From: Flavobacteriales bacterium
GTDB lineage: Bacteria > Bacteroidota > Bacteroidia > Flavobacteriales_D > CALLUQ01
Direction: 5' to 3'
Assembly (NCBI GenBank): GCA_963669295.1
Contig: OY769938.1
Location: forward strand, 722,792 to 786,791
Length of the DNA stretch: 64,000 nucleotides
In this document: in pieces, positions 1-64,000 of the stretch
How the letters are laid out: each line of letters opens with the position of its first letter
Numbering within the stretch: position 1 is the first letter of the stretch
Translations under genes and position numbers: made by a program
The notes under the pieces: generated by a model
Seen by the model: the letters and a program-made list of their open reading frames with translations, nothing else
The model's database searches: none
What the model was told of the DNA's origin: nothing

Positions 1-453
1 ATTGCGCTTTACTTTGGTATTCAGGCGCTCAAAGAAGCAAATGAGCCCATCGAATATCAACGATTAGGTGGTATCGTTACCCACCACGAATGTGTAATCG
101 ACACCATAAAAGCCAACGGATACCTTTCAGGGTTTCAAATGGAATATCGTTTTAAACTATCTACTTACGAGCACCCATTTGTTATCGAAAATAAATTCGA
201 CAAACAAAAGCTACAAGAGGGATTCCTCCATGCTAAACGCATTGACGTAGAATTGTTAAAAGGATGGAGAGAAAAAGACCAACCAGAAGTACAGCAAGTT
301 TATGCCGATGGCTTCCCATTACTTAAAGCCAAAGAAGCGCGATCAAAAACCGGGGCATACATTATACTGTCAATTGGCATCGTACTTAGCCTGGGATTTT
401 CTTTAGCTGTTTTTCTCCTGGTACGCGACTGGAAAACGGTTTGGCGTGAATAA
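1..453 (+). CDS. hypothetical membrane protein, 5-prime end probably outside the window
   Basis: Frame 1 is open from base 1 into the listed ORF 139..453, so the gene likely starts left of the window. C-terminal hydrophobic helix AYIILSIGIVLSLGFSLAVFLLV. No family recognised. Confidence 0.4.
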   Translation: MALYFGIQALKEANEPIEYQRLGGIVTHHECVIDTIKANGYLSGFQMEYRFKLSTYEHPFVIENKFDKQKLQEGFLHAKRIDVELLKGWREKDQPEVQQVYADGFPLLKAKEARSKTGAYIILSIGIVLSLGFSLAVFLLVRDWKTVWRE

Positions 454-469
454 TCCTTAACTTTCCCCT

Positions 470-901
470 ATGAACAAAATCAGTATTGCCCTACTTACCA
501 TTTTATGGAGCAGTTGTAGCACAACTACTCCTGTAAACAATGTTGAAAATGATCATTCGGTAATCATTACCAATTACACCCAATTCAAAAAACATGAAGG
601 CAAGGAGGTTACCTTAACAGGCACTTACAAAGAATTGAATGTCAACAAGCGGCCTGGTGGTAAGCCCTCATACATTGGCCGAGCCTATATCCAACTTACT
701 GATAGCGCTGCAGTATTGCTGGAAACAGACGAAAAAGGTTACCGTACTGATGAAGAGATTGCCCACATGAAAGGAAGAATTGTGGAGGTAACAGGCACCA
801 TTAACGATCATTGCAATGCCTGGGGGAATGGCGATATGGCCACCATTGTTGCACCATGCATTACCGGGTTAAAAGGCCTTCAATTGGCGGAAGATAAATA
901 A
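470..901 (+). CDS. hypothetical lipoprotein
   Basis: N-terminal signal peptide ending in the lipobox-like LWSSCS. Starts 16 nt after the upstream stop. No family recognised. Confidence 0.5.
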   Translation: MNKISIALLTILWSSCSTTTPVNNVENDHSVIITNYTQFKKHEGKEVTLTGTYKELNVNKRPGGKPSYIGRAYIQLTDSAAVLLETDEKGYRTDEEIAHMKGRIVEVTGTINDHCNAWGNGDMATIVAPCITGLKGLQLAEDK

Positions 902-962
902 CTGTCCATTCGCATCTTTTTCCACCATACTTGTAGTACCTTTACCTCGCTAAAAGTATAGC

Positions 963-1631
963 ATGAAATTGAAATCGGAACTTATTCGAAACTTACTTTT
1001 GCTCCTTGTTGGGGTAATAGGGATTGTAGTAGGGTATAGCATTTTAAAGCCTGAGGAAAAATTACCCATATTCAGCCCTGCCGATCTCAACCCCGAATTG
1101 GTGGATGTTGAACAACGGGGCATTACTCGAAAACACCGAATAGCCGATTTTTCACTAACCAACCAATTGGGAAATGAAGTGACTGCGGCCAACTTTGAAG
1201 GTAAAATTTATGTGGCCGATTTCTTTTTTACCACCTGCCCAACCATCTGCCCTAAAATGACCAAGCAAATGCAACGGGCCGCTGAAGAGTTTGCCAACGA
1301 TACTGAAATCATGTTTTTGTCGCACAGCGTTACCCCTCAAATAGATTCCGTACCCATACTGGCCAATTATGCCGAACGCTATCAGGTCAATCCAGAACAA
1401 TGGTTATTGGTAACTGGCGATAAAAAGCACATTTATGAATTGGCCCGTAAATCTTATTTTGCTGTTACCACAAAAGGCGATGGAGGCGAAGATGATTTTA
1501 TTCATACAGAGAACTTTGTGCTGGTAGATAAAGACAAGCGCATCAGGGGTTATTATGATGGCACTTCGCCTGAAGACGTTAATCGAATGATTGATGAAAT
1601 AAGAATATTGAAGGAGGAATACGCCCAGTAA
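963..1631 (+). CDS. SCO1/SenC family copper chaperone (thioredoxin fold)
   Basis: N-terminal TM anchor. CxxxC motif FFFTTCPTICP and a downstream conserved His (FIHTENFVLVD), both typical of the SCO family. Confidence 0.85.
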   Translation: MKLKSELIRNLLLLLVGVIGIVVGYSILKPEEKLPIFSPADLNPELVDVEQRGITRKHRIADFSLTNQLGNEVTAANFEGKIYVADFFFTTCPTICPKMTKQMQRAAEEFANDTEIMFLSHSVTPQIDSVPILANYAERYQVNPEQWLLVTGDKKHIYELARKSYFAVTTKGDGGEDDFIHTENFVLVDKDKRIRGYYDGTSPEDVNRMIDEIRILKEEYAQ

Positions 1632-3490
1632 TGAATTATCTCTCTGTAGAAAATATCACCAAATCGTATGCCGACAAGGTGCTATTTAACCAAATTACCT
1701 TTGGCATAGAAAAAGGGCAAAAAGTAGCATTGGTGGCTAAAAATGGCACAGGAAAAACATCGTTACTCAACATCATTACTGGCAATGACGTACCAGAGGA
1801 AGGCACCGTTACCTTACGCAAAGAAATCACGGTTGGTTTCCTTAACCAGGAAAGTAATTTTGATGAAAATGCTACCGTATCTGATGTTGTGTTCAACTCC
1901 GACAACCCCATCTTAAATGTTATTCGGCATTACGAAGAGTGCGTACAAAAAAACGATGCTGAACAATTGCAAGAAGCCTTTGAACAAATGGATCGGTTAG
2001 AGGCCTGGGACTACGAGGTGAAGGTTAAACAGATTTTGGGCAAGTTAAAAGTAGAAGCACCCGAACGAAAAATCGGTACTCTATCAGGTGGACAGAAAAA
2101 AAGATTGGCACTGGCCAAAGTACTGATTGAAGAACCTGATCTTTTTATTCTTGACGAACCTACTAATCACCTCGACTTTGAAATGATTGAGTGGTTAGAA
2201 CACTACCTTGAGCAACCGCACATCACCCTTTTCATGGTCACCCACGACCGGTACTTTCTCGACCGGGTGTGTAATGAAATCATTGAATTGGAAGATGAAC
2301 AACTCTTTAAGTACAAGGGCAACTACTCTTATTACTTGCAAAAGCGGGCCGAACGTATAGAAGTAGCCCGTAGCGAAGTAGACAAGGCGAAAAACCTATT
2401 TAGAAAAGAGTTGGAATGGGTACGCAGGCAACCCAAAGCACGTGGTACCAAGGCCAAATATCGTGTAGACGCCTTTCAAGACGTTAAGGAAAAAGCGCAT
2501 CAAAATCTTGAAGAACAGCACGTGAAGCTGGAAATCAACATGAATCGATTGGGAAGTAAGATTCTCGAGCTTCACAACATCAAAAAAAGATTTGGTGATG
2601 TTCCAATACTCAACAATTTCAAGTACATCTTTAAGCGCAAAGAACGCATTGGCATTGTAGGAAAAAATGGGGTGGGGAAAACTACGTTTCTCAATCTCAT
2701 CATGGGATTAGAGCAGCCTGACGGTGGAAAAATCGTTACTGGAGAAACAGTAGTGTTTGGCTACTACTCACAAGAAGGAATTCAGTTAAAAGAAGGAAAA
2801 CGGGTGATTGAAGTGGTGAAAGACATTGCAGAAGTCATCCCCCTTACAAAAGGAAAAAAACTCTCTGCTGCTCAATTGCTGGAAAGGTTTCTATTCTCTC
2901 GTGAAAAGCAATACCAATATGTATCGAAGCTAAGTGGTGGTGAAAAAAGGCGGCTGTACCTGCTTACCCTTTTCATGAAAAACCCCAACTTTCTTATCCT
3001 CGATGAGCCTACCAACGATCTAGATATTGTTACCCTTAATATACTTGAAGATTTCCTTGAAGACTTTCCCGGTTGTTTACTTATCGTATCGCACGACAGG
3101 CACTTTATGGATAAGCTTGTAGATCACTTATTTGTGTTTGAGGGAGAAGGAGAAGTGAAAGACTTTATTGGCAATTACTCTGACTACAGAGAATACCAAA
3201 AACAAAAAGATCAGGCAGCACGGCAAACAGAAAAAGCCGTAAAAGAAAAAACACAGCCTAAAGCTCCTAAAGAAAAAACCAAACTTTCCTACAAAGAAAA
3301 GCTGGAATTCGAACAGTTGGAAAAAGACATCGAATCGTTAGAGTTACGCAAAGCTGAAATTACCAATCTATTGAACTCAGGCACATTAGCTGGCGATGAA
3401 TTGCAAGAATTGTCTGTTGAATTTGCTGCACTTCAAGAACAGCTTGAAACCAAATCCGACCGTTGGCTCGAGCTTTCTGAATGGGTGTAA
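1631..3490 (+). CDS. ABC-F family ATPase (two ABC cassettes, no TM domain, charged C-terminal coiled coil)
   Basis: Two cassettes: Walker A AKNGTGKTS and GKNGVGKTT; signatures LSGGQKKRL and LSGGEKRRL; Walker B LFILDEPTNHLD and FLILDEPTNDLD. The start overlaps the SCO1 stop (TAATG). Confidence 0.9.
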   Translation: MNYLSVENITKSYADKVLFNQITFGIEKGQKVALVAKNGTGKTSLLNIITGNDVPEEGTVTLRKEITVGFLNQESNFDENATVSDVVFNSDNPILNVIRHYEECVQKNDAEQLQEAFEQMDRLEAWDYEVKVKQILGKLKVEAPERKIGTLSGGQKKRLALAKVLIEEPDLFILDEPTNHLDFEMIEWLEHYLEQPHITLFMVTHDRYFLDRVCNEIIELEDEQLFKYKGNYSYYLQKRAERIEVARSEVDKAKNLFRKELEWVRRQPKARGTKAKYRVDAFQDVKEKAHQNLEEQHVKLEINMNRLGSKILELHNIKKRFGDVPILNNFKYIFKRKERIGIVGKNGVGKTTFLNLIMGLEQPDGGKIVTGETVVFGYYSQEGIQLKEGKRVIEVVKDIAEVIPLTKGKKLSAAQLLERFLFSREKQYQYVSKLSGGEKRRLYLLTLFMKNPNFLILDEPTNDLDIVTLNILEDFLEDFPGCLLIVSHDRHFMDKLVDHLFVFEGEGEVKDFIGNYSDYREYQKQKDQAARQTEKAVKEKTQPKAPKEKTKLSYKEKLEFEQLEKDIESLELRKAEITNLLNSGTLAGDELQELSVEFAALQEQLETKSDRWLELSEWV

Positions 3491-3557
3491 CCTCCCCCCT
3501 CTTTCTACTTCTTTCAATTTTGCTATATTTAGTTGGTGTTAATTGAATAAGCGTCTT

Positions 3558-5510
3558 ATGAAACCTTCATTTAGAGAGAAACTTCGATACAAGTTCGAAC
3601 GTTTTATGGCCAAAGGTGGAGCCTCCATCTTTGTGAGCTTGGTGATTTTATTTGCTGTATGTTTTGTGTTTGCTATTGGCATTCGTTGGGTCATTATGGC
3701 GTTTGCTCCCGACTTTGACATGAGCGATGGTTTTTCTACCCATATCTGGCGCACTTTTTTGGAAATGACCGACCCGGGTAATATGAACCAGGACAATGCT
3801 TCTCCTACTGTAGTGAAGCTCTCCACCATTATTTCCGGAATTATTGGGGTAGTCATCTTCTCGATGCTTATTGCATTCATCACTGCCTTTCTCGAAAAAA
3901 CGCTGTATGAATTCAGGAAAGGAGCCGGCAAGGTATTGGAGTTTGAACAAACGCTAATCCTGGGATGGAACGAACGGGTTATTGATATCATTCTCGAACT
4001 TATTATAGCCAATGAAAGTGAGAAAAAGGCCAGCATTGTTATCCTGGCCAATCATCCTAAAGAAGATATGGATGATACCATTACTAAGTACATTACCGAC
4101 CCTCAAACCACTTCCATCATTACCACCTCTGGTAACCCCACTTCATTAACCGAATTAAGGCGAATCAATGCTCAAGAGGCGAAATCGGTCATTGTATTGG
4201 CCAGTTGTTCAGACAGTGCCTCAAACGAAGCAAAAATACTCTCCGACACACAATCTATCATGGTGATTATGGCCCTGGTAGCTTGTCAGGGAGGAGAAAA
4301 CGAATTGCCCATCATTGCTGAAGTGTTCAACCAGGACAAACGCGATATCGTTGCCTCTTTCGAAGACGAAAACATCATTTCCATTGATAGCTGGGACATC
4401 ATGGGGAAACTGTTGGTGCAAACCTCTTTAACTAGCGGACTGGAAATGGTTTACAACGAAGTACTATCGTTCGATGGCAGTGAAGTATATTTTTACCAAC
4501 CGGATAATGGGTGGAACAACACGAACTTTTACGACTTGCCATTTCACTTTATAGATGGCATTCCTTTGGGAATACACAAAGCCAATGGCGACCTGTTGTT
4601 ACGCCCTCCTACCGACACTCTTATGGAAGACGACGATGAAATCCTCATCCTGGCCGAAGATGATTCTACCATCGACTTTAACAAAACCAGGTTGTTCCAA
4701 GTAAAAGACTTTAAGTATGAGGAAAAAAAGCTTGAGCCTACCTCTAAAAGAACATTGGTACTGGGGTGGCACGACGTTGCAAAAATCTTCATTCGAGAAG
4801 CCGATGATTACTTGTTGGAAGGATCATCTTTCGACATTATGTTCCATGAGCCTTCTGATGAAATCATGGAGAAAATAGATGCATTGAAAGCAGCACACGA
4901 TGACCTGGTGATTAACCATGTAAATGAAAGCCCTTTACACATGGATTACCTCATCTCCATGAACCCTTTTACCTACGATAACATCATCATCCTATCACAA
5001 GATTCAGGAGAACAGTCCGCTGAGAAAGTAGATTCTGATACCTTAATGATTTTGTTGATGCTACGAAAAGTTGCTCGAGAAAAAGAAATCACCAACCACC
5101 ATACCAAAATCATTACTCAAATTCTTAACTCCGAGAATCAAGACCTCATCATTCAAACCGATGTTGATGACTTCATCATTAGTAACAAGCTCATAACAAT
5201 GATTCTTGCACAGTTAAGCGAAGCTCCAGAAATCAAAAAACTGTACGACGATATCTTTGAAGAAGACGGCAGTGAGATTTACGTGAAACCCACATCTCTT
5301 TACTTTACTGAATTCCCGGTTCAACTTTCTTTTGCCGATGTAATGGCCACTGCCAACAAACGGGATGAAATTTGCCTTGGCATACGTTTGGGCAACAAAA
5401 CCAAAAATCCTGACGAGAACTTTGGGGTTATCCTCAACCTGCCTAAAGACAAATCGATTACGTTGAATGAAAATGATTACCTGGTAGTATTGGCAGAAGA
5501 CGAACTGTAA
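3558..5510 (+). CDS. CASTOR/POLLUX-like putative ion-channel protein with tandem RCK/TrkA-N-like domains
   Basis: N-terminal TM helices, then two Rossmann-like starts (TLILGWNERV and TLVLGWHDV) as in CASTOR/POLLUX-related channels. ATG 3558 is preferred over the TTG at 3543. Confidence 0.6.
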   Translation: MKPSFREKLRYKFERFMAKGGASIFVSLVILFAVCFVFAIGIRWVIMAFAPDFDMSDGFSTHIWRTFLEMTDPGNMNQDNASPTVVKLSTIISGIIGVVIFSMLIAFITAFLEKTLYEFRKGAGKVLEFEQTLILGWNERVIDIILELIIANESEKKASIVILANHPKEDMDDTITKYITDPQTTSIITTSGNPTSLTELRRINAQEAKSVIVLASCSDSASNEAKILSDTQSIMVIMALVACQGGENELPIIAEVFNQDKRDIVASFEDENIISIDSWDIMGKLLVQTSLTSGLEMVYNEVLSFDGSEVYFYQPDNGWNNTNFYDLPFHFIDGIPLGIHKANGDLLLRPPTDTLMEDDDEILILAEDDSTIDFNKTRLFQVKDFKYEEKKLEPTSKRTLVLGWHDVAKIFIREADDYLLEGSSFDIMFHEPSDEIMEKIDALKAAHDDLVINHVNESPLHMDYLISMNPFTYDNIIILSQDSGEQSAEKVDSDTLMILLMLRKVAREKEITNHHTKIITQILNSENQDLIIQTDVDDFIISNKLITMILAQLSEAPEIKKLYDDIFEEDGSEIYVKPTSLYFTEFPVQLSFADVMATANKRDEICLGIRLGNKTKNPDENFGVILNLPKDKSITLNENDYLVVLAEDEL

Positions 5511-5653
5511 TACTGCAAAGGTGTTGGACTTACAATAATTAGCACAATTAGTATTGCTATACTTCAACGCTTTGTAGTATGTTTATTGCACCTAACCGTA
5601 CCTAATGCATGCTTTTTCTTGCAAAAGAATGGCGTGCTACTAAAACTGCTGAC

Positions 5654-8600
5654 ATGAAAACGCGCCACTTTTTTCTCCTGGTTATTCTATGTGTATTTGC
5701 CATCAATGCCTCCGCACAAACCAACGAACATTGGGGAGACCTAATGAATCAACCTGGGGTTAACTTTTACGAAAAGCAAGCGCAATTCAACCAATATTGG
5801 GAAGGTAAAGCAGTAGTAAAAGGAAACGGTTGGAAACAATTTAAACGTTGGGAAAACAAATGGGAGCCACGCCTCTACCCTACCGGAAAGTTCCCTGAGC
5901 ATTACAACTGGTTAAACGAAACCAGTTTCTTTCGCGATGAACATCGCGGTGGTGGAGCCGACTCAGCCGATTGGTCGCCAATGGGGCCGGAGCAGTTTTC
6001 TGGTAATCCCTCTTACACCAACGAACATGGGCGCATCAACACCATCGTACAAGATCCTTCCGATACCAGCACCTTGTATGTAGGCACACCTGCTGGTGGG
6101 CTTTGGAAAACTACCGATGGGGGGAGCAGTTGGACCCCATTAACCGATTGGTTTGCTGCCATAGGGGTATCGGCCATTGCTGTTGATCCCAACGACCCTA
6201 ACACTATTTATGTAGGTACAGGCGATAGCGATGCAGGAGATACCCCAAGCATTGGTGTGATGAAATCTACCGATGGTGGTTTAACGTGGAACCCAACAGG
6301 GCTTACTTATACCGTAGATCAAGGCATAGACTCTAAAAAGTTGATGTTTCACCCCACCAATAACAACATCTTGTTTTTGGCTTCAAATGATGGGTTATTG
6401 AAAACTACGGATGGTGGAAATACCTGGACCACTGTTATTACTTTAGGCATTTACGATTTTGAGTTCCACCCCACCAATCCCGACACCATGTATGCTGTAG
6501 GTGGTGGAACGTATTATAAATCTGTTGATGGGGGAAACAACTTTGGTATTCTTGGGAATGGCTTGCCAACTTCCTTTGATGTGAACCGTTACTTCATTGC
6601 TGTATCAGCTGCAGCCCCCGACAATGTGTATATATTGGCCAACAACAACGACTACTCCTACAAAGGATTGTACCGCTCAACCGATGCAGGTGTTTCCTTT
6701 TCACAAATGTCGAACTCACCCAACATCTTTTCGTGGGCAAGCGATGGTTCAGGAAGCGGAGGGCAGTCGTGGTACGACATGGCATTAGCGGTGAATCCCT
6801 ACAACCCCGACGAGATTTTTGTTGGAGGCGTAAATGTATGGAGGTCACTGGATGGTGGACAAAGTTGGACCATACAGGGTCACTGGTGGGGCGATAACGC
6901 ACCTTACGTACATGCCGACATTCATTACCTTGTTTTCTTTGATAGTGTGCTGTATTGCGGCAACGATGGCGGCATTGTGAAAACTTACGACCGCGACACC
7001 ATTTGGTTTGACCTGAGCGATGGCTTAAACATCTCACAATACTATGGACTTGGAGGCAGCCCACAAACACCCGGGTTTATTATGGCCGGGGCTCAAGACA
7101 ATGGCACCGACTTTTTCGATGGCTCGGAATGGCACCACTGGTCGGGAGGCGATGGCATGGATACCCACATCGATTATTCCAACGATGACATTCGATACAT
7201 TTCTGGCTATGGAGGACACATGGCACGGTTTGAAAACAATGGGAACGATTATTACGACATTAGGGCTACTTCAAACGAATCAGCTTCCTGGGTCATTCCA
7301 TATCAATTAGACCCTTCCGATCCTCAAACACTTTATGCTGGCTATCGCAACGTATGGAAAACACAAAACAAAGGAGCCAGTTGGCAAAAGATTTCCAATC
7401 TTCCTATAAGTGTAGTACTTAACTGCTTGTTTGTAGCTCCTTCTAACAACGATTACATCTATGTAAGTGATGGCAGCTTGATGTGGATGACTTCCGATCA
7501 TGGAACCAATTGGCAGCAGGTTAACAGTGGCCTGCCTAACCTCAGCATCACTTCTATCGCTGCACATCACAACAATCCTCTGGATGTGTATGTTACCTTA
7601 TCTGGATATAATGCTGGTAACAAGGTATATCATAGCACTGATGGAGGAACCAACTGGAGCAACATTACCATGAATCTGCCTAATGTTCCCGCCAATCATA
7701 TTACCATTCAACAAGGAGGCAATGAAGGGCTTTATGTAGGGATGGATGCTGGTGTGTATTACTATGATGATAACCTTGCTGACTGGCAGCCTTTCATGAT
7801 GAACCTTCCCAATGTTATTGTTAACGAATTGGAAATTAACTATGCCATTGATAAAATTCGCGCAGCTACTTTTGGTCGAGGTGTTTGGGAGTCGGATTTG
7901 TATGTTCCTTCTAACCTTGCCCCTCAGGCTAATTTTGTAGTAGACAAAAGCGCAAAGTGCCCTGGAGATTCAATTCAGTTTACAGACATTTCCCTCTTTG
8001 GGGCTACCTCCTGGCAATGGTCATTCCCGGGAGGAACTCCTGCTACTTCCATCGATCAGCATCCAGTAATTAGTTACAGCGTTGGTGGTACCTATACTGC
8101 CTCCCTCATTGTAAATGGAAGCGATACCATTACAAAAACATTTGAAGCAAACATTGGCAACAACCAAATGTTGGTCAACATTTTCACAGACGACTACCCG
8201 GCAGAAACTTCATGGAGCATGAACGATGATGCGGGAATAGAAATGAGTGCCCAACCTGTGGGGGCTTTCCAAAACAATCAATTCCTTTACACCGATACCA
8301 TTTGCTTAATGGATGGATGCTACGACTTTACCATTTTTGATGGATATGGTGACGGCATTTGCTGTAACTACGGACAGGGCTATATCTTGCTCACCAATAT
8401 TTTTGGAGACACCCTGGCATACGAAGGCAATTTTACAGGAAGCAGTCAAACATTCAACTTCTGTCTGCCTTTGGCCACATCCATTGATGATGACCTCACC
8501 ATGATTGACGCCATTCGTGTGTACCCCAATCCGGTGAATGATGAATTGAGTATTGTTGCTCCTTCTTCGCTCAATGGAATACAAGTAGATGTCATCAATG

Positions 8601-8743
8601 CATTAGGACAAACCCTTGAATCAAGAGTTTGTAAAGGAGTACAACGCGAAACATTAAACGTTGCTTCCTTACAGCAAGGCATATACTTTGTGCGTTTAAG
8701 CACTGCTACTTCAACTCGTACGCTGAGGGTAGTGAAAAAATAA
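5654..8743 (+). CDS. secreted BNR/Asp-box repeat (sortilin/VPS10-like beta-propeller) protein with a PKD-like domain and T9SS C-terminal sorting domain
   Basis: Signal peptide MKTRHFFLLVILCVFAINASAQ. At least 7 Asp-boxes (TTDGGSSWT, STDGGLTWN, TTDGGNTWT, SLDGGQSWT, TSDHGTNWQ, STDGGTNWS and others). PKD-like segment FTDISLFGATSWQWSFPGGTP. C-terminal VYPNPVNDELSI...GIYFVRL is typical of a T9SS CTD. Confidence 0.8.
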   Translation: MKTRHFFLLVILCVFAINASAQTNEHWGDLMNQPGVNFYEKQAQFNQYWEGKAVVKGNGWKQFKRWENKWEPRLYPTGKFPEHYNWLNETSFFRDEHRGGGADSADWSPMGPEQFSGNPSYTNEHGRINTIVQDPSDTSTLYVGTPAGGLWKTTDGGSSWTPLTDWFAAIGVSAIAVDPNDPNTIYVGTGDSDAGDTPSIGVMKSTDGGLTWNPTGLTYTVDQGIDSKKLMFHPTNNNILFLASNDGLLKTTDGGNTWTTVITLGIYDFEFHPTNPDTMYAVGGGTYYKSVDGGNNFGILGNGLPTSFDVNRYFIAVSAAAPDNVYILANNNDYSYKGLYRSTDAGVSFSQMSNSPNIFSWASDGSGSGGQSWYDMALAVNPYNPDEIFVGGVNVWRSLDGGQSWTIQGHWWGDNAPYVHADIHYLVFFDSVLYCGNDGGIVKTYDRDTIWFDLSDGLNISQYYGLGGSPQTPGFIMAGAQDNGTDFFDGSEWHHWSGGDGMDTHIDYSNDDIRYISGYGGHMARFENNGNDYYDIRATSNESASWVIPYQLDPSDPQTLYAGYRNVWKTQNKGASWQKISNLPISVVLNCLFVAPSNNDYIYVSDGSLMWMTSDHGTNWQQVNSGLPNLSITSIAAHHNNPLDVYVTLSGYNAGNKVYHSTDGGTNWSNITMNLPNVPANHITIQQGGNEGLYVGMDAGVYYYDDNLADWQPFMMNLPNVIVNELEINYAIDKIRAATFGRGVWESDLYVPSNLAPQANFVVDKSAKCPGDSIQFTDISLFGATSWQWSFPGGTPATSIDQHPVISYSVGGTYTASLIVNGSDTITKTFEANIGNNQMLVNIFTDDYPAETSWSMNDDAGIEMSAQPVGAFQNNQFLYTDTICLMDGCYDFTIFDGYGDGICCNYGQGYILLTNIFGDTLAYEGNFTGSSQTFNFCLPLATSIDDDLTMIDAIRVYPNPVNDELSIVAPSSLNGIQVDVINALGQTLESRVCKGVQRETLNVASLQQGIYFVRLSTATSTRTLRVVKK

Positions 8744-9649
8744 CTACTCTATCATAGGAATCATGCCGCGCAAGCCCATGTCTACCACTGTATCGCCATC
8801 AAGTGGCTCGTAGATGCCATTGGCATTAGCATCGGTCCACTCAAAACTGTTGTTGGTCGACAATGAAATGTTAACAACAATGTCTTCTGTTTCATTTCCA
8901 GTGATGGTGAGTGCTGTTGGAAATTGCCCGGTAACAATGCACGAGCCTTGTGGAATTGGAGAAGTAGCAAATAACGGGTTGGGTACAGTAGTGGCACCTG
9001 GAGGCGCCTGGCCATCTACTACCGTATTGAAAGTACTTTCCTCAAATCCCCAATAACCTTGAAGTTTGTTGGCATTTACTGTAATGCTTTGGGTATTGAT
9101 GGTATAAGCAGAAATGTATGTTTCTGCACCAACAAAAGAAGCTATGGTGCCCTCAAGGTCGAAGCCGTTGGCTCGAAAATCGATGTTGTAGTTTTGATAC
9201 GAAAGAGATACTCGTAACCATTCGTAGGTACCTGGAGTAACCTGTGATAGTGGTATGGTAACAAACACCTCACCATTGTTCACTACGGTTGCTTGATCGT
9301 GATCGATGGCCACATTTCCTCCTGCACTTGTTACAGGTCCTTGATAGGCCACCTCTCCACTGCCCAATGCAGTAAACATATCTGGAGCCATTTCAATGTA
9401 ATTGGCACTTACCCCATTAAACCTGGGAGATTGGGCAGAGTGTCCGGCAGGAATGGTTGCCGGGTTCCCTAAATTATCCAACCTACTTTGTGTAGAGTCG
9501 AGGGTAAATTTAAAAACGAGTGATGCTGCATTGTTGGCACCTCCACTTCCGGCAGGAGTGGTAGTGGTATCATCGTCTTTTTTACATGAGGTTACCACAA
9601 GGCCAAAGGCCAAAGCAGTTACCAGGAATTGAAGGGTTTTTCTTTTCAT
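8744..9649 (-). CDS. hypothetical lipoprotein
   Basis: The ATG at 9649 gives MKRKTLQFLVTALAFGLVVTSCKKDD (lipobox). No family recognised. Confidence 0.55.
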   Translation of the reverse strand: MKRKTLQFLVTALAFGLVVTSCKKDDDTTTTPAGSGGANNAASLVFKFTLDSTQSRLDNLGNPATIPAGHSAQSPRFNGVSANYIEMAPDMFTALGSGEVAYQGPVTSAGGNVAIDHDQATVVNNGEVFVTIPLSQVTPGTYEWLRVSLSYQNYNIDFRANGFDLEGTIASFVGAETYISAYTINTQSITVNANKLQGYWGFEESTFNTVVDGQAPPGATTVPNPLFATSPIPQGSCIVTGQFPTALTITGNETEDIVVNISLSTNNSFEWTDANANGIYEPLDGDTVVDMGLRGMIPMIE

Positions 9650-9744
9650 GAAATGAGAGTTAAGTGGTTGCAATTTAGGGAATTTATCAAAATAGCTGTT
9701 CCTTTTTTAAAGGAATGCGTTATACCATCAGTAAACATAAAAAG

Positions 9745-10581
9745 ATGAAATATACCTTGCTCCTACCCCTACTGGCTTTTACCATGGCATTCACCTGCTA
9801 TGCTTGCGCCACAACATCAACAAACATCGAGCCACATGCTGTAAACGGACACTGGTTACAAACTGGTGCTACGGTAGCAATAGATTTTACACTAGGGGCT
9901 GCGGAAGTACTTCCCTCTTCTGTTTATGCAGTAGATACTGCTGACCTTGCCACTGTAAAAAAGCAATATGGTGTACTTAAGAGTACTATTAAACAACAGC
10001 GGCAACAATTGGCACAACAGTACAACCAGGCCTCTACCGATAGCAGCAAAGCTGTAGCATTACAACAAGCCCGTCAGTACCTACATCAAGTATTGGTGAA
10101 TGATGTATTTCCTACCTGGTATGGTACCGAATGGGATTTTAACGGCTATACCAACCACCCTCGCGATGGACAAATTGCCTGCGGCTACTTTGTATCAACT
10201 ACCCTCAAGCATACCGGTATCAACATCAATCGTTATGATGTTGCTAAACAGTATTCGCACTCCATTGTAAAAACCCTTTGCACTTCCGATAGCATTCAAC
10301 GCATTACTAATTTCGATCAATTGCTCAAGTACTTGAACAATCGTCCTAACGATCTCTACATTGTTGGCTTAGACAGTCATGTGGGCTTCCTTCAAAAATC
10401 AGATGAAGGCATCTTCTTCATTCACTCCAACTACATTGGGCCGGTAGCGGTAGAAAAAGAGCTTGCCACCCAATCAGAAGCCCTGCAATACTCAGAAGTA
10501 TGGGTATTGGGACATTTAATGTCGAACGATGCCTTGATCAAAAAGTGGTTAACAGGCATCTCTATTCCAGTTGTTGAATAA
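9745..10581 (+). CDS. hypothetical secreted protein
   Basis: The internal ATG gives MKYTLLLPLLAFTMAFTCYA, a signal-like N-terminus. No family recognised. Confidence 0.5.
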   Translation: MKYTLLLPLLAFTMAFTCYACATTSTNIEPHAVNGHWLQTGATVAIDFTLGAAEVLPSSVYAVDTADLATVKKQYGVLKSTIKQQRQQLAQQYNQASTDSSKAVALQQARQYLHQVLVNDVFPTWYGTEWDFNGYTNHPRDGQIACGYFVSTTLKHTGININRYDVAKQYSHSIVKTLCTSDSIQRITNFDQLLKYLNNRPNDLYIVGLDSHVGFLQKSDEGIFFIHSNYIGPVAVEKELATQSEALQYSEVWVLGHLMSNDALIKKWLTGISIPVVE

Positions 10582-10628
10582 ACATGTAATGGCATGGTTC
10601 TTGTCGGTGGTTGTAACAAAATTAAAGC

Positions 10629-11072
10629 ATGGCAAAACAGCAACTACACCTCTCAAAACCCTGCATTGAAAACTGGAGTAAAATGACTCCCAACCAACAA
10701 GGGAGACATTGTGAACAATGCAATCTTACCGTAGTTGATTTCACGCAACATTCCAAAGAAGAAATCATTGAATTCTTTGAACAAAGAAAACATCAACATA
10801 TTTGTGGGCGTTATCAAAAAAAGCACATCGATCAAATTGCCTATAAGCATCAATTGGCGCAACTGTTTAAGATAACTCCATCCGTAAAAAACTACGCTTT
10901 ACTTCCTGTTAAGCTTGTTGTGGCTTGTTACCTGCTATTCATTACTTCGAGTTGCATGGGGGCACATGTTGCACAGCCAGCTACATACGACGTTAATGGC
11001 CCTTCTTCTTCCATAAAAAAAGTTGAATATATGCCTCCTCATGAATTGGATAACTCCGAAATAAATGGTTAA
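10629..11072 (+). CDS. hypothetical protein with an N-terminal Cys-rich (zinc-ribbon-like) module and one TM helix
   Basis: N-terminus CIENW..GRHCEQCNLTVVDF..ICGRY, followed by a hydrophobic helix LLPVKLVVACYLLFITSSC. Function unknown. Confidence 0.45.
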   Translation: MAKQQLHLSKPCIENWSKMTPNQQGRHCEQCNLTVVDFTQHSKEEIIEFFEQRKHQHICGRYQKKHIDQIAYKHQLAQLFKITPSVKNYALLPVKLVVACYLLFITSSCMGAHVAQPATYDVNGPSSSIKKVEYMPPHELDNSEING

Positions 11073-11178
11073 TTTATTCTCTTAAATACAAGGCCAATTA
11101 TTAAGGTGCCTAACTGCTAAAACTACTCTCCTCTCACAATTTTTCAATCTCCATTTACGTATTGTTAAAAAAAGAGCT

Positions 11179-11202
11179 ATTTGTTATGCATGCATAACAA
11201 AT
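11179..11202. promoter_or_regulatory. perfect 24-bp palindrome, candidate MarR operator
   Basis: ATTTGTTATGCA|TGCATAACAAAT is exactly self-complementary. It lies 5 nt upstream of a -7 box and 31 nt upstream of the MarR ATG. Confidence 0.5.
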
Positions 11203-11207
11203 TTTTC

Positions 11208-11215
11208 TATCTTTG
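11208..11215 (+). promoter_or_regulatory. Bacteroidota-type -7 promoter box (TAnnTTTG)
   Basis: TATCTTTG matches the TAnnTTTG consensus and lies 18 nt upstream of ATG 11234. Confidence 0.4.
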
Positions 11216-11233
11216 GAATTGAAAACAAATTCT

Positions 11234-11692
11234 ATGAAGCCAGAAGAAACCGTAGACTTTCATATCAGATGGGCATGGCACCGCATTGCACGCATGTACA
11301 ATGTAGAAGCTGCTAAACATGGGTTTTCCATGTCGGTGGGATATGTATTGCTCAACATCGATAAAGAAGGTACACCCTCTACTAAGCTAGGACCAAAAAT
11401 GGGCATGGAAGCCCGAAGTCTTACCCGCACGTTACGCACCATGGAAGAAGATGGTTTGGTAAAAAGGGTTCCCGATAAAACCGATAAGCGAATGGTGAGG
11501 GTATTTTTAACCGACAAGGGAAAAGAGAAGCGAGAAATTTCGCGTGATAAAGTCATCCAATTCAACCTGGCAGTTCAAAACCACATTCCGAAATCGAAGT
11601 TAAAAGTGTATTTCGAAGTGCTGGAACGCATGAACGAGTTTTTAGAAGACAACAACATTTTCGAAGAAGATTTGGCGAGCAAAAAGAACTAG
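11234..11692 (+). CDS. MarR family transcriptional regulator
   Basis: Size of about 150 aa with a winged-HTH region (LGPKMGMEARSLTRTLRTMEEDGLVKRVPDKTDKRMVRVFLTDKG) typical of MarR. ATG 11234 is preferred because the TTG at 11213 falls inside the -7 box. Confidence 0.8.
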   Translation: MKPEETVDFHIRWAWHRIARMYNVEAAKHGFSMSVGYVLLNIDKEGTPSTKLGPKMGMEARSLTRTLRTMEEDGLVKRVPDKTDKRMVRVFLTDKGKEKREISRDKVIQFNLAVQNHIPKSKLKVYFEVLERMNEFLEDNNIFEEDLASKKN

Positions 11693-11712
11693 CTCGCACA
11701 TTTTGTACAACC

Positions 11713-14118
11713 ATGAAAAGAAACATTCAAAAAGTTGCGGTACTGGGATCTGGGGTAATGGGATCGCGTATTGCATGCCATTGTGCCAACATAGGCCTGG
11801 AAGTATTATTGCTTGACATTGCTCCGAAAGAGGCCAATGAGAAAGAACAGGCAAAAGGGTTAACCGTAGAAGACAGTGCAGTACGCAATCGGATTGTGAA
11901 CGATGCACTGAAGTTTGCCTTAAAGTCTAACCCCTCCCCTATTTACCGAAAATCGTTTGCTGATAGAATCGCTACAGGAAACTTTGATGATGATTTATCG
12001 AAGATTGCCGATTGCGATTGGATCATTGAGGTGATTATTGAAAACCTGGACATTAAAAAAGGATTATTCGAAAAGGTAGAGCAGCACCGCAAACCCGGCA
12101 CACTCATTACTTCTAACACCTCAGGTATCCCTATTCATATGATGCTAGATGGAAGAAGTGAAGATTTCCAAAAGCATTTTTGTGGCACACACTTTTTCAA
12201 CCCTCCTCGGTATTTAAAGTTGTTGGAGATTATTCCTACTCCGAAAACCGACCCTGATGTGGTTGACTTTTTCATGGAATACGGCAGCAAGTACCTGGGA
12301 AAAACCACTGTACTCTGTAAAGATACGCCTGCATTTATCGCTAACCGGGTAGGCGTATACTCTATCATGGCATTGTTTCACCTGGTAGAAGAAATGGACC
12401 TTACGGTTGATGAGGTCGATAAGCTTTCGGGGCCTGTACTTGGGCGCCCAAAATCAGCTACTTTTCGCACCTGTGATGTAGTAGGACTTGACACGTTAGT
12501 GCACGTAGCCAATGGCGTACAACAAAATTGTCCGGATGACGAAGCCAATGCGTTGTTTGCCATTCCTGATTACATTTCGAAGATGGTAGCAAACAATTGG
12601 TTGGGAAGTAAAACCAAGCAAGGGTTTTATAAGAAGGTGAAAGACGAAAATGGCAAAAGCCAGATTCTTTCGTTGAACCTCAAAACCCTCGAATATGAGC
12701 CCAAGCAAAAAGTAAAATTTGCTACCCTCGATATGGCCAAGCCGGTAGAAGATTTGAATGAGCGAATTAAAGTATTGGCCAGCGGGCAGGATAAAGCAGG
12801 CGAATTTTATCGCAAAGCCTTTACCGGGTTGTTTCAATACGTATCGAACCGCATTCCTGAAATATCAGACGAGCTTTATAAAATTGACGACGCATTAAAA
12901 GCAGGATTTGCCTGGGAGCTAGGCCCTTTTGAAACCTGGGACTTGCTGGGTGTAGAAACCATTTTACAACAAATGGAAAAGGCCGATCGTAAGCCAGCGC
13001 AATGGGTATACGACATGGTAGCTTCTGGTGCTACTTCTTTCTATAAGATTGAAGATGGCATGCGTAAGTTTTACGACATTGGCACCCAATCTTATCAAAG
13101 CATTCCCGGTACAGAAGAACTCATTATGTTGGATGCCATTCGCAGTTCCAACACCATTTGGAAAAACTCCGACTGTACCATTACCGACCTAGGCGATGGC
13201 ATCATCAACCTTGAGTGGCAAACCAAGATGAATACCATTGGTGGTGGCGTAATTCAGGGGATCAATAAAGCACTCGATTTGGCCGAGGCTGAATACAAAG
13301 GGTTGATTCTTTCGAATGAAGGACAAAACTTTTCAGCGGGTGCCAATGTGGGCATGATCTTCATGATGGCAGTAGAACAAGAGTGGGAAGAACTCAACTT
13401 TGCCATACAAGCCTTTCAAAATACCATGATGCGCTTGCGGTACTCTTCCATCCCTGTTATTGCAGCTCCCCATGGACTTACGCTTGGCGGTGGTTGCGAA
13501 ATTTGCCTCCATGCCGATAAGGTTATTGCCAATGGTGAAACTTACATGGGACTCGTTGAGTTTGGTGTAGGCCTTATTCCTGGAGGCGGTGGTACCAAAG
13601 AATTTGCTGTGCGCTTCTCCGACTCGTTGCAAGAAGGCGATGTAGAAATAAATACGCTGCGCAACAAGTTCTTAACCGTAGGGCAAGCCAAAGTAGCCAC
13701 TTCAGGCTATGAAGCATTTGACCTGGGTTACTTACGAGAAGGACAAGATGAAGTAATCGTAAGCAAGGCACACCAATTGGCCTACGCCAAAGAAGCATGT
13801 ATGGCCATGGTAGACAAAGGGTATGTAGCCCCACTAGAGCGTACAGATATTAAAGTGCTCGGACAACAAGGCTTAGGCCTGGTATATGTGGGCGCCAACT
13901 CTATGCTTTCTGGCAACTACATTTCCGAACACGATCAGTACATTTCCGAGAAACTTGGCTTTGTGCTTTGCGGTGGCGACTTGTCGAAGCCCACCAAAGT
14001 TTCGGAACGCTACCTCCTTAAATTGGAGCGAGAAGCTTTCCTCGATTTATGCACCAAAAGGAAAACCCTGGAGCGCATTGAATCGATTGTAAAAACAGGT
14101 AGAATATTAAGGAACTAA
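11713..14118 (+). CDS. bifunctional 3-hydroxyacyl-CoA dehydrogenase / enoyl-CoA hydratase (FadB/FadJ-like, dehydrogenase domain N-terminal)
   Basis: N-terminal NAD fold VAVLGSGVMGSRIA with 3HCDH-like FFNPP. C-terminal crotonase-like region (FSAGANV, GLTLGGGCEICLHAD). Confidence 0.9.
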   Translation: MKRNIQKVAVLGSGVMGSRIACHCANIGLEVLLLDIAPKEANEKEQAKGLTVEDSAVRNRIVNDALKFALKSNPSPIYRKSFADRIATGNFDDDLSKIADCDWIIEVIIENLDIKKGLFEKVEQHRKPGTLITSNTSGIPIHMMLDGRSEDFQKHFCGTHFFNPPRYLKLLEIIPTPKTDPDVVDFFMEYGSKYLGKTTVLCKDTPAFIANRVGVYSIMALFHLVEEMDLTVDEVDKLSGPVLGRPKSATFRTCDVVGLDTLVHVANGVQQNCPDDEANALFAIPDYISKMVANNWLGSKTKQGFYKKVKDENGKSQILSLNLKTLEYEPKQKVKFATLDMAKPVEDLNERIKVLASGQDKAGEFYRKAFTGLFQYVSNRIPEISDELYKIDDALKAGFAWELGPFETWDLLGVETILQQMEKADRKPAQWVYDMVASGATSFYKIEDGMRKFYDIGTQSYQSIPGTEELIMLDAIRSSNTIWKNSDCTITDLGDGIINLEWQTKMNTIGGGVIQGINKALDLAEAEYKGLILSNEGQNFSAGANVGMIFMMAVEQEWEELNFAIQAFQNTMMRLRYSSIPVIAAPHGLTLGGGCEICLHADKVIANGETYMGLVEFGVGLIPGGGGTKEFAVRFSDSLQEGDVEINTLRNKFLTVGQAKVATSGYEAFDLGYLREGQDEVIVSKAHQLAYAKEACMAMVDKGYVAPLERTDIKVLGQQGLGLVYVGANSMLSGNYISEHDQYISEKLGFVLCGGDLSKPTKVSERYLLKLEREAFLDLCTKRKTLERIESIVKTGRILRN

Positions 14119-14136
14119 CGATATAAATACAACGCT

Positions 14137-15315
14137 ATGGACGCTTATATAATAGCAGGATATCGATCGGCAGTAGGAAAAGCCAAACGCGGTGGTTTTG
14201 GGTTCACCCGCCCCGATGATTTGGCAGCCGATGTGATTAAACACCTGATGAACGACCTCCCCCAATTGGATAAGGATCGTATTGACGACCTTATTGTTGG
14301 CAATGCAATGCCTGAGGCCGAGCAAGGATTAAATGTAGGGCGTTTAATCTCGCTGATGAGTTTAAACACCGACAAAGTGCCCGGAATGACTGTAAACCGT
14401 TATTGTTCTTCAGGGTTAGAAACCATTGCCATTGCTTCCAGCAAAATTCACGCAGGCCTCGACAATTGCATCATTGCAGGTGGCGTTGAATCGATGACTG
14501 CTATTCCGATGGGTGGATGGCGCATTGTTCCTAATGCTACTGTTGGTAAAGAACACCCTACCTGGTATTGGGGCATGGGGCTTACTGCAGAAGCCGTGGC
14601 TAAAGAGTTTGAGGTAAGCAGAGAAGATCAAGATGAATTTGCCTTTAACTCTCATCAAAAAGCCATTAAGGCTATTAGCGAAGGAAAATTTAAAGATGAA
14701 ATTAGTCCTATTAACATTGAGGAAGTGTACCTCGACAAGCAAGAAAAAAGGCAAACTCGTGAATATGTAGTAGACACTGATGAGGGACCACGAAAAGATA
14801 CCAACATTGAGGCACTGGCGCGGTTGAAACCTGTTTTTGCCCAGGGCGGTTCTGTTACTGCGGGCAACTCTTCTCAAACTTCAGATGGAGCTGCTTTTGT
14901 GATGGTAGTATCGGAAGCCATGCTGAAAGAACTGAATGTTGAGCCTATTGCACAATTGAAAAGCTACCACGTAGCCGGAGTAGACCCTCGCATTATGGGC
15001 ATTGGCCCTGTAGCTGCTATACCTGAAGCGGTAAAGAAGGCCGGGCTTACATTGAACGACATTGAACAAATAGAATTGAATGAAGCTTTTGCTTCACAAT
15101 CGTTAGCCGTAATACGCAAGCTTGGACTGAACCCCGACATTGTGAATGTAAACGGTGGTGCTATAGCCCTGGGACATCCATTGGGTTGTACTGGTGCCAA
15201 GTTATCGGTACAGTTGTTTAACGAAATGCGTCGTCGCAACCAAAAGTATGGTATGGTTACCATGTGCGTTGGAACCGGACAGGGAGCGGCAGGCGTTTAC
15301 GAATTATTGAACTAG
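14137..15315 (+). CDS. acetyl-CoA C-acyltransferase (thiolase)
   Basis: Active-site Cys context [10 protein letters not shown], plus NEAFA and C-terminal [15 protein letters not shown]. Confidence 0.95.
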
Positions 15316-15333
15316 TAAATAAACATTAAGATA

Positions 15334-17127
15334 ATGTCTGAGACTACACAAAAACAAGCCATTAAGGGCGGCGAGTTTCTAATCCGAGAAACAGACGCCA
15401 ACGATATTTTCATTCCGGAAGAATGGACCGAAGAACAGCATATGATTCGACAAACCTGCATCGATTTTATTGAGCAGGAAGTTACTCCACACCTCGACCG
15501 CATTGATAGCCTTGAGGAAGGGTTAATGCCTTCGCTTATGGAAAAAGCTGGTGAGCTGGGCATGTTAGGCATGTCGGTACCTGCTGAGTTGGGTGGTATG
15601 GGTGTTGACTTTAAAACATCGATGTTGGCTACTGAAGCCGCAGGAACAGGGCATTCTTTTTCGGTGGCATTTGGAGCACATACCGGCATTGGCACCTTAC
15701 CTATCTTATACTATGGCAATGAGGAACAAAAGCAAAAATACATTCCCAAATTAGCTTCTGGCGAATGGAAAGCATGCTACTGCCTTACCGAGCCTGGCTC
15801 TGGATCGGATGCCAACTCAGGTAAAACCAAAGCTGCCCTTACCGAAGATGGTAAGCACTACATCATCAACGGGCAAAAAATGTGGATTACCAACGGAGGT
15901 TTTGCAGATGTTTTTACCGTATTCGCAAAAATTGACGACGACGAAAACCTCACTGCATTTATTGTAGAAAAAGGTGCAGAAGGATTGTCGTTGAACCCTG
16001 AGGAAAAGAAAATGGGTATTAAAGGCTCTTCTACCCGCCAGGTGTTTTTTAACAACGTAAAGATTCCAGTAGAAAACATGTTGTACGAGCGTGGCAAAGG
16101 GTTTAAGATTGCCATTAACATCCTCAACATTGGTCGTATTAAACTGGCTGGTGGAGTGATGGGAGGATGCAAAGCCACCATTACTGGAGCAATACAGTAT
16201 GCCAATGAGCGCGAACAGTTTGGTCGTCCTATTTCGAAATATGGAGCTATCCGTCATAAGTTAGGCGAAATGGCTATTCGTACCTATGCATTAGAATCTG
16301 CTACCTACCGTGCCAGTCAAAACATTGATGATGCCATTGAAGCGTTGATTGCCAGTGGCATGGATAAAAGTGAAGCAACACTAAAAGGCATCGAAGAGTT
16401 TGCTGCCGAATGTGCTGTACTCAAAATTAACGGATCAGAAGTACTGGATTACGTGGTAGATGAGGGTGTACAGATTCATGGTGGCATGGGCTACTCGGCC
16501 GAGTCGCGTGTAGAGCGCGCTTACCGCGACGCACGTATCAACCGCATTTTTGAAGGCACCAACGAAATCAATCGCATGCTTACGGTAGACATGATCTTGA
16601 AACGTGCCATGCGTGGACAATTGGACTTGATGGGGCCTGCCATGGCTGTAGCCAATGAATTGATGTCGATTCCCGATTTTGGTGAGCCAGATGATGCCTT
16701 GTTCGCTGCCGAGAAAAAATACATTCAAAACTTCAAAAAGTCCATTTTAATGGTAGCCGGCCAGGCAGCTCAAAAATTGATGATGCAATTGGCCAAAGAA
16801 CAAGAAATTTTGATGAATGTAGCCGACATGGCCATGGATGCCTATGTAGCTGAATCGGTTATGCTGAGGACAGAAAAAATGGTGCGTATGAAAGGGGAAG
16901 AAGCGTGTGCCGTGCAACTGGATATGATGCGTACCTTCATTAACGAAGCAGCCGACCGCATCAATAAGGCGGGACGTGATGCCATCAATGCTTTCATGGA
17001 AGGCGATGAGCAACGCATGATGTTAATGGGCATGAAGCGCTTTACCAAGGTGCAGCCATTAAATACAAAGGCTGCCCGACAAAATGTGGCTACCGCACTG
17101 ATTGAGGCCAATGAATATTGCTTTTAA
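15334..17127 (+). CDS. acyl-CoA dehydrogenase (long form with C-terminal extension)
   Basis: ACAD motifs CLTEPGSGSDA, WITNGG, QIHGGMGY and IFEGTNEINR. It is the third gene of the beta-oxidation operon. Confidence 0.9.
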   Translation: MSETTQKQAIKGGEFLIRETDANDIFIPEEWTEEQHMIRQTCIDFIEQEVTPHLDRIDSLEEGLMPSLMEKAGELGMLGMSVPAELGGMGVDFKTSMLATEAAGTGHSFSVAFGAHTGIGTLPILYYGNEEQKQKYIPKLASGEWKACYCLTEPGSGSDANSGKTKAALTEDGKHYIINGQKMWITNGGFADVFTVFAKIDDDENLTAFIVEKGAEGLSLNPEEKKMGIKGSSTRQVFFNNVKIPVENMLYERGKGFKIAINILNIGRIKLAGGVMGGCKATITGAIQYANEREQFGRPISKYGAIRHKLGEMAIRTYALESATYRASQNIDDAIEALIASGMDKSEATLKGIEEFAAECAVLKINGSEVLDYVVDEGVQIHGGMGYSAESRVERAYRDARINRIFEGTNEINRMLTVDMILKRAMRGQLDLMGPAMAVANELMSIPDFGEPDDALFAAEKKYIQNFKKSILMVAGQAAQKLMMQLAKEQEILMNVADMAMDAYVAESVMLRTEKMVRMKGEEACAVQLDMMRTFINEAADRINKAGRDAINAFMEGDEQRMMLMGMKRFTKVQPLNTKAARQNVATALIEANEYCF

Positions 17128-17148
17128 GTGATGATTGAAATAACAGAA

Positions 17149-17178
17149 AGAGGCGAGCTAAGTTCGCCTCTTTTTTTT
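17149..17178 (+). terminator. Rho-independent terminator of the beta-oxidation operon
   Basis: Stem AGAGGCGA / TCGCCTCT with a 7-nt loop, followed by a T8 run. Starts 22 nt after the stop codon. Confidence 0.7.
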
Positions 17179-17200
17179 GCCCTAACTTCAACTTTATAGC

Positions 17201-18025
17201 CTACCCTCCAACAATAAATGAAGTAGCTACTACCGTGCTGGTAAGCACAGCTCCATAGGTTGCTGTGGCCAAATCGTCAGTGGTTTCTTTGGCCATAATC
17301 ATTCCTGTTAAAAATCCCAATGCATCGGCAAGTGCTGCTCGATACACCGTGTTGTATTCAAAGGTTAAGCCCACAATGGGGTGCCACAGGTCTGTTTCGT
17401 CTTTGAGTGCTTCCGACCAGTATACACTGCTATGACGAACTATTTCGGCTACCCCTAAAATGGTGGCTTTATCCCATTCATCCATATCTATCCGCTGCAA
17501 CAACAATGCTTCGTAGCCAATCAGATCAAAATTCAATTTAGCTGGATTAGGAACAGTCACCAGCTTATGAATAATTTCTTGCATTAACACAGCTTGTAGC
17601 GGTGTAATGTCGGCTCGTTTTAGCAATTGGTAAACGATGGTTTTCAAGTGCTTTACCACAGCATCTGCTGCCTGATCCACCGTTTTAAAGGATGGAAGTT
17701 GCAATGGGTATACGCCCAATTTTCGCGCTTCTTGATCCAACAATTCAGAAGCAAGATTGTATACTCGCTCGCGGTAAAGGTTTGGAAACTCAACATCTTC
17801 AGCAATTTTGTTCAATACAAGAGTATGCAATGGGCCTACCAATTTTGTAGCAGTTTGAACATTGTTTGAAGCAACGGTACAATTACAGATTTCTGTCATA
17901 CGCAATAAAGGATTAATGGCTCCGTGTTTTGGGTTCATAAAATGTGGATCCACGATGATTAATTCACTAGTCGAAAATCGACTTACACGGAGTTTAAAAG
18001 TCTGACTGAATAGCGTTTTAATCAT
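17201..18025 (-). CDS. hypothetical protein with a hydrophobic C-terminal tail
   Basis: Long ORF with an ATG start, predicted mostly helical. C-terminal ATATYGAVLTSTVVATSFIVGG. No family recognised. Confidence 0.45.
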   Translation of the reverse strand: MIKTLFSQTFKLRVSRFSTSELIIVDPHFMNPKHGAINPLLRMTEICNCTVASNNVQTATKLVGPLHTLVLNKIAEDVEFPNLYRERVYNLASELLDQEARKLGVYPLQLPSFKTVDQAADAVVKHLKTIVYQLLKRADITPLQAVLMQEIIHKLVTVPNPAKLNFDLIGYEALLLQRIDMDEWDKATILGVAEIVRHSSVYWSEALKDETDLWHPIVGLTFEYNTVYRAALADALGFLTGMIMAKETTDDLATATYGAVLTSTVVATSFIVGG

Positions 18026-18196
18026 ACTATAATATACGAATAATTCTCCTTAAAAACAAGAAAGAATTACTAAAAATCAATAAAAAAACTCATTATTGCA
18101 GCCCACCTCCACCTCATTCGAAAAACGAATAATTAATTCTAATAAAGCATTCGTAAAACCGTATATCTTATAGTTTTTCCTATCTTAACTTTCGAA

Positions 18197-18973
18197 ATGT
18201 CGACAGAGGTTACGCATTGTGTGAATTGCCAGTCAGAGATCAGGGGCAACTACTGCCACGAATGTGGTGAAGTAGGACGCCCTAAACGAATTTCTTTGGG
18301 CATCTTACTGGAAGATTTCTTTTCCAACCTTTTTGCTTTGGAAGGGAGGTTATTGCGTACTTTAAAAGCCCTTACCCTACGCCCGGGCAACATGGGGCGC
18401 AATTATATTGAAGGCAACAGGAAGCAGTATTACAAGCCCTTTCAATACTTCCTTGTGGTGATTTTGATTGACTACCTGGCTTTTTACTTCTTCGTCGATT
18501 TCAATGCTTTTATAGACGACTGGCTGGCTTATATGAATGAGTCGCCCTACTTCGAGCAGATGGAACAAGATAAGGCCAGTGTACGACGTATTGTCGCAAA
18601 GATACAGGAGCACAAAAAATACCTCACCCTTGGGTTTATTCCGGGTATGACATTGGCTGCTGTACTGTTCTTCAGGAAATCGGGGTACAACTACACAGAA
18701 ACGTTTACCTTTTTCCTCTACTTGTATTCCCATTCGCTTTTATTGGCCCTACCACTTAGTGTATTTAACATGGCAGTAATTCCTATAGCCTACCAATCGG
18801 CTTTATCATCGTTGGTATTTGTTGGTACAGTGGTGTATTTTATATGGGCAATTGTAACGTTTTATCAACAAAAAGATGCGGTAGCTATTTTTAAAGCGCT
18901 AGGAGTTTACTTTTTAGGAGTCATCATCTTTGCTTTGATTGCAGGTTTAGCTATCCCTTTATTAATTCTCTAA
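18197..18973 (+). CDS. membrane protein with an N-terminal zinc ribbon (DUF3667-like)
   Basis: CVNCQSEIRGNYCHECGE at the N-terminus, followed by several TM helices. This architecture is recalled for DUF3667. Confidence 0.6.
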   Translation: MSTEVTHCVNCQSEIRGNYCHECGEVGRPKRISLGILLEDFFSNLFALEGRLLRTLKALTLRPGNMGRNYIEGNRKQYYKPFQYFLVVILIDYLAFYFFVDFNAFIDDWLAYMNESPYFEQMEQDKASVRRIVAKIQEHKKYLTLGFIPGMTLAAVLFFRKSGYNYTETFTFFLYLYSHSLLLALPLSVFNMAVIPIAYQSALSSLVFVGTVVYFIWAIVTFYQQKDAVAIFKALGVYFLGVIIFALIAGLAIPLLIL

Positions 18974-18975
18974 TC

Positions 18976-19350
18976 ATGGAAGAAAGAAATACCATCAATT
19001 GGTTTGAAATTCCAGTAACGGATTTTGAACGTGGGAAAAAGTTTTATGAAACAATTATGGCCATTGAAATGCCGGTAAATCAAATGGGCGATTACCTGAT
19101 GGGGTTTTTCCCTTCATTCAAAGGCAAGGTAAGTGGTGCCATTGTGCATGGCAAAGATTTTATTCCTTCAACCACTGGCCATCAATTGTACCTGAATTGC
19201 AATCCTGACTTACAGGAAGTATTGGGCCGTATAGAAGCTGCTGAGGGGCAAATTGTAACACCCAAAACAGTGATTACTCCTGAAATTGGTTACTTTGCTG
19301 TGATTATTGATAGCGAAGGCAACAAAATGTCTTTGCACTCACAACACTAG
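18976..19350 (+). CDS. VOC (glyoxalase/bleomycin-resistance fold) family protein
   Basis: 124 aa with WFEIPVTDFERGKKFY at the N-terminus and IIDSEGNKMSLH at the C-terminus, typical of small VOC proteins. Starts 2 nt after the upstream stop. Confidence 0.7.
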   Translation: MEERNTINWFEIPVTDFERGKKFYETIMAIEMPVNQMGDYLMGFFPSFKGKVSGAIVHGKDFIPSTTGHQLYLNCNPDLQEVLGRIEAAEGQIVTPKTVITPEIGYFAVIIDSEGNKMSLHSQH

Positions 19351-19353
19351 GCA

Positions 19354-20205
19354 TTGATCATACGATATTGTTTTGCGATTTTAGCTGGTGTGCTATTGGC
19401 ATCTTGTAACCCAGCCCCTCCCCTTCCCGACCAATCGGCACAGCGGTATTTATTTATGGCGCACTTGTATTCGCACTGCGAAAACAGGCAATGTGTAGAT
19501 GCCCGACTGGAAGGGTTTAACTTTGATGCTTACGACCTCCTTTTATTAGGAGGCGACCTTACCGTACAAACAACCAAAAAGGCCAGCAACCTTCCTTACC
19601 TGGATAGTATTTTTGATATCAGTGGTGCTAAAACGATGTGGGCCATTGGCAACCACGACTATCACCATCCCGAGTTTGTGGAAGCCTACTTAAACCGGCC
19701 ATTGTACTATGCACGCTATCATCAAGGCGTTACCTTTTTAGTGCTTGATTCCGAGCGCGATCAATGCAGCATCATTGGCCCACAGCTCAACCTTGTAAAA
19801 GCAGTAACCGACACCATTCAGCAATCCAGCCATTTAATCGTGCTTCAACACAAACTCACCTGGACATATAACCACGATGTTTTAGAGGCCATGGAGCCCA
19901 TTGCCAATGGGCCATTGGGCAACGACATTTGGAACACCAATCCCAACAATTTCAATGAGGTAGTTTACCCCTTACTTCAGCAAGTAAAAGAAAAGGGCAT
20001 TGAGGTGCTTTGCATTAGCGGTGATGTGGGCAACAGGGTTGATCAATTTGAATATCGAACCGAAGATGGCATTTGGTTTTTAGCTGCTGGCTTTAGCAAG
20101 TTTGATGATGCTGGCGATAAAGCCATGATCCTTTACCATCAACCGGCAGACGACACATTGTATTGGCGTTTTGAATTGCTCGACTCGCTGGTTGCTCGCC
20201 AGTGA
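19354..20205 (+). CDS. metallophosphoesterase-like lipoprotein
   Basis: Lipobox LLASCN; motifs LLGGDL, IGNHDYHH and VLQHK. Apparent TTG start, with no nearby ATG. Confidence 0.6.
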   Translation: MIIRYCFAILAGVLLASCNPAPPLPDQSAQRYLFMAHLYSHCENRQCVDARLEGFNFDAYDLLLLGGDLTVQTTKKASNLPYLDSIFDISGAKTMWAIGNHDYHHPEFVEAYLNRPLYYARYHQGVTFLVLDSERDQCSIIGPQLNLVKAVTDTIQQSSHLIVLQHKLTWTYNHDVLEAMEPIANGPLGNDIWNTNPNNFNEVVYPLLQQVKEKGIEVLCISGDVGNRVDQFEYRTEDGIWFLAAGFSKFDDAGDKAMILYHQPADDTLYWRFELLDSLVARQ

Positions 20206-20243
20206 AGGGATTTTGCTATCTTTAACCCACAACCTTTACAACC

Positions 20244-21107
20244 ATGTTACGACTGCTGCTACTCTGTTTACCGGGTTTTGCTTTTGCACAATCCGACACC
20301 GACATTTATTTGTTTGACGTTACTTCAACCAATGGTGCATTAAAATTCTCTGAAGCTACCAACATTACCCAACGGCCGGGCTACGACAACCAACCTCACT
20401 TTTCACCGGATGGGAAATTCATTTATTTCACTTCCATTCGAGAAGATGGACAGGCTGATATTTACCGATACGACATGGTTAAAATGTCGAACAAACGGCT
20501 TACCAACACAAATGAAAGCGAATACAGTCCCACTGTAATGCCCGACAAGAAACACTTTTCGGTGGTACGGGTAGAGGCCGACTCTACTCAACGGCTATGG
20601 AAGTTTCCGTTAGAAGGTGGTGCTCCATCGGTAGTGAATAAAAAGATTACTGCTATTGGTTACCATTGTTGGATGAGTGCCAAACAACTGGCCTTCTTTG
20701 TGATTGGTGATAAAAACACGTTGCAGGTAGCTGGTGTAAAAGACAAGGAAGGCATTCCTATTATCGACAATGTAGGTCGATGCATCCAAAAAATTCCGGG
20801 AGAAGATGCCATTAGCTTTGTTACCAAAGTAAACGATAACGATTGGTTGCTACAGCGCATGGAGATGAATACTCGCGATGTAAGCACTATAACCACTACC
20901 CTTCCTGGCTGTGAAGATTACACCTGGGGACCTAACGAAACTTTATGGATGGGGAAAGCCAACAAGCTGTATCGGTTTAAAGTTGGAGAAGACAAGTCGT
21001 GGCAGGAAGTTACTTCTTTTAACCATGCTGAAGTCACCAACATTACCCGCATTGCTATGGGGCCTTTTGGCAGGAAGATCGCTGTGGTTACCGACGAAAC
21101 GGAATAG
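20244..21107 (+). CDS. TolB-like / PD40 beta-propeller repeat protein
   Basis: Signal peptide. PD40-type repeats (YDNQPHFSPDGKFIYFTS, SEYSPTVMPDKKHF). Confidence 0.6.
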   Translation: MLRLLLLCLPGFAFAQSDTDIYLFDVTSTNGALKFSEATNITQRPGYDNQPHFSPDGKFIYFTSIREDGQADIYRYDMVKMSNKRLTNTNESEYSPTVMPDKKHFSVVRVEADSTQRLWKFPLEGGAPSVVNKKITAIGYHCWMSAKQLAFFVIGDKNTLQVAGVKDKEGIPIIDNVGRCIQKIPGEDAISFVTKVNDNDWLLQRMEMNTRDVSTITTTLPGCEDYTWGPNETLWMGKANKLYRFKVGEDKSWQEVTSFNHAEVTNITRIAMGPFGRKIAVVTDETE

Positions 21108-21110
21108 TTG

Positions 21111-21824
21111 CTAGTTTATACATCCCTGCATCTCTTCTTCATATTTCTCGCGCCATCCTTTGCCATTTCGTTTTTCCAGTTTTCGCTCTACCCTTTTTCC
21201 GGTATAAAAAGAAGGAAAAGGAACCGCACACCCCATGAACTTATAGTAGAATCCATATTTTGATTGAAGGCGTTGTTCGCAACTGCTGAATTCCGTTTTT
21301 ACGGGAAGCCCGTATACCTTAATTTTTAATGGTTCTTTATTCATTAGCCGATGGTTGTATGGAGCTCTTTCTTGAACAATCGGTTGTGTACGCTCAGCTA
21401 AGCTGGAAGCTTCTACTTTTTTGTAGTTAAATACCAGATCATCCCATTGCCCCCACTTACCTCCAAAGCGTTTATCGAGCATAAACCTTCCCTTTTCAAA
21501 CGACGCTATGTAGATTAGCTTCCCCCCTTTATTCCTATAAAACAATCGATTTCCTTTCCATTTTGCCTTGTAACAAACATAACCATCTTCATCCCATTCC
21601 GGGCGTTCCTTTGGAAGGGTAACGTGTTTTCCATCGTAGCGAAAAAAAGGATGCTCACATTTCATTTCAGCCCTCTCTTGAACCACTCTATAATCAACCG
21701 TACTGTTGGTGACCCAAATGCCTATGGCTGCTGTTTTCTTTGATGCAATACAGGCTGTACTCCAAAACAAGCACAGGCATACGATGCAACCAACAATTAA
21801 ACGATATGGCCTGGAAGGAAACAT
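21111..21824 (-). CDS. hypothetical secreted protein
   Basis: N-terminal hydrophobic signal. Trp/Lys-rich. No family recognised. Confidence 0.5.
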
Positions 21825-21887
21825 TTATTCCTTAAACTGATTCTTGCCATATTTTGTTGCAATTTCACTTTATTATATCTTGTTCGC

Positions 21888-22310
21888 ATGAGCAAAATTC
21901 CCCCTTTCCACGTCGCCGTTCCAGTGAATGATATTGAAGCTGCACGCACATTTTATGGCACTGTATTGCAGTGTAAAGAAGGCCGCAGTGCCGAAAAGTG
22001 GATCGACTTTAACTTATATGGTCATCAGTTTGTGGTTCATTATAAACCTGGGGATGGAAATGCTCATCATTTCAACCCTGTTGATGGACATAAAGTGCCG
22101 GTGCCCCATTATGGCGTAGTACTTCCATGGGAAGCATGGCACACCCTGGCTGATCGACTGAAAGCGCATGGCATTGACTTTGTGATTGAGCCTTATCTTC
22201 GTTTCGAAGGCCAGGTAGGCGAACAAGCTACCATGTTTTTGCTCGACCCGGCAGGCAATGCATTAGAGTTTAAAGCTTTTAAAGATCCCGCTCAACTGTT
22301 TGCTAAGTAG
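21888..22310 (+). CDS. VOC family protein (glyoxalase/dioxygenase fold)
   Basis: [17 protein letters not shown] and [12 protein letters not shown] are typical VOC beta-alpha-beta-beta-beta modules. Confidence 0.7.
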
Positions 22311-24252
22311 AAGCAAATAGGGCACGCAATTCGCTGTGCGATGCATTGCGTTGTAGTGCTTCCAGTACTTTCTGAATAAAACTGCTCCCCGGCCACTGCT
22401 GCAGGTATTGTTGGCAATAGCGTTTTGCATCATCAAGTTCATTGGCTTCTATCGATACATGAATGGCTACTCGCATGGCCTTTTGTGCATCGGGGTATTT
22501 CATTTTTGTCAGCAATTCTACATGCTGATGAGCATCGTTATAACGTTGTAGCATGAAGTTAGCAATTACCAATTGGTATACGTTTTTTCGCAAATCGGGG
22601 GCGAAAGTATAGGCTTGTTTGAAGTTATCAATGGCTCGGTTAAAATGGCCATCGTGTTGCTGCTGCCATATGCCCAACTCGCATAACAATGCTGCGTATT
22701 CCACATCTCTTCCTGGCACCGCCATAGGTGTCAATTCTTGTATTACCCCTTCCAGTTGTGCCATGCGCTTTACTACATCAGGCTCCAACTCAGCACCCGC
22801 CAATATTTCGGAACTGGCTCCCATGTAATGCGCACTATAGCTATGAATGCCCAGGGTCATCAAACGCACTGATAACGTATGCTTATTGGTGTTAACTACA
22901 AAGGTAGCCAGGCAAAGTATTCCTACTCCCAAGCTGGTCATTGCCATAGCTCGAAGGCCGGTTTTCATTTCGCGCAACAATAACAACAGCAGCACTAAAA
23001 AAGGAATGCCGGGCAGGGAAAATAAATCCCAATCGATGGTGAGCCCAAGGATGGGATTAAGGATAAAAAATGCTCCAACATAGGCCAGTGTTGTAATACC
23101 TACTACCACCATTACCGGACGATTCCAATTGATGTCTTTACGGCGCCATGAAATGGCGTTTAACAACAACATCAGCCCTACTACCGACCAGGTAAAGAAC
23201 AACATGAGGTAATCGAAAAGGTGCATCGGACTCAACAGGTTGTACCGGTTAAATGGCTCCGGGTCGCTAGTTTGAAAGGGCATAAGCAGGTATTCTTCGA
23301 AATTGCTGCCATTGAACTGCCGGTCTTTAAAGGCATAATCGGTACCCAGAAAATAATACACCAATACCAATAGGGTACCTGGAATGGCCACCCACAACAA
23401 CAATCGTTTCCAGCGTAGCCATGCCATCACTTTTGGTTGTTGCGATTGGTAGTGGTACAATACTGTCATTAACAAGGAAGGCAATAACAAGTAGGAAGTG
23501 ATGTGAAATTTCATGCACAACAGCCACCAAAACAACATGTACCACAAGTACTTTCCTTTACGGGTATCGAAATAGCGAAGCAGCACTGCAAAATACCCCA
23601 ACAGTCCTACCACAATAAGAGAGTAGGTTTCGAGGTGGCCAAAAAACAGCAACATGAACGGAGCCAACAATCCCATGATCCACCCCACTAAGCGTGCCCA
23701 ATTGTTGCTCAATGTACGGTGTACCAACCGTAACCATAACCAAACAAACCAACACCCCATCACTGCATCTATCATTTGCAGTACCTCCTTTCCCGAAGCT
23801 CCGCTTAGGTAGTGTCCCATGTTTACCATGGCAAAGGTGGTCAACAATCCTGTTTTGGTTTCCAACGGATTGAATGCCAATAACTCAGAGAGCAATCTAC
23901 TGTCCCATTGTGTGATATTTACATCAATGTCTTGCGCTACAAAAATGGCATCCCCATATACATCTTTTACGATAGGGAATCCATAAAACAGCGCTCCAGC
24001 CAATAAGGCCAGTACGCCAAAAAACAATGCACTGCCTTTTACCGGAAACTTCAACTGTTCTTTTTTCCACCACAAAGGAGTGGTGATGAAAAATGCTGCG
24101 ATGGCCATTACTCCCCATTTTGCTCCAGCAGGGAGAAAAGCATTGTAATGGATGGCCCACCAATGATTGGGAAACAACGTAGCCCACAAAAAAATTGCCC
24201 AGAACACAAGGCCCCAGAACACAACAAGTCGGTTATTTTTTTCCTGTAGCAT
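22303..24252 (-). CDS. polytopic membrane protein with a C-terminal TPR region
   Basis: More than 10 hydrophobic helices, followed by TPR-like helical repeats (AIDNFKQAY..., [26 protein letters not shown]). The internal ATG at 24252 is preferred. The 3-prime end overlaps the convergent VOC gene by 8 nt. Confidence 0.6.
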
Positions 24253-24397
24253 TACTTCTATTGCAACACAACGAAGATACCAATTTTGGTTGTTTCGCAC
24301 AGTTAAATGAAACGTGCACTCCACAAACAACAGCCTCATTTTTTTCTTAACTTCCCGTCGGTTAAACGTTATTTACAACGAGTGTAACCTTTAGAAG

Positions 24398-26953
24398 GTG
24401 TTCACCGTCTTACTCGCAATGAGGGTCAATGTTAAAATAGGTTTGGTAGTGCTTGGACTATTGCTTCAACTTATTGCCAACGCCAAAGCAATAGAAAAAG
24501 CTAGTTACACCATCGAGCAAGCCAATGCCGTGCGTCATGTTTCGGGCATGGTGGTAAACGACAAGGGTGAACCGATGCCTTTTGTAAATGTATATGTGCA
24601 GGGTACTACCAATGGCACTACCACCAATTTCGATGGAAAATTCACCATTGCTATTCAACAGGAAGGATCACAAAACCTGGTGTTCCAGTACATCGGATAT
24701 AAAAAGCATGTAGCAACAATTGAGGGTACCTCCAACCTTGAAGGGTTGACCATTACCATGCAACCTGAACTTATAGAGTTGCCCCATTTTACGGTATCGG
24801 CTAAGGCCAAAGACCCGGCATATGGCATCATTAAAAACGCTATTGCAAAGCGGAAATCCCACCTCCATCAGGTAACGGCCTATAGTGGCGATGTTTACAT
24901 GAAAGGTGTAGCTCGCCTGAATGACATACCAGAAAAGCTACCCCTTGTTTCTAAAAAGAACCTGCCCGATTCGTCAGACCTTGGATTAATTTACCTGTCG
25001 GAATCCATGGCACGTTTTCATTACAAGAAACCTGATCATTTTAAAGAAGAGATGCTGGCCTCAAAAGTATCGGGTCGCAGCCAGGGGTTTAGCTGGAACC
25101 GGGTAGCTGATGTACAATACAATTTTTACCAAAACAACCTCAAATTCAACGGAGCATCGGAACGCGAATTTGTATCGCCCATTGCAGCAACAGCCATGAT
25201 TTTTTATAAGTATAAGCTGCTGGGCACCTTCAAAGAAAATGGAAAAACCATCAACAAAATACAGGTGATTCCGAAAAGAAAAACCGACCCTATTTTTCAT
25301 GGCAACATCTACATTGTAGAAGACGATTGGAACATTCATAGTGTAGACCTTATGCTGACGAAAGATGCACAATTGGAATTCATCGACACCATTGAAATCA
25401 AGCAATCGTATGTTCCTATTAAGGATGAAAAATGGATGCCTTTATCGTTAGAGATGACGTATCATTACAGCATTTTTGGGTTTGATGCTGCCTACAATGC
25501 CATTGGCATGTTTTCGAATTACCAACTCGACAAAGAGTTTCCCGATAAGTTCTTCAACAATGAGGTATTTACCATTGAGGCAAATGCCAATAAAAAAGAC
25601 ACCTCTTATTGGGAGGGGTCGCGACTGGTTATTCTTACGGATGAGGAAGCTGAAAATTATCATGAGGAAGACAGCCTTGAAACCTTGCGTAAATCGGAAC
25701 CCTACCTCGACTCGTTGGATCGTGAACAAAACAAAGTTACTGTAGGTCGTTTATTGCTGGGAGGTGTTTCATTTCGCAACCGCCACGACAGTACTCGTTG
25801 GGGACTTAATCCATTGATTTCAGGCATTCAATTCAATACAGTAGACGGTTGGGTGATTGATGCTGCTCCCTGGTTTTTCACCAACAAGGGTGGTGTGCGC
25901 AGAAACTACTACGGTAATTTGCGGTATAGTGTAGAACGCGAAGCGCTTAACGTGCGTGCTGGCTATTTGCATCGATTCAACCGCATTAACTTTTCCAGCA
26001 TTCAAGCTGAAGGCGGGCGCTACACTTTCCAGGTCAATCGGCAAGACCCCATTACTCCATTTGTAAACTCGTTGTACACGTTGTTTTGGGAAGAGAATTA
26101 CATGAAGCTGTACGAAAGTAATTATGGGTACCTGGCCTTTCAACAAGAGGTGAGTAACGGATTGTTTGTAAAGGGCGGATTGCGCTACGAAAACCGTACC
26201 TCTTTATCCAACAGCACCAATTTTACCTTTAAAGATTTTGAAAGCAAGGTTTTTTCTAACAATCAAATCAGTCCTTTTCCCAATGCTGATGATGATGCCT
26301 TCACCTTTGAATTGAATGTGAGGTACCGCTTCAAACAAAAGTATGAGTCGTATCCCCACCGCAAACGCATTATTGGATCGAAATACCCTACGGTTTACTT
26401 CAACTATAAAAAGGGGATTGCCGATGCATTGGGTTCGGATGTAGATTACGATTTCGTAAGTATTGGATTGGGTGACGATGTGAAACTGGGCCACACTGGC
26501 ATCTCGAAGTTTGATGTTAGCTATGGCAAGTTTGTGAACAACAATGCCATGAGTGTGTACGATTATCAGCACTTTAATGGCAACCAAACCCTCTTTTTAA
26601 AGCAATCTTCACCTTCTACGTTTCGAGCCAGTGATGGGTCGCGTCCACAGCTGTCGCAATTTCACACCCTGGGGTATTATACTCACAGTACCAACTTAGC
26701 TTATTTAGAGGCCCACTACGAGCATCATTTCAATGGGTTTATCTTCAATAAGTTTCCATTGCTGCGCAAACTGCGTTTTCAAGCGGTGGGTGGGATTAAC
26801 TTTTTGTATACCGATGCTCGAGAAGATTACACCGAACTGTTTGTAGGGATAGAAAACATCTTACAGGTGTTTAGGATAGATGTAGCTTCCTTCTATGAAA
26901 ATGGCGGTACTTTAACGCCAGTGGTTCGCTTTGGGCTGGGGCTCGATTTCTAG
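24398..26953 (+). CDS. carboxypeptidase-regulatory-like domain protein (DUF5686-like outer-membrane protein)
   Basis: The N-terminal GMVVNDKGEPMPFVNVYVQGTTNGTTTNFDGKF pattern is typical of CarboxypepD_reg. The long beta-rich remainder ends in an aromatic residue (GLDF), as in outer-membrane barrels. Confidence 0.65.
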   Translation: MFTVLLAMRVNVKIGLVVLGLLLQLIANAKAIEKASYTIEQANAVRHVSGMVVNDKGEPMPFVNVYVQGTTNGTTTNFDGKFTIAIQQEGSQNLVFQYIGYKKHVATIEGTSNLEGLTITMQPELIELPHFTVSAKAKDPAYGIIKNAIAKRKSHLHQVTAYSGDVYMKGVARLNDIPEKLPLVSKKNLPDSSDLGLIYLSESMARFHYKKPDHFKEEMLASKVSGRSQGFSWNRVADVQYNFYQNNLKFNGASEREFVSPIAATAMIFYKYKLLGTFKENGKTINKIQVIPKRKTDPIFHGNIYIVEDDWNIHSVDLMLTKDAQLEFIDTIEIKQSYVPIKDEKWMPLSLEMTYHYSIFGFDAAYNAIGMFSNYQLDKEFPDKFFNNEVFTIEANANKKDTSYWEGSRLVILTDEEAENYHEEDSLETLRKSEPYLDSLDREQNKVTVGRLLLGGVSFRNRHDSTRWGLNPLISGIQFNTVDGWVIDAAPWFFTNKGGVRRNYYGNLRYSVEREALNVRAGYLHRFNRINFSSIQAEGGRYTFQVNRQDPITPFVNSLYTLFWEENYMKLYESNYGYLAFQQEVSNGLFVKGGLRYENRTSLSNSTNFTFKDFESKVFSNNQISPFPNADDDAFTFELNVRYRFKQKYESYPHRKRIIGSKYPTVYFNYKKGIADALGSDVDYDFVSIGLGDDVKLGHTGISKFDVSYGKFVNNNAMSVYDYQHFNGNQTLFLKQSSPSTFRASDGSRPQLSQFHTLGYYTHSTNLAYLEAHYEHHFNGFIFNKFPLLRKLRFQAVGGINFLYTDAREDYTELFVGIENILQVFRIDVASFYENGGTLTPVVRFGLGLDF

Positions 26954-29932
26954 TTAAGGCGTGTTAACAGGCATGCCGTAAAAATCTACTTTAATCAGTT
27001 CTTCCAACAATACCCGCTTGCCGTTGTACCATGCAGTTACCCAGGCGTCTTTTTGTCCGGCACCAATGCATTGTTGCCTAAAGTCTTCGGCTTCGGTTAA
27101 TGTATTGTATTCGCGCATGGTAAAGCGTGTAATGCCATCGGGGTAATCTCTTTTATCTACATTACCAAACTGAGTGAGGTGATCGTATTTGTAGTTCTCA
27201 GGATGACGGTATGCTGCCACCTGCACAGTATACGTTAACCCATCTTTACAATAATTACCTCCTGTTTGCAGCAACTGTTCGTAGTTGGAACGGATGTTCA
27301 AGTCTTTGCCAATAAGGTGTTGAAAGCTACGATAGGTAGGCACACAAGGTCCTGCTACTACCGGTGCTATTTCAAACGTTACAGGTGCAATGTCGGCCGA
27401 CATTTTTTCGTCGTTCATAAGGTAACCAAAGGCACCGCTTACTTCAAAGTTACCCGTTACTCCCTCCCGTGCTTTTAATTTGTACTGCACGGTAAATTTC
27501 TCGTCGCCCGGCACATTCATCCACAAGTACTTGGCACTTGTTTCTTCGCTGTTGAATTGTGCTGTTTTGTTTTCTACCGATTCGGCATCGAATCCTTCGG
27601 GAATAACTTCAGACAAGCGGCCAAAACCGGTAACCTCGTTTTTCTGAATGGTTACCGAAATCATGAACTCGTTGTTGGGTAGTGCTTCCACCTCACGAAC
27701 CCCAGCCACCGGATTGGCTTCATATTCGTCGGTTGTTTTGCGTTGCCCTAATACAAATACCGTCACAAAAGCATCTTCAGCTTTCGGTTCCTTTTCAATG
27801 AGCATGAGTCGGAAGGCTTCTGCTTCTTCTAATGTAGCAAATGGCCCCATGGAGTATCGCGTTACACCATCAGAATAGGTTTTTTGTTGTATTTTCCCAT
27901 ACTGACTCAGGTGGTGTAAGTTGAACTCATCCGGATTGGCTACTGCACCTATTTCTACTTTAAAGTGCACTCCAGCAATGGCCTCAGTGTTTACATTTCT
28001 CAACGTAGTGTCCTTCTCGGTGTTAACATCCAATTCGTTGGAAAGGTCAACAATGCTATCGCCCTGTAATACCCGTACCGAATCGGCTGATTCGTTGAAC
28101 GGGCCAGTTTCATCGTGGATGCGATCGGTAGAAGTGGCCAGGTAAGAGGTATCGGGTTTTGTACTTTCAGTATTGTATTTCTCTACCTGCGTATCGATCT
28201 TTTCTTGCAGTTTCACCAACTTATCGTCGGTGATGTTGTGTTGTGCCTTGTACTCGTCGGAGTATAATTTAAAGTCGTGCTTTACTTTTACGTACGAGTT
28301 TAACGATTGCACATTGATGTAATCGATTTGCGGATCGTGTCCTTCCACCTCAATGGCAATTTTATACTTATTACCAGGTGTTACAGCAATCATGTACTTT
28401 CCTGTAGAAGCATTGGACTTAAAGTGTGATTCTTTGTTGGTCACCACATCGGTTAGGGTGATGTTGGCCTCTACCGGCTGATCGTCTAACGCTACCTGTC
28501 CTAATACCAGGGCAAGGATTGGTTTGGCGCCCACCGCACCTGGTGTTACCGTATAGATGTCTTGTTCTCCAAAACCATCGGCACGGTTGGAGGAGAAATA
28601 GCCACGTTCGCCATCGGCAGAAATCACATAGTAGATATCATTCCCAGGTGTGTTAATGGGATAACCAATGTTTTGTGGAGTGTCCCAACCGTCTTCTTTC
28701 TTATAAGCATAAAACACATCAAACCCACCAATGCTGGTATGTCCTTCTGAACTGAAGTAAAGTGTTTTGTTGTCGGGATGAATGAAAGGGGCATCTTCTT
28801 TAAATGGGGTGTTGATGCTTGGCCCCAGGTTTTTGATGTCGGTCCATTCGCCTTCGTCATTTAGTGATGCTTCGTACAGGTCGAGCCCCCCTAATCCACC
28901 TTCACGATCGGAGGCGAAGTAAATTTTCTTGCCATCACTGGAGAGTGTAACACTTCCCTCCCACGATTTGTTGGTATTTACATCTCCTTTCAATGGCACA
29001 GGTTCAGTCCATTCTGTTCCTTCAAGGTAACTGACATAGATGTCGCCTTTGTTTCGTTTGTCGTTTTTGTAAATGAATAGGGTTTGTCCATCTACCGACA
29101 GGGCAATACTGGCATCGTGCTCCACAGAGTTGATGTTGGTACCAATACTTTGAGGCTCGGTCCATACGCTGTCTTTTTCATCCATGTTGGTGATGAATAC
29201 ATCTTCATAGTATTTCCCATCTTCCGATGGTTTTCCTACTGGATCTCTTTTGCCTCCTTCACTTTTCAGTCCGGTATAGGTAAAGATCATTACCGATTCA
29301 TCGGCAGAAATAACAGGTACTGCTTCAGAGCTGGCTGTGCTAATGGGTGCTCCCATATTGGTCACCCGTACATTCACTTCTTTTCCAATAATTTCTTTGG
29401 CATTGTCGCAATGGCTGATGTAACGCTCTACAGTGCGTACATGCTCATCCATTTCATCTTCTCCTTCTTCGTATTCGAGGCCGTTAAGGTGTTCTTCAAA
29501 TTTAGCTTTGGCTTGATCGAATTCGTAGGTAAGGTGTAAAGCCTGTCCCAGGTTCCACTTTACATCGCGGAATAAAAAGCGTTGCTCGGCCACATCATCG
29601 GGGTCTTCAGCACTGTTAAAAAGCTCTTGTACATCGCGCTCTACTCCACGGAGGTATTGCACCGCTCGTTTGCGCTCGTCGGTTTTGTACATGTAGCATA
29701 CACCAGCACGGTAAGTGGTTAGCAGCTCGTCGGGATACTTTTGTTCCAACTCGAGATAGATGGGTAGTGCAGCCAGGTAATTTCCTTCGTTGAAAAGGAA
29801 TTCAGCCTTTTCAAACTTTTTGACATCTTCTTTGTCGACAATGAGTTTTTCGTCGCCAGGCTGGGCCAATGCTGTACCCAAAATGCCTGCAAAGAAGAGG
29901 ATTACGAGGAGTGCCTTTTTCATGGTTTTCAT
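26954..29932 (-). CDS. large secreted protein: TPR, PD40/TolB-like repeats and two SPOR-like C-terminal modules
   Basis: Signal peptide; TPR-like N-terminus. PD40 repeats (LSSDGKKIYFASDR, HPDNKTLYFSS, SADGERGYFSSNR). Two related modules of about 75 aa (HFKVEIGAV...FVTVFVLGQR and YTVQVAAYR...WVTAWYNGKRV). Confidence 0.7.
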   Translation of the reverse strand: MKTMKKALLVILFFAGILGTALAQPGDEKLIVDKEDVKKFEKAEFLFNEGNYLAALPIYLELEQKYPDELLTTYRAGVCYMYKTDERKRAVQYLRGVERDVQELFNSAEDPDDVAEQRFLFRDVKWNLGQALHLTYEFDQAKAKFEEHLNGLEYEEGEDEMDEHVRTVERYISHCDNAKEIIGKEVNVRVTNMGAPISTASSEAVPVISADESVMIFTYTGLKSEGGKRDPVGKPSEDGKYYEDVFITNMDEKDSVWTEPQSIGTNINSVEHDASIALSVDGQTLFIYKNDKRNKGDIYVSYLEGTEWTEPVPLKGDVNTNKSWEGSVTLSSDGKKIYFASDREGGLGGLDLYEASLNDEGEWTDIKNLGPSINTPFKEDAPFIHPDNKTLYFSSEGHTSIGGFDVFYAYKKEDGWDTPQNIGYPINTPGNDIYYVISADGERGYFSSNRADGFGEQDIYTVTPGAVGAKPILALVLGQVALDDQPVEANITLTDVVTNKESHFKSNASTGKYMIAVTPGNKYKIAIEVEGHDPQIDYINVQSLNSYVKVKHDFKLYSDEYKAQHNITDDKLVKLQEKIDTQVEKYNTESTKPDTSYLATSTDRIHDETGPFNESADSVRVLQGDSIVDLSNELDVNTEKDTTLRNVNTEAIAGVHFKVEIGAVANPDEFNLHHLSQYGKIQQKTYSDGVTRYSMGPFATLEEAEAFRLMLIEKEPKAEDAFVTVFVLGQRKTTDEYEANPVAGVREVEALPNNEFMISVTIQKNEVTGFGRLSEVIPEGFDAESVENKTAQFNSEETSAKYLWMNVPGDEKFTVQYKLKAREGVTGNFEVSGAFGYLMNDEKMSADIAPVTFEIAPVVAGPCVPTYRSFQHLIGKDLNIRSNYEQLLQTGGNYCKDGLTYTVQVAAYRHPENYKYDHLTQFGNVDKRDYPDGITRFTMREYNTLTEAEDFRQQCIGAGQKDAWVTAWYNGKRVLLEELIKVDFYGMPVNTP

Positions 29933-30098
29933 AGCAAACAATTGCTTTTCAAATACTTAATGGGCTATATTATAAAAAAATGCACGCCACGCTAAGATAG
30001 GCAAGAATAAGTTTTTAACGAAGTAATAAACATATTGCTTTTTCGTTCATCAATTCGACCCATACTTTTAGTACTTTAGCAAACCTTTTTTACGGCAG

Positions 30099-31328
30099 AT
30101 GGAATTTGATTTTTTTACGCTCTCCAATGGCTTACGCGTGGTTCATAAGCAAATCGACAACAGCGACGTGTCGCACTGTGGGTTGTTGATTGATGTAGGT
30201 TCGCGCGATGAAAAAGACGACGAACAAGGACTTGCCCATTTCATTGAGCACTGCATTTTCAAAGGCACAGGAAAACGAAAAGCCTACCATATTTTAAGTG
30301 GATTAGATGCCGTTGGTGGTGAACTGGATGCTTATACCACCAAAGAAGAAACCTGTATTTATGCTTCTTTTTTGAATAAGCATTACGAGCGAGCCATGGA
30401 GTTAATTGCCGACATTACTTTCAACTCTACCTTTCCTGCTAAGGAGATTGAAAAGGAAAAAGAGGTTATTATCGATGAGATTTACTCGTATCAAGATAGT
30501 CCGGCCGAGCAGATTTTTGATGATTTTGAAGATATGATTTTTGCTGGCCATCCTATCGGCCGCAATATTCTGGGCACGGTAAGTAGTGTGAATACGCTGC
30601 AACAAAGCCACATCAAACAATTCATCAAGCGCACATACTCCATCGATAAAATGGTGTTTAGCTCGGTGGGTAATATTCCGTTAAAAACCTTGCAACGCTT
30701 GTTGGAGAAGCATTTATCCCTGCCCTTTACACAAAAGGCAAGCAATGGGAGAAAACCTTTCACTGGCTATCGTCCAATTGAGCGTACAGTAGAGCGCGAT
30801 ACTTACCAAACCCATTGCCTAATGGGCACAGTAGCCTATAAGGCTTCTGACCCTAAGCGACGGTATTTATCGTTGCTCAATAATATTTTAGGTGGGCCAG
30901 CCATGAACAATCGGTTGAGCCTTACCATTCGAGAAAAATTTGGATTTGCCTATAACATTGAATCCAGTTATACCACCTATTCTGATTCGGGGAATTTCAA
31001 CATTTACTTTGGCACCGACCACAAGCATGTAAACAAAACCAGGGCATTGGTATTGAAAGAGTTGAAAAAGTTACGCGAAACACCGTTGGGTACCCGCCAA
31101 CTGCATCAGGCCAAGCAACAATTGATCGGTCAAATTGCTTTGGCACAAGAAAACAAGGTGAATTCGATGCTGGCTTTTGGTAAAAGTTTACTGTTGTACG
31201 ATACGGTCGATCCTCTGCCTGTAGTATACGGAAAGATTGAGGCCATTACGGCCACTCATTTATTGGATGTAGCCAATGAAATCCTAACCGAAGATCGGTT
31301 GAGTACCCTTACCTATTTGAGCAAGTAG
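30099..31328 (+). CDS. M16 family (pitrilysin-like) zinc peptidase
   Basis: Inverted zinc motif HxxEH in GLAHFIEHCIFKGT, with a downstream Glu-rich region EKEVIIDEI. Confidence 0.85.
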   Translation: MEFDFFTLSNGLRVVHKQIDNSDVSHCGLLIDVGSRDEKDDEQGLAHFIEHCIFKGTGKRKAYHILSGLDAVGGELDAYTTKEETCIYASFLNKHYERAMELIADITFNSTFPAKEIEKEKEVIIDEIYSYQDSPAEQIFDDFEDMIFAGHPIGRNILGTVSSVNTLQQSHIKQFIKRTYSIDKMVFSSVGNIPLKTLQRLLEKHLSLPFTQKASNGRKPFTGYRPIERTVERDTYQTHCLMGTVAYKASDPKRRYLSLLNNILGGPAMNNRLSLTIREKFGFAYNIESSYTTYSDSGNFNIYFGTDHKHVNKTRALVLKELKKLRETPLGTRQLHQAKQQLIGQIALAQENKVNSMLAFGKSLLLYDTVDPLPVVYGKIEAITATHLLDVANEILTEDRLSTLTYLSK

Positions 31329-31365
31329 TTGTTCTTTTAAAGAACAAGAACGTTGTCTTCCAAAG

Positions 31366-32412
31366 CTATTTGGTTAACTGAAACGAGCCGATGAACGACT
31401 TCACGTCGGTAACCGTAGGATAGCTTCCTTCTTTCAAGATGGCAATTTGATACAGGCGATTTTTCACCAGGTAAATCTCATACACCACAAAGTAGGTGCC
31501 GTTGTTTCCTTTAAAGGCTTTGCCCTTATTCCCTTTCAGGGTAATGTCTCTTTCGTCTTCCAGGTTTTCGATGCCCAAACTGCTCAGTGCTCCATTTTTC
31601 CCGCCGTCCAACAAGTCGTTGGTATTACTGGCTTCCACCATGGCCGAAGGGTAATCAGAGTAAGCTACCATGTAGGCTTCCGACAACGATTTTTCGTACA
31701 TAAAGGTGGTCATTTCAATATCACCTACATCGGTAGGTACTGTTTCCGACGCTTCTTTGGGAGCGCCTGGGAAATCAATTTTAAACTTCCCATCTGACGA
31801 AGAATACCCTTTTCCAGTGCCTCCTTTATCGGCTGTATTGGTTGAATGATTGCTTTTGCCTATGGATTTTGGGTCTTTTAACAACCGAAATGTTTTAATG
31901 AAGTCTTTTACATTGTCGTTGTCGGGATAGGTACCATCGCGCAAAATGGCTACCTGATACAACCGATTTTCTACCATATACACTTCGTATACCACATGAT
32001 AGGTATTCGACGTTGATTTTCCCTTAAAATATAGGCCGGGATAGCCATTAATGGAAATGTCTTTCTCCTCGTCTAAATCATCAATAGCAAGGCTGCTCAA
32101 TGCGCCATCTTTTCCTCCTTGTAAGAGGTCTTTAGGATTACTGGCTTCCACCAGGGCACTGGGGTAATCGGAGTACGCTACCATGTAAGCTTCAGTAATC
32201 GATTTTTCGTACATGAAGGTATACATCTGGATGTCGCCCACTTCAGTAGGTACCTTTTCATTGGCCACTTCAGGAGTACCGGGAAAGTTAATTTTAAAGT
32301 TTCCGCTTTCGGAAGTGTAAGGATTATTTACCACAACGGCATAAGCCGTATTGATGCTACCTATTGCTACAGTAAACATCAATGCTGTTACAAGGAGAAG
32401 TACTTTTTTCAT
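31366..32412 (-). CDS. secreted protein with two copies of an uncharacterised domain of about 145 aa
   Basis: Signal peptide from ATG 32412. Internal duplication (FKINFPGTPEVANEKVPTEVGDIQMYTFMYEKSITEAYMVAYSDYPSALVEAS... versus FKIDFPGAPKEASETVPTDVGDIEMTTFMYEKSLSEAYMVAYSDYPSAMVEAS...). Confidence 0.6.
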   Translation of the reverse strand: MKKVLLLVTALMFTVAIGSINTAYAVVVNNPYTSESGNFKINFPGTPEVANEKVPTEVGDIQMYTFMYEKSITEAYMVAYSDYPSALVEASNPKDLLQGGKDGALSSLAIDDLDEEKDISINGYPGLYFKGKSTSNTYHVVYEVYMVENRLYQVAILRDGTYPDNDNVKDFIKTFRLLKDPKSIGKSNHSTNTADKGGTGKGYSSSDGKFKIDFPGAPKEASETVPTDVGDIEMTTFMYEKSLSEAYMVAYSDYPSAMVEASNTNDLLDGGKNGALSSLGIENLEDERDITLKGNKGKAFKGNNGTYFVVYEIYLVKNRLYQIAILKEGSYPTVTDVKSFIGSFQLTK

Positions 32413-32477
32413 GATTAGAGGTTTCAAGGTGAAACGTACAAATTTAAAATTCGTTTCAATAATGCATAAATCAGGCC

Positions 32478-32507
32478 AAAAAAAAGCGCGTTGGAGTCCA
32501 ACGCGCT
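32478..32507 (-). terminator. Rho-independent terminator after the 220-aa paralog
   Basis: Hairpin AGCGCGTTGG-AGT-CCAACGCGCT flanked by an A8 run on the plus strand, which reads as a T8 tail on the minus strand. Confidence 0.65.
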
Positions 32508-32529
32508 TTCAATTTTTTATCAGCAAAGA

Positions 32530-33192
32530 TTACTCACCAGCTTCGTCAGCAGTAGCTTCATCGTTGCCACCAGCCAATTCGAAAGTACCGATGAATGAAT
32601 CAACATCTTCTTGAGAAGGATAGCTTCCATCTCTTAAGATCGCTACCTGGTACAGTCTGTTGTCTACTAAGTACACTTCGTATACTACGTAGTAAGAGCT
32701 GTTATTGCCTTTGAAGTACAACCCTGGGTTGCCATCCAATTCGATTTCTCTTTCTTCATCTAATGTAGAGATGCCTAAGCTACCCAATGCACCATCTTTA
32801 CCACCTTGCAACAAGGTTTGAGGATCGCTCAATTCGATCAATGCAGAAGGGTAATCAGAGTAAGCTACCATAAATGCTTCGGTAATGCTTTTCTCGTACA
32901 TGAATGTTTTCATTTCGATGTTACCTACTTCAGTAGGAACAGTTTCGTCTGAGATGGTAGGAGCTCCCTGGAAAAAGATTTTGAAGTGTCCGTCTGCCGA
33001 CTCAAAAGTTTCGCCACCAGTTGACATTTCATCTGACATGTCCATTTCATCCAATTCGTCCAATGCGCTTTCCAATTCACTGAAAGCATCTTCCATTGCT
33101 TGCTCATCGGCCTCGCTAGGTCCACAGCTTACTACAAACCCTGCAAAAAGAAGAGGTAAAAGGTAAGCCAATGGTTGCTTAAATAATTTCAT
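32530..33192 (-). CDS. lipoprotein with a single copy of the same domain of about 145 aa (paralog of 31366..32412)
   Basis: Lipobox FVVSCG and an acidic linker. Then FKIFFQGAPTISDETVPTEVGNIEMKTFMYEKSITEAFMVAYSDYPSALIELS..., closely matching both domains of the neighbouring gene. Confidence 0.6.
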   Translation of the reverse strand: MKLFKQPLAYLLPLLFAGFVVSCGPSEADEQAMEDAFSELESALDELDEMDMSDEMSTGGETFESADGHFKIFFQGAPTISDETVPTEVGNIEMKTFMYEKSITEAFMVAYSDYPSALIELSDPQTLLQGGKDGALGSLGISTLDEEREIELDGNPGLYFKGNNSSYYVVYEVYLVDNRLYQVAILRDGSYPSQEDVDSFIGTFELAGGNDEATADEAGE

Positions 33193-33342
33193 GGTTGTAA
33201 TTAATTAGTTCGAGTATTTTTTATTTTGCTTGATTAAGGCGGCAAGATATAAAAACTTTACCTTTAACCCCTCCTAAATCTTAAATATTTTTTGAATTTA
33301 TAACACTATATCAATCAGCAACTTGCAACTTATACAGCCCAT

Positions 33343-33350
33343 TATTTTTG
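33343..33350 (+). promoter_or_regulatory. Bacteroidota-type -7 promoter box
   Basis: TATTTTTG matches TAnnTTTG and lies 17 nt upstream of ATG 33368. Confidence 0.35.
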
Positions 33351-33367
33351 CATTAAATTTCTAGCCC

Positions 33368-34009
33368 ATGGATTTTTTAGACCCGCAACTCGATGCTTAT
33401 GTAGTAGCCAACACCGAAAAAGAACCGGAAATATTGGCCAAACTCAATAGAGACACCAATTTAAATGTATTGTCGCCCCGCATGTTGGCCGGCCATTTTC
33501 AAGGCCGCACATTGAGTATGATTAGTAAGATGATTAACCCCAAACACGTGTTAGAAATTGGCACCTTTACTGGCTATTCAGCCATTTGTCTTGCAGAAGG
33601 TTTGCAAGCAGGTGGTTCGTTACACACCATCGATATTAACGAAGAGCTTCAATCGATGATTGAGCGTTACCTCGATGAAGCGGGCATTGCCGACAAGGTG
33701 CATCTACACATTGGCAATGCCATGGACATTGTGCCTACCATCGAAGGCAATTTTGACCTGGTATACCTCGATGCCGATAAAGACAATTACGCCAATTATT
33801 ACGACATGGTATTCGACCGCGTGAACCCGGGCGGATACATCATTGCCGACAACGTACTTTGGAGCGGCAAGGTGTTAGAAAACTACGATTCGCTGGACCT
33901 CGACACGAAAAGCCTGGTGGACTACAGCAAGAAAATTCAAGACGACCCCAGGGTAGAGAATGTGTTGTTTCCTATTAGGGATGGGTTGATGATTGCCCGG
34001 AAGAAGTGA
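33368..34009 (+). CDS. class I SAM-dependent O-methyltransferase (caffeoyl-CoA O-methyltransferase-like family)
   Basis: SAM motif VLEIGTFTGYSA, then VYLDADKDNY and ADNVLWSG, as in the cation-dependent O-methyltransferase family. Confidence 0.85.
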   Translation: MDFLDPQLDAYVVANTEKEPEILAKLNRDTNLNVLSPRMLAGHFQGRTLSMISKMINPKHVLEIGTFTGYSAICLAEGLQAGGSLHTIDINEELQSMIERYLDEAGIADKVHLHIGNAMDIVPTIEGNFDLVYLDADKDNYANYYDMVFDRVNPGGYIIADNVLWSGKVLENYDSLDLDTKSLVDYSKKIQDDPRVENVLFPIRDGLMIARKK

Positions 34010-34290
34010 ACGAAAAGAATAGACCCTGAAACAAGTTCAGGGTGACAGGCAGGGATGCATTCCGCCTGAGGTAAATCACTTAGGCACCAGGAATGGGATA
34101 AGGTGACGTGAGAGGTGTGTTAGAGTCTCGATAGCCATCGGGGTGCCTGTGCAGGAGTAATGGTATGTAGGAATGTGAGCGAGTGTTTGAGTGCTTGCCT
34201 AAACAAAGCGAAGGCAAGTGTATCGAAGACCGAGCGTGAGGAACGTTGGTAAATGAAGTGTGAGAATGAGGAGAGTGAAGAATGGGGGTG

Positions 34291-35013
34291 TTAGTAAGAA
34301 GGGGTATTGATGTGGAGGCCAATGATGAGGCGGGGCAGTTCGGGGTAATGTGCTCCTTTGTTGTTAAACACATCCGACAGGCGATAACGGCCGTATAAGG
34401 CAAAAAACTCCCCTCCGAAGCGCACCATTATCCCATGATTCAAGGTGTTGAGGTAATCCATGCCCTTATTGGTAACCTTGGTGGTAGTGGCTCCTGAAGG
34501 CAACGGTGGGTGATGCTCATCTCTAAAGGTATGCTTCGCCCCCATCTTGTACGATCCGTAAAGACCAAAATCGAGGTAGGTGCCCATGTAGTCGCCTCGT
34601 TTGCCAAAGCTCAATCGGTTGTATACTTCACCGTAAAAGTTGTCGAGTACCAACCGTTCTTTATCGTGCAACAGTGTATCGGGCAGTATTTTCGACGAGT
34701 CTTGCTCCAACCGGTACCAGGTGCGCGTTACCCCCATGCCTAACCCTACACTATACCATTCGGCCAACTTGCGCTTGTATACATAACCAAAAATAAACTG
34801 CGAAGAGTTTCCGTATTTGATGTCACCTCCAGCACCTTCTGTTTCACTGGCCACAAATCCTACTCCGGTAATGCCATACATATGATTAGCCCGATTAGGC
34901 CCCCAATTGGCCACCAGGGTATCTTCATTCACATCTTCCTCCATCAAAATGGTTTGCGACCAACCTATGGTGGCCCATAACATCAATCCGATCAATGCAC
35001 TGTACTGCTTCAT
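34291..35013 (-). CDS. hypothetical outer-membrane beta-barrel-like protein
   Basis: Signal peptide and alternating aromatic/Gly-rich beta-strand pattern. Starts 3 nt after the S8 peptidase stop, so the two are probably co-transcribed. Confidence 0.5.
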   Translation of the reverse strand: MKQYSALIGLMLWATIGWSQTILMEEDVNEDTLVANWGPNRANHMYGITGVGFVASETEGAGGDIKYGNSSQFIFGYVYKRKLAEWYSVGLGMGVTRTWYRLEQDSSKILPDTLLHDKERLVLDNFYGEVYNRLSFGKRGDYMGTYLDFGLYGSYKMGAKHTFRDEHHPPLPSGATTTKVTNKGMDYLNTLNHGIMVRFGGEFFALYGRYRLSDVFNNKGAHYPELPRLIIGLHINTPSY

Positions 35014-35016
35014 CCG

Positions 35017-36684
35017 TTAAAAATGGTAAGTATTGGTAAATCCATTGTAATGTACTCGTAAGGTACTGCCTTTTTCCAACTCTACTTCACTCAAAATAAG
35101 TACTTCTTTCGAGTTTACTTTTACCACAAAATATTTATCGAGGTATCCCTTCGAGTTTTCGATGTGGTAAAATAAATGGCAGGGCATCTTCTGGTGCACT
35201 TTTTCTTCTATCATAAGGTTTTCGAGCAATCCTCGCCCTACCTTTTCTACTTCATGAATGTTTTCCCAGCCATCTTGTTCTACATATTCCTGCCAATTGG
35301 TAACGCTATCCGTGCAAAAAGCATTATCCCTAATTTTAATGTAGCGTTCTCCCGATTTGGTGATCAGGTCGAAAGTAGTGTCGGCTGCTTGCCTTACATT
35401 CAATACGTTACGGGCATGAGGCACTCCATACCCATGCGCATAATCGAAATACGGATACAAGTCGGCTGCCTGCTCAATGGTTTTAAACAATTCCATGGCT
35501 TTTAACGTACTGTCGTGCTGCAACACACATGCTGCAAATCCAGCTACCATTGGACTTGCAAACGAAGTGCCTTCAGCAAATGAAGTGCCCTTTTTACTGC
35601 GTATTACCACATCTCCAAAGGCGCATACGTTCGGTTTCATCCGTTTGTCCCATGTAGGGCCATAAGAGCTAAAAGTATTGTGAAAACCGGTCCATGGGTT
35701 GATCCCGCCTACAGTTAGCACACTGTCGGCATCAGCGGGGGTGATCATAATTTTCCACCCTCCATCGCCCAGGTTTCCGGCCGCATTTACAAACAGTATT
35801 CCTTTGCGTACTGCCCTATTGGTGGCCCGCGCCACCAGGCTTGTTTTGCCATCCATTTCTTCAATGAAATAGTTGCGTGTGGTATACCCCATCGAGCTGT
35901 TGATGATGTCTACCCCATGTTGGTCGGCCCATTCAATGGCTTCCACCCAGTTTTCTTCCAACGGCCGCACCGACCCTTTTTCTACCCGCGCCAGTAGGTA
36001 TTCAGCTCCAGTGGCCAATCCCATTGGCACACCTTTATGTATGCCTGCCATGCACGAAAGCACTGAAGTACCATGCGTATTATAGGCATAAACAAACTCT
36101 TTTTCTTTTACAAAGTCCCAGGTTTTCACAATACGGTTTTCATCCCGCAAGTGCTTAAATTCATCGGCCAGGTCTACCGCTGGGAATCCTCCATCAAAGA
36201 TGGCGATGCGCACCCCTTTGCCATCAATATCTTGCGCTCTAAAAAGGTCGCCACCCAGCCGTTTGGTTTGCGCCAACAACAACGTCCATTTGCTACTCAC
36301 TTGTTCTACCGAATCGGCAACTGCCAATTGTGATTGAACCCCACTGATGCCTCGTACAGCACGCACAAAAGGCAATGTTTCCAACCAGGCTACTTGTGCT
36401 TCAGTAGCCTCGCAAGCTACCGCATTGAACCAGCGCGATTGCCCGGTAATGATTATTACCCCATTGGTTACTGTTTGCACATAAGATGTATTGAGAGGGT
36501 AATCGCTTACGTCATCAAGCGGTAAGCCGTGTTTGATGCGTCGTTCTATGGCTTTACCATCAAAAAAAGTGTAGGGATCGAACTGTACCCCATCTTTATC
36601 GGTGAAAAACACCCAGTACCGGTCTTGCGCAGATACGGCTGTGCTCAACAATAGGGCAAGTAAGATATAGTAGTGTTTGCGCAT
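35017..36684 (-). CDS. S8 family (subtilisin-like) serine peptidase
   Basis: Catalytic triad contexts IAIFDGGF (Asp), HGTSVLS (His) and [11 protein letters not shown] (Ser). Signal peptide. Confidence 0.85.
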
Positions 36685-36737
36685 GTATAATTTGTAAAAA
36701 TAAGGATATATTTAACCCTCAACAAACACAACAGTTC

Positions 36738-37772
36738 ATGATCATTGATTTGCGGAGCGATACGGTTACACGCCCTACTCCCGGCATGCTAGCAGCCATG
36801 CATTCGGCACCGGTAGGCGACGATGTTTTTAACGAAGACCCTACCATCATTGCATTGGAAGAAAAAGCGGCCACCTTGTTTGGTATGGAAGCTGCCATCT
36901 TTTGTCCTTCGGGCACCATGACCAATCAGATTGCCATCAAAGTACACACCCAACCGGGCGATGAAGTGATTTGCCATCGCTTATCGCATATTTACAATTA
37001 TGAAGGTGGAGGCATTGCCATGAATTCGGGCGCTTCCATGCGTTTGATTGAAGGAGACAGAGGGCGTTTTACTGCCCGGGATGTGGTGAGCAACATCAAC
37101 CCTAACGACATTCACTTTCCCATCACCTCTATGGTGGGGGTAGAAAACACCTGCAACAAAGGAGGAGGTTGTTATTACGATTTTGCCCATTTACAAGCCA
37201 TTGGCAGTGCGTGCAAACAACACGATTTGGCCTTACACCTCGATGGTGCCCGGCTGTTTAATGCCCTTGTTGAAACACCCGAAACGGCAGCCAACTACGG
37301 GCAGGTATTCGACACTATTTCCATTTGTTTATCGAAAGGGTTGGGTGCTCCGGTAGGGTCGTTATTGCTGGGCACAGCCGCACACATTCAACGTGCTCGA
37401 AGAATAAGAAAAGTATTGGGCGGTGGCATGCGTCAGGCAGGTTATCTTGCTGCAGCGGGCATTTATGCCCTGGATCACCATGTAGACCGACTGGTGGAAG
37501 ACCACCAACGTGCCAAAGCCATGGAAAGCATATTACAGCCCTTGCCCTTTGTAAAGCAAGTGCTGCCGGTAGACACCAATATCGTGGTGTTTGAGTTGGC
37601 TGGCGATCTTACCAACGAAGCATTTATTGGTCAACTGGAAACACAAGGCGTAAAGGTAGTGCCCTTTGGTCCTCAAACCATTCGCATGACTGCTCATCTC
37701 GATTTCGACGACGATCAGCTTACTGCCCTGGAACAGGTATTGAAAAGTTATTCGTTATCCACTGCCGGATAA
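36738..37772 (+). CDS. ltaE: low-specificity L-threonine aldolase (PLP-dependent)
   Basis: N-terminal [17 protein letters not shown], and PLP-lysine context [11 protein letters not shown], characteristic of threonine aldolases. Confidence 0.8.
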
Positions 37773-37845
37773 AACTGGTAGAACAAAACCACCGTTTTAG
37801 CGAAATCAGTTGACACTACTTTTTCACATTTAGTATATTGGCACC

Positions 37846-38985
37846 ATGAGCGAAACTGCTTTTGATGTAATGAGCTTTGATGCGATTCGCCCTTACTACG
37901 ATCATGAAGTGAATGAAGTAGTAGCCCGGTTGCTGAACGACGAAAGCTACCTGCAATTGGCTCGGGTGTTTTTCCCCGGGTCAGACGACGACATCAAGGC
38001 CTATACCTCCTCCATCAACTCCAACCTTGAATTTCAAGCCAAAGTAGTTTATCCGGCCATTCAAAACATCCTGGAAAATAGCAGCGATGGATTGACCTGT
38101 TCAGGCATCGATCGGTTGGACCCTAAACAAGGCTACCTGTTTATTTCCAACCATCGCGACATCATTCTCGACTCGGCATTGATTAACAATGTGCTGTATG
38201 AAAATGGGCACAACACCACCGAAATTGCCATTGGCAACAACCTACTCACCCAGCCGTGGATCAAAGATTTGGTGAAGCTCAACAAAAGTTTTATTGTTCA
38301 TCGCGATGTATCGCCCCGCCAGTTGGTATTGTACTCGCAACGGTTGTCGAACTACATTCGCCACAACATTACCGAGCGCATGGCATCGGTTTGGATTGCT
38401 CAAAAAGAAGGGCGCACCAAAGATGGTAACGACCAAACTCATGCTGGTTTGTTGAAGATGTTTGGTATGGGGGGCAGCGACTTTATTGCCGATTATAAGG
38501 CCCTTAACATTGTGCCCGTATCGCTATCGTATGAATACGACCCGTGCGACGCCTTGAAGGTAGAGGAGTTGCATTTTCAAGACCCTAACATTACTGTGGA
38601 AGAAGATCAGGTGGTAGACATGAACAACATGATTACCGGGGTAAAAGGGCGAAAAGGGAAAATACACATTGCCTTTGGCACTCCTATTCAACAGGAATTG
38701 GATGCGTTGAAGGAGTTGAATAAGAATGAGCAATTCAAAGCACTGGCCAGCCTTATCGATGCTCAAATTTACCGCAACTATGTGTTGTATCCATGCAACT
38801 ACATTGCTGCCGACATGTTGAATGAACCTAAATACACCGACCGGTATACGGTTGCTGAACGTGCTGCTTTTCATCAATACATTGAGCAGCAGGCCAACAC
38901 ACTGCCTCACGACCGCCAAAAGGTAGTGCAAACGTTAGTGGAGATGTATGCTTATCCGGTTTGGAATCAGGGGGAGGTGTTGTAA
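37846..38985 (+). CDS. acyltransferase (PlsC/LPLAT superfamily-like)
   Basis: HX4D motif in FISNHRDIILDSA, with a downstream EGRTKDG motif. Confidence 0.65.
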   Translation: MSETAFDVMSFDAIRPYYDHEVNEVVARLLNDESYLQLARVFFPGSDDDIKAYTSSINSNLEFQAKVVYPAIQNILENSSDGLTCSGIDRLDPKQGYLFISNHRDIILDSALINNVLYENGHNTTEIAIGNNLLTQPWIKDLVKLNKSFIVHRDVSPRQLVLYSQRLSNYIRHNITERMASVWIAQKEGRTKDGNDQTHAGLLKMFGMGGSDFIADYKALNIVPVSLSYEYDPCDALKVEELHFQDPNITVEEDQVVDMNNMITGVKGRKGKIHIAFGTPIQQELDALKELNKNEQFKALASLIDAQIYRNYVLYPCNYIAADMLNEPKYTDRYTVAERAAFHQYIEQQANTLPHDRQKVVQTLVEMYAYPVWNQGEVL

Positions 38986-39102
38986 TGGATTTCCATTTCT
39001 CTCTGGCATCAAGCTGATGAAAAGATAGTAACCACCTCATAACAAAACAACCTTGTTTCTGGCCAACATTTGTATCGTTTTTTTAGTACCTTGGATACAT
39101 AA

Positions 39103-39756
39103 ATGTATTACTACCGTCTCCTTCATTCGCTTCTCCTACTTTTGTGCATACTGCTATTCAACACGGCAAGCGCGCAAGAAACCATCGTATTTGAAGTTGA
39201 TGAGGGCGTAGAGAAACGCTCACAGTTTAGAAGTAGCGAACTAAGTGTAGGTGTACTAGCTGAGTTAGAACGGTATCCCTATGATCGTACCACCGTAAGC
39301 CAAAGAACAACGATGCTATATACCACTTCCCTTTCACTCAATTACAAACAGGCAAGTGTGTTTATCGGCTTTCCTCTACCCATCGATCAACTCGACAAAA
39401 CAACTAGCATGGCCTTTCAATTCGGAAGTCAATTTAGGCTTCCCTTGTCAAAGTCATCGACTGCATTTTTGCAATTGAAAGGAATGCTGTTGGCTTATGA
39501 ATTCATCGATAACAATCCGAAACAAAGTTTCAGCGATCAACAGTTCAATACCACATCCGTTGCATTAGATGTTGGCTATATCATTGGATTAGGAAAGGGG
39601 TTTCAATTCAACTTTGGAGTTGGATATTGGGCTGGCACCTACAAGGATGAATATGTGGATTACAAAGGAGATCGGGTTTCTGACCCCTCCAGCCTGGGAG
39701 GAGTGCATTTCTTTTTTGGTGTACAGCATAACTTTAGTTTAGGGTCAAAAGAATAG
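39103..39756 (+). CDS. hypothetical outer-membrane beta-barrel-like protein
   Basis: Signal peptide ending SAQE, with beta-strand-like periodicity. No family recognised. Confidence 0.45.
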   Translation: MYYYRLLHSLLLLLCILLFNTASAQETIVFEVDEGVEKRSQFRSSELSVGVLAELERYPYDRTTVSQRTTMLYTTSLSLNYKQASVFIGFPLPIDQLDKTTSMAFQFGSQFRLPLSKSSTAFLQLKGMLLAYEFIDNNPKQSFSDQQFNTTSVALDVGYIIGLGKGFQFNFGVGYWAGTYKDEYVDYKGDRVSDPSSLGGVHFFFGVQHNFSLGSKE

Positions 39757-39868
39757 TAATTTTTTACTATTTATAAAAAAATGTGGAACATCGCACAGCG
39801 TCAGAAGACCTTGTCTCATCCCACTTACTGCATGAAGGAAAAACGCAACAAAAGCACCTAAAAATCGT

Positions 39869-39876
39869 TATATTTG
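39869..39876 (+). promoter_or_regulatory. Bacteroidota-type -7 promoter box upstream of the antitoxin gene
   Basis: TATATTTG matches TAnnTTTG and ends only 6 nt before ATG 39883. Confidence 0.35.
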
Positions 39877-39882
39877 TATAAG

Positions 39883-40134
39883 ATGACTGCATTAGAGTAT
39901 AAAGCACAGGCCATGGAATGGCTTGAAAGTGGTGACGAACAACTCGCGAAGATGGTTTATGTCTTCATCAAAACCATGAAAGATGAAGGCGAAAACCCTA
40001 CCATGGGACACGTAGGGCGTACTCCCATTACCCAACAAGACATCGAAGAAGGAATCAAAGCCTCCAATAAGGCTATTGAGGAAGGCGATTATATGACCAT
40101 CGAAGAGTTTGCGAAGACCCGCCCATGGAAGTAA
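39883..40134 (+). CDS. putative antitoxin of a ParE/RelE-type toxin-antitoxin pair
   Basis: Small acidic protein of about 83 aa. Its stop overlaps the toxin start by 10 nt. The assignment rests on position and size only. Confidence 0.55.
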   Translation: MTALEYKAQAMEWLESGDEQLAKMVYVFIKTMKDEGENPTMGHVGRTPITQQDIEEGIKASNKAIEEGDYMTIEEFAKTRPWK

Positions 40135-40439
40135 TAATCACCAGCCCTGTACAGCGGCAAATTAACCAGATATACGAGTTTTATTCTGAGGAAGGTTATC
40201 CTGGCTACGCTCAAAAAATTGATCGTTTATTGATCGAGCGTTCGTTGGAGTTGAAAAACTTTCCCCGTCGTGGGCAGGAAGAAGAATCCTTATCACACTT
40301 TGGAGAAGGGTATCGGTACATTATAGTAGAACGCTATTTTAAGGTGATTTATAAGATTGTTGGGGATGTCGTGTACATCTCCTATATTTTCAATACCCGA
40401 CAAGACCCTGAGAAGATAGCTGAAAGGCATTCGAGTTAA
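40125..40439 (+). CDS. type II toxin, RelE/ParE family
   Basis: 104 aa with a ParE-like pattern (QINQIYEFY, LKNFPRRGQ, YRYIIVERYFKVIYKIVGDVVYISYIFNTRQDP). Overlaps the upstream small gene. Confidence 0.7.
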   Translation: MEVIITSPVQRQINQIYEFYSEEGYPGYAQKIDRLLIERSLELKNFPRRGQEEESLSHFGEGYRYIIVERYFKVIYKIVGDVVYISYIFNTRQDPEKIAERHSS

Positions 40440-40747
40440 TCCTTTGGAGAAGATCCTACTAAGTGAAATTTAAAAGTATCTGGATCATCCTTGATGGCTA
40501 TTTTTATGTCCTTTCTGATTGCCAATAGTAATTCCACCAATAGCTTATCATGATTCCCACAGTGCTTTGTTGGGAGGTGGCTACCCGATTGTGGAAAAAT
40601 ATCCGACTGCTCACCATTAAAAGAGCTTACGAATAGGCCATCAACAGCAATGATGTAATCAATTGTGCATTGTGAGTGGATGGTGGTATAGAAAATAACA
40701 ATACAGTGATCGATCGATTTACCGAACAGTCTCATATCGGAATTCAT
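40436..40747 (-). CDS. hypothetical ORF, possibly a gene remnant
   Basis: 103-aa ORF squeezed between the toxin stop and the transposase relic. No convincing family; a GNHD tetrapeptide is the only hint. Confidence 0.2.
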   Translation of the reverse strand: MNSDMRLFGKSIDHCIVIFYTTIHSQCTIDYIIAVDGLFVSSFNGEQSDIFPQSGSHLPTKHCGNHDKLLVELLLAIRKDIKIAIKDDPDTFKFHLVGSSPKD

Positions 40748-41062
40748 AAGGTGATTGCATTAAGAGATACCGTACTGTCCAATTCTATAGTGGAAGCACT
40801 TTTTCGTGTACTGAAGTACGATTACCTCTACCGCATGGCTCTTAGCAATATGGCCGATTTAAAGCGAGCCATTCGAATGATGGTGGAAGATTACAACGAA
40901 TACCGTCCACACTATGCACTCAACGGTGGTACTCCTAACGAAGCATATCTTTATGATTTACCGGAAAGACAACTATTCAACGTCTACCTTCAAGCATCAA
41001 AACAAAAACGTATCGCCTATAACAAGGCACACGAATGCGGAAATTGTTTACAATTGATATAA
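40700..41062 (+). pseudogene. C-terminal remnant of an IS3-family transposase (rve integrase core tail)
   Basis: SNSIVEALFRVLKYDYLY...MVEDYNEYRPHYALNGGTPNEAY matches the conserved C-terminal end of IS3 OrfB (xESFFxxLKxE ... YNxxRPHxxLxxxTP). The DDE core and OrfA are absent. Confidence 0.65.
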
Positions 41063-41547
41063 TTCTTATCCAAAAGAGGAATATTTAGCAACTGCTGTTG
41101 AATTAAGAACGAAAAGTGAATGGCAATTGCATAGATATGCTTATCAAATACAGCGTTCCTTATAAGGAACGCTATAGTACCATGAGGTCGCGTAAGTGGC
41201 GGCGATGCAACAGATAGTAGATCAATTTCCCTGCATTGGATATTTACCTTTATTGAAGTTTAAAACAACATTTCAATCTTTGCCATCTACTTAGAGTTAA
41301 GTAATAACCACTTATCTAGATCGTCTACGGTACATAAAACATCTTAAAACTTATCCTTTAACACAACCTTTATAAATATAGTTAAAATACCGCACAAAAA
41401 AAACACATCATACCGAATCAAAACATACTATATAACAGTTGTTCTTTACAGACTTGAACAGGTACCAGGAACATGGACTGACGCACCATCGCCCGTATTA
41501 AAGCGGGACTTTCCAATAGCAACAGCAATTACTTTCCTACAAAACAT

Positions 41548-41555
41548 TAATTTTG
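41548..41555 (+). promoter_or_regulatory. Bacteroidota-type -7 promoter box
   Basis: TAATTTTG matches TAnnTTTG and lies 17 nt upstream of the yciH ATG. Confidence 0.4.
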
Positions 41556-41572
41556 CAATTCAATTCAGCGTT

Positions 41573-41917
41573 ATGGCAAAAAAGAAAAAAGGAAAAGTGA
41601 ATGTGGTGTACTCCACCAACCCCGATTATGAGTACAGCTACGACGAGGATGAGGTACAGGAAACGCTACCCCCACAACAACAAAACTTAAAAGTGCTGGT
41701 AGACCGCAAGGGACGCAAAGGAAAGGTGGCTACCCTGGTGACTGAATTTGTAGGCAGTGAAGACGATTTGAAAGAATTGGGCAAGCAGTTAAAATCGAAA
41801 TGTGGTGTTGGCGGCTCGGTGAAGGATGGTGAAATCATGATCCAGGGCGACCATGCGCAAAAGGTAATGGACCTGCTCGTTAAAGATGGCTATAAAGTAA
41901 AACGTGTAGGTGGGTGA
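41573..41917 (+). CDS. yciH: translation initiation factor SUI1/YciH family
   Basis: About 114 aa with a Lys-rich N-terminus and the SUI1 core GRKGKVATLVTEF...LKSKCGVGGSVKDGEIMIQGDH. Confidence 0.85.
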   Translation: MAKKKKGKVNVVYSTNPDYEYSYDEDEVQETLPPQQQNLKVLVDRKGRKGKVATLVTEFVGSEDDLKELGKQLKSKCGVGGSVKDGEIMIQGDHAQKVMDLLVKDGYKVKRVGG

Positions 41918-43266
41918 AACCGAAATTACTACTCCTGCTGCTTTTATTGATTATGCTGGTGATTACCGGCCTGTACTTATTTCCCGAAAAAACTACCCGT
42001 AACTTTTATCTCGGTGGCATCCAGGTAAATGAGGCCGATCAAAACGAATGGGTTTCTACCTTGCACGACATTGGCATGAACACGGTAGAAGTGACTGTAT
42101 ATGCCAAACAAGGCGACTGGGACAGCGATAACTTTTGGTGGGATGAAGAAGATGAAGGCGTGTACAACGAGGTGCGTGCTGCCAAGGCCAAAGGGCTAAA
42201 TGTGGTGTTGATTTTACGCATTGCATTAGACCATGCGTATGAGCGCAATGCTTTTTTGTGGCACGGCATGATTATGCCTACCGACTCGATGTTACCCTCA
42301 TGGCTGTACAAGCATGAACATTTCATTATGAAATGGGCCAAATATGCCGAAGAGCAAGACATTGAAGTGCTTACCATTGGCAGTGAGATGAACGCGCTCA
42401 CAGCGACCTTCCCGATAGATGAAATTCCTGAATTGCCTGCCTTTTACATGAGTGAATTTGGCCAGCAATGGGAGCGAGAGCGCACCATGAAATTCAAAGA
42501 GCAGTTGCAAGAAAAACACTTGTGGGTACGGGGCAACGACAATTACACCGATGTAGATACTTACCTCGAAGCCAAGGCCAATACTTACAATACCTGGGCT
42601 GAACAAACCACCTATGCCGGGTTGAAAGAAAACGACCGCATAGAAAAAATGAATGCGCGTAGGGCCTTGTTACAGCAGGCATGGCTAGACCTGATTAAGA
42701 AAGTAAGGAGCGTATACAAAGGAAAATTAAGCTATGCCTCGAACTTCGACAACTACCATGAAGTAGGCTTCTGGAATGCGTTGGATATGATGGGCATCAA
42801 TGCCTACTTTCAACTGCGCGAAGCGGCTACCCTACCCCTTGCGCCTAAGGAGTTGGAACCGATCATAGAAAAGCGGTGGGCGGCCATTTTTGAAGACATC
42901 CAACAATTCAAAAAAGGAGAATACATCGACCACATGCCATTGCTTTTTACGGAGTTGGGCTATACCTACCGACGCAATTGCACGGTAGAGCCATGGGCCT
43001 CACAAGGGTTTTCGGTGGTAGGGCGCGACGGGCAGGAACAGTTGCTGGTATGGAACGAGCAGCCCAACAACAGGCAGGAGCGTGCGTTGGCCGTAAAAGC
43101 ATTGTACACCATGCTACAGCAACACCCTCAATACCGACTGGATGGCATCTTGTACTGGAAGCTCACCACCCACGACTATTTAATCAAGGAAGAGCCCTTT
43201 GTGTTGCACCTCAGCAGGCAAGCTACCGACAGTTTACAAGACGTATTGTTGGGATTTTTGGAGTAA
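41914..43266 (+). CDS. putative TIM-barrel glycoside hydrolase-like protein (clan GH-A-like), N-terminal TM/signal
   Basis: The GTG start overlaps the yciH stop (GTGA). Candidate catalytic Glu contexts are TIGSEMN and LLFTELGY. The family was not identified with certainty. Confidence 0.4.
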   Translation: MKPKLLLLLLLLIMLVITGLYLFPEKTTRNFYLGGIQVNEADQNEWVSTLHDIGMNTVEVTVYAKQGDWDSDNFWWDEEDEGVYNEVRAAKAKGLNVVLILRIALDHAYERNAFLWHGMIMPTDSMLPSWLYKHEHFIMKWAKYAEEQDIEVLTIGSEMNALTATFPIDEIPELPAFYMSEFGQQWERERTMKFKEQLQEKHLWVRGNDNYTDVDTYLEAKANTYNTWAEQTTYAGLKENDRIEKMNARRALLQQAWLDLIKKVRSVYKGKLSYASNFDNYHEVGFWNALDMMGINAYFQLREAATLPLAPKELEPIIEKRWAAIFEDIQQFKKGEYIDHMPLLFTELGYTYRRNCTVEPWASQGFSVVGRDGQEQLLVWNEQPNNRQERALAVKALYTMLQQHPQYRLDGILYWKLTTHDYLIKEEPFVLHLSRQATDSLQDVLLGFLE

Positions 43267-43407
43267 TTTTTTTGAGCATTTTGACGAGATATTTGTCATT
43301 TGATCTCATTTTGCCCTACGAGATGCACCCTCTCAAAAAAAGCAGTTTTCACCACTTATTTTTCCCTAAAAATCAACAATAATTGAACATTCAACACCGT
43401 ATTAACA

Positions 43408-43891
43408 GGAGTAGGTCAGACTATCTCCTGGAGTAGGTCTAACCTATGCCTGGGGTAAGTCCAACTATTGCACCAGGTAAGTGGAACTATTGAGCTGTAT
43501 AAGTCCAACCATTGAACCGCATAGGCAAAACCATTGGAAGGGGTAAGTCCGACCATTGTATGGAGTAAGTCCAACCATTGTATGGAGTAAGTTGAACTAT
43601 TGTTTGGGGTAGGTGGAACCATTAATGGGAGATGGTTGAACCATTAATGGGAGATGGTCGAACCATTGCACGAGGTAGGTGGAACCATTGCACGAGGTAA
43701 GTCAAACCATTGTATAGGGTAAATCAAACTATTGTTTGGAGTATGTTAAACCATTGATGAGAGATGGTTGAACTATTGCATGAGGTAAGTGGTACCATTG
43801 CATAGAGTAGGTGAAACCATTACAAGGGGTAAGTCGAACCATTGTATGAGGTAAGTAGAACTATAGCTTGGAGTAAGTCACCCCATTGCGA
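43408..43891. repeat. tandem array of 22 imperfect 22-bp direct repeats (consensus GGAGTAAGTnnAACCATTGnAT)
   Basis: Hand-phased: 22 consecutive units of exactly 22 nt with no indels. Conserved blocks GRGTARGT and AACYATTG are separated by short variable positions. The array lies between the stops of two convergent genes. Confidence 0.9.
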
Positions 43892-43924
43892 GCATTACCC
43901 AAAAGGTTTAATCTTACAGCAACC

Positions 43925-45556
43925 CTACTTAAACAACTCCACAATAGGCTGTCCGGTAGTGCCATTAGGGGCAGGAATGTTTAAGAACGCTGCTATGGTA
44001 GGCGCAATGTCGGTAATGTTTACCCGGTCAAAAATGGTTTTTTGCTGTACCCCATAGCCATACCACAACAATGGAATGTGCGTATCGTACGAATAGGCCG
44101 ACCCGTGGGTGGTACCATAGCGGGGGTAGCTGATGTAGCCCGGTTGTAGAATCACCGCCACATCGCCCGATCGTTTTTGGTTGAACCCACGCTGCACCAA
44201 TTGCTCTGGCCCACTGCTAAACTCAGTGCTGTTCAACGAAGTAGCCGACAAGGTACGTGCTACGCCATCCAACCTTACCAAAAAGCTGGCAATGGTTTCT
44301 TGCATGCGGTGCAAGCGTACGCCTTTTTTCGTCAACAACTCATGATTCAAAAATACCTGTAGGTTCGATACGTCTTTCACCCAGTCGCCTTCACCATATA
44401 CCGTATTCAAATAGCCTTTTAATGTATCTACCATCTCCTGCTGGTTGAAATAGCCAGCAGGAATGTTCAACGACTCCAGGTAAGCAGGCACACTCACCGC
44501 ACCATGATCGGCAGTAAGAAACAACAGGTAATTGCCCTGCCCTACTTCTTTATCAAGGTATTCCAATAACCGCTTGATGTCGAGGTTCAAGCGCAAATAA
44601 GTGTCTTGTGTTTCAATGGAGTGTGGGCCGTACATGTGCCCCACCTTATCGGTAGAAGAATAGCTGATAGCCAAAAAGTCGGTATGGTTGTCTTTCCCCA
44701 ACTGCTCGCCTTCTAAGGCTGCTAAAGCAAAGTCGGTAACAATGTTATTGCCCCAGGGCGACACGGTAAACAAGCTGTAATTGCCATTGGCTTCGCGCAA
44801 CTGCTTAAAGCGGTGTGGAAACACTGGCTTTTCTTCGCCTTCAAAAGTACCTTCGTAAGGGTTATCGTCGGGCAGGCTTTCGGTGTATTGCTCAATGGGC
44901 AACAAGGTGGTCCAATTGGTTTTGGCGTACTTCTCTGCCACCTTACTGTGGTTGAATTGATCGACCCACTCCGGCATTTTATCAATGTAATGAGAGCTGG
45001 TAACAAACTTGCCTTCGTTGCCTCCCAAAAACCAATAAGCTCCATTGGCAGTATTGCCTGCTGGCAAAATGGCACTGCGGTCTTTAATCGACAACGACAC
45101 CACTTTAGAACGCATGTTCGAAGCCAGGCGCAACTCGTCGGTAATGGTACTCACCAACATGTTTTTAGGCGACATGCTACCATAAGGACTGGTGGTACCT
45201 ACCGGTTGCACGGTAGTATCGGTAACGCAGTAAATCGATTGCTCGCTGTACTTGTCGTACCATTGGTTCGAAATAATACCATGTACAGCGGGAGTGGTGC
45301 CGGTGTATATAGAAGCATGGCCGGGTGCCGTGTATGTAGGCACGTAGTTGTAATGCGCATCTTTGCAGTTGGTGCCGTTGGCAATCAACCGCTTAAACCC
45401 ACCATCTTCGTACTTGTCCCAGTAACGAGCAATAAAATCGTACCGCATTTGATCAACTACAATACCCACCACCAATTTGGGTTTTCCATTGGCGATTTCC
45501 TGGGCACCTACTGTATAGGCTATGAATAGAAGGGGCAATATAAAAAGCTTGCGCAT
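43925..45556 (-). CDS. alkaline phosphatase / nucleotide pyrophosphatase superfamily enzyme, PafA-like
   Basis: Signal peptide. N-terminal KPKLVVGIVVDQMRYD, nucleophile region PTYTAPGHASIYTG, and metal site LTADHG, as recalled for PafA-type phosphatases of Bacteroidota. Confidence 0.75.
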   Translation of the reverse strand: MRKLFILPLLFIAYTVGAQEIANGKPKLVVGIVVDQMRYDFIARYWDKYEDGGFKRLIANGTNCKDAHYNYVPTYTAPGHASIYTGTTPAVHGIISNQWYDKYSEQSIYCVTDTTVQPVGTTSPYGSMSPKNMLVSTITDELRLASNMRSKVVSLSIKDRSAILPAGNTANGAYWFLGGNEGKFVTSSHYIDKMPEWVDQFNHSKVAEKYAKTNWTTLLPIEQYTESLPDDNPYEGTFEGEEKPVFPHRFKQLREANGNYSLFTVSPWGNNIVTDFALAALEGEQLGKDNHTDFLAISYSSTDKVGHMYGPHSIETQDTYLRLNLDIKRLLEYLDKEVGQGNYLLFLTADHGAVSVPAYLESLNIPAGYFNQQEMVDTLKGYLNTVYGEGDWVKDVSNLQVFLNHELLTKKGVRLHRMQETIASFLVRLDGVARTLSATSLNSTEFSSGPEQLVQRGFNQKRSGDVAVILQPGYISYPRYGTTHGSAYSYDTHIPLLWYGYGVQQKTIFDRVNITDIAPTIAAFLNIPAPNGTTGQPIVELFK

Positions 45557-45918
45557 AATCATTGTGTTTACCACAAAGGAAAAGATTTATTTTGGAACTT
45601 GCTTTATGCGGGTGTTAAGAAGCCTACCTATCGCTTAAAGATGGCTTTATACCTAGCAATAGTTACGCATTTTTACCTACGTAATATTACTCATTTTTCA
45701 ACTCACAACTCAATCGATTTTCAACTTAAAAAGCTTCTTCCTTTTCCTTAAAACTTCACAAATAAACAGCATTAACACCTGCAAACAGGTGCCAGAAGCA
45801 TTCTCAAAAACCCTTCTACATAATATCAACAACGCTTGATTTTATCGGTTTTATACCGTACATTAGTTCGAATAACGACTTAACTCATTCGATTATCGAG
45901 TAAATCCTAACTACTTAC

Positions 45919-47211
45919 ATGCATATGATGATCATCCGCCTTACATTGACTTGTTTCCTGTGCACCATCATGTATGCTGCTTCAGGACAAGGCTTAACCG
46001 ATGCCCAACTCATTGCACAGATCAACCATAACCCACCGCTGCAACAAGGGCAATTAAAAACCACCTTATTGAACCACTCGCCACTCTCAGAGTCAGTTAT
46101 GACGGCTGTAGTAGCACGCGACCCTGCTTTTTCGCCTGGGATATTAAAGGAACTGGTATTGGCCAATTCGCCTATTTCTAATGATGTGGCCATTGCCATA
46201 GGTGCAATGGAACTCCCTGACGGCATCCTCAATGCCATCATTGCTGCACAACCTCCACCAGAGGCGGGCTTTGAACTCACTGGCTCTTACGCCAGGCCCA
46301 ACCAACCCTTATCGTTGGCGAACCTCAGCACTACCGGTGCTGATGTATGGTACTTTTGGGAGTTTTACGACATCGACGAAAATGGTGTACCTACTTTGGT
46401 AGGCACCAGCAACGACTTTGAACCTACATTTTCTTTTACCACTCCCGGCACCAAGGAAGTTTACCTCATGGCCAAACAACATGGCTGGGGTGTAGGGTCG
46501 GGCAAGGAGTTGGTGGTGTACGAAAAAGGCGCCAACAAACACCAGGTATACCGATTGCGCAACAATTTAAACACCATCCTTAAAGCTACACTCAACCTGT
46601 GCACCAATCCAACCCTACTTGCCGATGTATACCAACAAGTTTTACAAACTCCTGAAAACGATTACAACCTCAAATATTCCACCCTGCTCAACAACAACCC
46701 TGGCTTGTTTGGCACCATGAAAAACTCGTTGCAAAACAATGGAGGTGATAAAAACGACCTCGACAACCTCGAGTGCATTATCAACTCGTTTAAGGTGGGC
46801 GAAGAATGGGTATATCCTTCCATCTACATCCCCTACCTTCAAGAAAATGCCATGCCCGACTTCTCCTCGCCCCCATACATTGGCATTAATGTAGAAGATG
46901 GGTTAACAGAGAAATTGCAGGTATTTAAATACGATGGGAGATGGGAAAAGGTACTATTGACTCCTCAACAATATTTGGAAGAAAACATTGTGTTTGTAAC
47001 CGTTAAAGGCAGCGCAGTATGGAAGTTATTCTTAACACGGTGCACCTGCAAAATACCACCTCCACTGGCGCACGAAATAGAACGGAAAGGCTTTCCATGC
47101 AGCCCTGGAACAGCCGGGCCGGTGATTGCGAAATGTGGGCATCTGCTTTTTGGTGCTTGTAGGTTCCAGGGAGGTGCCAGTTGTGAAGATAAGTGTTGGG
47201 TAGGCGGTTAA
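45919..47211 (+). CDS. hypothetical secreted protein with a Cys-rich C-terminal tail
   Basis: Signal peptide. The last 55 or so aa contain 7 Cys (CTCKIPPP...CSPG...KCGHLLFGACRFQGGASCEDKCWVGG). First gene of a tightly packed three-gene set. Confidence 0.5.
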   Translation: MHMMIIRLTLTCFLCTIMYAASGQGLTDAQLIAQINHNPPLQQGQLKTTLLNHSPLSESVMTAVVARDPAFSPGILKELVLANSPISNDVAIAIGAMELPDGILNAIIAAQPPPEAGFELTGSYARPNQPLSLANLSTTGADVWYFWEFYDIDENGVPTLVGTSNDFEPTFSFTTPGTKEVYLMAKQHGWGVGSGKELVVYEKGANKHQVYRLRNNLNTILKATLNLCTNPTLLADVYQQVLQTPENDYNLKYSTLLNNNPGLFGTMKNSLQNNGGDKNDLDNLECIINSFKVGEEWVYPSIYIPYLQENAMPDFSSPPYIGINVEDGLTEKLQVFKYDGRWEKVLLTPQQYLEENIVFVTVKGSAVWKLFLTRCTCKIPPPLAHEIERKGFPCSPGTAGPVIAKCGHLLFGACRFQGGASCEDKCWVGG

Positions 47212-47212
47212 T

Positions 47213-48331
47213 ATGAAAGCAATCATCACCATAATATTCATCGGCTTGCTGAGCCATGCCACTGCCCAATGGCAACTGGTCGATTCTGTATTGTTTCCTT
47301 TTCCTGCATTAAAAGATAGCTCGTTGGCTCACGGAGCCAACATGGAAGGCGATACACTATTGCTCACCAACAGTTACAACAACCATTTCTACCTCTACCC
47401 CAACAAAGACATTGCTCCACTTACCTACCTCCCCACCAACGGAAAAATGAAAAAACAGCAAACCAAAGCAGTCATTAAAGTGGGAGCTCAACTCACCCTC
47501 GTGGGGCTTTGGGGAGGCATTGGCAGTTTTACCTCTGTTGACCTGAATTCGTACAAAGTAAAGCGACGTAAGCTCACCAACAAGAAAAAACCTTTTGGCC
47601 ATAAATATGTCATGAACGAAGGCATGAGCGTACATACTCCTGCCATTTACATTGCCAATAAAAATGTGGTACTGGTACCCATCATCCCCAAACCAGGCAA
47701 ACTCGATCAGTTTTCTTCGCCAGCAGCTTATTTCAACAACGATGGCATTATTGGTGCGTATTCTCCTAAAGGCAAGCTGCAACAACTTATGGGTCAACGC
47801 GACCCCATTTACAAAACAGGCGATAAAGCACGCTATCACCACCTTAACCATTGCTCGTACAGTTACGATGCCCGACAAGAATACCTGTATGTTGGTTCAG
47901 GAGCTTCGCACCTCATTCGGGTGTACGACTGGAACAACAAAGAGGTGGCTGTATTTGGTGAGCCTGGCAATCATTTGGGCGACGTTAAAGCACCAAGGCC
48001 TTATGTTCCAACAGCGGTCATGGGCGTTGACATGGCTGAGGAATACTACACCAAATTCAAACAAGATCCTTCGTACCAATACGTATACCGCGATGCGGAA
48101 AACCAACGCACCTTTCGCACCTACCAACCTGCAGCTACTGGCGAGCACATGGAACACAAGCCCATTTGTTTACAGATTTACGATGCCAGCAACAAGCTGA
48201 TTTACGACGAGGTGCTGGATGTTGATTTTTTCAAGATCATTCAACAAAAAGGCAGCACCTATTGGGTAGATTGCCGCAACAACCAGTTTAAATCGAACTA
48301 CGTTATTTACCAATACCAATTCGCCCCATGA
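47213..48331 (+). CDS. hypothetical secreted protein (possibly beta-propeller)
   Basis: Signal peptide MKAIITIIFIGLLSHATAQ. Starts 1 nt after the upstream stop. No family recognised. Confidence 0.5.
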   Translation: MKAIITIIFIGLLSHATAQWQLVDSVLFPFPALKDSSLAHGANMEGDTLLLTNSYNNHFYLYPNKDIAPLTYLPTNGKMKKQQTKAVIKVGAQLTLVGLWGGIGSFTSVDLNSYKVKRRKLTNKKKPFGHKYVMNEGMSVHTPAIYIANKNVVLVPIIPKPGKLDQFSSPAAYFNNDGIIGAYSPKGKLQQLMGQRDPIYKTGDKARYHHLNHCSYSYDARQEYLYVGSGASHLIRVYDWNNKEVAVFGEPGNHLGDVKAPRPYVPTAVMGVDMAEEYYTKFKQDPSYQYVYRDAENQRTFRTYQPAATGEHMEHKPICLQIYDASNKLIYDEVLDVDFFKIIQQKGSTYWVDCRNNQFKSNYVIYQYQFAP

Positions 48332-48933
48332 GAATTTGTTTTACCATAGCACTGCTGCTTAGCCTGGGCACACTGCATGCCCAACAGTGCAACTACATCG
48401 TTGGCAAAGTAGAAAGCTCGCCTTGTACCCCCCTGCCCGATAGCATCATTGTTCAATTGTGCGATTCGTTGAATCAACCGTTAGGGTGTATCGATACTTG
48501 CAACGCAGAAGGGTATTTTGTAATTGCCACCAACAATACACCTGCCCTGTGTAAGCTGGTAGCCCATAAACCCGGGCATGCCTTTGCCCCCGAAGTGTGT
48601 CACCTCACCACCGAGTTGCTGAACGATCAACACACCTCTCTTACCTTACTCGATTCGTTGCCGTGCGATTCGCTGGAACAGCGCAGCCGATTTTACTCCC
48701 CCACTACTTCGCTTATCGTTACTCCGGTTCCTAATCCCAGCAACGGATGGGTACAACTGCAATTCAACCGGCCGGTAGCCAATGCCGAAGTAAGGGTGTT
48801 TAACACCTCAGGACAGCAGGTGTTGTACACCACGCAACCACACATCGATTTACAACAACAGCCCCATGGCATTTACCTGGTTACCGTACAGGTGGAAGAA
48901 CGGATGATTACCTGTAAAGTGGTGAAACGATAG
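48328..48933 (+). CDS. secreted protein with a T9SS C-terminal sorting domain
   Basis: ATGA overlap with the upstream gene. Signal peptide. C-terminal VTPVPNPSNGWVQLQF...HGIYLVTVQVEERMITCKVVKR resembles a T9SS CTD. Confidence 0.6.
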   Translation: MRICFTIALLLSLGTLHAQQCNYIVGKVESSPCTPLPDSIIVQLCDSLNQPLGCIDTCNAEGYFVIATNNTPALCKLVAHKPGHAFAPEVCHLTTELLNDQHTSLTLLDSLPCDSLEQRSRFYSPTTSLIVTPVPNPSNGWVQLQFNRPVANAEVRVFNTSGQQVLYTTQPHIDLQQQPHGIYLVTVQVEERMITCKVVKR

Positions 48934-49100
48934 CCCGTTCAATCGCTTACAACTACCGTTCAATCATTGAGCACTACCGTACAGTCATTTGCTCCCTTTT
49001 TGCGTAACTACAACGGCTTCTGCACGTACAATTAATTGGTACCATTCGGCAAAAGTAAATGGGATGGCTTCGAAAGGTACCTGGTTTGTACTAAAGTATT

Positions 49101-49150
49101 AACAACCCTCGATCTTGATACAACATGAGAAGATGGAGGGTTGTTTTTTT
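49101..49150 (+). terminator. long imperfect hairpin followed by a T-run (candidate terminator)
   Basis: AACAACCCTCGATCTT...AAGATGGAGGGTTGTT followed by T7, in the gap between convergent genes. Confidence 0.45.
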
Positions 49151-49157
49151 ATGCCCC

Positions 49158-49796
49158 TTATTCCAGATCCAGCAAATCGTTCTCCACAGCAAAACGAATC
49201 ATCTGAGCGGTATTCCTTACTGGCAACTTATCCAGTAAATTACCACGGTGGGTTTTTACGGTATGGGTTGAAATATTCAAGTACCTGGCAATGGCTTTGG
49301 AAGTCATGCCTTTGGCAAGGCATTGCAACACTTCCACTTCGCGGGTAGTAAGATCTACATGCGCCTGGGTGTTTTTCGGCTCACTGATGCCACGCATTAC
49401 TACCTTGGTCACTTCATTGCAATAGTAGTAATCGCCTGCATGGGTTTTTCGAATGGCTTGCTCCAACTCTTCGTGGGTCGATTGTTTCAACACGTACCCC
49501 AACGCACCAATGTTTAATGCCGAACGAATAAAATCTTCCTCAGCATGCATCGACAACATTACAATGGCCATGTTGGGGTATTGTTTTAACAACGGTTCAA
49601 TGAGTTCCAGCCCGCTTACATCGGGCAGGGAAATGTCGAGCACCAACACATCAGCCGGATGCTCTTGCAAAATGGTTAACAATTGCTCTCCGGTTTCTGC
49701 AACCGCGGCTACGTTAAAATCAGAAATGTCTTTGAGCAAGGCCATCAAGCCTTGCGAAAAAATGCGGTGGTCGTCCGCCAGTACAACATTAATCAT
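49158..49796 (-). CDS. NarL/FixJ-type response regulator (REC plus LuxR HTH)
   Basis: REC motifs VVLADDH, VLVLDISLPD and LSMH. LuxR HTH LTTREVEVLQCLAKGMTSKAIARYLNISTHTVKTHRGNLLDKL. Confidence 0.9.
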   Translation of the reverse strand: MINVVLADDHRIFSQGLMALLKDISDFNVAAVAETGEQLLTILQEHPADVLVLDISLPDVSGLELIEPLLKQYPNMAIVMLSMHAEEDFIRSALNIGALGYVLKQSTHEELEQAIRKTHAGDYYYCNEVTKVVMRGISEPKNTQAHVDLTTREVEVLQCLAKGMTSKAIARYLNISTHTVKTHRGNLLDKLPVRNTAQMIRFAVENDLLDLE

Positions 49797-51651
49797 TGGA
49801 TAGTGGTATATAGAGGGTGAATATTACGCCTGATCCTGCGGCAGTGTTTATCTTCATTGTTCCTCCTAGTGAGGCGACTCTACGGTCGATGTTTTTCAGT
49901 CCCAACCCTTTGCCTTGCTCCACCAATTTGGGATTGAACCCTTTGCCATCGTCTTTTATAACCAATTGCAATTGGTTGGCCTTACGGCTAATGCGGATGG
50001 TAAGGGTGTTGGCCTCCGAATGTTTCAGGGCATTGGTAACCATTTCTTGCACCATTCGAAAACAATTGATCTCTACCCGATTGCTCAACCGCTCTTCCAT
50101 GCCAAAGGTTTTGATTACTACCTTGAGCTTTCCGGTGCTGTTGATGGTGTCGGCCAAATCGCGCAGCGCTGGTACCAATCCAAAGTTGAGCAATACCGAC
50201 GATACCATGTCGTTGGAGATTTTCCGAATTTCTTCGATAGCATCGTTGAGCAGTGCCTCGGTGGTTTTGTATTGCACCGATTGCTTTTTGAGCTGATTGC
50301 CCAGGTTGCCCAGGTGAATTTTTACGGTAGACAACAGCCCGCCCATACGGTCGTGCAATTCTTGCGATACCCGCTTGCGCTCGTTTTCCTGCCCTTCCAT
50401 AATGGCGTTGAAGTATTTTTTGTCTTGCTCCAAAATCATGGTATTGATTTTGTTCTGAGCAGCGAGGTGCTGAGCGATTTTGCGTTGGCGGTAGAAGAAA
50501 AAAATCAACCCCAATAATACTAGCAGCGTCCCCCCGCCCAAATAACTATACAACAACTGCTCCCTGCTCCATTCGTTCTCCTGCTTAAGGAGTTGATTGT
50601 CTTGTTCTTTTTTTTCTGTTTGGTACCGAATGTGCAACTCATTGACTTTACTTTTCACAGCCTCATTAAGTACCTGCCCCTTGATGTATTGATACCTCCT
50701 GAAATATTTTAATGCCTTTTCATAATCGTTGAGACTCAAATGATATGCATAGAGGTTTTCGTTTATTTCAATTCTTCGGCTCTGATCGTTCAACACCAAT
50801 GCCAAAGAATCAGCCAATAACAAATAGTTGAGTACTTGTTCATGCGCATTGAGCTCTTTATACAACTCCGCCAAATCGATGCAACAAGGAATTCTGTTTT
50901 TGATGTTATTGGTAAGGATATACTGTTGCTCTGCAGCAGAATAATAGTGCAACGCACTATCCAGTCTACCATAAACATGATGGATCAATCCAACCGCTAA
51001 CAATACATCCGCGCGTCCTTCTACCTTCCCTATTTGAATGTACCACTGGTCGCTTTGAAAATAGCATTCCAAAGCCATATCATCGTTGTACAGATAATAG
51101 TGCGCATTGCCTATGTTATACATCGCATCCGCCATCCAGGCCGTATCATTGGCCAGTACCATTTTATCAAATGCCTGCTCGTAATGCTGCAATGCCAATT
51201 TATATTGCTGCTTAGCTCCAACATCATTCGTATCTCGCTCTAAAAATATTCCTTCATCCAAATAGGTATTGCCAATGTCCATTAAGCAACGGCCAACATC
51301 CACCAGCCAACCATGCCTTTCTCGAATCCGCAGTGCCTCATAAAATGCTTCATGCGCTAACTTCCAATTGCCCATCTTCTTCCAGGCCATTCCTTTTCGT
51401 TGATACCCTGTTGCCAACAATCGCTCATTGCCCAATTGCTCAGCTTTTTTGATAGTAAGGTTGGCATAATACAATGCGGAATCGTTGTTGAACAACCGGT
51501 ATTCAAACGACAATTCCGCATACAAGGAAGCCAGCACCGAGTCGTTTGGGGCTGTACGACTCCATGCCAGCAAGCTGTCTTTTTTGGTAACCGATGCCTC
51601 AGCGACAAGGGCAAACAGCAATAATAGATATAGTAATAAGTACCTATGCAA
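49789..51651 (-). CDS. sensor histidine kinase with an N-terminal TPR-like sensor region (HisKA_3 plus HATPase_c)
   Basis: Signal peptide; about 350 aa of TPR-like repeats; one TM helix (LLVLLGLIFFFY). H-box ERKRVSQELHDRMGG, N-box MVTNALKHS and G-boxes DDGKGF/GLGLKNI. The stop overlaps the response-regulator start by 8 nt. Confidence 0.85.
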   Translation of the reverse strand: MHRYLLLYLLLLFALVAEASVTKKDSLLAWSRTAPNDSVLASLYAELSFEYRLFNNDSALYYANLTIKKAEQLGNERLLATGYQRKGMAWKKMGNWKLAHEAFYEALRIRERHGWLVDVGRCLMDIGNTYLDEGIFLERDTNDVGAKQQYKLALQHYEQAFDKMVLANDTAWMADAMYNIGNAHYYLYNDDMALECYFQSDQWYIQIGKVEGRADVLLAVGLIHHVYGRLDSALHYYSAAEQQYILTNNIKNRIPCCIDLAELYKELNAHEQVLNYLLLADSLALVLNDQSRRIEINENLYAYHLSLNDYEKALKYFRRYQYIKGQVLNEAVKSKVNELHIRYQTEKKEQDNQLLKQENEWSREQLLYSYLGGGTLLVLLGLIFFFYRQRKIAQHLAAQNKINTMILEQDKKYFNAIMEGQENERKRVSQELHDRMGGLLSTVKIHLGNLGNQLKKQSVQYKTTEALLNDAIEEIRKISNDMVSSVLLNFGLVPALRDLADTINSTGKLKVVIKTFGMEERLSNRVEINCFRMVQEMVTNALKHSEANTLTIRISRKANQLQLVIKDDGKGFNPKLVEQGKGLGLKNIDRRVASLGGTMKINTAAGSGVIFTLYIPLSND

Positions 51652-52087
51652 TCCTCACTCTACCTCCTCCCCCATCTTTTACGACTACTGCTTTTCTTCG
51701 AATTGTTTTTGTTTCTCCGTCTTTCTTATCGTACACAACAATATCTATCGTCTTCTTACACTCTTCCGTACTCCGATTTGCATCCCCGCAATTGGGCAAT
51801 GAATCTTCTGCTTTGTAATACCTGGTATTCAACACCTTGAGTGTTGAGGTACCCGTATCAGCATGTTTAGTAATGGAAATGATGAGGTAATAACTCTCTG
51901 CATGTACCCAATGTCCTGTTCCCGGAGTTTGCGAAGCCGGAACCTGGCTCACCCCCATGCCCTGGAGTAACCTTGAATCTTTGGATGTTTCGTATTCTTT
52001 AAATTTCTTATTGGGGTCATCAATATCTACAATAAGCTGCTCTGTTACTTTGTCAAAGCTTAAGTTGGTAATATCATATTCTGCCAT
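51644..52087 (-). CDS. hypothetical 147-aa cytoplasmic protein
   Basis: ATG start 19 nt after the caspase-like gene stop. Its stop overlaps the kinase start by 8 nt. No signal peptide and no family recognised. Confidence 0.5.
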   Translation of the reverse strand: MAEYDITNLSFDKVTEQLIVDIDDPNKKFKEYETSKDSRLLQGMGVSQVPASQTPGTGHWVHAESYYLIISITKHADTGTSTLKVLNTRYYKAEDSLPNCGDANRSTEECKKTIDIVVYDKKDGETKTIRRKAVVVKDGGGGRVRIA

Positions 52088-52106
52088 AACTAGTCGTTGT
52101 TAGAAT

Positions 52107-52919
52107 TTAATCGTTGTACATAAAAGTTCTCTTAAAGGGCAAGCGAGTATCTACACGCCCCTCATGGTAGTGCCAAACCGAAGACAATTGGTGTGGTCGA
52201 TTAGGATGAAACATGTACCGTTGAACATGCTCAAAGAAATCGTAATAATCATCCTCTGGCTCACGGTTCTTCCAGGCGCACAAAAGTGCCTCCGTAAAGT
52301 ATGAAAACCGGCTCCCCTCATAGGTTTTTGAATCTTCCTTGCTTCCCGACATTACTACCACACTGGCATCAACTTTCTTTCGCGGAATTCTTGGCCTTGA
52401 AAGAATTTCATCATACAACGACTTGTGTTTTTCAAATACATTTGGCTTATATTCTTCATCTGGGTCCACCAATTCAGTTTCAGGAGTTACACCTATCGTT
52501 GGCCCACTGTTGCAAGCATCCGAAATCAATACAATCTTTACTCCCTTCTTAAACAAACTGGCCAACTCCCAAAGCTCAAAATGAAACAACACCCGATCAT
52601 ACATGCACCATCCTTCATCCTCCAGCTCACTGTTTTCTACATCAAACTCCTTTTGAACACCCTTTCCATGCCCACAAAATGAAAGCACCAACATGTCCTC
52701 CGCTTTCATTTTTTTCGCCAGGGCTCTTAGCCTAACTTTTAATGCTGAAGTAGTTGCTTCATCATACAACAAAGGCTCCGACTTATAACACAATCCTTTA
52801 AATAAATCATGCAAACGCATCGCACCTGGTTCAGCGGTAGCCCAACCCAATGAATTGGGATAATGCTCCCTATCCACATTGTTCAGTCCGATGTTGATGA
52901 CATAACCTTTTTTTCCCAT
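52107..52919 (-). CDS. caspase-like (peptidase C14 / orthocaspase) domain protein
   Basis: C14 layout: YVINIGLNNV (p20 start); catalytic His context MLVLSFCGHGKG; catalytic Cys context KIVLISDACNSG; p10-like VVVMSGSKEDSKTYEG...FSYFTEALL. No signal peptide. Confidence 0.75.
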   Translation of the reverse strand: MGKKGYVINIGLNNVDREHYPNSLGWATAEPGAMRLHDLFKGLCYKSEPLLYDEATTSALKVRLRALAKKMKAEDMLVLSFCGHGKGVQKEFDVENSELEDEGWCMYDRVLFHFELWELASLFKKGVKIVLISDACNSGPTIGVTPETELVDPDEEYKPNVFEKHKSLYDEILSRPRIPRKKVDASVVVMSGSKEDSKTYEGSRFSYFTEALLCAWKNREPEDDYYDFFEHVQRYMFHPNRPHQLSSVWHYHEGRVDTRLPFKRTFMYND

Positions 52920-53170
52920 AATCTTTCGTTTTTAAGTGGTTCATAAATTTGTACTCCACAAATGTCACGAAAGCAAGCACACCGAATTACAAACATTTGG
53001 GCGATATTCTGCCTCCCTATAAAGGGGGAGTTCTTCCTCCCCATTTCTAAGTAGAATTACTTATAAAATACGCATAAACACGGTGTTTTTAATAAATATA
53101 ATAGTCTCTACCAAAATTCCAACTCTACCAGCCACTGTACTTATTCCTTCAAAATCACTACCTTTCTTTT

Positions 53171-53701
53171 ATGTACCGCTTCCTCTTTTTATGGTTGCTG
53201 CTTGCAGCGTGTACCACTGTCCCCCAACCTACCTGCGATGCGGGGGAAGCCCCTGCATTTTATACCATTGATGAAGACCTGGGCTACGTGATTTACCACG
53301 ACCTGAAAACAGCACAAGCCTGCTCGCGCACCAGCGGCAAACCCATACTACTTATGTTTACCTGTTGGGCCTGCATGGGCAATCGTGCCGGAGCAGAAAG
53401 CCTTTATACCCACCAAAAAGTACGCACCCTCATCAACGAAAACTACATCTTGCTGTGGCTGTATGTAGACGACAAACGTTTATTGCCTCATCCCAGCGGC
53501 ACCCAGCTCAACGGTCAACCCATCACCACCATTGGCCATCAAAACCTCACGCTCGAGATGACCCGATTCGATAACAATAGTCAACCGTTGTATGTGCTTG
53601 TGGATGCCGATCTCAATGCTTTGAGCGCCCCCCTGGGCTACCTCCCAAAAAAAGAACACTACCGCTTCGTTGATTTGCTGGAGCAAGGGCTCAAAGAGTA
53701 A
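53171..53701 (+). CDS. thioredoxin-fold lipoprotein (DUF255/thioredoxin-like)
   Basis: Lipobox LLLAACTT. GKPILLMFTCWACMGNR carries a CxxC-like motif (CWAC) at the position expected for a thioredoxin-fold active site. Confidence 0.5.
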   Translation: MYRFLFLWLLLAACTTVPQPTCDAGEAPAFYTIDEDLGYVIYHDLKTAQACSRTSGKPILLMFTCWACMGNRAGAESLYTHQKVRTLINENYILLWLYVDDKRLLPHPSGTQLNGQPITTIGHQNLTLEMTRFDNNSQPLYVLVDADLNALSAPLGYLPKKEHYRFVDLLEQGLKE

Positions 53702-53737
53702 GCAAAAAAGCATCAAAATGCTTACCTTGTAACAGTC

Positions 53738-54199
53738 ATGGAAACACTGGAAGAAAAAAGCTTGTACGACGAAGTAGTTTACCAGCAATGCCTTGAACGC
53801 ATTAATGAACTTACTGCCAACACCACCCCACAGTGGGGCAAGATGAGTGCTGCACAAATGTTGAGTCACTGTGCCGAGATTCAAGAGGTGAGCAATGGCA
53901 AGTCGTTGGAAAACACCCCTTTCATCATCAAGCTCATTAAAGGCGTGATTCGCAACATGGTGGTGAACCACAAGCCCTACAAGCACAGCACCAAAACCCA
54001 CCCGCAATACCGCCAACAAGATCCACGCGATTTTGAATTGGAAAAAATCAGGCTACTGGCTGCCCTAGAGCAATTTCAAAACGATAAAGCGGAAGGCGTA
54101 GCACATGCGCACCCCCTGTTTGGGCCGATGACTGAAAACGAAAGAGGCTGGGCCATGTACAAACACCTCGACTACCATTTAACGCAATTTGGCGTATAG
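53738..54199 (+). CDS. DinB-superfamily/DUF1569-like protein
   Basis: 153 aa, helical, with PQWGKMSAAQMLSHC at the N-terminus and HLDYHLTQFG at the C-terminus. This pattern is recalled for DUF1569/DinB-like proteins. Confidence 0.45.
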   Translation: METLEEKSLYDEVVYQQCLERINELTANTTPQWGKMSAAQMLSHCAEIQEVSNGKSLENTPFIIKLIKGVIRNMVVNHKPYKHSTKTHPQYRQQDPRDFELEKIRLLAALEQFQNDKAEGVAHAHPLFGPMTENERGWAMYKHLDYHLTQFGV

Positions 54200-54323
54200 C
54201 AACGTATTAACCCTTGCTTTTACCGAAAAACTTGCTAATTTTCATCAGTTTTTAAAATAGTTATGCATTACCATACGTTTTATAAAAGAGCAATTGTGTA
54301 ACTTAGTAAGAGTACATCGTAAC

Positions 54324-54482
54324 ATGGAGAAGAAAATCAAAGTAAAAACCGGCAAACGAAAAATCACCGTCAAGCGATCAGCGGTCAAAAAAGCGGTTTC
54401 AAAAGCTCTTGCAGATAAGGAAGCGCAGGATACAGAAGAAGCTAAGGAAGCTAAGGCAACTGAAGAGGCTAAGAAAGAGTAA
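54324..54482 (+). CDS. small Lys-rich N-terminal / acidic C-terminal protein
   Basis: MEKKIKVKTGKRKITVKRSAVKKAVSK then DKEAQDTEEAKEAKATEEAKKE. The stop overlaps the next ATG (TAATG). Coding status is inferred from the coupling only. Confidence 0.4.
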   Translation: MEKKIKVKTGKRKITVKRSAVKKAVSKALADKEAQDTEEAKEAKATEEAKKE

Positions 54483-55105
54483 TGGCCACCGCTACCTACA
54501 ACGACTCGGTCTTCATCAACTGTCCGTTCGATGATGCCTATACCGATTTTTTCAATGCCCTGGTGTTTACCATTTACCGCTGCGGCTTTTACCCGCGCTG
54601 CGCCAAAGAAGAAGACAACGCCACCCAGGCGCGCATCAATAAAATTGTAAAGATCATTAAGAAGTGTCGTTACGGCATTCACGACATTTCTCGCATAGAG
54701 TTGAACCCGGCCGGTTACCCCCGCTTTAACATGCCTTATGAGTTAGGATTATTTTTTGGCGCGCAACGCTATGGCAATGCCAACCAGAAAAAGAAAAACG
54801 CGCTGATCCTTGAGCGCGAACAATTCACCTATCAACAATACATTTCCGACCTCAATGGCATTGATACCCGAGCGCACAACAACAACATCAATACCCTTAT
54901 TCAGTTGGTGCGCAACTGGCTCAACCAGGCCTCGCGTCGTACTACCATTCCAGGGCACAACATCATCATTGCCGATTGGGAAGAGTTTTACGATCAACTG
55001 CCCGGCCTACTTACCGAAAATGGGCTAGACATGCCCCACCTTACCTACAACGATTTGTGTGTATTCATTGAGGTGTGGATTTCAAGAAAGATCGCAGAAA
55101 GCTAA
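54482..55105 (+). CDS. uncharacterised protein with a TIR / nucleoside 2-deoxyribosyltransferase-like N-terminal Rossmannoid pattern
   Basis: SVFINCPFDD (strand 1), IVKIIKKCRYGIHDIS (helix-strand) and NMPYELGLFFG (conserved Glu) follow the pattern of the TIR/NDT-like superfamily. The C-terminal 90 or so aa are unknown. The assignment is by eye only. Confidence 0.4.
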   Translation: MATATYNDSVFINCPFDDAYTDFFNALVFTIYRCGFYPRCAKEEDNATQARINKIVKIIKKCRYGIHDISRIELNPAGYPRFNMPYELGLFFGAQRYGNANQKKKNALILEREQFTYQQYISDLNGIDTRAHNNNINTLIQLVRNWLNQASRRTTIPGHNIIIADWEEFYDQLPGLLTENGLDMPHLTYNDLCVFIEVWISRKIAES

Positions 55106-55106
55106 C

Positions 55107-56561
55107 CTACTGTGGTGCTCCTATACAATTGGTAAAAGTAATGTTGCTTAAATCGGTGCCCGTAAAATCGGCTCCGGTTAAATCGCAATTGATGAATTCT
55201 ACCGTACCATTTACCGCACAATTGACAAACTTAGCACTACGCATTTTGGTGCCTACCGGATGGTTGATACTGGTGCCAAAAGTAACGTTCCCAAAAAAGC
55301 GGCTGCCGCTGAAGTCGGTTTCCGTATAATTGCCCAATACAAAGTCGCAGTTTTCAAAATTGCCTTCAAACTTTGCCTTGATGTATTGCCCATAAATGAA
55401 TTCTACATTAATCATAGAAGAACCAAAGGGCGCCACAAATTCCGTGTTGTTGAAGAATCCACTGATGAATTGCACCTTGTTAAACGAACATCCATTGAAG
55501 CGGGTAGGTACGCCATTCTCTAAATTGCGGTAGGCCGAAAGTCCTTTGATGGTAGAATTAAAAAAGCGACATCCATTGAACTGCGCTCCATATGATGCAT
55601 TCGATAGCACCTGGGCACTGTCGAAATAACATTGATTGAATTGAGTGGCAAAAAAGCGATTGTACCGCCAGTAACCTGCATTGGTATGTTTTACGGTAAC
55701 CCGCTCCCAATTGGTACCTGCTTCAAATCCGCATTCAATCATGTACGAATCGTGCAACTCTGTTTGGCTCCAATTGCTATACTTCATGTGCATCTTTTCG
55801 AACCGGCAGTTTTTAAAGAAGTTGCCAAACACCGTTTGGTTTTTCATCTTGGTTCGATAAAAATCAACTGCCTTGCTGCGCGGGTCAGCTCCAACAATAT
55901 TGCTGTTGGCAATGTGCGTACCTTCAAAGGTAGTGCCGCGATAGCTGCCCCCCGACAGGTCGACATATTCCATCAATTTGCTTTTTATTACCATGCCATC
56001 CCAAAACATGTGGCGCGCTGCCAACAACAAGTCGAATTCTTTTTGCGACAACAAATCCTGTCGTACAATGGGTTGCAACCCCCAACCGGGAAGTGGGGAA
56101 ATGCCAATGGTTCCAAAAATGCCGATGCTTCCTGTGCTACCACTACCAACAATGGTATCGGCCGGCATTACAGGTATGTGTTGAATGTCGTGCAGCTCCC
56201 AGTTTTCCAATACCAGGTAATAGGTATTTGGGTTGGCAGCATGATACCAGGCCACCCGTACCATGCGGTTTACCAATGGATCGAGGCTGTCTTTACGCGA
56301 CACTTCCAATTTAATCCAATCGCCTTGCTGGTCGAGGATGCGATCGTTGCCCAGACCTTCGCTGTAAAACGCTGCCCTTGAAATGGGTTGGTATTGCGTT
56401 AAATCATCTGGAGCATCCACTTCACTGCCCGACAATGAAGTGTCGATATTGGCAAGGTGCTCACTTTGTTCGTTCAATTCCGAGCGGATGGAAATCAATT
56501 CTTCGGTAACGCCACAGCCTATAAGAAGTAATGCAGCAACAGCGGTTAGTAGTGGTTTCAT
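55107..56561 (-). CDS. lipoprotein with C-terminal pentapeptide-repeat region
   Basis: Lipobox LLLIGCG. The C-terminal half is rich in pentapeptide-type repeats (FNGCSFNKVQF, FENCDFVLGNYTETDFSGSRF, FINCDLTGADFTGTDLSNITFTNC). Confidence 0.7.
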   Translation of the reverse strand: MKPLLTAVAALLLIGCGVTEELISIRSELNEQSEHLANIDTSLSGSEVDAPDDLTQYQPISRAAFYSEGLGNDRILDQQGDWIKLEVSRKDSLDPLVNRMVRVAWYHAANPNTYYLVLENWELHDIQHIPVMPADTIVGSGSTGSIGIFGTIGISPLPGWGLQPIVRQDLLSQKEFDLLLAARHMFWDGMVIKSKLMEYVDLSGGSYRGTTFEGTHIANSNIVGADPRSKAVDFYRTKMKNQTVFGNFFKNCRFEKMHMKYSNWSQTELHDSYMIECGFEAGTNWERVTVKHTNAGYWRYNRFFATQFNQCYFDSAQVLSNASYGAQFNGCRFFNSTIKGLSAYRNLENGVPTRFNGCSFNKVQFISGFFNNTEFVAPFGSSMINVEFIYGQYIKAKFEGNFENCDFVLGNYTETDFSGSRFFGNVTFGTSINHPVGTKMRSAKFVNCAVNGTVEFINCDLTGADFTGTDLSNITFTNCIGAPQ

Positions 56562-56658
56562 AGTATTGGTTTTTAGCGACCAACAATGTAACCATTATCC
56601 ACTTACCAACATGTAATTTTCGACGTATGGAGGAAAAACTTAGGTGATTGAACAGAGA

Positions 56659-57201
56659 CTATTGTTTCCAGTTCTCGCGACGAACAGCGTATACCAACTC
56701 ATCTTCCAGCACCCCGTTCTTGATCAGGATTTTATCGAAACGTCCTTCCAATACAAACCCGGCTTTCTCCAACACCCGTTGCGACGCAATATTTCTACCA
56801 AATGGCATGGCGAAAATGCGGGTGTACTCCCAATGCTTAAATCCATAATCCACTATTTGAGCAATGGCATTTGAAACAATGCCCTGCCCCCAAAATGGTT
56901 CTGCCAGCCAATAACCCAGCTCGGCATTGAGGCGATGGATGTCTTCCATGGGATGCAAACCAATGCCTCCCACTGCTTCGCCATTCACATCGATGGTAAG
57001 GATGTTGGCAGGAGAGTTCTTAGTGGCTCTACCAATAAAACCCTCCCCATCTTTTCGCGTGTAAGGATGAGGAAACCCATCGCGCAAATTATCAGCAATA
57101 TGCTTGTTATTGGCGTACTTTACCAGGCTGTCAACATCATCTAACGTCCAGGGGCGGAGGGTAAAGGAGGTGCTCAACGTTTGATGCTTTTCTCGTACCA
57201 C
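56659..57201 (-). CDS. GNAT family N-acetyltransferase (RimJ/RimL-like)
   Basis: LRPWTLDDV at the N-terminus; acetyl-CoA region WGQGIVSNAIAQIVDYGF; C-terminal N..S.RVLEKAGF. Apparent GTG start overlapping the upstream gene end, so the true start is uncertain. Confidence 0.8.
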   Translation of the reverse strand: MVREKHQTLSTSFTLRPWTLDDVDSLVKYANNKHIADNLRDGFPHPYTRKDGEGFIGRATKNSPANILTIDVNGEAVGGIGLHPMEDIHRLNAELGYWLAEPFWGQGIVSNAIAQIVDYGFKHWEYTRIFAMPFGRNIASQRVLEKAGFVLEGRFDKILIKNGVLEDELVYAVRRENWKQ

Positions 57202-57629
57202 TCAATCCATTCTTCGGGCGTTACCTTGCCGGCCAATTCTCCAATTAAATCGTAAGGGATCTTTTCCACTTTCTTGAAACGGATACAGCTCTTACCCATA
57301 TCGAGTTTAGTGCTTACATGCTTGGGGTATTCGCCCAAAAACCAATCCATCAACTCTTTACGAGCGTATACTCCCATGTGGTATACAGCCACAAAGTTTT
57401 TTTGTGAAGCCAAACTCATGAAGGGCAATGGCTCTTCGGGCTTGCAGTGATAACCTGCAGGATACATCGAGTGGGGAACTACCCAACCGGGGAAACCATA
57501 ACTCATGGCTTCTTCAAAGCCTTTGGGTAAATTCTTGTTCACTGCATCGCGCAATTTCGCAATGGCTTCTGCCCGTTCGGCAGGCAATTGCTCAATGTAA
57601 TCTTCGAATGAGGTGGCTACAATTCGCAT
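57174..57629 (-). CDS. DUF1801 (YdhG-like) domain protein
   Basis: 151 aa with SFEDYIEQLPAERAEAIAKLRDAV at the N-terminus and CIRFKK, a pattern recalled for DUF1801. Confidence 0.55.
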   Translation of the reverse strand: MRIVATSFEDYIEQLPAERAEAIAKLRDAVNKNLPKGFEEAMSYGFPGWVVPHSMYPAGYHCKPEEPLPFMSLASQKNFVAVYHMGVYARKELMDWFLGEYPKHVSTKLDMGKSCIRFKKVEKIPYDLIGELAGKVTPEEWIEWYEKSIKR

Positions 57630-57674
57630 GACGTTTGTTTTTAGGTTGAAAACAAATATAGCAAAAGGGAAAAA

Positions 57675-58325
57675 CTACCACCGTGTGGTTTTCCAATACC
57701 AGGCATAAGTAACATTTAGCCCATTGCCCACCATACCAGGGTTGGAAGGAAACAATCCGTTGTTGCTTTGGTGCAAATGCCCATAACTCAAGCGCAAACG
57801 ATTCGTATTGTTTAGCGTATACTCTAACCCAAGGTGAGTGGTAAGGTGAAAGGTGAAGTTAGACCCCTCTTCAGGAAACTTCTTGAATCCCTGAAAAACA
57901 CCTGCTCCGGTTGCTAAAAAAGGACTCCATTTCTTTTTCCCCAACAAATACCAACGGTACCGCGGAATAAATCCAACACCTGCACCACTATATCCATTAC
58001 CCATCCATTGCTGTGCCATTAACTCAAGGGTAATGGCATACCACGACGACAAGCGTTTCTCAATGGAAAAGCTTTCCATAAAAATGGAAGTGTTGTCTTG
58101 CCCAAGGTAATATGTTGTGCCAGCCTGGTAAAAATTCAGGTTGTCTTCATCAAACATGAATTCCGACACTCCATACGAAAGGGCAGCCACTCCCATCATG
58201 GTTAAAAAAGATGTTTGATCGTACACCGAAAAAGCGCCTTCATCCACCCCTGGAAAGGGAGGCAGGCCTTCTTGTGCCTGAATAGTAACGGGTAAAAGGA
58301 GCAATGCAACGACAATACTTCTCAT
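57675..58325 (-). CDS. acyloxyacyl hydrolase / PagL-like lipid A deacylase outer-membrane protein
   Basis: Signal peptide from ATG 58325. Small beta-barrel-like protein with an HxSN motif (GHLHQSNNG), as in PagL-type deacylases. Confidence 0.55.
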   Translation of the reverse strand: MRSIVVALLLLPVTIQAQEGLPPFPGVDEGAFSVYDQTSFLTMMGVAALSYGVSEFMFDEDNLNFYQAGTTYYLGQDNTSIFMESFSIEKRLSSWYAITLELMAQQWMGNGYSGAGVGFIPRYRWYLLGKKKWSPFLATGAGVFQGFKKFPEEGSNFTFHLTTHLGLEYTLNNTNRLRLSYGHLHQSNNGLFPSNPGMVGNGLNVTYAWYWKTTRW

Positions 58326-58381
58326 AACAAAGGGGCTTTGTAGTATAGATACCGTTGACAACGATTTGGTTGGAAAGGGAT

Positions 58382-58750
58382 TTAAGAACTCACCCGCGCC
58401 ACGAGATAAATCAGCGCCACACACAGCAATACACTTACCACAATGTTGGCAACGGCAAACAGGTGGTTGCCCGATCGAATCAGCTCAAACGTTTCGTTGC
58501 TGAACGTTGAAAAAGTGCTAAAGCCACCACAAAAACCGATGACTAACAACGGCTTTAAAAAACTGTTGGCACTAATTTTATCGCTGAATGCATACACCAC
58601 TACTGCCAACACAATACAGCTTAGCACGTTGGCTGTTAATGTACCTAGAGGGAAGGCAGATTTGCTGTAAGTGCCTACCAGTTTCCCTACTCCAAAACGC
58701 GCCAGGCTTCCCAGCCCACCACCAATAAATATGGCCAGCCAGGTGCTCAT
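58382..58750 (-). CDS. crcB: fluoride ion channel CrcB/FluC
   Basis: [19 protein letters not shown]..., GTLTANVLSC and GFCGGFSTFSTF are typical CrcB motifs. The ATG at 58750 overlaps the PAP2 stop (ATGA). Confidence 0.85.
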   Translation of the reverse strand: MSTWLAIFIGGGLGSLARFGVGKLVGTYSKSAFPLGTLTANVLSCIVLAVVVYAFSDKISANSFLKPLLVIGFCGGFSTFSTFSNETFELIRSGNHLFAVANIVVSVLLCVALIYLVARVSS

Positions 58751-59331
58751 ACAGGATAAAGGTTTTGGCGTTTCAACAAGTAAGTATATCCTTTGTAAAT
58801 CAGTAATCCATAAGCAATTCCCAACAAGGCTCCACATGCAATATCGATGGGGTAATGCACGCCCACATATATGCGACTGTAGGCCACCAGTGCTGCCCAC
58901 AACCATAGGCCCCACAACCATTTCTTATTGCTGTGGCGAAACAACATCCCCATAAAGGTGGCAATGGCAAAAGAGTTCGATGAATGGCCCGATACAAAGG
59001 TGTATTTGCCCCTGCAACTGTCTACCACCAGGTGTACCATCGATTGAATGTCGAGGTTATGGCAAGGACGGTAGCGCCCTACTCCATGTTTTAACAGGTT
59101 GGTGGTTTGATCGGTCATGGTAATGAGCAACGCAATGGCGGGCAGTGCAAAAAGCAGTGCTTTCCATCCATACTTGCGCTGCAATAAAAATAACAACAAC
59201 AGGTAAAAGGGAATCCAAACATACTTATTGGTGACCCAATACATCACTACATCAAAAAAGGCATTGTGCTGTCCGTTGAGCAATAAAAACAACTGTTGGT
59301 CCCAGCTTTCTATTTGCTCTACCCAGCTCAT
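58747..59331 (-). CDS. PAP2 family phosphatase (membrane-bound)
   Basis: The three PAP2 motifs are present: [15 protein letters not shown] and [13 protein letters not shown]. Overlaps the obg stop by 4 nt. Confidence 0.8.
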
Positions 59332-60320
59332 TCCTCATTCAGTTTACTCCAAATAAGGTCTTTCAATTCGGTGAGTCCTTTTTGTGCTACCGACGATATA
59401 AACAAGTAGGGAACATCGGGCAAATCTTGCTTCATTTCTTCCATCAGTTCCTCGTCGAGCATATCGCTTTTGGTGATGGCCAGCAACCGCTGTTTGTCGA
59501 GCAGCTCGGGGTTGTATTGTTTCAACTCATTGAGCAACACTTTGTATTCGGTATGAATGTCGTCGCTATCGGCAGGCACCATAAACAACAGCAATGAGTT
59601 GCGTTCGATGTGGCGCAAGAAACGAAGCCCAAGCCCTTTTCCTTCATGTGCCCCTTCAATAATTCCTGGAATGTCGGCCATGATGAAAGAGCGATAATCG
59701 CGGTAAGGTACAATGCCTAAATTGGGAACAAGAGTGGTAAAAGGGTAATTGGCAATTTCTGGCTTGGCACGAGTAATTACCGACAACAACGTTGACTTGC
59801 CGGCATTGGGAAATCCTACCAGCCCCACATCTGCCAGTACTTTGAGCTCCAACACCTTCCACTCTTCCTTTCCATCTTCACCGGGTTGTGCATAGCGTGG
59901 TGTTTGGTTGGTCGACGATTTAAAATGATCGTTGCCTTTACCACCACGACCACCGGCTACCAGAACTTTTGTTTCACCGTCTTCGGTAATTTCAAATTCT
60001 ATTTCACCCGTTTCAACATCGCGTGCTACTGTACCCAGAGGCACTTCTAAAATTTCATCTTTACCGCTCGCTCCCTGGCGTAAGCTGGCACCACCATTTT
60101 CGCCAATAGAAGCAATAACGTGTTTGCGGTATTTAAGGTGTAATAAGGTCCACAACTGCGCGTTGCCCCTCAGTATTACGTGTCCTCCACGACCACCATC
60201 ACCACCATCAGGCCCACCTTTAGCGGTGTTACGATCGCGGTGCAAGTGTGCAGAGCCTGCCCCTCCTTTGCCAGAGCGGCAACAGATTTTTACGTAATCT
60301 ACAAAATTAGAATCGGCCAT
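59328..60320 (-). CDS. obg: GTPase Obg/CgtA
   Basis: Gly-rich Obg fold ([19 protein letters not shown]). G1 [10 protein letters not shown]3 DIPG and G4 TKSD. Confidence 0.95.
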
Positions 60321-60331
60321 CTTATAAGGGG

Positions 60332-60907
60332 TTATACCACCGCCTCAATCGCCTCATAAAGTCGATCGGTAATCTCGTCGATAGACCCCAACCCGTTGAT
60401 TGCAGTGTACTTGTTTTGTGCTTCGTAGTGTGCTTTAACAGGTGCTGTTTCGCGGTTGTAAACATCAATTCTGTTTTGAATAACAGCGGGATCAGCATCA
60501 TCAGGGCGGCCCGACGTTTGGGCACGACCAATCAAACGGGTTTTCAATTCATCTTCTGGAACATCGAGCGCCAACATGCCAGTGATGCTGGTACCGATAG
60601 AAGTGAGAAATTGATCCAATGCTTCTGCTTGAGAATTGGTACGTGGGAAACCATCAAAAATAAACCCCGCAGGGTTCTCGTGTTTACTAACTTCCGACTC
60701 CAGCATCTTAATGGTGACTTCATCGGGCACCAGGTTGCCTTGATCCATGTAGCTCTTGGCCAACTGACCCAGTTCGGTAGCCCCCTTAATATTGGCCCTA
60801 AAAATATCGCCAGTAGAAAGATGTACCAGGTTGTACTTTTCAATTAATCGTTCTGATTGAGTTCCTTTTCCTGCGCCCGGAGGGCCAAATAAAACAATGT
60901 TCAACAT
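60332..60907 (-). CDS. adk: adenylate kinase
   Basis: P-loop [12 protein letters not shown], with STGDIFR and [10 protein letters not shown]. Confidence 0.95.
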
Positions 60908-60918
60908 GACAAATCGTT

Positions 60919-61455
60919 TTAGTCTGTGATCTTATAAATTTCGTTAAGGTTTCGCCCCAAACCGTCATAATCCAGTCCATACCCCACCACAAATTCGTTG
61001 GGGATTTCAAAAGCCACATAATCAATGGCAAAATCTTTTTGAAACGCTTCCGGCTTATACAACAAGGTAGCTACCTTCACCTGTTTGGGCGATTGCGATT
61101 GCAATGTTTGTAAAATGCTGTCCATGGTAATGCCTGTATCAACAATGTCTTCCAACACTACCACGGTGCGTCCTTGAATGTCGTCTTGTAACCCTACCAA
61201 CTCTTTCACCGTGCCGGTGGTGGTGGTTCCCTCGTATGAAGCCACTTTCACAAAAGAAATTTCACAGTCGATATTGATGCATTTCAGCAGGTCTGCTGCA
61301 AACAAGAAGGCACCGTTGAGCACCCCCACAAACAATGGGCGTTCTCCTTGTAAGTCTTCATTAATCTGCGCGGCAATCCTTTCAACAGCCTGTTGGATTT
61401 CAGTGGCGTTGAGGTAGGTTTCAAAGTGTTTATCGTGAATTTGTACCCTACTCAT
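60919..61455 (-). CDS. hpt: hypoxanthine phosphoribosyltransferase
   Basis: PRPP-binding motif VVVLEDIVDTGITM; C-terminal FVVGYGLDY. Confidence 0.9.
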   Translation of the reverse strand: MSRVQIHDKHFETYLNATEIQQAVERIAAQINEDLQGERPLFVGVLNGAFLFAADLLKCINIDCEISFVKVASYEGTTTTGTVKELVGLQDDIQGRTVVVLEDIVDTGITMDSILQTLQSQSPKQVKVATLLYKPEAFQKDFAIDYVAFEIPNEFVVGYGLDYDGLGRNLNEIYKITD

Positions 61456-61576
61456 TCCCTTCTTTTAAAAGCGAAATACGAAAGTAATAATAATTCACTC
61501 CTTTCCCATAACATTATGTGATTTATTCGTTGAAAAGAAAACAGAACAGAGTGACCTTATTTTTAGAAATTTCAAT

Positions 61577-61584
61577 TATTTTTG
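61577..61584 (+). promoter_or_regulatory. Bacteroidota-type -7 promoter box
   Basis: TATTTTTG matches TAnnTTTG and lies 22 nt upstream of the purE ATG. Confidence 0.4.
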
Positions 61585-61606
61585 CCCACCAAAACAACAA
61601 CGTCTT

Positions 61607-62119
61607 ATGAACCCACGAGTAAGCATCATTATGGGCAGCACTTCAGACATGCCCGTTATGCAACAAGCAGCAAAAATCTTAGATGAATTTGAAATTCCCT
61701 TTGAGATCAACGCCCTTTCAGCGCACCGTACCCCTCAATTGGTGGAAGAATACGCCAGTAAAGCCTACGACCGTGGCATCCGTGTAGTGATTGCCGGTGC
61801 AGGTGGAGCGGCTCACCTTCCAGGAGTAATGGCAGCCTTCTTTGCAGGTCCTGTTATTGGTGTACCATGTCGCTCATCCATCTCTATCGATGGTTGGGAT
61901 TCTGTATTGTCTATCCTTCAAATGCCTCCCGGTATTCCGGTAGCTACCGTAGGATTAGATGGCGCAAGAAACGCTGGCATCTTAGCCGCACAAATCTTAG
62001 GTGCAGGCGACGAAGCTTTACAAGCGAAGGTAGTGGCATTCAAAGAAAATTTGAAGTCTAAAATTGCCAAAGCCAACGAAGACTTGAAGGAATATAAATT
62101 CAACTACCGGGTGAACTAA
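61607..62119 (+). CDS. purE: 5-(carboxyamino)imidazole ribonucleotide mutase
   Basis: VSIIMGSTSD, SAHRTP and AGGAAHLPGV are characteristic PurE motifs. Confidence 0.95.
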   Translation: MNPRVSIIMGSTSDMPVMQQAAKILDEFEIPFEINALSAHRTPQLVEEYASKAYDRGIRVVIAGAGGAAHLPGVMAAFFAGPVIGVPCRSSISIDGWDSVLSILQMPPGIPVATVGLDGARNAGILAAQILGAGDEALQAKVVAFKENLKSKIAKANEDLKEYKFNYRVN

Positions 62120-62141
62120 TTTGTTTCCCGAACAAGCATTC

Positions 62142-62172
62142 AAAGCCCTGCCGCACAGCAGGGCTTTTTTTA
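62142..62172 (+). terminator. Rho-independent terminator after purE
   Basis: Stem AGCCCTGC / GCAGGGCT with a 6-nt loop, followed by a T7 run. Confidence 0.7.
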
Positions 62173-62321
62173 TTTTCAATGCCAGGATCACCGCCTCAAA
62201 GGCCCTAAACACATCCATCAATCAACACAACGGTGACTATTTCTTTCACTCCTTCTTTTCAAGGGAAAAGCGCTTTCTGTTTTCAAATAAAAGCAGTATT
62301 TTGGAGACAAATTATTGCTAC

Positions 62322-63136
62322 ATGAAATACAAGCTACTGCTTGTTGTCTTGCTGCTTTCCTCATCTCTATTTGCCAGCAACGACAATTATCCTATGGGCG
62401 GACGGTCTGCCGGTATTGGTCATGCCTCTGTGACCTTGTCTGATGTGTGGTCGACCCACCACAACCAGGCCGGGCTTGCCTACCTCGAAAACATATCGGC
62501 AGGGGTATTCTATGAAAATCGATTTCTGCTCAAAGAATTGGGCGTGCAAGGAGGGGTATTGGCCCTCCCCACAAAAGGAGGCACCTTTGGCATTAGCATG
62601 AGTTCTTTTGGCTACAGCCTTATAACGAAGGCAAGTACGGACTGGCCTACGGGCGTAAGCTAAGCGATAAAGTAGCCGCAGGCGTTCAATTGAATTACCT
62701 CACTACACGCATTGGCGAAAACTATGGCAATACCAGTGCCTTAGCAGTAGAAGCAGGGCTACAAGCACAGCTCAGCAAAGAACTTTCTATTGGAGCGCAC
62801 ATCTACAACCCCAACCGTGCTAAAGTGGCAGCATTTAACGACGAGCGCATCCCCACCATCATGCGTATCGGACTCAACTACACCTTTTCAGAAAAAGTAT
62901 TTGTGGTGGCCGAAACACAAAAAGACATCGACTACCCTGCCAATTTTAAAGCAGGGGTAGAATACCGTGTGGTAGAAGTATTGTACCTCCGCGCTGGTGT
63001 TTCTACCGGACCGGTACTCAACACCTTTGGGTTTGGACTCAACCTCAAGCAATTTCGCCTCGACATTGCCTCCTCTTATCACTCTGTACTCGGCTATTCA
63101 CCCCACGTATCGTTGACCTACAACGTGAGTAAATGA
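62322..63136 (+). pseudogene. outer-membrane beta-barrel protein gene (PorV/PorQ-like?) interrupted by a 1-nt frameshift
   Basis: ORF 62322..62663 (signal peptide, GGRSAGIGHASVTLSDVWSTHHNQAGLAYL) continues in the -1 frame from 62621 (YNEGKYGLAYGRKLSDKVAAGVQLNYLTTR...) into ORF 62690..63136. The junction CTTAT would read L-Y if it were CTTTAT. Confidence 0.55.
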
Positions 63137-64000
63137 TGCGTTGGTGCTCCATACTGCTTTTATTAATGCCGCTCTATGCTATCGGGCAGGAACGCAACGA
63201 TTCCGACCCACAAAAAACGTATATCATTGAGCAACGCATTGAGATTATTGCCGAATTGCTGGAAGAAGAAGACATTGACTTTACCACCCTGTTCGACGAC
63301 CTGAGCTACTTTTACGAGCACCCCATCAACCTTAACGGAAAAGTGCAGGAAGACCTGGAACAACTGCTGTTGCTTACCGACTTACAAATCAACAACCTGT
63401 TGAGCCATGTAGAAAAAAATGGCCGACTGCTTACCATCTATGAGCTGCAAGCCATTGATGGGTATGACCTTGCTACCATTCGCAACATCCTGCCCTTTGT
63501 AAAAGTGAGTAGCGACATCGATAGTCCGCACATCACCTTTAAAGAGATGATGAAAAACGGCAAGAACGAATTGTTTATCCGCTACTCCAGGGTACTGGAG
63601 GAACAAGAAGGATTTGCTCCCTTGTGTGAAGATGGCACTTGCAATGAAGACTCTATTCTGGCTGCCAGTCCTAACAAACGTTACCTGGGCGACCCCACAC
63701 GGTTGTACACCCGCTACCGTTTTAAGTACCGCAACAATGTAAGTTGGGGCATTACTGCCGACAAAGATGCTGGCGAAGAACTGTTTACCGGCTCCCAACC
63801 CAACGGCTTCGACTTTTACTCGGCCCACCTTTTTCTCAAAGGGTTTGGAAAGGTAAAAGCACTGGCCATTGGCGATTACCACGCTCAATTTGGTCAGGGA
63901 CTGACCTTTTGGAGCGGCCTTGGGTTTGGTAAATCGTCGTATGTAATGACAGTCAAGAAAAATGCCATTGGACTACGCCCATACACAGCTTCGGATGAAA
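63133..64000 (+). CDS. helix-hairpin-helix (ComEA-like) domain protein, 3-prime end outside the window
   Basis: The frame is open from ATGATG at 63133 to the window end, and it is missing from the ORF track because it has no stop. Signal peptide MMRWCSILLLLMPLYAIGQ. HhH-like LLLLTDLQINNLLSHVEKNGRLLTIYELQAIDGYDLATIRNILPFV. The ATG overlaps the upstream stop (ATGA). Confidence 0.6.
   Translation, partial: MMRWCSILLLLMPLYAIGQERNDSDPQKTYIIEQRIEIIAELLEEEDIDFTTLFDDLSYFYEHPINLNGKVQEDLEQLLLLTDLQINNLLSHVEKNGRLLTIYELQAIDGYDLATIRNILPFVKVSSDIDSPHITFKEMMKNGKNELFIRYSRVLEEQEGFAPLCEDGTCNEDSILAASPNKRYLGDPTRLYTRYRFKYRNNVSWGITADKDAGEELFTGSQPNGFDFYSAHLFLKGFGKVKALAIGDYHAQFGQGLTFWSGLGFGKSSYVMTVKKNAIGLRPYTASDE

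Follow-up and report, generated by a model that had tools for sequence, protein, structure and literature searches.

Plasmid iterons, which are bound by two-domain Rep monomers, are represented by the gamma origin of R6K, with seven iterons of 22 bp, and by the chlamydial plasmid, with four 22-bp repeats; to our knowledge, known origins carry far fewer than 22 contiguous iteron copies. Partition centromeres of the tandem-repeat kind, such as parC of R1 (11-bp repeats), parC of pSK41 (20-bp repeats) and tubC, adjoin their own par operon, immediately upstream of it, and polymerise an adaptor protein along the DNA. Another kind of tandem array is BrickBuilt of Porphyromonas gingivalis, which consists of tandem 23-nt units without spacers in up to 22.8 copies (Klein et al. 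2015, PMC4596501). BrickBuilt is always intergenic, its unit has conserved as well as variable positions with the variation falling in 2-4-nt patches, and it is framed by a leader and a tail that bear IS5-like terminal inverted repeats (PMC4596501). It is present in about 19 copies per genome with 0-6% indels and measured promoter activity, has no match in Rfam and changes in copy number between strains (PMC4596501). The ends of IS5-family elements, for example that of ISPg1 (GAGACCATTGCA), contain GACCATTG (PMC4596501).

The array studied here occupies positions 43408-43891 (+ strand) of the window, i.e., of the whole 64-kb stretch of DNA that was analysed. Letter-by-letter division resolves it into 22 head-to-tail units of 22 bp, all in one register and with 0 insertions or deletions, as the first-pass annotation had claimed, and Tandem Repeats Finder (TRF) likewise reports a period of 22 throughout the region, together with higher-order periods of 44, 110 and 132. 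The individual units match the consensus GGAGTAAGTCGAACCATTGCAT at 13-20 of the 22 positions and differ from one another at a mean of 7.8 positions out of 22. These differences are distributed unevenly over the unit. Positions 4-6, 8-9, 13-14 and 16-18 are near-invariant, with C at position 14 in 22/22 units, and all four bases are seen at positions 10, 11 and 20-22. In the per-position conservation profile, which had been proposed earlier as a check and which was run across the units, two blocks stand out, viz., GTARGT (unit positions 4-9) and AACYATTG (positions 12-19), whose centres lie ~9-10 bp apart, while positions 10-11 and 20-22, plus 1 and 3, are free. The + strand of the array is G-rich, and a dinucleotide wedge model predicts an array straighter than the window average, with no intrinsic curvature. 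A protein-coding origin is ruled out by a period that is not a multiple of three and by a similarity between units that is lowest of all lags at lag 3, and only two short ORFs, of 68 and 71 aa, overlap the array. A CRISPR array is likewise ruled out, given that the units are all alike and are not separated by spacers, and no Cas family was found in the scanned ORFs; both exclusions had been made on first inspection and are upheld here. We also considered a mini-ORF at each unit junction (ATG-GRG-TAR) and rejected it, with a start codon at fewer than half of the junctions as judged by eye, and half-sites of the Pho-box or OmpR type were rejected since one half of the unit bears no relation to the other.

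The genes on either side converge on the array, and their stops at 43266 (+) and 43925 (-), as given earlier, agree with the ORF list. On the left, a GH113-like glycoside hydrolase of 450 aa (41914-43266, + strand; Pfam PF22612, E 1.6e-20) is preceded by a SUI1-family gene and is separated from the array by a flank of 141 bp (43267-43407), which is single-copy in the window and A+T-rich with a GC content of about 0.38. On the right, a flank of 33 bp, also single-copy in the window (43892-43924), leads from the array to the stop of pafA, which encodes the alkaline phosphatase PafA of 549 aa (43925-45574, - strand; NCBIfam NF042991, with 778.6 bits against a cut-off of 650; Pfam PF01663). Selected ORFs between 21 and 60 kb were scanned against Pfam and NCBIfam; they code for peptidases, a methyltransferase, a two-component system, Obg and further products usual for a chromosome. 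The T9SS sorting domain of a nearby gene and the named homologues point to Bacteroidota as the phylum of the host. The only mobile or plasmid-like items among the scanned ORFs are an IS3-like rve_3 transposase remnant of 128 aa (40676-41062), 2.3 kb from the array, and a ParE toxin (40125-40439), which belongs to a toxin-antitoxin pair and has no role in partition; the small ORF ahead of it (39874-40134) is a possible antitoxin. Two unannotated genes to the right of the array have N-termini that resemble signal peptides by eye, and no relatives of the two nearest unannotated proteins were found in the PDB. Proteins 100% identical to PafA and to the GH113-like protein (P0001 and P0121) share one contig of 5,895,558 bp. 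The nearest homologues of both flanking proteins in a collection of 5.8 billion proteins are only 52-57% identical, and the host lineage is thus an isolated one. Downstream of the orthologous GH113 gene, two relatives have a spacer of only ~110-160 bp and then another gene, with neither the array nor pafA. One of these relatives continues into Obg, adenylate kinase and a phosphoribosyltransferase; in the window, Obg is reached ~16 kb further on. The array is thus part of a lineage-specific segment.

This setting bears directly on the earlier suggestion that the array is an iteron-type replication origin or a partition centromere, here of an integrated or secondary replicon. The 22-bp direct repeats, their strict phase and the two-block anatomy of the unit are what such a site would have, and the adjoining flank is A+T-rich; however, the left flank is only mildly so. 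No gene for Rep, ParA, ParB, ParR or an integrase is present among the scanned ORFs, which upholds, for every ORF scanned, the earlier remark that rep and par genes are missing from the neighbourhood, and no adjacent operon of an NTPase and a centromere-binding adaptor was found among them either. A DnaA box, allowing at most 1 mismatch, is absent from 41074 to 49180, the GC skew shows no switch at the site, and blastn finds nothing similar among 72,556 plasmid and 50,697 phage records. Furthermore, the contig of 5.9 Mb carries housekeeping genes around the array, and a run of 22 contiguous copies lies far above the number in known origins. The locus shows no recognisable replicon features, the plasmid reading is unsupported, and we regard an origin or centromere as highly improbable.

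The history of the array is recorded in the similarities among its units. Neighbouring units (lag 1) and units six apart (lag 6) resemble each other more than in random unit order (permutation p 0.0017 and 0.0016, respectively; p 0.02 after correction for the minimum over all lags), and near-identical neighbouring pairs are present in the sequence as the first-pass annotation had quoted them. The highest-scoring TRF period is 132 (score 385), which corresponds to ~2.5 copies of a six-unit block with 78% identity at 43552-43875 (+ strand); units 13-18 are similar to units 7-12, and a third copy of the block starts with units 19-21. Taken together, the lag-1 and lag-6 similarities and the 132-bp period indicate that both single units and a six-unit block were duplicated as the array grew, which bears out the earlier suggestion of local duplication, and the array behaves in this respect as a minisatellite. 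Units 0-5 at the left edge (43408-43539, + strand) are on average further from the consensus, with 13-18 matches out of 22.

Such a history invites the reading that the array is a purely neutral minisatellite, i.e., junk from slippage or unequal crossing-over between convergent genes, with the blocks a by-product of shared ancestry. The clear duplication signature with its higher-order repeat and the somewhat greater divergence of the edge units are in keeping with it, as is the orphan status of the locus: plasmids, phages, viral contigs and JGI metagenomes yielded no homologue, the scanned ORFs include no associated genes, and the array has no counterpart downstream of the orthologous GH113 gene in relatives. 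The distribution of substitutions over the unit argues against it. Counted by parsimony along a neighbour-joining tree, the units require at least 77 substitutions, of which the ten core positions take 13 where 35 are expected, with only 0-2 changes at each core position as against all four bases at the free positions. The variance across positions exceeds that of a uniform model (p 0.02), the position classes being post hoc, and for this reason an independent comparison was made, in which the per-position variability among edge units 0-5 was set against the differences between six-apart partners in units 6-21. The latter differences arose after the block duplication and are independent of the changes in the edge units. 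The variability of the edge units predicts these later differences (Spearman 0.57, permutation p 0.003), and the 12 positions that are quiet in the edge units account for 18 later differences as against 38 at the other 10 (binomial p 6e-4); some units enter two partner comparisons, which renders both p-values somewhat optimistic, and there are 22 related units in all. The constraint statistics are moderate. The same positions are thus spared in two parts of the array through independent substitutions, which argues for sequence constraint and agrees with the position-specific conservation and rigid period noted earlier. Reiterated binding sites would be expected to leave such a pattern.

The register points in the same direction. 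In published bacterial data, substitutions outnumber indels by roughly 20:1, a ratio at which ~4 indels would be expected alongside the at least 77 substitutions, and the probability of observing none, as here, is about 0.02; register shifts do occur in three comparable arrays of other genomes (L035, L018 and L067). Of the neutral alternative as it was framed at the outset, the duplication signature is therefore present, while position-independent divergence and indels are not, and the constraint test disfavours neutrality; we hold a purely neutral origin to be doubtful, though by no means far-fetched. We conclude that the GTARGT and AACYATTG blocks and the 22-bp register are maintained. This maintenance could come about via selection or via preferential amplification of intact units, and the conserved blocks could accordingly reflect what the units need for amplification and not a function for the host.

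The array might alternatively exert its effect as RNA, as part of a 3' UTR (that of pafA on the minus strand or that of the GH113 gene on the plus strand), and bind or sequester a protein via its 22 motifs. A canonical intrinsic terminator was not found before the array for either convergent gene, and read-through transcription into the array is thus possible; the left flank contains a long-range stem, U7GAG...CUCA7, in which 43267-43276 pair with 43332-43341. The minus-strand fold is more stable than that of shuffled sequences, with a z-score of -3.0 and with sub-segments at about -2.1 to -2.4, but these values are inflated for repeats with partial palindromes, and the minus-strand z-score is weak evidence because shuffling destroys the partial palindromes of the repeat. 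For the plus strand the z-score is 0.1, inspection by eye (not formal covariation) shows that the candidate unit hairpin CCAUUGUAUGG is not preserved from one unit to the next, and a rigid 22-nt register is not needed for a function in RNA. Moreover, Rfam holds no family that matches the array even at E-values up to 5, and neither a sigma-70-like nor a Bacteroidota TAnnTTTG promoter motif is present in 43100-44100; promoter and RNA features are thus absent here. The structured non-coding RNA source that had been offered as an option accordingly has little to support it, and a transcribed element is in our view very unlikely.

The first-pass annotation had called for a search of the genome and its relatives for the unit. 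Within the 64-kb window, the 17-nt motif GGTAAGTNNAACCATTG, which spans both blocks, was counted at up to 2 mismatches and gives 14 matches in the array and 2 outside it, where ~0.17 are expected by chance in the whole window. One of the two lies within a listed ORF (11713-14118) and the other in what reads by eye as protein-coding sequence, and at another stringency 3 matches outside the array compare with 1.1 expected. We therefore rejected dispersed single sites in the window, the 2-3 matches outside the array, depending on stringency, being consistent with chance. Outside the array, single copies of the motif show no enrichment in the 64 kb. A single array is visible within the 64 kb, and no second copy of the unit, the leader or the tail was found there.

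Searches beyond the window recovered arrays of similar design but not of the same family. A two-unit pattern of the present array matched seven unrelated loci in the JGI metagenomes, none of them of its family, and gave no match in IMG/VR. A looser pattern of four ACYATT cores spaced 22 bp apart was run against a collection of species-representative genomes and found at least 118 loci with other 11/22-bp arrays; the family of the present array is not represented among the 118 matches listed, with no homology at the level of alignment, and a profile search gives weak matches, the best among those listed being a four-unit array (L107). Bacteroidota account for 70 of the 118 loci among the matches listed, and within this set a unit with GACYATTG[T/A]AT is present in 11 of the 70 Bacteroidota arrays as against 0 of the 48 from other phyla, an enrichment that is only indicative, as the order of the scan influences the listed set. 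GACYATTG[T/A]AT forms an 11-bp unit in Rikenellaceae and several Bacteroidales and half of a 22-bp unit in Chitinophagaceae and Hanamia. For example, the arrays L045, L073, L080 and L067 have the unit GACYATTGWAT, and L032, L035, L074 and L022 have 22-bp units. The core of these GACYATTG[T/A]AT arrays is also found in AACCATTG[C/T]AT, which makes up the second half of the present unit. The Bacteroidota 11/22-bp arrays resemble the present array in being intergenic and head-to-tail, the core ACYATTG.AT from the second half of its unit recurs in eleven of them, and two (L074 and L031) also lie between convergent ORFs. However, the first half of the present unit, GGAGTAAGT, is not common to them, and although the unit of L074 and L022 starts with GAGTAG, its spacing to ACCATT differs by 1 nt from that of the present unit. 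These arrays have varied gene contexts, none of the ten flanking ORFs tested encodes a transposase, and in several genomes the same array family is present at two loci, most such pairs being similar essentially in the array alone. A literature search on the 11-mer core returned only unrelated primer sequences. One may ask whether the present array is a member of an undescribed Bacteroidota class of phased 11-/22-bp cis-elements with an ACCATTG core, which would act as polymerisation platforms for a conserved DNA-binding protein, either of the host or IS-derived; such a class, if real, might provide transcription roadblocks, insulators or chromosome-organising sites. We consider membership in such a class to be unlikely.

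The recurrence of one array family at several loci of other Bacteroidota genomes also suits a mobile origin, according to which a non-autonomous mobile element with many copies in the genome carries the minisatellite or gave rise to it, and AACCATTG is the relic of a transposase-binding end. BrickBuilt offers a model with the same anatomy from the same phylum, the ends of the IS5 family contain GACCATTG where the array unit has GAACCATTGCA, and the IS3-like transposase remnant lies at a distance of 2.3 kb. However, no inverted repeat joins the left flank (43267-43407) to the right flank (43892-43924), and the leader and tail, like the unit, are without a second copy in the 64 kb. TIR-like matches to GAGACCWTTGCA show no enrichment, with 13 in the window as against 10.2 expected, and are found only inside units. 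The transposase remnant is of a different family and is not adjacent, and the resemblance to IS5 ends extends over only 8-10 nt and could be due to chance. Recognisable features of a mobile element are thus absent from the array and its flanks. The likeness of ACYATTG-type arrays to IS5 ends may serve as a lead, not as a demonstrated relationship, and derivation from a mobile element strikes us as distinctly unlikely.

Based on the sequence and architecture of the array, we tentatively favour, at somewhat short of an even chance, the reading that it is a minisatellite of the chromosome, non-coding and specific to the lineage, in which each unit is preserved as a two-part binding site for a protein whose gene lies elsewhere in the genome. 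Replication slippage or unequal recombination would have enlarged the array in situ by whole units, first by single ones and next by the six-unit block of 132 bp, and the gap between two convergent genes is plausibly a place where extra DNA is harmless. In the course of this growth, the two blocks, about one helical turn apart, would have been kept, while the 2-3 nt between them were free to vary and the register remained unbroken. The protein would bind DNA in a sequence-specific manner, each unit probably being a reiterated site of two parts for it, and the array would in that case line up as many as 22 sites in phase. Binding might set up a roadblock or insulator that separates the two convergent transcription units, or perhaps titrate the binding factor; any effect would be local, with insulation of the two transcription units the most plausible one.

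If the units are indeed binding sites, the locus offers a natural row of 22 phased sites for a Bacteroidota DNA-binding protein, and the array is a ready-made probe with which that protein could be found. It would then also be a possible case of an insulator on the chromosome that separates convergent genes, in a phylum where little is known of transcription termination and nucleoid proteins. Should it be no more than a minisatellite, the array would still be useful as a hypervariable marker for strain typing and as a recognised source of breaks in assemblies. In neither case is annotation as an origin, a centromere or a CRISPR array warranted.

A comparison with the systems described at the outset places the array most closely beside BrickBuilt, the closest described analogue, with a likeness in anatomy as described and a common phylum. 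Both consist of spacer-free intergenic units of nearly equal length (23 nt in BrickBuilt and 22 nt here), in which some positions are conserved and others vary, and have no match in Rfam, whereas the present array is without inverted ends, indels or a promoter motif and is seen as one copy in 64 kb. With plasmid iterons it shares phased direct repeats of 22 bp, and the two sub-blocks in each unit would suit a two-domain monomer, but the array is chromosomal, lacks an initiator gene and a DnaA box and has three times more copies, all of them contiguous. The tandem-repeat centromeres, with repeats of 10-24 bp, are similarly composed of contiguous phased direct repeats, unlike which the array has no par operon among the scanned ORFs. 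We do not file the array as a member of the iterons or the centromeres because the companion genes that define these systems are absent. By analogy, the array may nevertheless work as they do, by cooperative protein binding along phased sites, and as an object it is of a kind already known, the bacterial intergenic minisatellite.

In the relative represented by locus L127, the orthologous GH113 gene (52% identical) is followed directly by the genes for CrcB, PAP2, Obg, adenylate kinase and a phosphoribosyltransferase, whereas in the window GH113 and Obg lie about 16 kb apart (43267-59330), and the intervening stretch of other genes begins with the array of 22-bp repeats (43408-43891) and the alkaline phosphatase gene pafA (43925-45574, minus strand). 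On the other side of the GH113 gene lie a small ORF (39874-40134), possibly an antitoxin gene, next the gene for a ParE-family toxin that it may counteract (40125-40439), and then a 128-aa rve_3 transposase remnant (40676-41062), which represents a decayed insertion sequence with the array 2.3 kb downstream of it. Two other tandem repeats, both short, occur in the window, viz., a 24-bp unit in 2.2 copies within the upstream region of pafA (45646-45698) and a 27-bp unit in 2.3 copies at 54416-54477.

Nested long-range stems can form at 43244-43381, from the terminal part of the GH113 gene together with the left flank of the array: in one stem 43244-43267 pairs with 43358-43381, and in the second U7GAG at 43267-43276 pairs with CUCA7 at 43332-43341. 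The stems in this region are not more stable than those of shuffled sequences, and a search for canonical terminators gave none for GH113 or for pafA, the two convergent genes.

A looser pattern of four ACYATT cores at 22-bp spacing retrieved arrays (L-numbered loci) from a collection of species-representative genomes. Among the matches listed, a tandem-repeat family with the core GACYATTG[T/A]AT recurs in Bacteroidota, accounting for 11 of the 70 arrays from this phylum vs none of the 48 from other phyla (loci L013, L031, L032, L035, L045, L067, L073, L076, L080, L083 and L101). This core either constitutes an 11-bp unit or makes up half of a 22-bp one, and the arrays that carry it are intergenic, with unrelated housekeeping genes as neighbours. 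A search of IMG/VR found no arrays with this core, and a literature search with the 11-mers of the family returned no relevant match. Some genomes carry one and the same array family, whether this or another, at two loci (L045/L073, L013/L080, L057/L058, L055/L072 and L053/L075). In most of these pairs the likeness is essentially limited to the array itself; in L055/L072 it reaches about 450 bp, and this shared stretch looks like a dispersed element.

Each of two separate Bacteroidota MAGs carries an array of the 22-bp unit GAGTAGCTCCGCACCATTTATG; one is labelled Chitinophaga pinensis (L074:3390-3641), and the other is an unclassified member of the Bacteroidetes (L022:8-183). The L074 array is flanked on both sides by convergent ORFs, and a tRNA-gene-like sequence, judged by eye, lies upstream of it. 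This unit and that of the window have GGAGTAG and ACCATT in common, the gap between them being 1 nt longer in GAGTAGCTCCGCACCATTTATG. A profile search of the retrieved loci gave as its best match, among those listed, an array of four 22-bp units, GAACCAAGTCCAACTATTGCAG, from a SAR324 MAG (L107:7644-7731); these units have an uninterrupted stretch of 16 nt, AAGTCCAACTATTGCA, in common with unit 2 of the window array.

Follow-up and report, generated by a model that had tools for sequence, protein, structure and literature searches.

Does a caspase-like protease gene that lies directly ahead of a small gene of no recognisable family and the genes of a two-component system (TCS) mark a functional module, and if so, what would such a module do? 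This question is raised by a locus in the window, that is, the whole 64-kb stretch of DNA analysed here. We find that the arrangement is conserved, and that it most likely encodes a protease under TCS control whose dedicated partner is its substrate or regulator. As the best explanation of the whole we tentatively put forward a conserved cassette in which the protease would cleave the tail of the small protein, a reading that we hold to be possible.

Layout and gene products

The ORF list of the window contains four minus-strand open reading frames at 49158-52919, to the base where the initial annotation had placed them (Table 1). Direct reading of the sequence also bears out the tight packing described there, with a gap of 19 nt between the caspase-like gene and the small gene and overlaps of 8 nt each between small gene and kinase and between kinase and regulator. 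At the last junction the regulator start overlaps the kinase stop (ATGATTAA), and kinase and regulator overlap in two related loci (L001 and L006) too. The stem-loop behind the regulator gene (fold -19 kcal/mol, z = -2.5) is a candidate operon terminator, a role that is tentative because it has no clear U-run. It may act in both directions and also serve the convergent gene that ends at 48933.

Table 1. Features of the four-gene cassette and its flanks (positions in the window)
Feature	Position	Strand	Details
Presumed promoter/leader, intergenic	52920-53170	minus	5' of caspase gene
Caspase-like gene	52107-52919	minus	270 aa, ATG
Small partner gene	51644-52087	minus	147 aa, ATG
Sensor histidine kinase gene	49789-51651	minus	620 aa, TTG
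Kinase signal peptide	51595-51651	minus	residues 1-19; AXA cleavage motif, sequence reading
Kinase periplasmic TPR sensor	50539-51594	minus	residues ~20-371; topology from sequence, TPR matches (Pfam)
Kinase TM	50464-50538	minus	residues ~372-396; positive residues after TM, sequence reading
Kinase HisKA_3	50203-50382	minus	residues 424-483; Pfam
Kinase HATPase_c	49798-50067	minus	residues 529-618; Pfam
Response regulator gene	49158-49796	minus	212 aa, ATG
Candidate operon terminator stem-loop	49101-49145	minus	just 3' of regulator stop codon; possibly bidirectional

The first protein matches Peptidase_C14 (PF00656) in Pfam with E = 2e-14 and a score of 54 bits, where the cutoff is 21. Its dyad lies in the contexts SFCGHGKG (His84, 52668-52670) and ISDACNSG (Cys136, 52512-52514). 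In a profile match to PDB 3BIJ (GSU0716; E = 1.8e-30) the two residues align with GHG and D-x-C-H-S-G, the dyad motifs align also with metacaspase-4, and H84, D134 and C136 are invariant across three full-length orthologues. Thus, the C14 call with its His/Cys dyad is upheld, and by homology the protein is a single-domain GSU0716-like C14 cysteine protease with an intact dyad. With GSU0716-type peptidases, orthocaspases and metacaspase-like proteases it shares the fold family PF00656, the motifs GHG and D-x-C-x-S-G with DE-x-WC-x-x-D between the two, a size of ~270-285 aa and the lack of extra domains. We know of no characterised member of this subfamily, which carries the motif EDEGWCMYDRVLFxFELWELA. 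It differs from the metacaspases in their specificity-pocket motif: C-x-x-D, one of two acidic pocket positions in metacaspases and present in 3BIJ, is not conserved in the subfamily. The characterised non-caspase C14 enzymes all cleave after Arg/Lys (PMC5756287), a P1 preference that is only assumed for the protease studied here because this pocket position is not conserved. On sequence reading, neither the caspase-like protein nor the 147-aa protein has an N-terminal hydrophobic segment, and for the protease this agrees with the missing signal peptide reported at first.

The kinase matches TPR_1, TPR_12, HisKA_3 and HATPase_c in Pfam. Downstream of the preceding stop codon TTG is the sole in-frame start, and it yields an N-terminal signal peptide as in the orthologues; the description as a signal-peptide-bearing TPR kinase with HisKA_3 is confirmed. 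The sensor domain is a collinear homologue of the L001 and L002 sensors (E = 4e-42 and 9e-21). With matches to Response_reg (E = 9e-26) and GerE (E = 5e-20), that is, REC plus a GerE HTH, the regulator is of the NarL/LuxR type that had been annotated.

Conservation and divergence of the cassette

L001 (Owenweeksia sp. IP29b_bin.152) and L002/L004/L006 (uncultured Owenweeksia) have the four genes in the order seen in the window, and the cassette is kept at 23-36% protein identity in two Owenweeksia MAGs. On an 811-bp ocean contig (L005) the C-terminal part of the caspase is followed by the small gene and then by the start of a signal-peptide-like ORF. Caspase and small gene are adjacent in four of four loci and the TCS comes next in all three with enough sequence; an association that the initial annotation had left undecided is therefore conserved. 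When the surroundings of each locus (about 17-22 kb) were compared all against all by BLASTP, only these four genes were common to the three contexts. No member of the small-protein family turned up apart from the caspase or, where the contig was long enough, apart from the TCS, and chance adjacency is not borne out. Because the four genes stay together in distantly related organisms, the block is, on the evidence of gene order, a real, rare and conserved signalling/proteolysis module rather than a fortuitous neighbourhood, with a conservation that spans three or four independent lineages only, all of them marine Bacteroidota. More distant single-domain caspases on plasmids, the nearest such relatives at 24-30% identity, have neither small partner nor TCS in the three neighbourhoods examined, which makes the association specific to this caspase subfamily.

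The packing had also been taken to imply one transcript. The overlaps in the window fit such coupling; however, small gene and kinase are separated by a strong stem-loop (z -4.1 to -5.8) in the three other loci, two of which have a U-run after it. As this hairpin encloses the kinase AUG, one transcript is unsafe as a generalisation, and since the stem-loops part the small gene from the kinase, caspase and small gene on the one side and kinase and regulator on the other may be sub-units whose expression is separable. These hairpins would also suit the view that pair and TCS are mere neighbours, independent units co-inherited in a few related genomes, as would the small number of lineages and the placement of the pair in the cytoplasm and of the sensor in the periplasm. 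We hold this to be very improbable: the four genes stay together at low identity while all flanking genes differ between the three contexts, the small family does not occur without a TCS on any contig of sufficient length, the stop of the small gene in the window overlaps the kinase start, and the sensor diverges in step with caspase and small protein.

This divergence has a gradient, which is based on one genome pair only: between the two Owenweeksia loci identity is 69% for the regulator, 50.5% for the kinase cytoplasmic part, 36% for the caspase, 26% for the small protein and 24% for the sensor. The conservation break lies within the kinase gene, not at a gene boundary. Sensor domains are fast-evolving in many kinases. 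Because caspase, small protein and periplasmic sensor appear to have diverged together while kinase core and regulator were conserved, the pattern points to a fast-evolving specificity shared by the three parts.

The small protein as partner of the protease

The 147-aa protein has no match in Pfam (even at E <= 10), PADLOC, PHROGs or PDB, and NCBIfam returned only three chance matches far below cutoff (E 0.006-0.13), in line with its annotation as a protein of no recognisable family. A profile search of a 5.8-billion-cluster set and an exhaustive phmmer search of 1.84 billion representatives each gave a family of 4 members, every one encoded behind a caspase gene at a distance of 13-21 nt. Judged by these searches, the small protein is a new family. 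Its members have 125-147 aa and are hydrophilic (GRAVY -0.4 to -0.6). They share the N-terminus MA[EV][YF][DE]I (MAEYDI in the window, 52070-52087) and a C-terminal tail, K127-x3-R131-x4-V136-x2-G139GG (51665-51709), followed by 0-5 variable residues. K127 and R131, both in this tail, are the only conserved basic residues of the family, and 10-16 residues separate the invariant Arg from the C-terminus. The protein is predicted to be all-beta: the AlphaFold models (pLDDT 37 and 47) contain beta strands only, save one 5-residue helix in the first. Foldseek with these low-confidence models gave a best E of 0.24 and TM < 0.3, and in the low-confidence model the invariant Arg is part of a beta strand instead of an exposed loop.

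We propose that protease and small protein would be made together as a cognate pair and that the protease would act on the conserved tail (K-x3-R-x4-V-x2-GGG). Cleavage would most likely occur after the invariant Arg, the loss of the 10-16-residue tail would alter the activity of the small protein, and growth arrest, death or stress adaptation would be candidate outputs.

A different and rather unlikely possibility is that the small protein inhibits its cognate protease instead of being its substrate, as an antitoxin-like safety catch made stoichiometrically with the protease. Its basic, Gly-rich tail would block the active site in a substrate-like manner, and the protease would be freed when the inhibitor is lost or outpaced. 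There is precedent in the same phylum, since Bacteroides C10 cysteine proteases (Bfp/Btp) are co-transcribed with staphostatin-like, mainly beta-sheet inhibitors of 116-138 aa (Bfi/Bti), an organisation shared by the staphopain/staphostatin and SpeB/Spi operons (PMC3462683). The likeness lies in a small (about 105-140 aa), mainly beta protein beside a cysteine protease and co-expressed with it; here the partner has 125-147 aa and is predicted all-beta, its gene follows the protease gene within 13-21 nt in all four loci, in three of these a hairpin sets the pair apart from the kinase, and the tail keeps conserved glycines. However, the known inhibitors guard the cytoplasm from secreted papain-like proteases (C10/C47), whereas the window enzyme is a cytoplasmic clan CD protease without signal peptide. 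Searches of Pfam and PDB, even at E <= 10, gave no match of the small protein to staphostatins or to another family of inhibitors, and the distant plasmid-borne caspases lack an adjoining partner in the three neighbourhoods examined.

Removal of a C-terminal peptide, as in the tail cleavage that we favour, is how bacterial gasdermins are activated, by adjacent C14 or CHAT proteases that take off ~20 aa (bioRxiv 10.1101/2021.06.07.447441). The cassette resembles gasdermin operons in the pairing of a caspase-like protease gene with a dedicated partner that has a short, conserved and possibly cleavable C-terminal segment, here with the invariant Arg 10-16 residues from the end. By this analogy it could be an anti-phage abortive-infection or programmed-death system, with the small protein as a pro-toxin freed by C-terminal peptide removal and the TCS as a sensor of infection or envelope damage. 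We consider this quite unlikely. Gasdermin identity of the small protein fails on homology and size: it has no Pfam or PADLOC match, is about half as long and hydrophilic, and bears no amphipathic or lipid-binding signature. The protease has no TPR, NACHT or other sensor domain, so that sensing would fall to the separate TCS, an arrangement that is not known for gasdermin operons and for which the literature searched gave no description. To our knowledge, no defence system triggered by a periplasmic-sensing TCS has been described. In L006 a type I restriction-modification system and Mrr lie directly beside the cassette, which makes this the only one of the three loci next to restriction-modification genes. 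No recognisable defence island surrounds the window or L001 cassette, and PADLOC gave a sub-threshold match to the caspase only (E = 0.003) and nothing for the neighbouring genes at any locus. An arms race would fit the rapid divergence of caspase, small protein and sensor, and the family is rare and patchily distributed; altogether, the evidence for a defence role is weak.

Sensing, known circuits and the upstream region

In the mechanism with tail cleavage, the kinase TPR domain would sense a periplasmic or envelope cue and phosphorylate the regulator, which would set cassette transcription from the DNA 5' of the caspase gene. With the sensor predicted to be periplasmic and the protease pair cytoplasmic, direct contact between them is excluded.

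The cassette might also serve self-signalling (quorum, kin or danger) in a circuit organised like agrBDCA or comQXPA. The caspase would process the small protein, and a fragment released from it would reach the periplasm, possibly only via lysis, bind the TPR domain and feed back through the regulator on the cassette; this we regard as distinctly unlikely. TPR domains are classic peptide binders. The ComP/ComA pair (HisKA_3 and GerE) is of the same kinase/regulator class as ours. The shared layout is one of four adjacent same-strand genes, with overlaps, for processing enzyme, small precursor, HisKA_3-type kinase and GerE-type regulator (PMC4008528). In comQXPA the first three components are variable and ComA has the lowest overall diversity (PMC4008528), much as here conservation is seen in the regulator (69%) and the kinase core (50%), enzyme, precursor and sensor are divergent and the break falls inside the kinase gene, a gradient backed by one genome pair only. 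In contrast, a caspase-like protease stands here in place of the isoprenyl transferase or membrane peptidase, and a periplasmic TPR domain in place of the polytopic membrane domain as sensor. The "precursor" of 125-147 aa looks like a folded beta protein, 2-3 times longer than a 40-75-aa propeptide, and the conserved part of its tail is invariant, not pherotype-like. Moreover, the organism is Gram-negative, so that the outer membrane would have to be crossed too, and no export route is evident: small protein and protease lack signal peptides, and the loci have no conserved exporter in common.

In the type III-E CRISPR Craspase, a TPR-CHAT protease cleaves Csx30, which leads to a transcription response. 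The logic proposed here is alike in having a caspase-like protease, one dedicated small protein, a transcriptional switch and TPR repeats. It differs in that the window cassette has no CRISPR-Cas, CHAT domain or sigma/anti-sigma pair, and carries its TPR repeats on the periplasmic kinase sensor, not on the protease.

The presumed promoter region 5' of the caspase gene has no Bacteroidetes TAnnTTTG element, and no regulator binding site is definable from the one 12-mer common to two loci only. This 12-mer, GTTGGAATTTTG, lies at 53112-53123 between copies of the direct repeat TGGTAGAG, occurs once in the window and is also present 5' of the L006 caspase gene, a coincidence for which we estimate chance odds of roughly 1 in 100. 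A sigma-70-like match is found at 53122-53095, and a GGGGAG/CTCCCC stem-loop at about 53013-53054.

The four-gene block and its conservation

Bacterial caspase homologues are numerous, and few of them have a known substrate or trigger. The minus-strand cassette analyzed here encodes such a homologue together with a small protein, a TPR sensor kinase and a response regulator, and its four open reading frames lie exactly where the initial annotation had placed them. The 19-nt gap between the caspase gene and the small gene is confirmed in the sequence, as are both 8-nt overlaps: TTGCATAG joins the stop of the small gene to the kinase start, and ATGATTAA the kinase stop to the regulator start. 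In four loci the gap from protease gene to partner gene measures 13-21 nt.

Features of the cassette in the window, and hairpins at the kinase start in three related loci (L001, Owenweeksia sp. IP29b_bin.152; L006, uncultured Owenweeksia; L005, an 811-bp ocean contig)
Feature	Sequence	Position	Strand	Details
Caspase-like protease gene	window	52107-52919	minus	270 aa; Pfam Peptidase_C14
Small partner gene	window	51644-52087	minus	147 aa; no Pfam family
Sensor kinase gene	window	49789-51651	minus	620 aa, TTG start; Pfam TPR, HisKA_3, HATPase_c
Regulator gene	window	49158-49796	minus	212 aa; Pfam Response_reg, GerE
Stem-loop 3' of regulator gene	window	49101-49145	minus	z=-2.5
Hairpin	L001	9261-9300		-24.6 kcal/mol, z=-4.1; U-run after stem
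Hairpin	L006	10430-10467		-18.1 kcal/mol, z=-4.3; U-run after stem
Hairpin	L005	759-798		17-bp stem, -20.7 kcal/mol, z=-5.8

The first gene had been called a C14 protease from its motifs, and the profile searches agree. PF00656 matches residues 32-237 with E=2.1e-14 and 54.2 bits, well above the curated cutoff of 21.4 bits, and a profile of the window caspase and its two orthologues finds PDB 3BIJ (Geobacter GSU0716) at E=1.8e-30. His84 (SFCGHG) and Cys136 (SDACNSG) are unchanged across the three orthologues and pair in the profile alignment with the GHG and DSCHSG motifs of 3BIJ and metacaspase-4. Since GHG and D-x-C-x-S-G are in register with both of these proteins, the proposed His/Cys dyad is correctly aligned. 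The aspartate two residues ahead of the catalytic cysteine, D134, is invariant as well. Judged by these motifs, the cassette protease is apparently an active C14 peptidase. All characterised non-caspase C14 enzymes cleave after Arg or Lys, a P1 preference that an acidic specificity pocket confers on non-metazoan members (PMC5756287). The caspases of the window and of L006 have other residues in place of the C-x-x-D pocket motif (ACEAD in 3BIJ), and because of this an Arg/Lys preference at P1 is an assumption for the window enzyme.

The last two genes encode a two-component system of the NarL/LuxR class, as had been proposed. The kinase matches HisKA_3 (E=4e-7) and HATPase_c (E=2e-16) in addition to TPR repeats, and the regulator matches Response_reg (E=9e-26) and GerE (E=5e-20); NCBIfam models for MctS/MctR, LiaS and NarL-type proteins match below their equivalog cutoffs. 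The TTG is the sole in-frame start of the kinase after the preceding stop. Translation from it yields the signal peptide that the initial annotation had recognised, MHRYLLLYLLLLFALVAEA/S, in length and character like those of the orthologues. Read from the sequence, the kinase consists of a cleavable signal peptide, about 350 residues of TPR, one transmembrane segment followed by Arg/Lys, and the kinase core, a topology that would place the TPR domain in the periplasm. Neither the caspase nor the small protein has a hydrophobic N-terminus, and both are predicted to be cytoplasmic.

A word-indexed search returned only two relatives of the caspase, with 35% and 29% identity, which a genome scan assigned to two Owenweeksia (Flavobacteriales) MAGs without revealing further loci. 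In both, a small gene, a TPR/HisKA_3 kinase and a REC-GerE regulator follow in the same order and orientation. The association of caspase, small gene and two-component system, the conservation of which the initial annotation had raised as a question, is thus kept in Owenweeksia. On the 811-bp Tara ocean contig (L005) a homologous caspase C-terminus lies upstream of the small gene, and an ORF with a signal-peptide-like beginning starts downstream of it. Searches of metagenome, viral, plasmid and phage sequences gave no further loci. More distant single-domain caspases from Bacillus, Rhizobium and Deinococcus plasmids (24-30% identity) have neither the partner nor the two-component system nearby in the three neighbourhoods covered.

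All-against-all BLASTP of every ORF in the window locus, L001 and L006 (about 17-22 kb each) showed that the flanks are unrelated and that the four cassette genes are the only ones shared. The sensor domains of the kinases are homologous and collinear (E=4e-42 and 9e-21); the kinases are therefore orthologous, as opposed to TPR kinases that were recruited independently. Because only these four genes are common to loci with unrelated flanks and the kinases are orthologous, the four-gene block is the unit of conservation: protease, partner, periplasm-sensing kinase and NarL-type regulator are passed on together. A chance adjacency, in which the caspase pair and the two-component system would be neighbours by accident, is unlikely. 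Of the observations that the initial annotation had named as damaging to it, a missing C14 match, a misaligned dyad and the pair occurring apart from the two-component genes were not made. The cassette is rare; it was found in four lineages, all of them apparently marine Bacteroidota.

The records of the uncultured Owenweeksia locus differ in detail. In the GTDB copy (L004, 9303-11104) the kinase appears as ORFs of 134 and 487 aa; in the ENA version (L002, 6413-8161) it is a single gene of 582 aa. The caspase C-terminus also varies between the records (262 aa versus 279/288 aa). Both differences probably reflect frameshifts in assembly and have no biological meaning.

The small partner protein

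The initial annotation had found no recognisable family for the 147-aa protein, and none of the four members that we now know has a Pfam match at E<=10. The two Owenweeksia loci encode proteins of 125 and 139 aa that can be aligned with that of the window. An exhaustive phmmer search of 1.84 billion representatives recovered four members in all, including the one on the Tara contig, and a profile search of 5.8 billion clusters recovered the same four and nothing else. A 769-aa repeat-rich protein (P0006) that matched the partner in phmmer was discounted as compositional. The word-indexed search with the window protein alone returned only the query. The window partner had no match in PADLOC at E<=1 and only three chance hits far below cutoff in NCBIfam (E 0.006-0.13); for the family there was nothing in PHROGs beyond one hit of 0.003 for one member, and no match among PDB sequences, plasmids or phages. 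As far as these searches reach, the small partner is a new protein family without detectable relatives.

In the four-member alignment the conserved parts lie at the ends. The N-terminus reads MA[EV][YF][DE]I, a further motif resembles NT[RA][YF][YF], and the C-terminal tail has the form K127-x3-R131-x4-V136-x2-G139GG, followed by 0-5 variable residues. Its invariant arginine stands 10-16 residues from the C-terminus. The middle region is variable with many indels, and the proteins are hydrophilic (GRAVY -0.4 to -0.6). AlphaFold models from the four-sequence alignment are of low confidence, with a pLDDT of 37 when the window protein is placed first and 47 with the shortest orthologue first; they contain strands only, save for one 5-residue helix in the first model. 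Foldseek with the better, still low-confidence model gave no match in the PDB below E=0.24, and TM values stayed below 0.3.

One orthologue ends exactly at the GGG, the others being 4-5 residues longer, and for this reason a ubiquitin-like reading of the tail was considered. It was set aside, as no E1/E2-like gene is conserved across the loci. To our knowledge, C14 enzymes do not process ubiquitin-like GGG tails.

Expression and divergence of the cassette

From the packing of the genes the initial annotation had concluded that the cassette is one transcript. The overlaps in the window are present as described, but the arrangement is not general. All three non-window loci carry a strong stem-loop between the small gene and the kinase gene in which the kinase AUG is base-paired (see the table). 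The position of this hairpin is conserved and its sequence is not; in L001 and L006 the U-run consists of Phe codons of the kinase signal peptide. At the kinase start of the window there is no such structure (z=+0.9), and the stop/start overlap with a weak TTG is found instead. Either design would keep the output of kinase and regulator below that of the caspase-partner pair. Because of these designs, a single transcript should not be assumed for the whole family.

Upstream of the caspase gene, the 12-mer GTTGGAATTTTG occurs at -204 in the window (53112-53123, minus strand) and at -167 in L006 (about 8973-8984); it was not found in L001. It is present once in the window, between direct repeats TGGTAGAG with 17-nt spacing; a role as regulator site or promoter element is possible. 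Short upstream repeats differ from locus to locus, and a TAnnTTTG promoter element is absent upstream in every locus. The caspase gene and the divergent gene of a thioredoxin-like lipoprotein (53171-53701) are 251 nt apart, and this intergenic region also contains a GGGGAG/CTCCCC stem-loop (53013-53054) flanked by the direct repeat TTCT(G/T)CCTCCC(T/C)AT; the fold energy of the stem-loop is not exceptional (z=-1.3).

Between the two Owenweeksia loci the products diverge to very different degrees. Identity amounts to 69% for the regulator and 50.5% for the cytoplasmic half of the kinase, 36% for the caspase, 26% for the small protein and 24% for the periplasmic sensor. Caspase, small protein and sensor are no more similar between these congeneric loci than either locus is to the window, and the conservation break therefore lies inside the kinase gene. 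This is suggestive, for one genome pair, of caspase, partner and sensor having diverged or been exchanged together. In the same pattern, comQ, comX and the sensor-encoding portion of comP contrast with comA (PMC4008528). The gradient, from this single pair, is also compatible with an arms race.

Possible functions and genomic surroundings

We favour a scheme in which the two-component system would set expression of the cassette on a periplasmic cue and the protease would engage its partner via the conserved basic/Gly tail, with a cut after R131 that would remove the last 10-16 residues. The favoured site follows the logic of bacterial gasdermins, which are activated by adjacent caspase-like proteases (bioRxiv 10.1101/2021.06.07.447441). 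Where gasdermins lose a C-terminal peptide, the cassette would offer a conserved tail with its invariant arginine near the end. The partner itself was rejected as a gasdermin on grounds of size and missing homology: no gasdermin homologue stands beside the protease (Pfam E<=10 for the four members; PADLOC E<=1 for the window partner), the partner has only 125-147 aa, and its low-confidence model has no structural match.

A serious rival to cleavage is that the partner is a substrate-mimic inhibitor of the protease. In Bacteroides, C10 proteases share their transcripts with small beta-rich inhibitors resembling staphostatins (PMC3462683), and here, too, a small protein, beta-rich in a low-confidence model, is co-encoded with a cysteine protease. 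Unlike in the staphostatin operons, the protease belongs to clan CD and lacks a signal peptide, while the target there is secreted and papain-like, and the partner has no homology to staphostatins or Bfi (no Pfam or PDB sequence match, E<=10).

A further reading, which we regard as improbable, is a Gram-negative circuit of the agr/comQXPA kind. The caspase would process a precursor, the fragment would be exported by an unspecified route or freed on lysis, and the periplasmic TPR of the kinase would read it as a self-, kin- or danger-signal, with pherotype-like co-diversification of protease, precursor and receptor. The order of four adjacent same-strand genes for processing enzyme, precursor, kinase and regulator resembles comQXPA and agr, in layout only, and the divergence gradient fits. 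However, the partner has no signal peptide, no exporter is conserved across the loci, and at 125-147 aa the supposed precursor is oversized compared with those of comQXPA/agr (under about 75 aa). The enzyme is a soluble C14 peptidase, unlike the ComQ isoprenyl transferase or the AgrB membrane peptidase, and the kinase has a signal peptide, periplasmic TPR and one transmembrane segment instead of a polytopic sensor. Were the circuit real, peptide or protein pheromone signalling of this type would extend to Bacteroidota.

A defence role, which the initial annotation had mentioned, is possible but poorly supported. In L006 a type I restriction-modification system (HsdR, HsdS, HsdM), accompanied by genes for an Mrr-like nuclease and a DUF559 protein, occupies 376-7465, some 1.7 kb away from the cassette. 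This is, however, the sole context resembling a defence island among the three long loci, and the neighbours had no PADLOC hit in any of them. The cassette proteins meet no anti-phage system model of PADLOC-DB v2: the caspase has a sub-threshold match only (E=0.003, 14.8 bits), the kinase no hit and the regulator hits to generic HTH models only.

Save for the partner, the components belong to well-known families. The combination of a protease and its cognate partner under putative two-component control matched no described system in PADLOC, in NCBIfam names or in the full-text literature searched, where no account of a cassette of C14 protease, TPR kinase and LuxR regulator turned up. As far as that literature shows, it would be the first described case in which a caspase and its partner are linked to a two-component system and not to a fused STAND, TPR or CRISPR sensor. 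With one protease, one obligate partner and a dedicated sensor and regulator, the cassette is a compact and genetically tractable system that could allow the substrate, trigger and output of one bacterial caspase to be worked out together. Having been found in four lineages, the module is rare, and its wider importance may be limited.

Several neighbouring genes deserve mention. In the window, a plus-strand gene 1.5 kb upstream of the cassette (54482-55105) encodes a 207-aa protein without signal peptide, whose only match is sub-threshold, to the CAP12/Pycsar-effector TIR family PF10137 (E=0.005, 17 bits, cutoff 24.7); PADLOC and PDB sequences gave none. Convergent on the cassette are three tightly packed plus-strand genes (45919-48933; 430, 372 and 201 aa; junctions 47211/47213 and a 4-nt overlap at 48328-48331). 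All three products have hydrophobic N-termini; the first two are without family, and in the third Pfam recognises a C-terminal sorting domain of the T9SS (PF18962, E=8e-9), which is in keeping with an origin in Bacteroidota. L006 encodes, some 2 kb downstream from the regulator gene, adjacent paralogues of 203 and 211 aa (14905-15516 and 15567-16202), both ending in Y(H/Y)DYVGACPPNCE and without a Pfam hit. In L001 a very large plus-strand gene (12428-16843, product >2300 aa, weak Poly_export match only) begins some 600 nt downstream from the regulator gene, with which it shares its strand, and runs off the locus; it could be a target of the cassette regulator there.
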